Virus record (IMG/VR): IMGVR_UViG_3300045988_162923
Source of the DNA: a virus
Length of the DNA stretch: 64,000 nt
Strand: one strand, 5' to 3'
Position numbers and translations under genes: made by a program. The notes under the pieces are model-generated. The model had not been told where the DNA came from. It made no database searches and saw only the letters and a program-made list of their open reading frames with translations. How positions within the stretch are numbered: the first letter of the stretch is position 1; the number at the start of each line of letters is the position of its first letter. This document shows positions 1-64,000 of the stretch, piece by piece.

Positions 1-129
1 AGCTAATTGATATCTATAAACAAGACTGTCATATATAAAACCCTTTGTATGCTTTTCTATATTTTGTAAATTTTCTGATATAGCATCAAATTTTTGTGCT
101 TTTATCACCATTTTTTTTAATTCTTCCAT
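1..129 (-). CDS. hypothetical protein, N-terminal part only (gene continues past window start)
   Basis: ATG at 129-127 preceded by AAAGGA; frame stays open to the window edge (MEELKKMVIKAQKFDAISENLQNIEKH...). Confidence 0.3.
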   Translation of the reverse strand, partial: MEELKKMVIKAQKFDAISENLQNIEKHTKGFIYDSLVYRYQLA

Positions 130-133
130 ATTT

Positions 134-333
134 CATTCTTTATCCTTTAAAAATTCATTTCCAATTAAAGTCAATTCTTCTTCTAGTGGAGGCGAGTCTA
201 ACATAGATAAAAATTTAGTCCATTCATTTTGATTAAAAATTTTCTAATTGTTATTTTGATTTAGGTTTTCGGTTGTGTCTATCCTCTCCGGGCGGAGTAG
301 ACTCTATGGAATATTAATTTCATCCATTTGTAA
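134..333 (-). CDS. small hypothetical protein with 2 in-frame TAG codons
   Basis: ATG at 333; reading frame stays open only if TAG is sense; TGA stop at 134-136. Weak RBS. Confidence 0.2.
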
Positions 334-511
334 TGAAAGGTTTAAAATTTTTTCATAATGTATCTAGCCAATATTAGGATTACCTTTTCCACCATACACT
401 TTTGAATCATTAGAATCTATTGAAAGATTGATTCTATTATTTATTCCGTTACAATATAAAACTTCATTTCCATCTTTATCATAAAAAGTTGCGCTTTCAA
501 TATTTTGTATT

Positions 512-2251
512 TTAAAAATAATATTCACTCCTACTGACAATTTCATAATCTTCTACTAAAATCTAAGGAGTTATAATTCCGTTCCATTCATTAACAGAAC
601 AACGCCCAATAATATTAATAGATACTTTACCATGCTCAGTATATAATTTTTCAAATTCTTCTTCTGAAGATTTAAATTTAATAATACTAATTTTATTTGG
701 TAAAGTAATTTTTAATGTAGGATTTTTATTTTTTGCCATTAAATTTAAATTTTCAGCAGTCACAGGAACATCTTCCAAAGCAATTAATGCTTCTTCTATT
801 CCTTGTCCCCAAAGATTTTTTAATGTAGCAATATCTGTAATGTCTTCAGGCTTTACATCGACATTATGATAAATAAAATCAACTGTATAAGATGGAATAA
901 ACTAAACATTTTTTAATACTTCATTTGTAATCGTAATAAATAGCTAAATTTCATTATCAGTAATGCCACATCCAAAAGCATTAGGATGACCTTCCGCATA
1001 CATAATCAATCCAGTATCTTGACAGAACTATCTAAAGTCTTTCAAACTAGATTTATCATAACCACGTCCAGACCCTTCCCAAGTAATTGTTCCATCATTA
1101 TGAAATACTTTATTTAAAATTAAAACTGGACGCTAATATTTACTCATTAACTAATTAGCAATTAATCCTGTTAAATTGCGGTCTGCAGAAATATTATCTA
1201 ACTAAATAACTAATAATTTATTTTCTAATAAATTGTTAGCAGTAATTAAATTCTCAATAGTCTCTAAAGTAGCATCTCTAGTTCTAGTCTATCTATTTTT
1301 AATATTAGTACAATTTCTACAAGCCTATTCTACTCTAGGTTCGGCACTACCAGAACAACCACGCTTAGTTGAAGGAATTAATTCATATCCTTTAAAATCT
1401 AACATAGATTCAAATAATACTAATTTTTCTTCCTATGTGCCTACTCGAGTAACAGCATTCACTAAAGGAGCAATATAAAATGCTATATCAATTGGGGTAA
1501 TACTATTAGAAAAATGAAAAGCATCTCTATTAATCATTGTTCTAATAAATGGATTAATAATATGATTTAAACCTTTATCAATAAGTCGTTTAGTTTCATA
1601 ATCTCGTAAGTCCATCATATCAGCAATTAAGCCAAGAGCAACTAAATCTAATAAATCATCAGCATATGTTACATTCATTAATTTATCTAAATAACTACAA
1701 AACTTATAAACCATGCCGACGCCAGATAATGATTTAGTTGGATAGTTACATAACTAATTATTAATTATACAAGCATACTAAGAAACTTTATCTGCTTCGT
1801 GATGATCTATTACTAATACATCAATTCCATGCTCTTTAAGCTATTTATGTTCTTCATAATCATTTGATGAAGAATCTGGAGCAATAACCAATTTAATATC
1901 ATTGCCGATACTATCTAATAATATTCCATGCTATTTGCCTTCATGTACTCGATATGAAATATTATTTTCTACAAAAGCAGGACAGATTTTGTATAAATAA
2001 TTAATTAAAGCAGCCGCGGATGTATAGCCGTCACAATCGCTATCTATCTATATTAAAATTTTATCATTATTATTTATATGTGAAACCAGCATTATGGCCC
2101 CATTTTTTATATTCATAATAGTAGAAGGGTCAAGGATATCATCATCTGTAGTATGTAAATAATGATAGATATTTTTAATACCTCTATTATTAAGAATTTG
2201 TTCAATAGGACTATAACCTGGAATCATTGGGGCTTTTAAATGATATTCCAT
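512..2251 (-). CDS. recJ: RecJ-like DHH/DHHA1 single-strand DNA exonuclease (TAG-recoded, about 12 in-frame TAG)
   Basis: Manual translation through TAG gives IEQILNNRGI, IDSDCDGYTSAAALINYL (motif I), VLVIDHHEADKVS (DHH) and EGHPNAFGCGI (DHHA1 GGH). Joins table ORFs 2048..2326, 1433..1714 and 563..778 in one frame. TAA stop at 512-514. Confidence 0.75.
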
Positions 2252-2252
2252 A

Positions 2253-3044
2253 TTAAATAAATCCCCATTCAGCAAATTTTTCAAATCCACCAATTCTATT
2301 AATATATTCTCTAGCAATTTCAACAATTTCAGTAAAAGGAATCCCGTTTACTGTATCGTCTCCAATAGCACATTTATATTCTACAGGTTCCTCTAATTCT
2401 TGAGCTTTTAAAAAAGCATATATATTTATAGAAATATCTCCTTTAGATAGATCTTTACCATGTAGACCTCCTCCTGTGATGCTATCTCCCATGTCTGATC
2501 CTAATTTTCGGTTAGTGGCTCCAGCATCAACATTAATCCCACCGGACCAATCTCCTAAAGGATTCACTATAGCATCAGGATATTCTAATTGCAACTAAGG
2601 AGAATATACTCGGCTTTGACAAATAATTAATTTATTATCATCCTACTTATCTAAAATATATTTCCCATCAGACTAATATTTATTATAAATATTTCGAGCA
2701 ATTTTAGATAAATCACTTTGTTCTTCAGTAATAGGAGTACCTTTAAAAATTCCATTATCTCCACATCTTAAAGTAATCTGATTATTAGCTAAATTCTTAT
2801 TCTAAGGATGACATCCTAAAAAAACATGTTTTACTTCAGGACATATTCTTTTTACAATTTTTGATATTTCTTGAAATCTAAATATAAAAGAAGACTCTGA
2901 AGTAATATAGCATTCACCATGACCGATTAAAACTTCAACTGCTACTTGAGGATTATCCTAATTTTTATAAGCGAGGTCTACTAAAGCGCCGGCAATTCTA
3001 TCAGCAATTTTATCAGGATGAGCAGGATTTACTTTTTCAAACAT
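2253..3044 (-). CDS. truncated S-adenosylmethionine synthetase (MetK)-like protein, about 264 aa, with in-frame TAG
   Basis: MFEKVNPAHPDKIADRIAGALVD matches the MetK GHPDKIADQISDA motif. GGGLHGKDLSKGD matches MetK GGGAFSGKDPSKVD. ATG at 3044 after AAAGAAAGGA; TAA stop at 2253; 1 nt before the RecJ-like start. Confidence 0.6.
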
Positions 3045-3110
3045 TTAAATCAAAATCCTTTCTTTAAATAGTTGAAGAAATTTTTCTTTTCCTTCATCTA
3101 TTGGACTATT

Positions 3111-4148
3111 TTTATATTGAGTTACCATATTTTTATCAAATATAAAAGATATAGTAACAAAATTTTTATATTTAGTTCTAGTTTTTAATAAATTAATTTT
3201 AAGATGTTTAAATTCATCATCACCAATTATCTAAAACTATCTATCAAAAGCAATAATAATTTCTTCTACGCCACAATCTAATAGTAATTGAATTTGATGT
3301 GAAGAAATATTACTACCACAACAAGCTACTGAAATATTATTATTCCATCCAAAATAAGTGGCATATTTTAAAACTGATTTTTCAGATTCAAAAATAATTG
3401 CTTTTTTCATTTTTTTAATAGCTTGTTTATTCCAATTTAAACCATATAAATTTAGTCCAAGAGGATGATTATATAATTGATTATTAATTTTAATAGGACG
3501 ATATTTACCATATACTTCTGCTTCAGATTTACACATAGTACGTCCGCGCAATCCTATAAAATTACCATTTACATCATAATGAGGAATGGTAATCTAATCT
3601 CCTCCTGGATAATAACCTATATGTGCCTTGGTAAGAACTTCTTGCGAAATTCCTTCATTTAACCAAGGAGTAAGTTTTACTTTATAATTTAATCTTGATA
3701 ATATTGAATCATCATAAGTTTTTAATGTTGTTCTGCTATCTTTTAATTCAATTTCTTGAATTTTAGCATAATTAGAAAGAACTTTCCAATCATCTAAAGT
3801 TTTGCCTTCATTATCATCTTTAATCATACCTGATAACCCAAATCTGCGAGCTATCCATAAAACAGCATCATTTAAATCAAATGTTTCAGCAAATTGAATA
3901 TTCATAATCTTAGAACACAATTCAAATATATCAAAAGTAGAATCGCATCCAGTGTAACACTTAAATAATCCTGTATTATCATAATAATATAATTTACGGC
4001 TACCTTCACCTGGATGATTATGACAAATGGTGGTGGAGACTATTCCAAAATCAGTATATTCAGGATCTCCACCCCATTCAATTAATAAATCAAAAATATT
4101 ATCAAGAGTTAATGCTTGTCTTATTTCTAATTTATCAAATACTATCAT
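3111..4148 (-). CDS. DnaG-like DNA primase (zinc ribbon plus TOPRIM), TAG-recoded
   Basis: CHNHPGEGSRKLYYYDNTGLFKCYTGC zinc ribbon. EEIIIAFDR-TAG-F-TAG-IIGDDEF TOPRIM acidic motifs. Joins ORFs 3594..4148 and 3237..3551 through TAG; TAA stop at 3111. Confidence 0.75.
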
Positions 4149-4330
4149 TAGAATGTAATTACATTAATACAAGTGCCTTTAATGCCAAATTCTTCATTAA
4201 CTACCTTAATAAGGTATTCTTGAGGATGCTTTTTAGCAAACTCTCCTTTAGCAGTCTTTAAATACATATTAGCCATTTCTTTAGGCATCTTATATTCAAT
4301 AGTCCCACCAATAATTTCTTTCTTATTCAT
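4148..4330 (-). CDS. hypothetical protein (60 aa)
   Basis: ORF abutting the primase start (ATGA overlap). Confidence 0.35.
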   Translation of the reverse strand: MNKKEIIGGTIEYKMPKEMANMYLKTAKGEFAKKHPQEYLIKVVNEEFGIKGTCINVITF

Positions 4331-4715
4331 AATTAATCTCCCTATAAAATTAATTTTTCTAATTCATCATTTTCTTTATTTAAATATGAAATTCTAAGTA
4401 ATGGAATACCATGAATTTTACAATAATCATCTTTTAATTTATCACATAACTACTAATATTCAATTTTTTCTTTTGTATTCCATCCGCCTATGTAATTCAT
4501 TGAATGTGTTTCTCCATCATATTCAATCAATTTTTTTACATTATTTTAATCATCTAAAATAGCAAAATCAAATCTTAAATATCCATTTTTAGGGGATAAT
4601 AAATCAAGAAAAACATATTCTAATATTATTTATTTTAAGAATATTCTCAATAAAATATTCACCATGAGATTGTTTCATACAACCACAAGACATAGTATTA
4701 TTCTATTTTAACCAG

Positions 4716-6245
4716 TTAGAACGCACTCTCTTCTTCAATCATAATTCTCATATCATCAATAGGTACTAGTTCATAATTATAAGTAGTACAGAACATAGGA
4801 GTAATTCTACATACACCTAAATCTGCTTTACACCATAAAATTATTCCTTTATATCTACCTCGTCTATTTTTATAAATAGACATTTTAATAGTTGGAGTAT
4901 CAAATAAATTAGCATTTAATATATCTTTTAGAGCAATTAAATCATCATCTTGAACATTTAATAAAATTGAACCATAATCAATTTTATCTGCAATAGATTT
5001 TGCACCACGAAGCAAATTTTGGTCAGGAGTTTTAGAATCTACATAATCACCATTCAGCTATGTAGCAGACATAATAAATACTCCATATTGATTACAAATA
5101 TCTTTTAATCGAGTTGATAACATAAAAAGAATATTATCTTCACGCAATTTAACTCCACCACTTCGTTTAGTAATTTCTTCTAAAATTTTCATACTTGTAT
5201 GAATATAATCGTGAAAAATATACTTTACTCCATAATCTCTAATTGCTTTTTTAATTTCATTTTCTACATCTTGTAATGAAAAATCAGGTAATTCTCGTAA
5301 GTAAATAGGACTATCTTCAATAATTTGGCCAGCTTGAATTATTCTTTCTTCTTCATCGCCTTCATATGAACCATTTATAATATGCTCTTCATTCACGTTA
5401 GAAAGAAAAGCTAACATCATTGTTTGGATTTCACTTAAATCTTGTTCTGTTGCGATATAAAGAACTGGTTCACTAACGCCATTTTTAATCCAACCGAAAT
5501 TTTCATTATATATTTTATTACAAGCAATATTACAAGCATCGGCAATCATAGAACGAGTTTTACCAACACCAGTAGCAGCAGATCGCAAATAAAACTTTCT
5601 TAATCTGGCACCACGAGTAACTGTATTAATTAACGGACCATATAGAGGGCTTCCTACTTCTGGATGCTCTTTAAGAGATTCAATTAAATCAAATATTCCA
5701 GTACCTGCTTGTACAGCGACACCTTCTACATTATTTACATATTCATATTTAATTTCATCTATTCTATCATCTACTAATTGTGCGATATGCTCCAATGTAG
5801 AGTTATCTAAATTTTCTTCTTGTAATTGCTTTTTTTCAACATCTAAGATATTATCAGGGTCATATATAAAAGATACATCAATACCATAGTTATCATAAGC
5901 ACGAAGCAATGACATCTTTTTTAAACGACCATAATAATAATCAAAAGATAAAATTTTAGAATTTTCAGCTACTTTTAATAACCATTCTTCACCTTTGTTA
6001 GCTTTATAAATTCCTTCATATTTAGGACGGTCTGCTAAAAAATCAGAAATATTTTCTAGTGTAATTTTTTCAGCTCCTAATTCATGAATCTTATAAATAG
6101 CTCCAAAAATTATACGATGAAATTGATCAGCAAAATCTTCATCAGTTATAGTATATTTATCAGTTAAATCTAGTAATTGAGGAGTATTAAAAACACAACC
6201 AATTACCTACATAATAGCAGTCGAATCAACATATTTACTACTCAC
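4716..6245 (-). CDS. dnaB: DnaB-like replicative DNA helicase (2 in-frame TAG)
   Basis: N-terminal domain VIGCVFNTPQLLD...EDFADQFHRIIFGAI. Walker A GARLRKFYLRSAATGVGKTR. C-terminus MSAT-TAG-LNGDY...LRGAKSIADKID...KNRRGRYKG aligns with E. coli DnaB SQLNRSLEQR...LRESGSIEQDAD...GKQRNGPIG. Likely GTG start at 6245 after AAGGAGA. Confidence 0.8.
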
Positions 6246-6246
6246 T

Positions 6247-6762
6247 CTAGTTCTCCTTATCATCCAAGAATGTAAATAGTCTTCGTTTCATAGGTATTCG
6301 TTTTGGTAATGGAATTATTACCACTTTTTCTTTTGGTACATAATCTTGTATAACTTTACCTTGATTCGACTGTTGCGCCATCCATAAATTATAATAATAA
6401 TTATAAGCATCTTTATAAATATATGGAATAATTCCTATACCACCATTAGCTTTTGCCTTACTATTACCTTTTACTTCATAAAAATAAACTAAAGCTTTTA
6501 ACATTCCTGAATAAGTGTAATTATAATCTTCTATATATGTATTCATCTATTTGCGCACACGAGCATTAATATAAGTTTCATCAAGTAAATTCATTACATA
6601 TTTTTCAAATTTTTCTTTATCATTTTCTTCTTCTTGCTTTTTTTTATTCTCTGCTTGTGCGCAAGCAGGATGCGCATATCGTCTAGAAGATACTTGAATA
6701 TATGGATATTTATCTCTATCAAATACTTGCTAACAATAGATACATTTTACTTTATGAGCCAT
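6247..6762 (-). CDS. zinc-ribbon protein, hypothetical (2 in-frame TAG)
   Basis: MAHKVKCIYC-Q-QVF...YAHPAC upstream of table ORF 6247..6546 in the same frame. Confidence 0.4.
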
Positions 6763-6827
6763 ATATTCACACCTTTCATAAAATTCTTCTTTTATATATT
6801 ATAACATAAAATAATAAAAAAATCAAC

Positions 6828-6858
6828 CCAAGGCGATTTTTATCTCGCCTTGGGCCTA
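6828..6858 (-). terminator. rho-independent terminator hairpin
   Basis: CCCAAGGCGAGATAAAAATCGCCTTGGG followed by TTGATTTTTTT (T-tract doubles as -35) after the stop of gene 6864..7853. Confidence 0.55.
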
Positions 6859-6863
6859 TCTTA

Positions 6864-7853
6864 TTAAGACTGAGGAACTAATTCTTCCTTAATCTCATTA
6901 ATAATTAAACTAATGAACTCTGCCTGATCCATTGTAGCTTCTGAAATTTTCTTACCCTTACCAAGATACTTTTCAATAACTCTTGTAACACGAGGAGCAT
7001 AATACTCAGAATTCTTTGCCATTAAATCACCAACTAATTGCTGGAATTCAGCCATTAAAGCATCATAATCATAATTCTTAGCAATAGAAGTTGCTTCACG
7101 CTGATCAGTAACAAATTTATTATCATACATCTGAGCTTCCTTGTCAATAGCATCATTCAATGCCTTAACCAAATTTTCATAAGAAAATTCAATAGAAGGA
7201 ACAATATACTTAAAACGGCAACCAGTTTCAGCACTGTTATCAACAGAACGTAGGATTAAACGAACTTTAGCTTCACCATTTTCAGTATATTTTTCAGCAT
7301 AAGCATAAATATCAGCCATATTCTTAGCAATATCATTGTAAGAAGTAGGGCAAGTAGGAACAATTTGATTATACTCTACGCCAGTCTTAGTCTTAAAAGT
7401 CTTATCTTTACTATGAGAAATAAAAACGACAGCATAACCAAGCTGAGCAATAGTTCTAAACATTTCCTCAAACTCTTTCTTTACAAGGGTCCAGCCTTGT
7501 CCATAAGGAATACCAGAAAGAGTATCTACACTATTCTGTGCGCAAATATATTTTTCGCAGAACTGTCCAGCAATATCAACTGTATCAACTGCGATAGACT
7601 TGAATCTCTCTTTTACTTCTGGCTTTTTCAATTCTCGAAGAATTTGCTTCATATCGCCCCAAGAAGTAATATCCTGTGCTAATACGCCAGGCAAAGCATT
7701 ATATCCTCGTTCAAAAGCAAGAATCAATGCTGAAGGCATATGAGAGGCAAAAGTAGTTTTACCAGATTTTTCAGCACCATAGATATAAGTAATATATCCA
7801 GAAAGATCACGACTGACCTTATGAGGAGTAAGGTCTAACAGATTAATAGCCAT
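6864..7853 (-). CDS. P-loop ATPase (Sak4/RecA-like AAA family)
   Basis: Walker A GAEKSGKTTFA; hydrophobic stretch then D (Walker B-like); intact 329-aa ORF. Confidence 0.55.
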   Translation of the reverse strand: MAINLLDLTPHKVSRDLSGYITYIYGAEKSGKTTFASHMPSALILAFERGYNALPGVLAQDITSWGDMKQILRELKKPEVKERFKSIAVDTVDIAGQFCEKYICAQNSVDTLSGIPYGQGWTLVKKEFEEMFRTIAQLGYAVVFISHSKDKTFKTKTGVEYNQIVPTCPTSYNDIAKNMADIYAYAEKYTENGEAKVRLILRSVDNSAETGCRFKYIVPSIEFSYENLVKALNDAIDKEAQMYDNKFVTDQREATSIAKNYDYDALMAEFQQLVGDLMAKNSEYYAPRVTRVIEKYLGKGKKISEATMDQAEFISLIINEIKEELVPQS

Positions 7854-8009
7854 TATTTAATTTTCTCCTTTTTCTCCAATTCAAATAATTTACAATATTC
7901 ATTTAGTAATTTATCTATTTCTTCTTTATTTAACAAAACATCATCATCATATAATATATTTAGTTTAGCACGATGGCCTCTAGGGAGGCCATCATCTATT
8001 GGCTATTTA

Positions 8010-8942
8010 TTAAAAATTAAATCCACCGGGAGCAGGAGCAGCGATGCTTGCATTTTTAGCAGCTTTATATTCATCTTGTCTTTGCTTAATAGTAGCAAGA
8101 TAAGTCTGACGCTGAGTCATGGCATCAGTTAATTCCTGCGCGGTCAAGAATTCTTCTTCATCCCAAGGATATGGATCCTTAGCGCCACCAGTAATTACAA
8201 AGTCCTTACGAGTAGTCTGTACTTCACGAACATTATCTTCACCAAAAGCAGACTCTTCACGAATCTCACGCACAATAGTTTCAGATACCTGACGGCCCCA
8301 AACCTTAGTAAATACTGGTTCTGAGTTAGAAGCACCAAGTCCTTCATAATAAGCCATAGCTCCTGGATTGGTAGCAGAGAATTCAACTGGCAATAAAGCT
8401 TTACGGAAATCAAAAATTGCTCCCTTAACAATTACCTTCTCAGGAAGTTTCTTTTCTTCATCACCATCAATATGAATTACACCAGTAATAACCATATCAC
8501 ACTTAAAAGTATTTCTTACTTTTTCATCTTCTGCTAAAGTATTAGTCAGATGAACAAATCCACCTTCATTGCGCTTAGTGCTAACAAGTTCTGACTTACC
8601 GTTACGATCAGAATAGAATTCATTCAAACCAATAGCAGAATCAACACGAAGTTTAGCAGCCTTATCAGCACCATCTTTCATATAAGTACCTACTAAGCCA
8701 TCAATAATATTCTGAAGAAGAGTATAAGTGGCATTTGCACTTCCCTTAGAAGTTGTAGGAGTTACATAAGTAAAATGAACTTGAACGATATTAGTTAAAG
8801 CATCATCAGTAGCGATGCTAATAGTACCAGAAATAAAAGGAGTGCCAGGAGTCTTAGAATTAGGTCCAGAAACCTTTGATTCCAAATTATGTTCATACAA
8901 AATACCTTCAATATGAGTTACATTTTCCATAGTTTTCTTCAT
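8010..8942 (-). CDS. hypothetical protein (310 aa), possible ssDNA-binding or recombination protein
   Basis: Intact ORF between the ATPase and a wHTH gene; no diagnostic motif recognised. Confidence 0.35.
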   Translation of the reverse strand: MKKTMENVTHIEGILYEHNLESKVSGPNSKTPGTPFISGTISIATDDALTNIVQVHFTYVTPTTSKGSANATYTLLQNIIDGLVGTYMKDGADKAAKLRVDSAIGLNEFYSDRNGKSELVSTKRNEGGFVHLTNTLAEDEKVRNTFKCDMVITGVIHIDGDEEKKLPEKVIVKGAIFDFRKALLPVEFSATNPGAMAYYEGLGASNSEPVFTKVWGRQVSETIVREIREESAFGEDNVREVQTTRKDFVITGGAKDPYPWDEEEFLTAQELTDAMTQRQTYLATIKQRQDEYKAAKNASIAAPAPGGFNF

Positions 8943-8964
8943 AAATTATTTTTCTCCTTAATAA

Positions 8965-9249
8965 TTACACAATTTCAATATTTTTACCTTTTTCTGTTAA
9001 AGTATAAACAATTGGATTTTGACTCACTTTTTCTACAAATCCATCAGATACCAATTTACGCATTGAACCAGAAATTGCTCGACTTGAAATAAACAAACCT
9101 TCAGCAATATCTCTTGACTTAACCATAACTTGATCCTGATTGTCTCTCATCCATTGAAGAATTTGTTTACCACTATCAGTGAATAATGGCTTTTCAACTT
9201 CTTCTTCACTTTTCAATGCATTCCAATAAAGTTCAGCATCTTCATTCAT
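8965..9249 (-). CDS. winged-helix DNA-binding protein
   Basis: RDIAEGLFISSRAISGSMRKLVSDGFVEK HTH-like segment. Confidence 0.4.
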   Translation of the reverse strand: MNEDAELYWNALKSEEEVEKPLFTDSGKQILQWMRDNQDQVMVKSRDIAEGLFISSRAISGSMRKLVSDGFVEKVSQNPIVYTLTEKGKNIEIV

Positions 9250-9397
9250 TTCTGTTGGAATACCATTATTAGCAGCATTATTAATTAAATCTTCAACGAA
9301 TTTTACAAATTCCTATTTTTTACTCATTAATTTTTACTCACTTTCTTTACCTTGTATAAATATTATAACATATTTATTAAGAAAAATCAACTAACGA

Positions 9398-10027
9398 TTA
9401 ATTAATCAAGAATTCTTCAGCATAAGGTAAAGTCTCAATCCATTTACAAAACTCTCGCCACTCAGGTAATCTATGATTTTTTCTTTGTTTATAAATATTT
9501 CTTAAACATCTATAATTAGTAGTCATACGAGCAGTTAGAGTAAATCCAGCAGGATTAGAATAAAGAATCTCTAAATACATTTCTTTTAGTATTCTATTCA
9601 ATTCAGCGACTATTTCAGGATATCCTTTCGCTGCTTCCCGCACTTCAATAAACGCATTATATTCTTTGACTTTTTCTTTCATAATTTCAATAATGCGTTT
9701 ATCAACATATCCGTTATATGCTTGGTCTAAATCAAATTTAGTGATACGATGCATTGTAGATTGAGAACTTACAAATTCTAAGAATCTATAACGCTCTGCT
9801 TCAACCCACATTTTATTACTACAAGTTAAATCAAAATTAACTCTAATGCCAGTTAAAAATTGACTATGAGCAGTATTACCATCTTTAGTAGCTTTAACTA
9901 AATTTAGACCTCTATTTTTATCTTGTTCTGTTACTGGATGCTATTCTGCGACAGTACGCATTGGATATCCAGCAGCAACAAGGCATTCATCTAAATCATA
10001 AATTTTTACATTATTTACAATTGACAT
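9398..10027 (-). CDS. ThyX-like (flavin-dependent thymidylate synthase fold) protein with RHR replaced by RYR
   Basis: HSQFLTGIRVNFDL...KMWVEAERYRFLEFVSSQSTMHR versus ThyX HETPFEHIVFTFHV...RQWFRHRIASYNELSGRYS. C-terminal TTNYRCLRNIYKQR versus TVNARSLMNFLNLR. ATG at 10027; 1 TAG. Confidence 0.35.
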
Positions 10028-10308
10028 TAATCATCATCCTCCGAAAGAGAATAACCAATTACATTACCAAGTCCACGGACTAAAACCTCAATTTCATCAA
10101 TTAAAAATTTTTGATTTGAACTTCTTCCTTGGTAATGATTAACAAAATCAGCATAAGACATAAAATTTAAATCTTTAAATCCATATCTTAATGCTTTATC
10201 CTACATCATAGCAGGGTTGGAACATACAATAGTAGCATTAGTATCTTTAGCAATTAAAAATAATCTACCAGTTTTACCTGTACCACGTTTATCAATAACT
10301 CTATACAT
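10028..10308 (-). CDS. small P-loop protein (93 aa, 1 TAG)
   Basis: IDKRGTGKTGRL P-loop; AAAGGA RBS; TAA stop overlaps the next start (TAATG). Confidence 0.35.
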
Positions 10309-10319
10309 AAAATTATCCT

Positions 10320-11288
10320 TTACTTAATACTATAACCAAATTCTTTTGCTTTAAAATAATCTTGCCAATAATCTTCTCTAGCATCTAACTAATCGCGAGA
10401 ACATTCCTCAATTACTTCAAAGCTGAAATTTTCTACTCCAATAGCCAACATAGCAGGATATAATTTATTGCGGGTCGGTGTTTCCGCACCTATTCCACGT
10501 TTAATATGCTATTTCCATCGGTCAGCTAAATTAACTGCCTAGCCAACATAACACATATTATTATTTAAATTTGTAATTTTATAAATACCAGTATGGACTC
10601 CTAACCCAATTACACGACCAATTAAATCAGTTGTAGGTTTTTCATAATAACATTTCCAAATAACTTTATTAAGAGGCTCTGGATTGCGCAAATGCTTACC
10701 TACTTCATGTAATTCTTTTATTTCATCTAAATCCTCTACTGGAAGAACTAATTTATAAAAATCATTCTTTACTCGAATTTCTTCGGCGCGCTTACTTGCT
10801 TCAACAGAAGCATCGACTTTTTTCTATTGCTCTTGGATTGCTTTATCTAATTTATCTAATTCAATTTTTTTCTCAGCAATTAAATTAGAAATAGATTGCG
10901 CACAATCTGCCATTATATTTTGATAATCACTCTAGTATTGTTCTGCTTGAGCATTATAATAATTGCTAGCATTCTCTAAAGATTTATCTAAATTAGTTCG
11001 TGCTAATTCCATATTTTTTTGATAGAAAATATCAGCCGATTCTTTTGCTTGCTATTCTAAAGCAGAAATACTTGATTGAATTTCATCTCTTTTACCTTGT
11101 AAAGACCCTAATTCAATTTGTAAATCTTTAGTTACTTTTTCTAGCTGCTGTTTTTCAGCGTATAAATTATTATTTAATTTTTCAATGTTTAAATCATATT
11201 CTTTAGTTTTTTTTATTTTAGGCTAAAGAATAAAATAAACAATCGCTCCGCCGATTAGTAATGATATTAAACAAAATAAATAAGGCAT
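10320..11288 (-). CDS. membrane-anchored coiled-coil protein with C-terminal GIY-YIG nuclease domain (7 TAG)
   Basis: N-terminal TM helix (LFCLISLLIGGAIVYFIL), long coiled coil, then GIYKITNLNNNMCYVG-Q-AVNLADRWK-Q-HIKRG, a GIY-YIG motif. Confidence 0.5.
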
Positions 11289-11342
11289 ATTATAATTAAA
11301 AGGGGTAGATTATTAATAAATCTACCCCTTAATATATCTTAA

Positions 11343-11609
11343 TTACTCAGCGTCGGGAGCATCAGGGTCAAAACTCATACCGGCTGGGGTAAGAGAAAGG
11401 AACTTAACCTGCTTGTGAGTTCCATCTTCAATCTCGATTTCAGCAGCGGTACGAACACCAAGGCCCTTGCGCTGAATAGCAGAGGTAAAAATACCATCAA
11501 CAGAGCGCTTTTCAAGACCGAGAGCAGCAGCAACATCAGCAGCAGTAACGTCCTGGCCATTGACTTCCTTCAAATAATTCAAAACTTTCTTAGAATTTTC
11601 CTTCATCAT
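11343..11609 (-). CDS. small hypothetical protein (88 aa), GC-rich, no TAG
   Basis: Intact ORF downstream of a perfect TTGACA-17-TATAAT promoter; terminator hairpin at 11301-11331. Confidence 0.45.
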   Translation of the reverse strand: MMKENSKKVLNYLKEVNGQDVTAADVAAALGLEKRSVDGIFTSAIQRKGLGVRTAAEIEIEDGTHKQVKFLSLTPAGMSFDPDAPDAE

Positions 11610-11679
11610 AATAAATAAATCTCCTTTTAAAATACATAAATAATTTTTTTAATTTTTTTCTTTAAGCCTTTAGCTTATG

Positions 11680-11720
11680 TAAATATTATATCAAAAATTT
11701 TTTTATTTGTCAAGAGTTTT
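11680..11720 (-). promoter_or_regulatory. sigma-A-type promoter TTGACA-17-TATAAT
   Basis: Minus-strand read: TTGACAAATAAAAAAATTTTTGATATAATATTTAC upstream of gene 11343..11609. Confidence 0.55.
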
Positions 11721-11903
11721 GCTAAGAATTTCTTGAACCATTTCATCAATAATGGTAATATCTTCCAAACTATCAACGTGACTTGAGTATTCCATAATCT
11801 AGTTCTATGCTTTATGAATCTAATCTTTATCAGTGCTAGTTTGAACAACTAATTCAGCCTAAGCAATCTTTTTAGCTAAATTCTTGAGTTCTTTAGTTTT
11901 CAT
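11703..11903 (-). CDS. small hypothetical protein (66 aa, 4 TAG)
   Basis: ATG at 11903; frame open through 4 TAG to TAA at 11703. Confidence 0.25.
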
Positions 11904-11961
11904 TTAAAAAATTTCATCCTTAATTTTTACAAATTTATTTTACAATATTTTTTTCTTTTTG

Positions 11962-13167
11962 TCAAAATAATGCGCTCAAAGTACAATCTTCAAGATTCTT
12001 ATCATCTCTGAATCCTTTAAAAAACCCATGACGCAATGTATGCTCTTTACAATCTTTCTGCATACATTGAATAGAAACTACTTTATTAATATATAATTCT
12101 GGATTTGTTGAAAATTTTTCTTTTAATTCATCTGTTAATCCAGATGAAACAGTGCCTATTTCAACTATGTTTCCTTTATCATCCAAGGCGCCTAACTTCA
12201 TAGATGTCTTCCATCCATAATAGTATCCTTTTGTTACTGGCTGATAATACTTTTCATTATCTTCTAAAAAATTACTTCCATTAGTAGGAGGATTCTTCAA
12301 ATAATTTTGATAAAAGCTTCCTTTTACTAATCGTGGCTCTGACCACCCATTAAAGCAATGATCTTCTTCAAAACAATCATAAAATATTGGACTTTTTACT
12401 TCCCAATATTGCCATGTTTCAATTTCTTTTCCATCATAATAATGAGTTGCATCCTCAAATCCAATACAAATACAATCTAAGAAATCCATTTTTTTAATTT
12501 TAATTGAAGACCAAGCCGGTCTTTTATCTGGAGCGTATGGAGCATTTCTCTTTTTTAAGACAGCTCCTTCTTCTCCATTAGATAAAGCTTCCGCAGTAAA
12601 TTCTTGAATATTATTCTCAACTGCTTCTGCTAATTCCATAAAAGGATATTGACTTAGATTATATTTATTCCAAACTGATACCAGCACCTAATAGCGTGTC
12701 CAAGCACCCTCTTTTTGTAAATCAAATCCGTTAAACTTAATAATATCATGTAAATAAAAATGAATTAATCCGCTAGTTTGCTGACGTCTTATCGCTTCTG
12801 GCGCTAAACATCCCATAATTTTAGTTACATCTTTAGAAGTCTTGCCTGGATAATAAATTTCACCAATTAAGATAGTACCGCATGGAAGAATTTTAAGAGC
12901 TTCTTGAATATGAGGAACATTAGCTAATTTTTCAGTTAAAATTCCTGTTGTAGCACTAACATTTCTACTAAATAAATATTCATAATTATCAGTTTTTTCA
13001 AATTCATACCAATAACCATCTTTTTTTAATTCAGCAAAATAATCACCACTATTACAAGCATTTGGAAATAAATTTTCTTTTCCATCCGGTAATTTCCAAA
13101 TTTTCATTGCCTGAATACATTCTGCTTCAGGTGCATATTTGTCTAATAATTCTTTTGAAAAACTCAT
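11962..13167 (-). CDS. ATP-dependent DNA ligase (1 in-frame TAG)
   Basis: KxDG motif I AELKKDGYWYE; motif IV EGAVLKK; motif V KIK. ORFs 12688..13167 and 11962..12687 are in one frame joined by TAG at 12688-12690. Confidence 0.8.
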
Positions 13168-13237
13168 TTAAAATTTCTCCATATTTCTTATCTTTAATAA
13201 TATTATATAAAAAAAATTTCAAAAAATCAACCGAAGG

Positions 13238-13268
13238 AGAATTTATTTCTCCTTCGGTTATCCTTTAA
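13238..13268 (-). terminator. terminator hairpin
   Basis: AACCGAAGGAGAAATAAATTCTCCTTCGGTT after the topoisomerase A gene stop, followed by T-rich run. Confidence 0.5.
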
Positions 13269-15640
13269 ACCTTGGTTACAGATTTAATTGACCCACTTTT
13301 AATCATTTGATTGCCAATAGAAGTACGACCTAATGCTGGAATATCTTTCGCAGAAATACAAATAGATGCACTATTACCGCTAATCAATAAATTATCATTA
13401 TCGTCAATTAAAGAAGCTGAAATTACATTTCCAGTGCTTGCAGTTGGTTTATAAATATATAATCCCTTACCACCACGCTTTTGAATTGTAATTTCAGTTA
13501 ATGGAACTTTTTTACCCATTCCTCCGGTTGTAAAAACAGCTAAACTATCAGTGTCATGGCGAATCGGTAAAGCCATTACAACTTCATCGCCTTCACTCAG
13601 AGTAATACCTTTAATACCATATGTACTTCTGGATGTTGGTGTAATTTCAGATGAATTAAATCTAATAATATAACCATTTTTAGTCAATAACAGAATAGGT
13701 TCATTATCAATTAATGATACTGAAGCCAATCCATCATTTTCTCTAAGAGCGATTGCCGCAATACCAGTTTTCTTTTTAGTTTTAATATATTCATCTAAAG
13801 TAGTCTTTTTTACCAAACCATTTTTAGTTGTAAATAAAACATATTTAGCATTAGTATCTCTATAAATAGAATACATTGTCGCTGGATTTTCATCAACTGC
13901 CATATTTACTAAAGATTTAATAGATTGACCTACTGAGGTGTTTGTACCAATAGGAATATTATCTACCAATAGACGATACATAATCCCTTTATCAGAAAAA
14001 ATCATTAAATTATCAATAGTATTTGTTCTTAATACGCAAGAAGTAATATCATCCTGAGATTTAATACCTTTACCATTTTTCTTTTGAGTGCGGAATGAAG
14101 AAGTAGGAATTCGTTTAATACTACCACCTTCAGTCATTACAACAACACATTTTTCGGGTTCAACAAATTCAATCTCTTTTTCTTCTTTAGTAATTGCTAC
14201 TTGAGTAATTGTACTACGACGTTCATCGCCATAATTTTTCTCAATCTCTGTATAAATATTTTTCATTTCAGGGATTGGATTAGCCAAGATATTATTTAAA
14301 TGGTCTAATTCTTTAACTAAATTATTCTTTTCCTCTTGGATTTCAACTTTTTCCAATTTAGCTAATTTAGCTAATTTCATATCAAGAATTGCCTTTGCTT
14401 GAGCTTCTGATAAATTATATTGATTAATTAAATTAACTTTTGCTGCTGCCGCAGATTCACTCTTTTTAATTAACGCAATAACATTATCAATATCTTCAAG
14501 AGCAATTAATAATCCATCTAAAATATGAATTCTAGCACGAATTTTTTCTGCTTCAAAATTAGTTTTTCTAATTAAAACATCTTTTTGATGTTCATTATAA
14601 ATTTCCAATAATCGTTTAAGATTAAGTATTTCAGGCTTTTTATTAACCAATGCGACTTGATTAATACTATAAGTATCTTCTAAACGAGTATTTTTAAATA
14701 ATTTTGAAATAATAGGTTCAGCAGAAATGCCTTTTGCCAATTCAATTACAAAACGAACACCTTGAATATTACTTTCATCACGAATTGCTGTAATACCTTC
14801 AAGAGTTCCATCTTCACATAATTTATCAATATCTAAAATTAACTGAGTTTTAGATACTTTATAAGGAATACTGGTAAATACAATACTATCTTGTCCTTTA
14901 TTACTTTCAATAGTATATTCTCCACGGATTCGGGCGCGCCCTTTACCAGTAATATAGGTATTTAATAATTCATCTTTATTAATAATCATTCCACCTGTTG
15001 GGAAATCAGGACCTTTAATAAAAGTTAATAAATCTTTAATTTCACAAGTAGGATTATCCAAAAGATATTTAGCAGCATCCATAACTTCATTTAAATTATG
15101 AGGGGCAAAAGAACAAGCCATAGCAACTGCGATACCAGAAGTACCATTAACTAATAGATTAGGAATACGTCCCGGCAAATATATAGGTTCTTCTTCTTCA
15201 TCAGTATATGCTAATTGCCAATCAGAAGTGTTTTTCTTAATATCGGCAAGCATTTCTTCGCCCATTTTAGATAATTTACACTCAGTATAACGATAAGCCG
15301 CGGCTTCATCTCCATCGCGGCCACCATTATTTCCATGGAAAGAGATTAAAGGATAACGCATATTCCATGGCTGACTTAACCATACTAATGCTCCATAAAT
15401 AGAATTATCACCATGAGGATGGAATCGACCCATTGTATCTCCTACTGGCTGAGCACACTTAACGAATTTCTTATTATTAAAATATCCTTTATCGAACATA
15501 TCCCATAAAATTCGTCTTGCTACTGGCTTTAATCCATCTTCAGCAGAAGGAATAGCTCTATCTGTAATAACACTTAGACTATAATCAAGGAATGATTGTT
15601 CTACTTCATGAATAATTGGAGTTTGTAAAATTTCACCCAT
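13265..15640 (-). CDS. type II DNA topoisomerase, A (breakage-reunion) subunit, GyrA/ParC/T4 gp52-like
   Basis: EDGLKPVARRILWDMF; active-site AAYRYTECKLS; 791-aa intact ORF. Confidence 0.85.
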   Translation of the reverse strand: MGEILQTPIIHEVEQSFLDYSLSVITDRAIPSAEDGLKPVARRILWDMFDKGYFNNKKFVKCAQPVGDTMGRFHPHGDNSIYGALVWLSQPWNMRYPLISFHGNNGGRDGDEAAAYRYTECKLSKMGEEMLADIKKNTSDWQLAYTDEEEEPIYLPGRIPNLLVNGTSGIAVAMACSFAPHNLNEVMDAAKYLLDNPTCEIKDLLTFIKGPDFPTGGMIINKDELLNTYITGKGRARIRGEYTIESNKGQDSIVFTSIPYKVSKTQLILDIDKLCEDGTLEGITAIRDESNIQGVRFVIELAKGISAEPIISKLFKNTRLEDTYSINQVALVNKKPEILNLKRLLEIYNEHQKDVLIRKTNFEAEKIRARIHILDGLLIALEDIDNVIALIKKSESAAAAKVNLINQYNLSEAQAKAILDMKLAKLAKLEKVEIQEEKNNLVKELDHLNNILANPIPEMKNIYTEIEKNYGDERRSTITQVAITKEEKEIEFVEPEKCVVVMTEGGSIKRIPTSSFRTQKKNGKGIKSQDDITSCVLRTNTIDNLMIFSDKGIMYRLLVDNIPIGTNTSVGQSIKSLVNMAVDENPATMYSIYRDTNAKYVLFTTKNGLVKKTTLDEYIKTKKKTGIAAIALRENDGLASVSLIDNEPILLLTKNGYIIRFNSSEITPTSRSTYGIKGITLSEGDEVVMALPIRHDTDSLAVFTTGGMGKKVPLTEITIQKRGGKGLYIYKPTASTGNVISASLIDDNDNLLISGNSASICISAKDIPALGRTSIGNQMIKSGSIKSVTKV

Positions 15641-16097
15641 ATTTTTTCATAGCCTCCTCTGGACTAATCTTGCCTGTGGCTAATTGATCAGCCAATTCAT
15701 TCCATATATGGCCAGAATGTCCTTGAATTTTTCTTAAATCAATTGCTCTTTCTCCAGTTGTAGTTAAATCATAATAAGTTTTAATCAAATCTAAATTTTC
15801 TGGTGATTTTTTATCACTTTTAATCCAATTATTTCGTTGCCACGAATACATCCATTTAGTAAAAGTATTAACACAGTAATTAGAATCACTGTAAACCACA
15901 ACATTTGGTTCGTCTCCATATTGGATTAACGCATATAAAATTGCTTTTAATTCTTCTTTGTTATTTGTTGTATTTTGAGACATTTTGCTATAAGTAGCAA
16001 TTAAATGTTCATCTTTAACTACTACTACACCAAAACCGCCATTATTATTTATAGAACCGTTTTTAGAACAAGATCCGTCAGTATAAATTACTAGCAT
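15633..16097 (-). CDS. rnh: ribonuclease H
   Basis: RNase HI pattern MLVIYTDGSCS...GFGVVVV...NNKEELKA...VVVYSDSNY. Confidence 0.75.
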   Translation of the reverse strand: MLVIYTDGSCSKNGSINNNGGFGVVVVKDEHLIATYSKMSQNTTNNKEELKAILYALIQYGDEPNVVVYSDSNYCVNTFTKWMYSWQRNNWIKSDKKSPENLDLIKTYYDLTTTGERAIDLRKIQGHSGHIWNELADQLATGKISPEEAMKKYG

Positions 16098-16310
16098 AAA
16101 TCCTCCAAGTTAATTAAAAATGGATTCGTATCTATTTTGTCAGTAAATACAGTAAATCCTTCTACTAATTCATTATTAATAATACTTACCTAATTAGAAG
16201 GAAATAGTTGAGTTAATGACTAATAAATCTATCGAGCCATATCAGGTGATACTCTATCACTGATATGAGCTAATAAAGTATCACCAGGGTGTAAAACTAT
16301 TGCTTCAATA

Positions 16311-18260
16311 TTAAACATCAACATTAGCCCTTTCTGCATTCTTTTCAATAAAATCTTTTCTTGGAGTTACTGCTTCGCCCATTAAACTCATAAAAGTCTT
16401 AGCAACAGCAGTTGCATCTTCCATAGTAATTTGTTTTAAAGTTCTTGTCTCAGGATTCATAACTGTTTCTTCCATCTCAGGAGGATCCATTTCGCCAAGA
16501 CCTTTCATACGACCAAGTTCAAATTTCTTAGTTGTATTTTTGCGGAATTTTTCTAATGCATCATCGTCTTTTAGATATTGGATTTTTGTTCCAATAGTAG
16601 CCTTATAAAGAGGAGGAACTGCCGCATAAATATATCCTTTTTCAATTAACTCTGGACAGAATTTCCAAATAAAAGTTAAGAACAAAATACGAATATGACT
16701 GCCATCAACATCAGCATCGGCGGTAATAATAATTTTACCGTATCGTAATTTAGATTCATCTAAAATAACTTTTCCATCTTTTACTTCAAGTCCAAAAGCA
16801 TCAATCATTCCACTAATTTCTTTATTCTGTAATGCTTTATGTAAGTCAGCTTTTAAAACATTCAAAATCTTACCGCGTAATTGGAATACTGCTTGAGTAG
16901 AACGATTTCGTGCTTCTTTTGTCGAACCCGCAGCAGATTTACCTTCTACAAGGAAAACTTCACATTTATAACGTTCCTTAGAAGAAGCATCTGCTAAAAC
17001 ATCTGGCATAACTACTCGACGTTTATTATCAACTTTGCGTACTGTTTCTTTTGCTTTCTTTGCCTTTTCACGAGCTGCGCGTGCTAATAATGCTTTATCT
17101 ACGATTGCCTTTGCATCTTTTGGATTGCCTTCTAACCAAGTCTTTAAATCTTTAGAAACCAATCTTTGAACAATAGTTCTTGCTTCGCTACTGGATAAAA
17201 CATCTTTAGTTTGTCCAGAAAATACTGGATCAGGCATAATAAAAGAAAGAACTAAAGTTAAACCTTCCTTTAATTCTTCGCCGGTAATATTGCTATCTTT
17301 TTCTTTTAAAAGATTTTTTTCACGAGCATAATCATTAATAGAAGTTGTTAAAGCAGTTCTAAATCCAGTTAAATGAGTGCCACCACTGTTTGGAATAGAA
17401 TTAGTATAAAGTTTATAAGTATCAATATAAGTATCATTATATTGTAAAGCAATTTTAACACCAATCCTATCTTCAATATTTTCAGTGTAAAATACAGAAG
17501 TTAAAGTATTTTTATTATTATTCAAATCTTTAATGTAGTCAAGAATACCATTATTAGATTGAATAGTTTCTTCTTCTTTATCTTTATACTTTAATGTAAA
17601 TTTCAATCCAGGAGATAGATAAGCTAATTCTTGAATTTGTTTCTTTAAAGCAGTATAGTCTAAATCAATTCCTTCTTTAAAGATTTTTGAATCAGGAATA
17701 AAACTTACAATAGTTCCAGTTTTAAAATTATATTTATTAATATCATTAGTTACTTCATATTTAAGTAATTTACCTTCTTTAAAAGAAGCATATGCTACTT
17801 TATTATCTCTGATTGAAGTAACAGTAAAAGACTCTGATAACGCATTTGTAGCTTTCGCACCGACACCATTCATACCACCTGAAGTATTATATCCTGTGCG
17901 ACCATCAGAGTCAAACTTTGCGCCAGTATGTAATTTAGTATAAATATTTACTAAAGTTTCACTACCATCTTTAGCTTTTCCAAAAGGGACACCACGTCCA
18001 TTATCAGAAATAGTAATATTATTATCATTTGTAACTTGAATATTACATTCAGTACAATATCCATTTAAGTATTCATCAACAGCATTAGAAATAATTTCGA
18101 GCGTAATATGTCTAACTCCATCAGGCCCAACTGATCCGATGAACATACCAGGCCTAATACGAATTGCTTCCATACCCTCTAATGTTCGAATATCTTTTAT
18201 GCCGTAATCTTCTTTTCCTTTTTTCAATAAAATTTCTTCACTCAATCTAAATACCTCCAA
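16311..18260 (-). CDS. type II DNA topoisomerase, B (ATPase plus TOPRIM) subunit, GyrB/T4 gp39-like
   Basis: GHKL ATPase N-terminus; TOPRIM VFLVEGKSAAGS (EGDSA motif); 649 aa. Confidence 0.85.
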   Translation of the reverse strand: MEVFRLSEEILLKKGKEDYGIKDIRTLEGMEAIRIRPGMFIGSVGPDGVRHITLEIISNAVDEYLNGYCTECNIQVTNDNNITISDNGRGVPFGKAKDGSETLVNIYTKLHTGAKFDSDGRTGYNTSGGMNGVGAKATNALSESFTVTSIRDNKVAYASFKEGKLLKYEVTNDINKYNFKTGTIVSFIPDSKIFKEGIDLDYTALKKQIQELAYLSPGLKFTLKYKDKEEETIQSNNGILDYIKDLNNNKNTLTSVFYTENIEDRIGVKIALQYNDTYIDTYKLYTNSIPNSGGTHLTGFRTALTTSINDYAREKNLLKEKDSNITGEELKEGLTLVLSFIMPDPVFSGQTKDVLSSSEARTIVQRLVSKDLKTWLEGNPKDAKAIVDKALLARAAREKAKKAKETVRKVDNKRRVVMPDVLADASSKERYKCEVFLVEGKSAAGSTKEARNRSTQAVFQLRGKILNVLKADLHKALQNKEISGMIDAFGLEVKDGKVILDESKLRYGKIIITADADVDGSHIRILFLTFIWKFCPELIEKGYIYAAVPPLYKATIGTKIQYLKDDDALEKFRKNTTKKFELGRMKGLGEMDPPEMEETVMNPETRTLKQITMEDATAVAKTFMSLMGEAVTPRKDFIEKNAERANVDV

Positions 18261-18991
18261 ATATAATTTTTATGAGAATTTCTTTTTCCTCTACATACGG
18301 CAGATATTGTTGAGGAATTTCCTCCGCAAAATTGAGCAGCCAATTGGAGGCTATCAAACTCTTGGATAAGATTATTATTCTTATCATATGCTCCAACTCT
18401 ACGACTGGTTTTTGTGATTCTATTACTTTGGACTTGATTAACTTTCACTTCTGGTTCAATAATTTGATTTTTTTCATCTAAAAATCTAAATATCCTATTT
18501 CCTGTGGTTAATCTAATTCCATTACATACATTACTAATTTTAAATCTATTTAAATTAGTTTTTTCTCCTGCTTCAGCCAATGAATTCCAAATGTTTAAAA
18601 TATTTCTATTTTTATCAATTTCACATACTTTTTTCCCATATTTTTCTCTTTTTGTATTACTCATTTTTTTAGCAATCTAAGGGTCAAACATAGGACTCTC
18701 TGTATTATTAGTCTAATTATATCCTTTTGGGAAAACACAATCTTCTTTAATAATATAATTATGTTCTATTTCAATCATATTTTCCCAACTAATAGTATTA
18801 TCAATAATTTCAAATATAAAATTTTCTACGCCATATTTACGAAAATCTTCCATTAATGGATAATTATAATGGTGGTCTTTTGGATTTTTAGAAGCTCCAA
18901 TATGGTGTCTCCAACGACGCTATACGTCAATTGATGACCCAATATATATTTTATTATTTATTTTATTTGTAATTTTATAAATCTGATACAT
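18242..18991 (-). CDS. GIY-YIG homing endonuclease (N-terminal GIY-YIG, C-terminal tandem HTH/NUMOD-like DNA-binding repeats; 3 TAG)
   Basis: MYQIYKITNKINNKIYIGSSIDV-Q-RRWRHH. Frame continues via TAG into table ORF 18242..18664 (two ...S.VC.G.R...GY.WRY repeats). ATG at 18991. Confidence 0.7.
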
Positions 18992-19074
18992 AGAAATTCT
19001 TCACAACCTTTCTATTATATCTTAAAATTATTTATATGATATTTTATACATTCCTGTCCAATTCCAGGTCAAAA

Positions 19075-19299
19075 TTAACCACATTCATATTCACTATAAG
19101 TAATTTTTTCAAAATCTTCTTTAGAAATTTCTGGCAAAGTATATAAATGACCATTAGCTTTATTATTATAATAAAATAAAAAACTATTGTAATCGTGATT
19201 TTTTATCGCAATTTCTATACTATTTATTACAGTTGGTATATATCCTCTGGAGAGATGGTCATACCAATAATAAGTAAAATTATTAATATTTTTTTCCAT
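19075..19299 (-). CDS. hypothetical protein (74 aa)
   Basis: Intact ORF. Confidence 0.3.
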   Translation of the reverse strand: MEKNINNFTYYWYDHLSRGYIPTVINSIEIAIKNHDYNSFLFYYNNKANGHLYTLPEISKEDFEKITYSEYECG

Positions 19300-19515
19300 T
19301 AAATTTCTCCTTAATTTAAAAATAATAATTATATTTATATATATATTTTATAAATATATTATAGCAAAATATTTTAAAAAAGTCAAAAATCGTGGCTTAA
19401 AGTGCCTATTTATATCAAATTTGACAGAAAGAAAAAAATATTTTACTATATTAATAGATAAATTAATTTGAATAAAAAAAAATAAAGGATAGCCTAATAG
19501 GCTATCCTTTATTTA

Positions 19516-19935
19516 TTAAATACCATAATCAGTATCTAAAACTGAACTATCTTGTGTATCAGTATAAGTCGTAGTATTACTACTTGAAGAAGAATTAAAT
19601 AAATCGTTCAAAACTTCATTGAAATCAGTATTATTAGAAGTCATATTATGATATTTTTCATAAGCTTGGTCTAATTCTTTTAATACTGTTTCATATTTAA
19701 TACCATTTTTAGAATTTTCAATCATTGATTTTTTATAATAAAAAACTTGGCTTACTCCATAAGCTGCCCAAGGAAGACTAGCACTTGCCGTAATCCAAGG
19801 TAATGATCCTGTATAGCCATTACTAATACAATAAAATGCTAATACAATATAGGCTAAACTTGTAATCCAAATTAAAGCAGATTCTTGAATCAATAAGCTT
19901 TTAGAAAATTCTTTTTTATTTTTTCTATATCTCAT
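19516..19935 (-). CDS. membrane protein, holin candidate
   Basis: Predicted TM helices (LIWITSLAYIVLAFYCI, LPWAAYGVSQVFYY) two genes upstream of the endolysin; terminator hairpin at 19470-19510. Confidence 0.4.
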   Translation of the reverse strand: MRYRKNKKEFSKSLLIQESALIWITSLAYIVLAFYCISNGYTGSLPWITASASLPWAAYGVSQVFYYKKSMIENSKNGIKYETVLKELDQAYEKYHNMTSNNTDFNEVLNDLFNSSSSSNTTTYTDTQDSSVLDTDYGI

Positions 19936-20153
19936 TATGTTAAAGATTTATCCTTTAAAATACGATATAAAACTGTAATCATTTCTTCACGAGTCATAAA
20001 CTTCTTATACATTTTACGGCCTTTTTCATCGCCTTTAATATATCCATTTTTTTCTGCCCAAAGACGAGCATCTGTAGAATAAGTATTAGGATTTTTTTCA
20101 GCTAATTCAGTTAAATAATTATTCATCATTTCATTGAATGTTTCTTGTGTCAT
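19935..20153 (-). CDS. hypothetical protein (72 aa) in lysis cassette
   Basis: Intact ORF between holin candidate and endolysin. Confidence 0.3.
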   Translation of the reverse strand: MTQETFNEMMNNYLTELAEKNPNTYSTDARLWAEKNGYIKGDEKGRKMYKKFMTREEMITVLYRILKDKSLT

Positions 20154-20180
20154 ATCTTCATCCTCCTCAACAACTCCAAG

Positions 20181-21239
20181 CTAAGCATTGACCTTAGCAG
20201 CAATATCTCCATGACGACTATATAAATATTCGCCAGGACAAGATTTATTAGCATAATCTCTATGAACTGTCATATTACATCCATTTAAATGATTTACTCT
20301 ATCATTTTTATTAGTAGACCATACTAATTTTTTTATATTATTTCTTTTACAAATATCAACTAGAAGTTTAATTAAAGCCGCATATGCTTTATCAGTAACG
20401 GCATATGGACTTGTAGTATCACTAGCTACTTCAATAGTAATAGCACGATTATCATTAGCTCCATTAGAAGAGCACCATGAACGATCTTTTTCTTCAACAT
20501 ACATACCGATTCTACCATCAGGGCCAATACCATAATTAGAAGAAGCCTGTCTTGATGTTGGCGCAAATACGTTTCCAAGAGCTTCAACAGAACATTGTCC
20601 AACTACACAGTGAATTGTAACAGTATCAATTACATGATTACGAGGACTGGTTTTATTAGGACTAATCTTAGTATAATTAACTAAAGGACTATTAGTTTTA
20701 CCAAATCCATATTGGTTACTTGTATCAGTATCAACGTCTCCAGTGTCTGTTACTGCTGGATTATAAATAAATCCAAGAAATTTATATCCAGAGCCTGCGC
20801 CCCAGTTACCATTTCCTTTTTCACGAGTAGCATTCCAGAATGGATTTTTACTGCCCCAGCCGCTTTCAGAAGTCATAATTTTTGTAGGGCTATAAATTTT
20901 TTCAACAATAGCAACATGTCCAACACCGTCTCCACTATTTAAAGTGGGGCCGCCTCGCCATACCATACAAGCTCCAAGTTTTGGAGTCTATCCCATTGGA
21001 ATACCAGTATTATTATATTGCGGAAAACGTTCAGCATTAACTGGACTTAAATATTTACAATATCCATACCCGCCGATTTCATTAAAACGACCATATGCGT
21101 ATCCAACACAATTACTTAAAACATCATTCTATTTATCTGTTGGACTGCCTTTAATAGCATAAGAATACCCACCATTAGCTTTAGTAATATAATATTTATT
21201 ACCAGCTTCTGGACGAGTTGTTCTCATTTTAAAAGCCAT
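20181..21239 (-). CDS. endolysin: CHAP peptidase plus amidase_2 (N-acetylmuramoyl-L-alanine amidase) domains, 2 TAG
   Basis: N-terminal CHAP-like NCVGYAYGR...GHVAIVEKIY. C-terminal amidase_2 TIHCVVGQ...HRDYANKSCPGEYL. ATG at 21239 is in frame with table ORF 20181..20966. Confidence 0.8.
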
Positions 21240-21307
21240 ATATATTCCTCCTTTTTAAGGTTATAAAATTAGCCAAAAGAGAATTTAACTCTTTTGGCTA
21301 AATAAAA

Positions 21308-22564
21308 TCACATATTTTCAGCAATGCGTGCTATAGCAGAACGATGTATATTCTTTAATTCAATTTCGCCATATACATCAGTTCCTCTAAAAATTTTAGA
21401 AGCTCTACGCATACCATTATTAGCACCAGCAAATGAAATATCATCAACCTAAGTTTTATCATCACCGTCAATGATACAAATACTATCACTACCAATACGT
21501 TGTAAAGCTAATTTCATCAAAGAAATATCCATATTCTATGCTTCTGAAATATAAATACCAGCACGCATACCAGTGGTATCATAACCACGAATATCACTTA
21601 AAGGTAAAAGAATTAATTTTTCTTGTTCAATCATTTGTTCAACTACTATTCTTCCACCAAATTTACTGGTTAATAAATTACCAATTTGAGAATCTAATAA
21701 TTTTTCATCTCTAGTTCCAGGATAATATCCTAATTTAGCAGAATTTTTAGTAGCTATAGTGTTACAGAAAATAATTATTTTATCAATGCGGCCTTTTTCA
21801 AGCTAATTTAATAAGAATGCTAGACTCAAATAAGTTTTACCTGAGCCTGCTGGACCTCGTACCATTGTTATAGTATTATTTAAAAGGCTATCTGCAAATA
21901 ATGCTTGATAGGCATCCTCTTTTATTGGTTTAATTTTACCGAACCATTTAGAATCAAAATTGCCATAGACTATTTGACGATATTTTTCTCCTGTCCAACA
22001 TCTTTTATCTACAACTTGACCATCATCATCTTTAATTAATAGGTATTCTCCTACTAATAAATCAAAATAATTTTCTTCTTGATTAGAATAAAAATCAACC
22101 ATAGCTTCATTATTCATAGTTACTTCTAAATAACCTGTATATTCATCTAATGTATCTTCATTAATACTTTCTATATTAGTATCAAAAAACAATTTTGCCA
22201 TTGTTTTTAATGACAAATCATTTGTTATAAAAATAGTATTAGGATGACATTCCTTAAAATTAATAGCGGTAGCTAAAATTCGTGTATCATCAGTAACTGG
22301 GAGATTCATTTCTTCTATAGCTTCTGTATAATGTACTTTGAATAAATGAATAAGATAATTATCAGAGTTCTCGTTTAATTTATGTAATAATTTACGAGCC
22401 GCATATTTTACATCAGGATCTTTATTACTTGATGTTTTTATATTTTCTAATTCATTTAAAGTAATTGAAGAAATTACTGGTATAGATTCTTTATCCTAAA
22501 ATAAAGTATCTACAACCATTAATAAGCTACAAGTGTCATAAAATTTATATATCTCAGTACTCAT
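21308..22564 (-). CDS. PhoH-like ATPase with N-terminal PIN domain (3 TAG)
   Basis: PIN-like FYDTCSLL; Walker A GPAGSGKTYLSLA; C-terminal PhoH region continues through TAG; TGA stop at 21308. Confidence 0.7.
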
Positions 22565-22796
22565 CATCATCTTCCTCTTCTTCATAATCTGGTGTGGCAA
22601 ATCCAATAGCATGGATGGAAGTGCTATTTTCATTAGCCAGTTTTTTGATTTGGGCATTATATTCTGTTGTTTTAACAGCAATTTTGCCCTTGACCATCTC
22701 GAAGAAAGCTACAATTACACTTATTAGGCTATCTCCTATGGGACATAAGTAAGCGATAAAAATCATTCCAAAAATAAATAGTAAGATAAATATCAC
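22554..22796 (-). CDS. small membrane protein with acidic C-terminus
   Basis: TM helix plus DYEEEEDDDEY tail. Confidence 0.3.
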   Translation of the reverse strand: MIFILLFIFGMIFIAYLCPIGDSLISVIVAFFEMVKGKIAVKTTEYNAQIKKLANENSTSIHAIGFATPDYEEEEDDDEY

Positions 22797-22865
22797 CCTT
22801 TCTTTAGAATTGTAAGAATAAAGGCTTAAATTCTCTTATTATTTATAAATATTAGTATAAAAATA

Positions 22866-23315
22866 TTACTCATTTTTGCCCTTGGCGCGATTCGCGCGGA
22901 TACGCTTATAGAATTTATCTTTTCCATCTATCCAATCTCTTAAATATTTTTGGTATGGTGGAATTAATTCATTTCTAATAAAATCTAAGTAATCTTCTCG
23001 TTCTCGAATCTGTCTCCGCAATGTTTTAGTTTCATAAGAATTATAATTAAAATTTTTAGATTGTGTCATTGAATAATATAATTGTTTTAGAGTTTTTAAT
23101 TCAGTCTTAACTTCTTCACGATGAACACGTAATAATTGAATTTGTAATCTCCATTCAGCAATGGTCATTCCAGTATTTTCATTCATCATATCTTGGTCTT
23201 CTGGATGACAATGTGCGATTCCAGTATATTTTATATTGTTATAATCACATGAACAAGTCGCGGTTCCAGTATCAGGGTCCCATTCATATTTAGCATTTTT
23301 TATTTTAAGTTCCAT
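22866..23315 (-). CDS. hypothetical protein (149 aa)
   Basis: Intact ORF; promoter motif at about 23345-23390. Confidence 0.35.
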   Translation of the reverse strand: MELKIKNAKYEWDPDTGTATCSCDYNNIKYTGIAHCHPEDQDMMNENTGMTIAEWRLQIQLLRVHREEVKTELKTLKQLYYSMTQSKNFNYNSYETKTLRRQIREREDYLDFIRNELIPPYQKYLRDWIDGKDKFYKRIRANRAKGKNE

Positions 23316-23448
23316 ATGTTACTCCTTTTATATATTTCTTTATATAATTATACCATTTTTTTTAAGTAAAATCAATATTCTGACCTTTTTGATCAAAAAA
23401 TTGCTAGCGTGCCAGAATTTCCGAACTACGGCCGATTTCGATATCTAA

Positions 23449-23494
23449 GCATAAAAAAATCCCTTATGAGATTTCTCTCATAAGGGATTGAGTA
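23449..23494 (-). terminator. terminator hairpin
   Basis: AATCCCTTATGAGAGAAATCTCATAAGGGATT after the flotillin-like gene stop. Confidence 0.5.
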
Positions 23495-33062: not shown

Positions 33063-33335
33063 TTAAACCTCATATCCCTGTGCGGCCATAACAGCGACGC
33101 TTTTGTAAACCATTCGGCCACTTGCGCGATCCTTACATTTTTTAATGAATCCCATTTCCGCCATGTGAGAAAGAATACGACTAATTTTTTGAGTCGTTAA
33201 AGTATTTAAGACCATATCTCGCTGCTTAATCTGATCAATTGTAAGTGCTTCTGGACTATTTTCAAGAACATCAATACAACGAGTAGTAAATTCACCATTC
33301 TGGGTTGTAGTATATTTACTAGTTTTATAAGGCAC
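33063..33335 (-). CDS. winged-helix regulator (90 aa)
   Basis: ILSHMAEMGFIKK wHTH-like. Confidence 0.35.
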   Translation of the reverse strand: MPYKTSKYTTTQNGEFTTRCIDVLENSPEALTIDQIKQRDMVLNTLTTQKISRILSHMAEMGFIKKCKDRASGRMVYKSVAVMAAQGYEV

Positions 33336-33344
33336 AGTTAATCA

Positions 33345-33433
33345 ATTCCTTTCTTTACTTTCTATATATATTATATCATTTTTTATTATAAAAATCAAAA
33401 AAGGGATAAAGAATTAAATCTTTATCCCTTTTA
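33345..33433 (-). promoter_or_regulatory. terminator hairpin plus conserved promoter cassette
   Basis: AAGGGATAAAGA...TCTTTATCCCTT hairpin then TTGATTTTTATAATAAAAAATGATATAATATATATAGAAAGTAAAGAAAGGAAT. Confidence 0.55.
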
Positions 33434-33440
33434 CCTATAT

Positions 33441-33941
33441 TTAATTGTCTTTTTCCTGAATATATGTTACAACAGGTTCACAAACAAAGCAACACATAGC
33501 ACAGGCAACTTTAACAGCTTCTTCTGAATCATGTCCAAGATGAAGTGCTGTCAAAGCATAAGGAGCGCCAGCACCAATGGCATAATAATCTTTAATTTCT
33601 CTAACTAAGTATCCACAAATCTGGAAAAGATGACCTCCAAAAGCCATTAAGTAACTATTCTTAATATCACGAGTATTGGAAATCTCGCCTTTCCATTTAC
33701 CAAATTCAGTAAAATAATTAAGAATTTCTCTCTCTGTAGCATTGAGCGGCTGATGATTCTCCATGTATAGCCACATAAGACTACATTCATCTGCACTACC
33801 AACACTACCAACAATCATATCATTTAAAGAAATAATTTTAGTAAAGTTAGTATTGGGGTCTTTTTCCCATCCATTAGTTAAAATACTGTCCGCAGACATT
33901 TGAATATTATTATTATATACCTTCGCGGCAACTACGCTCAT
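33441..33941 (-). CDS. HslV/proteasome-beta-like Ntn-hydrolase fold protein
   Basis: YYAIGAGAPYALTALHLG...KVACAMCCFVCEP parallels HslV LIAIGSGGPYAQAAARAL...KALDIAGDICIYTN; no N-terminal Thr-Thr seen. Confidence 0.4.
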   Translation of the reverse strand: MSVVAAKVYNNNIQMSADSILTNGWEKDPNTNFTKIISLNDMIVGSVGSADECSLMWLYMENHQPLNATEREILNYFTEFGKWKGEISNTRDIKNSYLMAFGGHLFQICGYLVREIKDYYAIGAGAPYALTALHLGHDSEEAVKVACAMCCFVCEPVVTYIQEKDN

Positions 33942-33967
33942 TTTATATTACCTCATTTAATATTATT

Positions 33968-34588
33968 TTATTTAAAAATAGTACCTTTTAATTGGTCAGG
34001 CAAATCATTATTTAAGACTTGTTTCCAACCAATAATATTACCCTCTAGGCCTGGTAAATCTTTAAAATTACCACTTGGACAAGTTTTACTAATTTTACTA
34101 TCAACGACTAATTCGATTAATTCATTACAAATAATACCATGAATTAAATCACCGTTTTTAGTATGTCGATCTTGTTTTTCATCAGTTTTAATAACTTTAA
34201 TTTCAGAGCCATCTTCACAAATAAATATCCACTTTGTGCCGATTTTACCAAAGTGTCGTCCAAGAGCGCAAGCAATAAATCCATCATCGGTCTATAATGT
34301 TCCATCTTCTTGGATAATTAAATAATTGTGAATTAAATCCCATTGAGGGCTATTTGTGTCAGTGATATCAGACCACCATTCAAATGGCTTATTGGTATGG
34401 TCAGTTCCGCAATTACAGAACTCCATATTTCCATATGCATATTCACTGTCTTCTACTACTTCTGGAGTGTGGATTAGCTCGTGAGTAGTAATGCCAGAAT
34501 CATAAGCATAAACTGCTAAGCTATTTATACTTAATCCAAAGACAAGAATAATAGCTATCAATACTGACATTATCCTTTTAGTTCGCAT
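33968..34588 (-). CDS. secreted hypothetical protein (signal peptide; 1 TAG)
   Basis: N-terminal MRTKRIMSVLIAIILVFGLSINSLAVYA; frame continues through TAG at 34292 to TAA at 33968. Confidence 0.4.
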
Positions 34589-34784
34589 AATTTGAACCTC
34601 CTTAAAATAATATGTTATATTATAACATATTATTTTTCAAAAGTCAAATTATTTTTCAATTAATTCTTTAATAATTTCAATAATTGCTATTAAATCATCT
34701 GCTAGACAAATGGGCGCTTCCCATTCGTTAGCAAGCGCCCATTCTTTATCTAGTTCCAGATTGTCAAGAAGTTCTTTTAATCCT

Positions 34785-36155
34785 TTACGCTTCATTTTTT
34801 ACTTCTTCAGCCTCTTCCATATCAGGTTCAGTCTCTTCTGCTTTACAGATACCTTCCAGACATTTGAAAGCAAAATTCTTATGTTTGTAAGCAGTAAATG
34901 CCGGACGATTTACAATTCTACACACAACACCTTCACGCACATGAGTTTTGCCGATAGGATCGGGACCGTCATAATATTGCTCAGCAATATTTTTAATCCA
35001 TTCACCAGCGCTAACAGTATCATCATAGGACGCGCCCGGATGGTTAGGAATAATACCAGACCACAGAAGCGGAACACATTTACAACCCATCTGAGCACAA
35101 CGATAACGCATATAATCAGGAGTATATTCTACAATATCGCCATCTTCATTGGTCATAGTCATACGGTAAACGTAAAAATCAGACTGCGGAAGAGTATCAT
35201 GGCTACCATCTTCATAAATCATATAACCAGTAGGAGAACAACCATAAGAGAAGGTAGTCATTTCACCATACTGCTTTACAAATGCTTTATCATTCAATTT
35301 CTTATTAGATACTACACCCATGATAGAAGCACCAGTATCAGTAAAACCAACTACTTCATAATAAACTTCTTCACCCTTATGAAGCTTACCTTCAAAGAAT
35401 TTTGAATGCTGCTCACGGAAAGCATTAGAACCATAGTAACCACCATCAAAATTCTCTAGTACAGTACGACGAGTACCTGAGACATAACCCCAATTATAGA
35501 TTGGAGTACCCGGACGCCGCAACAGCCAATCAAAGAAAGAACGCTTATATTTTACGAAAGTAGGAACTCGACCGGTGCGCTGAGAAGTACCATGCATTTT
35601 AAGAGTAATTTCTACATAATCGCCCGGATGGAAAGCACCAAGATTATAAGCCAATTGCTCAGTATCTGCGTGTTCAACAAATAGAGGAGCAATAGGAACT
35701 TTTCTCTTGCGAGTACGATTTCCTTTTACTTTATTTTCATAAGGCTGCTTATGAGAACGAGGAATATACTTTTGACAAATTTCATGTCCATTTAGCATAG
35801 TAAAAGAGTCGCCTTCTTTTACTTCTGCCTTAGTATAAGAGATACAATTCAAATGAAGGAACAAGCCATCACTCTTTTCGCCACGCAGACGAATAGAAGT
35901 TACATTGCGTTTATTGGGGTCCATATAGCCGCCGATAGAATTACCAGCATCATCTTTCTTACGCAGAAGATTATTATACTCAGCAAATTCTACAGACAAC
36001 TGACCATCGGTAGGAAAATAAATACCAACTTCACCTGCTGCGTAGCTCATATCTACACAAACAGTATTGCCAAAACATTCACCCAACTGTAGCCGGTCAG
36101 CATTTGGATGTTTTCTCAGATTATCAATTTTACATACATAAGCATAATAAGACAT
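34785..36155 (-). CDS. ATP-dependent RNA ligase (KxHGxN motif-I type)
   Basis: Motif I LKMHGTS (compare T4 Rnl2 KEHGTN); 456 aa; GC-rich; no TAG. Confidence 0.6.
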   Translation of the reverse strand: MSYYAYVCKIDNLRKHPNADRLQLGECFGNTVCVDMSYAAGEVGIYFPTDGQLSVEFAEYNNLLRKKDDAGNSIGGYMDPNKRNVTSIRLRGEKSDGLFLHLNCISYTKAEVKEGDSFTMLNGHEICQKYIPRSHKQPYENKVKGNRTRKRKVPIAPLFVEHADTEQLAYNLGAFHPGDYVEITLKMHGTSQRTGRVPTFVKYKRSFFDWLLRRPGTPIYNWGYVSGTRRTVLENFDGGYYGSNAFREQHSKFFEGKLHKGEEVYYEVVGFTDTGASIMGVVSNKKLNDKAFVKQYGEMTTFSYGCSPTGYMIYEDGSHDTLPQSDFYVYRMTMTNEDGDIVEYTPDYMRYRCAQMGCKCVPLLWSGIIPNHPGASYDDTVSAGEWIKNIAEQYYDGPDPIGKTHVREGVVCRIVNRPAFTAYKHKNFAFKCLEGICKAEETEPDMEEAEEVKNEA

Positions 36156-36174
36156 AATCTTTCATTCCTTTCTT

Positions 36175-37074
36175 TTAAATAACTCTACGCCATAAATAAT
36201 TCATATATCTATTACTATTACCGTAAGCCTGTTTAATATGCTTACGGACACTATCTACAGTCATACCTTTCTTTTGGTTAGCGGTAAATACATATTCATA
36301 CATATACTTAGCCGCAATTTCAGCATCAGGAAATACATACTTTGCGCTGCTATTTTTAGAAGTAATGACACAAATACTATTTTTAGGATAGCCGCACTTG
36401 CTCCATTTACGAGTATCATTTACAGCATATTCACTATTGGACTGGGAAATAATTTCTTCAGTCTTAGTTGTAGGATGAGGAGCAGGTTTCTTTACTTTCT
36501 TTTTCCAATTATTCATATTTTTATTAATGGTAGGAAGAAAACTCAGTCGATAAATTACATCTTCTTCATAGTTTGTTTTATCATAATCATAGACATAATA
36601 GAGAAGAATAGCATCATCAAGGGCATTATGAGTCTGAATAATATCGGGAGTAAAGCAATTTACAATCTTAATAAGTCCAGTAGGATTCAGATAATATTTC
36701 TGTTCAAAATTCTTAGAATAATCAATAAGCGCTGAAGCCATATAACTAATAATCATGCGCGCCTTTAAAGAACTTGTCTTGTTAAAAGTGTGCATCAAGA
36801 AATCACTATCACTGTCACCCCAGACGTAAAACTCAGGATTATTGTCATTTTCAAGAACCCAATCAGAAAATTTACAAAATACTTCATCAGAAGTTGGCGC
36901 GTTAGCAAGCATTTCTTTTGTAATACCAGTAAGCTCAGTAATAAAATTAGTTACTTTCTTTTGGCTATGCGGAGCAACAAGAGAATAGAACATTTCACCA
37001 TCTTCTCTGTAACAACCAATAGAGATAATTTCCTGAGAAAACTGCGTTGCTTCAAAATCAATAAAATATTTCAT
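36175..37074 (-). CDS. DEDD-family 3'-5' exonuclease (DnaQ-like) with C-terminal DNA-binding module
   Basis: FIDFEAT (Exo I), HNALDDA (Exo III). Confidence 0.65.
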   Translation of the reverse strand: MKYFIDFEATQFSQEIISIGCYREDGEMFYSLVAPHSQKKVTNFITELTGITKEMLANAPTSDEVFCKFSDWVLENDNNPEFYVWGDSDSDFLMHTFNKTSSLKARMIISYMASALIDYSKNFEQKYYLNPTGLIKIVNCFTPDIIQTHNALDDAILLYYVYDYDKTNYEEDVIYRLSFLPTINKNMNNWKKKVKKPAPHPTTKTEEIISQSNSEYAVNDTRKWSKCGYPKNSICVITSKNSSAKYVFPDAEIAAKYMYEYVFTANQKKGMTVDSVRKHIKQAYGNSNRYMNYLWRRVI

Positions 37075-37109
37075 TCAATACCAACCCCTATTTTTTTTAT
37101 TTATTTCTT

Positions 37110-37192
37110 ATCTCATTTTGTAAATATATTATATCATATTTTATTAAAAAAATCAAAAAAGAGGAATGAAATTAATCATTCCTCTTTTCTTT
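37110..37192 (-). promoter_or_regulatory. terminator hairpin plus conserved promoter cassette
   Basis: AAGAGGAATGA...TCATTCCTCTT hairpin then TTGATTTTTTTAATAAAATATGATATAATATATTTAC. Confidence 0.55.
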
Positions 37193-37928
37193 TTAGTTCA
37201 TAATCCCAAATTTCTTCAAGGTCAACAATAGAAGTGTATAACATTTCAACACCAGGCTTAATATATCGGTCAGCATGATAATGTCCAAATAACCATACTT
37301 CCCATTGAATATACTCTTTAAAAACATCTAACCAGTATTCCATTGTCTTATCAACAGAACTTTGAATTACACTTCTTAAGAATAAATCAGTAGGTTCCCA
37401 ACTTCTTGGGCAAGTATGAGTAAGAACAAAATCGTATTTACAGCCGTAAGTATATTTAGTAATATCAGCCATCTCTGTTAAAGTAAGCAATTCATCTTTG
37501 AACCATCCAGTCCAACTATCAGTATTTTCAGGTCTACCATCTAGCCTAAACCACTTATCAACAGAATATGCTCCACCAATTACTAAAGTAGAATGACCAT
37601 TAAATTTATATTCTTCGCCATCTCTAAGGTATTTAATGTTAGGAAATTCTTCTTCCATATAAACAAAATTATGAATATCCATATCAAAATATTCAGTCAT
37701 ATTAGGAATATTCTGCGGACGCTCTTCATGATTGCCGCGTACGCAATAAAAAATGTATCCAGAATCTTGCGCAAATTGCTTACGCTTTGTATCACTACGA
37801 TTTAAATAGAAATTAAAACCTACATCGCCCAAACAGATAAGCGCAGTTTCATTAGGAGGATAAAGATTTCTATCAATAGCATCCACTCGCTCTTGGATTC
37901 GTCCATGAATATCGCTAACCTGTGACAA
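37176..37928 (-). CDS. calcineurin-like metallophosphoesterase
   Basis: ICLGDVGFN...RGNHE. Confidence 0.65.
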   Translation of the reverse strand: MSQVSDIHGRIQERVDAIDRNLYPPNETALICLGDVGFNFYLNRSDTKRKQFAQDSGYIFYCVRGNHEERPQNIPNMTEYFDMDIHNFVYMEEEFPNIKYLRDGEEYKFNGHSTLVIGGAYSVDKWFRLDGRPENTDSWTGWFKDELLTLTEMADITKYTYGCKYDFVLTHTCPRSWEPTDLFLRSVIQSSVDKTMEYWLDVFKEYIQWEVWLFGHYHADRYIKPGVEMLYTSIVDLEEIWDYELKRKEE

Positions 37929-38148
37929 GCCAATGCTTAATCACAATAATCATCTCCTTTTATAAGATACTTGTTTCCAAGTAAATCATCAATTGTTATT
38001 AAAATTCTCCATTTCTTTCTTAACAGTATCCAATCCTTCAAAGATACTATTTAAAATAATTACTTGAGCGCCAACGCTTTTAAAATTTTCAATTAGCCAA
38101 TTTGCTAAATCAGGAAGCTTTGCTTCAATTGTATCAATATCTTCTTTA

Positions 38149-38976
38149 TTAATTGTTACTTCCATTTAATTCTTCCTCCATACTTTTTTTCATAACTTTA
38201 TATATAACATTATCTAAAAATTCATCAATTACAGGATTGCCTTTATTTTCAGTAGTTTCGCAAAATACATCTGCTACTCTAGTAATATTATCAATAGCAG
38301 TATTGGCTACAATTCGCGCAGTTTCAAGATCATAATATCCTTTTTTTACGTCAATTAAATAATCAGGTCTACGCGGATGTAAGCAATCTTTATAAGGTTC
38401 TCCATTAATATATCGTCCAATATATTCTTCAACTCGAAGCAAATGATGAAGTTGCTTAGGATCATAACCATACTTAGCTAAAATATCTACTTTACTAGGA
38501 TATTCATGTTCCATCGCATGATATTTTTCCATAGCAATGCCCTTCATAGATTTAACTGCTTGATATGGATTATAACGAGCAATTTCTTCTCTATGTTCAA
38601 TTAATTCTGCCCAATATTTTCCATAAATAGAATTAATGAAAAAATATGGAGTAAATAAAATTTCAAGAAAATTTAAATTTTGTTTGCGGAAACAGTTAAG
38701 CATAAGCCGCATATCTTTCCAGTCAGTATGACTATTATCTTCTCGAATATGAGTAGTAGAAATAGGCTGTTTATTTAAGACAATATCTTTAAAGCTTGGT
38801 AAAAGAACTGCCTTGGTATCAACATCGCTATCTTCATAATCAAGTCCATAATTTTGACTACCCTGAAGAAATACACCAACTACTTTATTTAATCCAAAAG
38901 TATCACGAGTTTCATCATAATGATTATAGACCTCTTCCATAATCCAAGAATCGGGATGAAAATTCATATATATCAC
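38149..38976 (-). CDS. Pol-beta-superfamily nucleotidyltransferase
   Basis: GSQNYGLDYEDSDVD (GS...D.D) NTase signature. Confidence 0.5.
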   Translation of the reverse strand: MIYMNFHPDSWIMEEVYNHYDETRDTFGLNKVVGVFLQGSQNYGLDYEDSDVDTKAVLLPSFKDIVLNKQPISTTHIREDNSHTDWKDMRLMLNCFRKQNLNFLEILFTPYFFINSIYGKYWAELIEHREEIARYNPYQAVKSMKGIAMEKYHAMEHEYPSKVDILAKYGYDPKQLHHLLRVEEYIGRYINGEPYKDCLHPRRPDYLIDVKKGYYDLETARIVANTAIDNITRVADVFCETTENKGNPVIDEFLDNVIYKVMKKSMEEELNGSNN

Positions 38977-39314
38977 TCCTTATCTTCAAGAATCTCAATA
39001 TATCTACGAATAGTATCTGCTTGACTTTCAAGGCGATTAACTTCGTCAAGTAAACCTTGCGCTCTCCAATATAATTCAGTGGCAGCATGGTCAAGCTCCT
39101 CATTGTTCATATGTAAAATATCAAATTCGCTATTTTCTGCTAAGTCAAGTAAATCTTCTTTCTCCCACCAATCAAGATCGAGAGTTTCAAGATAATTCTG
39201 AAAATCATTAATTTCCACGATAATAAATTCCTCCATATACGATACCTTTAGTTTTAGTAAAGACATTATCAATTTCATCATAGGAATCAACATAAGTATA
39301 TCCAAATGTATCAT
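38973..39314 (-). CDS. hypothetical acidic protein (113 aa)
   Basis: Intact ORF. Confidence 0.3.
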   Translation of the reverse strand: MIHLDILMLIPMMKLIMSLLKLKVSYMEEFIIVEINDFQNYLETLDLDWWEKEDLLDLAENSEFDILHMNNEELDHAATELYWRAQGLLDEVNRLESQADTIRRYIEILEDKE

Positions 39315-39468
39315 ATGTATTATTAGGGTCAGAAGCTTTCATTTCTTTAATGCATTGGTTAGCATCTTCTGCGGATTCTGCGCCAATAAGACTAAAACCG
39401 CCGTAAAAAATATCTGGACTGACCTTAAATACTTTATAAATCATTTTTGATACCACCTGTTTTTCCAA
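39208..39468 (-). CDS. hypothetical protein (86 aa; true start may be internal)
   Basis: ORF overlapping the previous one in another frame. Confidence 0.2.
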   Translation of the reverse strand: MEKQVVSKMIYKVFKVSPDIFYGGFSLIGAESAEDANQCIKEMKASDPNNTYDTFGYTYVDSYDEIDNVFTKTKGIVYGGIYYRGN

Positions 39469-39740
39469 ATAATAAGTTCCATATTATTTCTACCTACTGG
39501 ATTCATAGTATGAAGATTAATAGGTACTTTCCAAAAATAACCATACTTTTTTTCAATCCAATTAAGAATATTAATATAATCACCGCCCTGATAGTAATAA
39601 ACACCAGAGTCGTGGTCAAGAGATAATTCTTCAATCTCATTCTGACCATAAAATTTAATAGTATCAATGGTCTCTTTTACAGATTTACACCAATGCCAGC
39701 CGATAGGCGCTGGCCGCAGATCATCCACCCAAATTTTCAT
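39441..39740 (-). CDS. hypothetical protein (99 aa)
   Basis: Intact ORF. Confidence 0.3.
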   Translation of the reverse strand: MKIWVDDLRPAPIGWHWCKSVKETIDTIKFYGQNEIEELSLDHDSGVYYYQGGDYINILNWIEKKYGYFWKVPINLHTMNPVGRNNMELIIWKNRWYQK

Positions 39741-39752
39741 ATTTTTCCTCCT

Positions 39753-39989
39753 TTAACTATTATAAATAATTAACCTTTTATTACAAATTGGACAAAGAAT
39801 ATAATGAAAAGTATCAATAAAAATTTCTGGAGCTTCTTTAGTTGTTCTTACAATCTGAATATCTTCATCGTCAAAGAGAAGAAAATTATGACATTCTGGG
39901 CAAACTCCTTTATATCGACCTTTAGCGTCAATAATATCAATCATTTGAGGTATTTTCCTCCTCAAGCCACCATTCATTACCATTTTCAT
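39753..39989 (-). CDS. zinc-ribbon protein (78 aa)
   Basis: CPEC...CPIC. Confidence 0.3.
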   Translation of the reverse strand: MKMVMNGGLRRKIPQMIDIIDAKGRYKGVCPECHNFLLFDDEDIQIVRTTKEAPEIFIDTFHYILCPICNKRLIIYNS

Positions 39990-40543
39990 TATATGTTAAA
40001 TGTAATGGAATTGATTTACCATCTCTTTTTAAAATAATTCTTTGATCTCTTGTCCTAGAAAGAGACTGCTTGCCGAGTCTATCATAAAGTTGAAACCATG
40101 TTCTAATTTTATGTTTCATCTTGAATCTCCTTAATTACTTGATTTTGTTCTGTCGCCATCGCACAATGAAAGTCTGAACAATATCCACATCCTTTGGCAA
40201 TTTCTTGATGTTCTTTATCTTGATGAAGATTACAGCCTATTGGACTACTACTTATTTTATGTAACTCTCCATCTTTATTCTTTTTTAAAAAATATTTATG
40301 TTTAACATAAATACAGAAATCACAGCAAGCTAATCATAAACATTCTTCCGAGCATCCAATCATTTTATGAATCATCTTTTTCTTCTCTTTCTTTAGTGTA
40401 ATGAGGGCAATTAAAGCAAGTCCAAGAAAAAATTTCTTTCTTTTTTGTATTTCTTACACAATAATATTCATAATCAGGATGGTCAAATACGTCACCATGC
40501 CAAGGAGTTGTATCTTCATATCTAAAATAAATACATTCAGCCA

Positions 40544-40810
40544 TTAATATAAATCCTCACTATAAAGTAATTTACATTTATCATTTTCTGGAATAAATTG
40601 ATGACATTTTACTGCTTCTTTATAAGCATCAAATCTATCGAGAAATTCAGCATTTTCATTCCAAAATCCTTCTTCTGTATCTTCTTTTAATATTTCATTT
40701 TGATTAACAAATTGCTTAATAATATAATAAGCATCACCATGTCGATGGCAAGGAATTTCATAAGTTTTACCATCAACAGTATGAAAAATTACACAAGCTT
40801 GAGTAATCAT
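40544..40810 (-). CDS. hypothetical protein (88 aa)
   Basis: Intact ORF. Confidence 0.3.
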   Translation of the reverse strand: MITQACVIFHTVDGKTYEIPCHRHGDAYYIIKQFVNQNEILKEDTEEGFWNENAEFLDRFDAYKEAVKCHQFIPENDKCKLLYSEDLY

Positions 40811-40812
40811 AA

Positions 40813-41040
40813 TTATTCCTTTACAAAATGAATGATTAAATCATACCCATTTTCTGTTTTAATCATTTCATAAGGATGATTAAAATTAACTTTATAACCT
40901 TCTTGCTTTGGAATATTAATTCCTTTATCAACTAAATTATCAGGAGAAATTTTAATTATCTTAGTATTATAAGTATGAGTACCTATAACAAAAAAGAATA
41001 ATATTACTCCAACTAAAATATAAAGAATAAGTTTTTTCAT
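40813..41040 (-). CDS. small secreted/membrane protein (75 aa)
   Basis: N-terminal hydrophobic helix. Confidence 0.3.
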   Translation of the reverse strand: MKKLILYILVGVILFFFVIGTHTYNTKIIKISPDNLVDKGINIPKQEGYKVNFNHPYEMIKTENGYDLIIHFVKE

Positions 41041-41279
41041 ATTTGCACTCTTTCATTCCAAGCATTTATTACATTTTTTATTGCTTCTTCTTCTGAGTGA
41101 TAAATGCTATTATTATTAAATAAATTTATTCGACAACCACATACAGGATTAATACAATGAATATCAAATTCATAACAATTATAATATCCATGTCCTCCTT
41201 CACTCCAAAGTGGTTTCTTTTCCAAAAGTGGAATAGATCCACAGAAAGGACAAGGTTTTAACTCAGAAGCTATCATCAT
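41037..41279 (-). CDS. zinc-ribbon protein (80 aa)
   Basis: CPFCGS...CINPVCGC. Confidence 0.3.
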   Translation of the reverse strand: MMIASELKPCPFCGSIPLLEKKPLWSEGGHGYYNCYEFDIHCINPVCGCRINLFNNNSIYHSEEEAIKNVINAWNERVQI

Positions 41280-41505
41280 CTTTCATAGTCTCCCAATCCA
41301 TAGAATTAAGCCAGTAACGAGTCTGATTATTTTCATCTTTAGAACTACCAGCCATTCCATGAGACACCAAATATCTCATAACACCAGAAGCACCCTGCGG
41401 AGTAATATCAAAATTATGCTTGCGCTTGGCAAATGCGGAAATTTGCTTAGCAGTAAGAGTACCACTCTCTTTAAGAATCTTAATGACCATCTCACGCTTT
41501 TCCAT
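41263..41505 (-). CDS. HTH DNA-binding protein (80 aa)
   Basis: LTAKQISAFAKRK HTH-like. Confidence 0.35.
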   Translation of the reverse strand: MEKREMVIKILKESGTLTAKQISAFAKRKHNFDITPQGASGVMRYLVSHGMAGSSKDENNQTRYWLNSMDWETMKDDDSF

Positions 41506-41520
41506 GAATTTTTACCATCC

Positions 41521-41602
41521 TTTCAATTTTCTATAAATATTATAACATATTTTTATAAAAAAATCAATAAGCTCCTTTGAAATTAATCAAAGGAGCTTAT
41601 TT
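41521..41602 (-). promoter_or_regulatory. terminator hairpin plus conserved promoter cassette
   Basis: AAGCTCCTTTGA...TCAAAGGAGCTT hairpin then TTGATTTTTTTATAAAAATATGTTATAATATTTATAGAAAATTGAAAGGAT. Confidence 0.55.
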
Positions 41603-41617
41603 TTATATTAAATTATT

Positions 41618-64000: not shown

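Follow-up and report, generated by a model that had tools for sequence, protein, structure and literature searches.

A compact, TAG-recoded MetK-like gene in the replication module of a phage and its probable role in SAM supply

Is a MetK-like gene that appears both too short and interrupted by stop codons a broken copy of the host's S-adenosylmethionine (SAM) synthetase, an agent directed against the host enzyme, or a working synthetase of unusually small size? The question is raised by the gene at 2253-3044 in a stretch of viral DNA of 64,000 nucleotides (IMG/VR record IMGVR_UViG_3300045988_162923), which we analysed as a whole and call the window. The initial annotation, made from the sequence alone, described a truncated MetK that could make SAM or could instead poison host MetK. 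We examine these suggestions, beginning with the gene itself, because the answer depends on how its codons are read.

The gene, its neighbours and its TAG codons

If only TAA and TGA are taken as stops, the MetK-like frame runs on the minus strand from an ATG at 3044 to a TAA at 2253-2255 and lies between two genes of the same orientation:

3045-4148, minus strand: upstream gene for a primase-like protein of 367 residues, with a weak Toprim match
2253-3044, minus strand: compact coding sequence resembling MetK, a methionine adenosyltransferase (MAT); 263 residues and a TAA stop, with five in-frame TAG sense codons
512-2251, minus strand: downstream gene for a RecJ-like DHH exonuclease of 579 residues, with 15 TAG codons

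The three are tightly packed, with spacers of 0-1 base. The TAA of the primase-like gene touches the MetK-like ATG (0 bases between), and the RecJ-like ATG (2249-2251) follows the MetK-like TAA after one base. The initial annotation was right about the adjoining RecJ-like gene, whose product matches Pfam DHH (2.6e-17) and RecJ_OB (3.3e-8). The order of the replication module in the window is AAA_24, YorH-like, DnaB, primase, MetK, RecJ. Two GIY-YIG homing-endonuclease-like genes (10320-11288 and 18242-18991, one with NUMOD) are also found in the replication region, and one of them adjoins a GyrB-like gene (16311-18173) which, together with 13265-15640, looks by eye like a topoisomerase.

Under the standard code the sole open reading frame at this locus is a 113-residue C-terminal piece (2253-2594). 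The window, however, clearly uses TAG as a sense codon: long open reading frames, nearly all on the minus strand, cover 96% of it with TAA and TGA as stops versus 67% under the standard code. Since TAG is decoded as sense, the MetK-like gene is full-length. Its five TAG codons are the following:

2958-2960, minus strand: codon 29; homologues most often have Q or E
2802-2804, minus strand: codon 81; falls on a Gln shared by 52 of 52 homologues
2673-2675, minus strand: codon 124; in-frame
2643-2645, minus strand: codon 134; in-frame, GAA in a close relative
2595-2597, minus strand: codon 150; in-frame

The meaning of TAG is probably glutamine, to judge by these alignments. Codon 81 corresponds to Gln99 of E. 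coli MetK (Gln98 in mature numbering), the residue with which the gating loop and the methionine site begin. Two contigs from gut metagenomes (L010 and L011, 92% DNA identity) keep TAG at codons 29, 81, 124 and 150. A decaying remnant, that is, a degraded and non-functional MetK broken by stops, is what the standard code would suggest with its five TAG stops and single 113-residue frame, but such a pseudogene is scarcely credible, and we regard it as refuted by the window-wide use of TAG as sense, by the fall of TAG 81 on an invariant Gln, by the retention of four of the five TAGs in 92%-identical relatives and by strong family conservation at the same length, with about 100 invariant positions. 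Judged by its sequence, the gene is genuine, intact and recoded from TAG to Gln.

In-frame TAG codons are distributed very unevenly along the window: the genes at 133-22657 contain about 58 and those at 49545-63572 about 52, against about 5 in 22866-48177. GC content is higher in the TAG-poor block (up to 0.41), which would fit its later acquisition from standard-code genomes. No suppressor tRNA(CUA) is present in the window, where ARAGORN and Rfam detect only four tRNAs (Cys, Ala, Lys, Gly; 49445-52268); hence the TAG decoder would be encoded outside the window or otherwise supplied.

Fold, active-site residues and the distribution of the shortening

Sequence searches used the protein translated with TAG as Gln. 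Pfam S-AdoMet_synt_N (PF00438) matches residues 3-71 with E=1.6e-10 and 41.9 bits (gathering cut-off 33.1). It is the only Pfam match at E<=1, so that the central (PF02772) and C-terminal (PF02773) MAT domains escape detection in that search. Every match found by phmmer in the PDB is a SAM synthetase, through the N-terminus and the GGG..GKD loop, the latter region being aligned weakly by both phmmer and hmmsearch. The NCBIfam equivalog model for metK (TIGR01034) gives 46.5 bits, below its cut-off of 309.4; E. coli MetK scores 667. The phrog_1569 profile, on the other hand, spans the protein from end to end (residues 1-262, E=6.3e-62).

To what fold do these residues belong? An AlphaFold model was built for P0001, a relative 94% identical to the window protein, with 52 aligned homologues (pLDDT 84, pTM 0.84). 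The best 50 Foldseek matches of this model in the PDB are all MATs, and the predicted three-lobed MAT fold spans 250 of 263 residues. An hhalign comparison of the family profile with E. coli MetK gave a probability of 96% over 223 columns. In the BFVD library of viral structures there was no significant match (best E 0.012). The model is weak at residues 174-183 (pLDDT <50), the pLDDT being about 47-57 over 171-200, a stretch that includes triphosphate-binding residues; this is compatible with, though no sign of, a loop that would be ordered by the partner subunit and substrates.

According to this model the protein keeps all three MAT lobes. The suggestion that one domain has been lost thus has to be abandoned: comparison with MAT folds finds none missing, and the deletions are scattered over the alignment and across the three lobes. 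The deficit of about 120 residues relative to bacterial MetK, in contrast, is real, the lengths being 263 and 384 residues (121 fewer) when the E. coli protein from NC_000913.3 is used as reference. It is composed of about 13 deletions of 1-22 residues (in E. coli numbering, for example, 81-90, 108-112, 145-159, 175-180 and 200-221) and about 42 C-terminal residues, the boundaries of the C-terminal deletion varying with the alignment. The gating-loop region is 5 residues shorter than in E. coli MetK and the GGG..GKD loop (P-loop) 1 residue shorter. The missing segments could alter activity, regulation or oligomerisation.

Two segments noticed at the outset can be placed exactly:

3009-3020, minus strand: H9-P10-D11-K12 motif, equivalent to E. 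coli H15/D17/K18 and invariant in 52 homologues
2436-2474, minus strand: GGGLHGKDLSKGD loop, residues 191-203, equivalent to E. coli G259-D272 and including K266, K270 and D272

The first belongs to the HPDKIAD motif, which does occur as described (residues 9-15) and whose E. coli counterparts H15, D17 and K18 belong to the triphosphate and Mg2+ site. The glycine loop is also there, although its spacing is not the GGGxxxGKD that had been given for it; the actual GGGLHGKDLSKGD reads GGGxxGKDxSKxD, one residue shorter than the canonical form.

Alignment mapping shows identity to E. coli MetK at H15, D17, K18, E43, E56, Q99, D119, D164, K166, D239, R245, K246, D250, G259-261, K266, D267, K270 and D272, while F231 is replaced by W166 of the window protein. 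The catalytic roles of these residues are those established by structural work on MetK. The mapped catalytic and ligand positions are invariant in 52 family members that are about 66% identical overall. Kinship with MetK could have failed on an unrelated fold or on absent ATP- and methionine-binding residues; what was found is a MAT fold in which all the ligand residues checked are kept. The protein thus shares with bacterial MetK (EC 2.5.1.6; TIGR01034; the enzymes of E. coli, of C. jejuni, 4le5, and of T. thermophilus, 5h9u) its fold, its N-terminal Pfam domain and all the catalytic, metal, phosphate and methionine-site residues checked, and differs from it in being 121 residues shorter, about 20-27% identical and far under the TIGR01034 cut-off.

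The compact family and its genomic settings

The word truncated does not suit this protein, which is one of a conserved family of about 260 residues with all three lobes present. A search of 90% clusters returned at least 8000 matches and, among those listed, lengths are 260-272 residues, mostly 260-264, and identities 63-68% apart from P0001. At E<1e-30 there are 287 representatives (50% clustering), and relatives occur on at least 593 IMG/VR contigs. Homologues of the phrog_1569 family are full-length and about 58-68% identical to the window protein (94% for P0001). Matches among GenBank phages come from Streptococcus Javan prophages, Gardnerella phage vB_Gva_AB1, whose homologue (ORF19) is annotated as S-adenosylmethionine synthetase, and Ca. 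Heliusvirales gut phages. When positions 1-12000 of the window were compared with GenBank phages by megablast there was no match, meaning that this phage has no close sequenced relative among them. Six family members (P0186, P0193, P0195, P0201, P0205 and P0223) have 346-415 residues. We considered them as a bridge to full-length MetK and dropped the idea, as their big lineage-specific insertions lie at non-canonical sites, after the first lobe or within the second, and do not correspond to canonical MetK segments.

Phage MetK has been met before. K00789 is found in 58.9% of Ca. Heliusvirales genomes and has been suggested to work together with methylases in countering restriction (10.1101/2023.08.29.555303; PMC11283538). 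The MetK of the S. agalactiae prophage 12/111phiA has been described as 135 residues shorter than E. coli MetK; its deletion and complementation give phenotypes and its expression from a plasmid alters the phenotypes of the cells, in a study without an enzyme assay (PMC8223999). Going by sequence, it probably belongs to the same short family, since S. agalactiae has a member of 260 residues (P0059, 64-65% identical) and Javan prophage relatives are shared. The MetK of Phi1207.3 has been proposed to supply the methyl donor for a neighbouring methylase (PMC4260502). This protein (orf29, 353 residues) is likewise a phage-borne MAT encoded beside DNA methylases; it matches all three Pfam MAT domains, of which only the first is recognised in the window protein, itself shorter by 90 residues. 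In the literature on phage MetK, SAM synthetase, MAT and K00789 we found annotations and one phenotype study, and no biochemistry or structure of the form of about 260 residues.

The window gene therefore joins a known and widely annotated family of phage auxiliary genes and is not a new type of system. What we add here is that no lobe is missing, that the checked catalytic residues are intact, that the linkage to methyltransferases is quantified, that a second context exists in the replication module of large phages, and that in this gene the glutamine of the methionine site is written as a recoded TAG.

The linkage was measured in a census of neighbours at 78 IMG/VR viral loci. A DNA methyltransferase lies directly downstream of the short metK in 61 of the 78, all but one of these 61 enzymes matching N6_N4_Mtase; ParB_N is also matched by the downstream protein at 52 of the 78 loci. 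At GenBank phage loci the short metK has a small-terminase-like or HNH gene on one side and one or two genes for DNA methyltransferases on the other. Most members of the short phage family (phrog_1569) are found directly upstream of a ParB_N/N6_N4 DNA methyltransferase, close to packaging genes, in temperate phages of 40-70 kb. The window gene differs from this typical context in having primase and RecJ as neighbours, no adjacent methyltransferase and five recoded TAGs; the nearest methyltransferase gene in the window is about 43 kb away. The same primase-MetK-RecJ position is conserved in L005, a metagenomic contig of 188 kb read with the standard code, where six consecutive genes are 50-73% identical to those of the window (65% for the primase-like orthologue). 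As the order of the replication module recurs there, the position of metK is inherited and not the result of a recent insertion.

Other settings also occur. On contig L014 (4700-9200) the short metK is found between genes for a Tad3-domain protein, an N6_N4 methylase and a Sequestin-domain protein, an arrangement that resembles an anti-defence islet. On contig L017 (2000-5800) it comes after genes for two ParB_N proteins, a radical-SAM enzyme and a PLP-dependent (PALP) enzyme, and this cluster is possibly a SAM-derived modification pathway.

What the protein may do

If the protein makes SAM, what in this phage would use it? Three genes of the window are candidates:

46072-47250, minus strand: Eco57I-type N6-adenine DNA methyltransferase with an NPPY motif (PF07669 E=1.2e-21, PF02384 3.2e-5)
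49545-50402, minus strand: second protein resembling a methyltransferase, with motifs EPSAGDGSF and NPPF and 7 TAG codons (phrog_799, DNA methyltransferase, E=1.6e-11)
55804-57132, minus strand: radical SAM/SPASM enzyme with 10 TAG codons (phrog_1802 E=1.9e-58; weak Pfam matches to Radical_SAM, Fer4_12 and SPASM)

The second of them has no Pfam match, and a sequence search of the PDB with it was uninformative. Judging by their motifs and profile matches, both methylase-like proteins and the radical SAM/SPASM enzyme are probable SAM consumers.

Several other genes of the window deserve mention. An unannotatable open reading frame of 272 residues without TAG (50406-51224) follows the methyltransferase-like gene at 49545-50402, and the two (49545-51224) could represent something like a restriction-modification pair, or else an orphan methylase and its cargo. 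About 0.9 kb from the radical SAM/SPASM gene is the gene for a 203-residue protein (58020-58631) with a long Cys-rich repeat of the CSGSC/CTGC type; the enzyme and this protein could be a maturase and its substrate. There is a cluster for NAD+ supply, consisting of an NAD synthase (28820-29620), a NAMPT-like phosphoribosyltransferase (30079-31593) and a PRPP-synthetase-like protein (31692-32528), which resembles phage pathways for NAD+ reconstitution, known to act against defences that deplete NAD+. Taken with the SAM synthetase, this cluster hints at a theme of cofactor autonomy. A set of RNA-repair or vault-like character (34785-45939) encodes an RNA ligase (34785-36155), an RNase T-like exonuclease (36175-37074), an RlaP nucleotidyltransferase (38149-38967), a major-vault-protein-like protein (41618-44104; MVP shoulder and Vault_3 domains) and a DUF2828/DUF7788 protein (44407-45939). 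The window further encodes an SPFH/flotillin protein (23495-24883).

We consider it likely, with a probability of roughly 70%, that the gene encodes an active compact SAM synthetase of a phage type, which would feed the phage's own SAM-dependent enzymes. The remark that the protein could make SAM thus gains support from the predicted MAT fold, the invariant catalytic residues, the coupling to methyltransferases and the probable SAM users in the window. The enzyme would be a MAT from which loops, helices and the C-terminal tail have been trimmed, the three lobes and the full catalytic set being kept. Like canonical MAT it would form dimers or larger assemblies whose active sites lie where subunits meet, and would convert ATP and L-methionine into SAM. 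Since the primase, MetK and RecJ genes are packed so closely, we propose that they are co-expressed, and SAM supply might then be raised or secured during phage DNA synthesis. In most relatives the beneficiary would be the adjacent ParB_N/N6_N4 methyltransferase, shielding phage DNA from host restriction; here it would be the Eco57I-type methylase, the second methylase-like protein and the radical-SAM enzyme. Synthesis to full length would depend on the decoding of TAG as Gln, at the methionine-site codon 81 among others.

Another potential role is that of an enzyme with altered chemistry, in which the MAT fold and phosphate site serve a changed substrate or product specificity. Such an enzyme could use another nucleotide or a methionine analogue, or could serve a DNA/RNA hypermodification pathway instead of the general SAM pool. 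The loop that gates methionine is, after all, 5 residues shorter and the P-loop 1 residue shorter, the metK of L017 sits with radical-SAM and PALP enzymes and no methylase, and the window has a radical SAM/SPASM enzyme of its own. Nevertheless, E50, Q81, D96, W166 (in place of Phe) and D173 are canonical MAT residues of the methionine and adenine sites and are invariant, and the dominant neighbour in the family, an N6/N4 DNA methyltransferase of the ordinary kind, requires plain SAM. We therefore think altered chemistry unlikely.

A more speculative suggestion concerns the host enzyme. Besides acting as an enzyme in its own right, the phage subunit might form mixed dimers that share an interface with host MetK and so reprogramme host SAM synthesis early in infection, by deregulating or hijacking it, in a manner gated by TAG-to-Gln recoding; recoding would act as a gate because the methionine-site Gln81 of the phage subunit is itself a TAG codon. 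We regard this as very improbable.

Also very improbable, in our opinion, is the proposal of the initial annotation that the protein poisons host MetK, forming mixed oligomers that lower or rewire host SAM synthesis and so blunt SAM-dependent restriction or BREX, with an outcome resembling that of T3 SAM lyase. MAT active sites lie at the dimer interface and the core sheets are kept in the model, which makes heterodimers conceivable, and T3 SAMase is known to inactivate MetK via heteropolymers (PMC8406200). However, no positive evidence for such a modulator was found, and all catalytic residues on either side of the composite site are invariant, a conservation that would be needless in an inhibitor. 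Coupling to SAM consumers, both at the 61 of 78 loci and in this window, is the opposite of what SAM depletion would lead one to expect. Neither is there any similarity to SAM lyase: the significant sequence and fold matches of the protein are to MATs alone, all the top fold matches among them, and 8bb1 was matched through its MetK chain only. What is shared with T3 SAM lyase is the common theme of a phage protein that acts on the SAM economy of the infected cell. The lyase has an unrelated fold, degrades SAM and inactivates MetK. An opposite effect is expected of the window protein, which combines the fold and catalytic residues of a synthetase with linkage to enzymes that consume SAM.

We know of no SAM synthetase smaller than this family of about 260 residues, about 30% shorter than MetK, provided that it is active; it would be a useful minimal scaffold for enzymology and for biocatalysis with SAM analogues. 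The gene is also an internal proof of the probable TAG-to-Gln recoding, an invariant catalytic Gln being written as TAG. As to the phage, the window carries cofactor-supply genes for both SAM and NAD+. For the family at large, confirmed activity would make a firmer case for the common supposition that many phages of Firmicutes and of the gut carry their own SAM supply for self-methylation against restriction.
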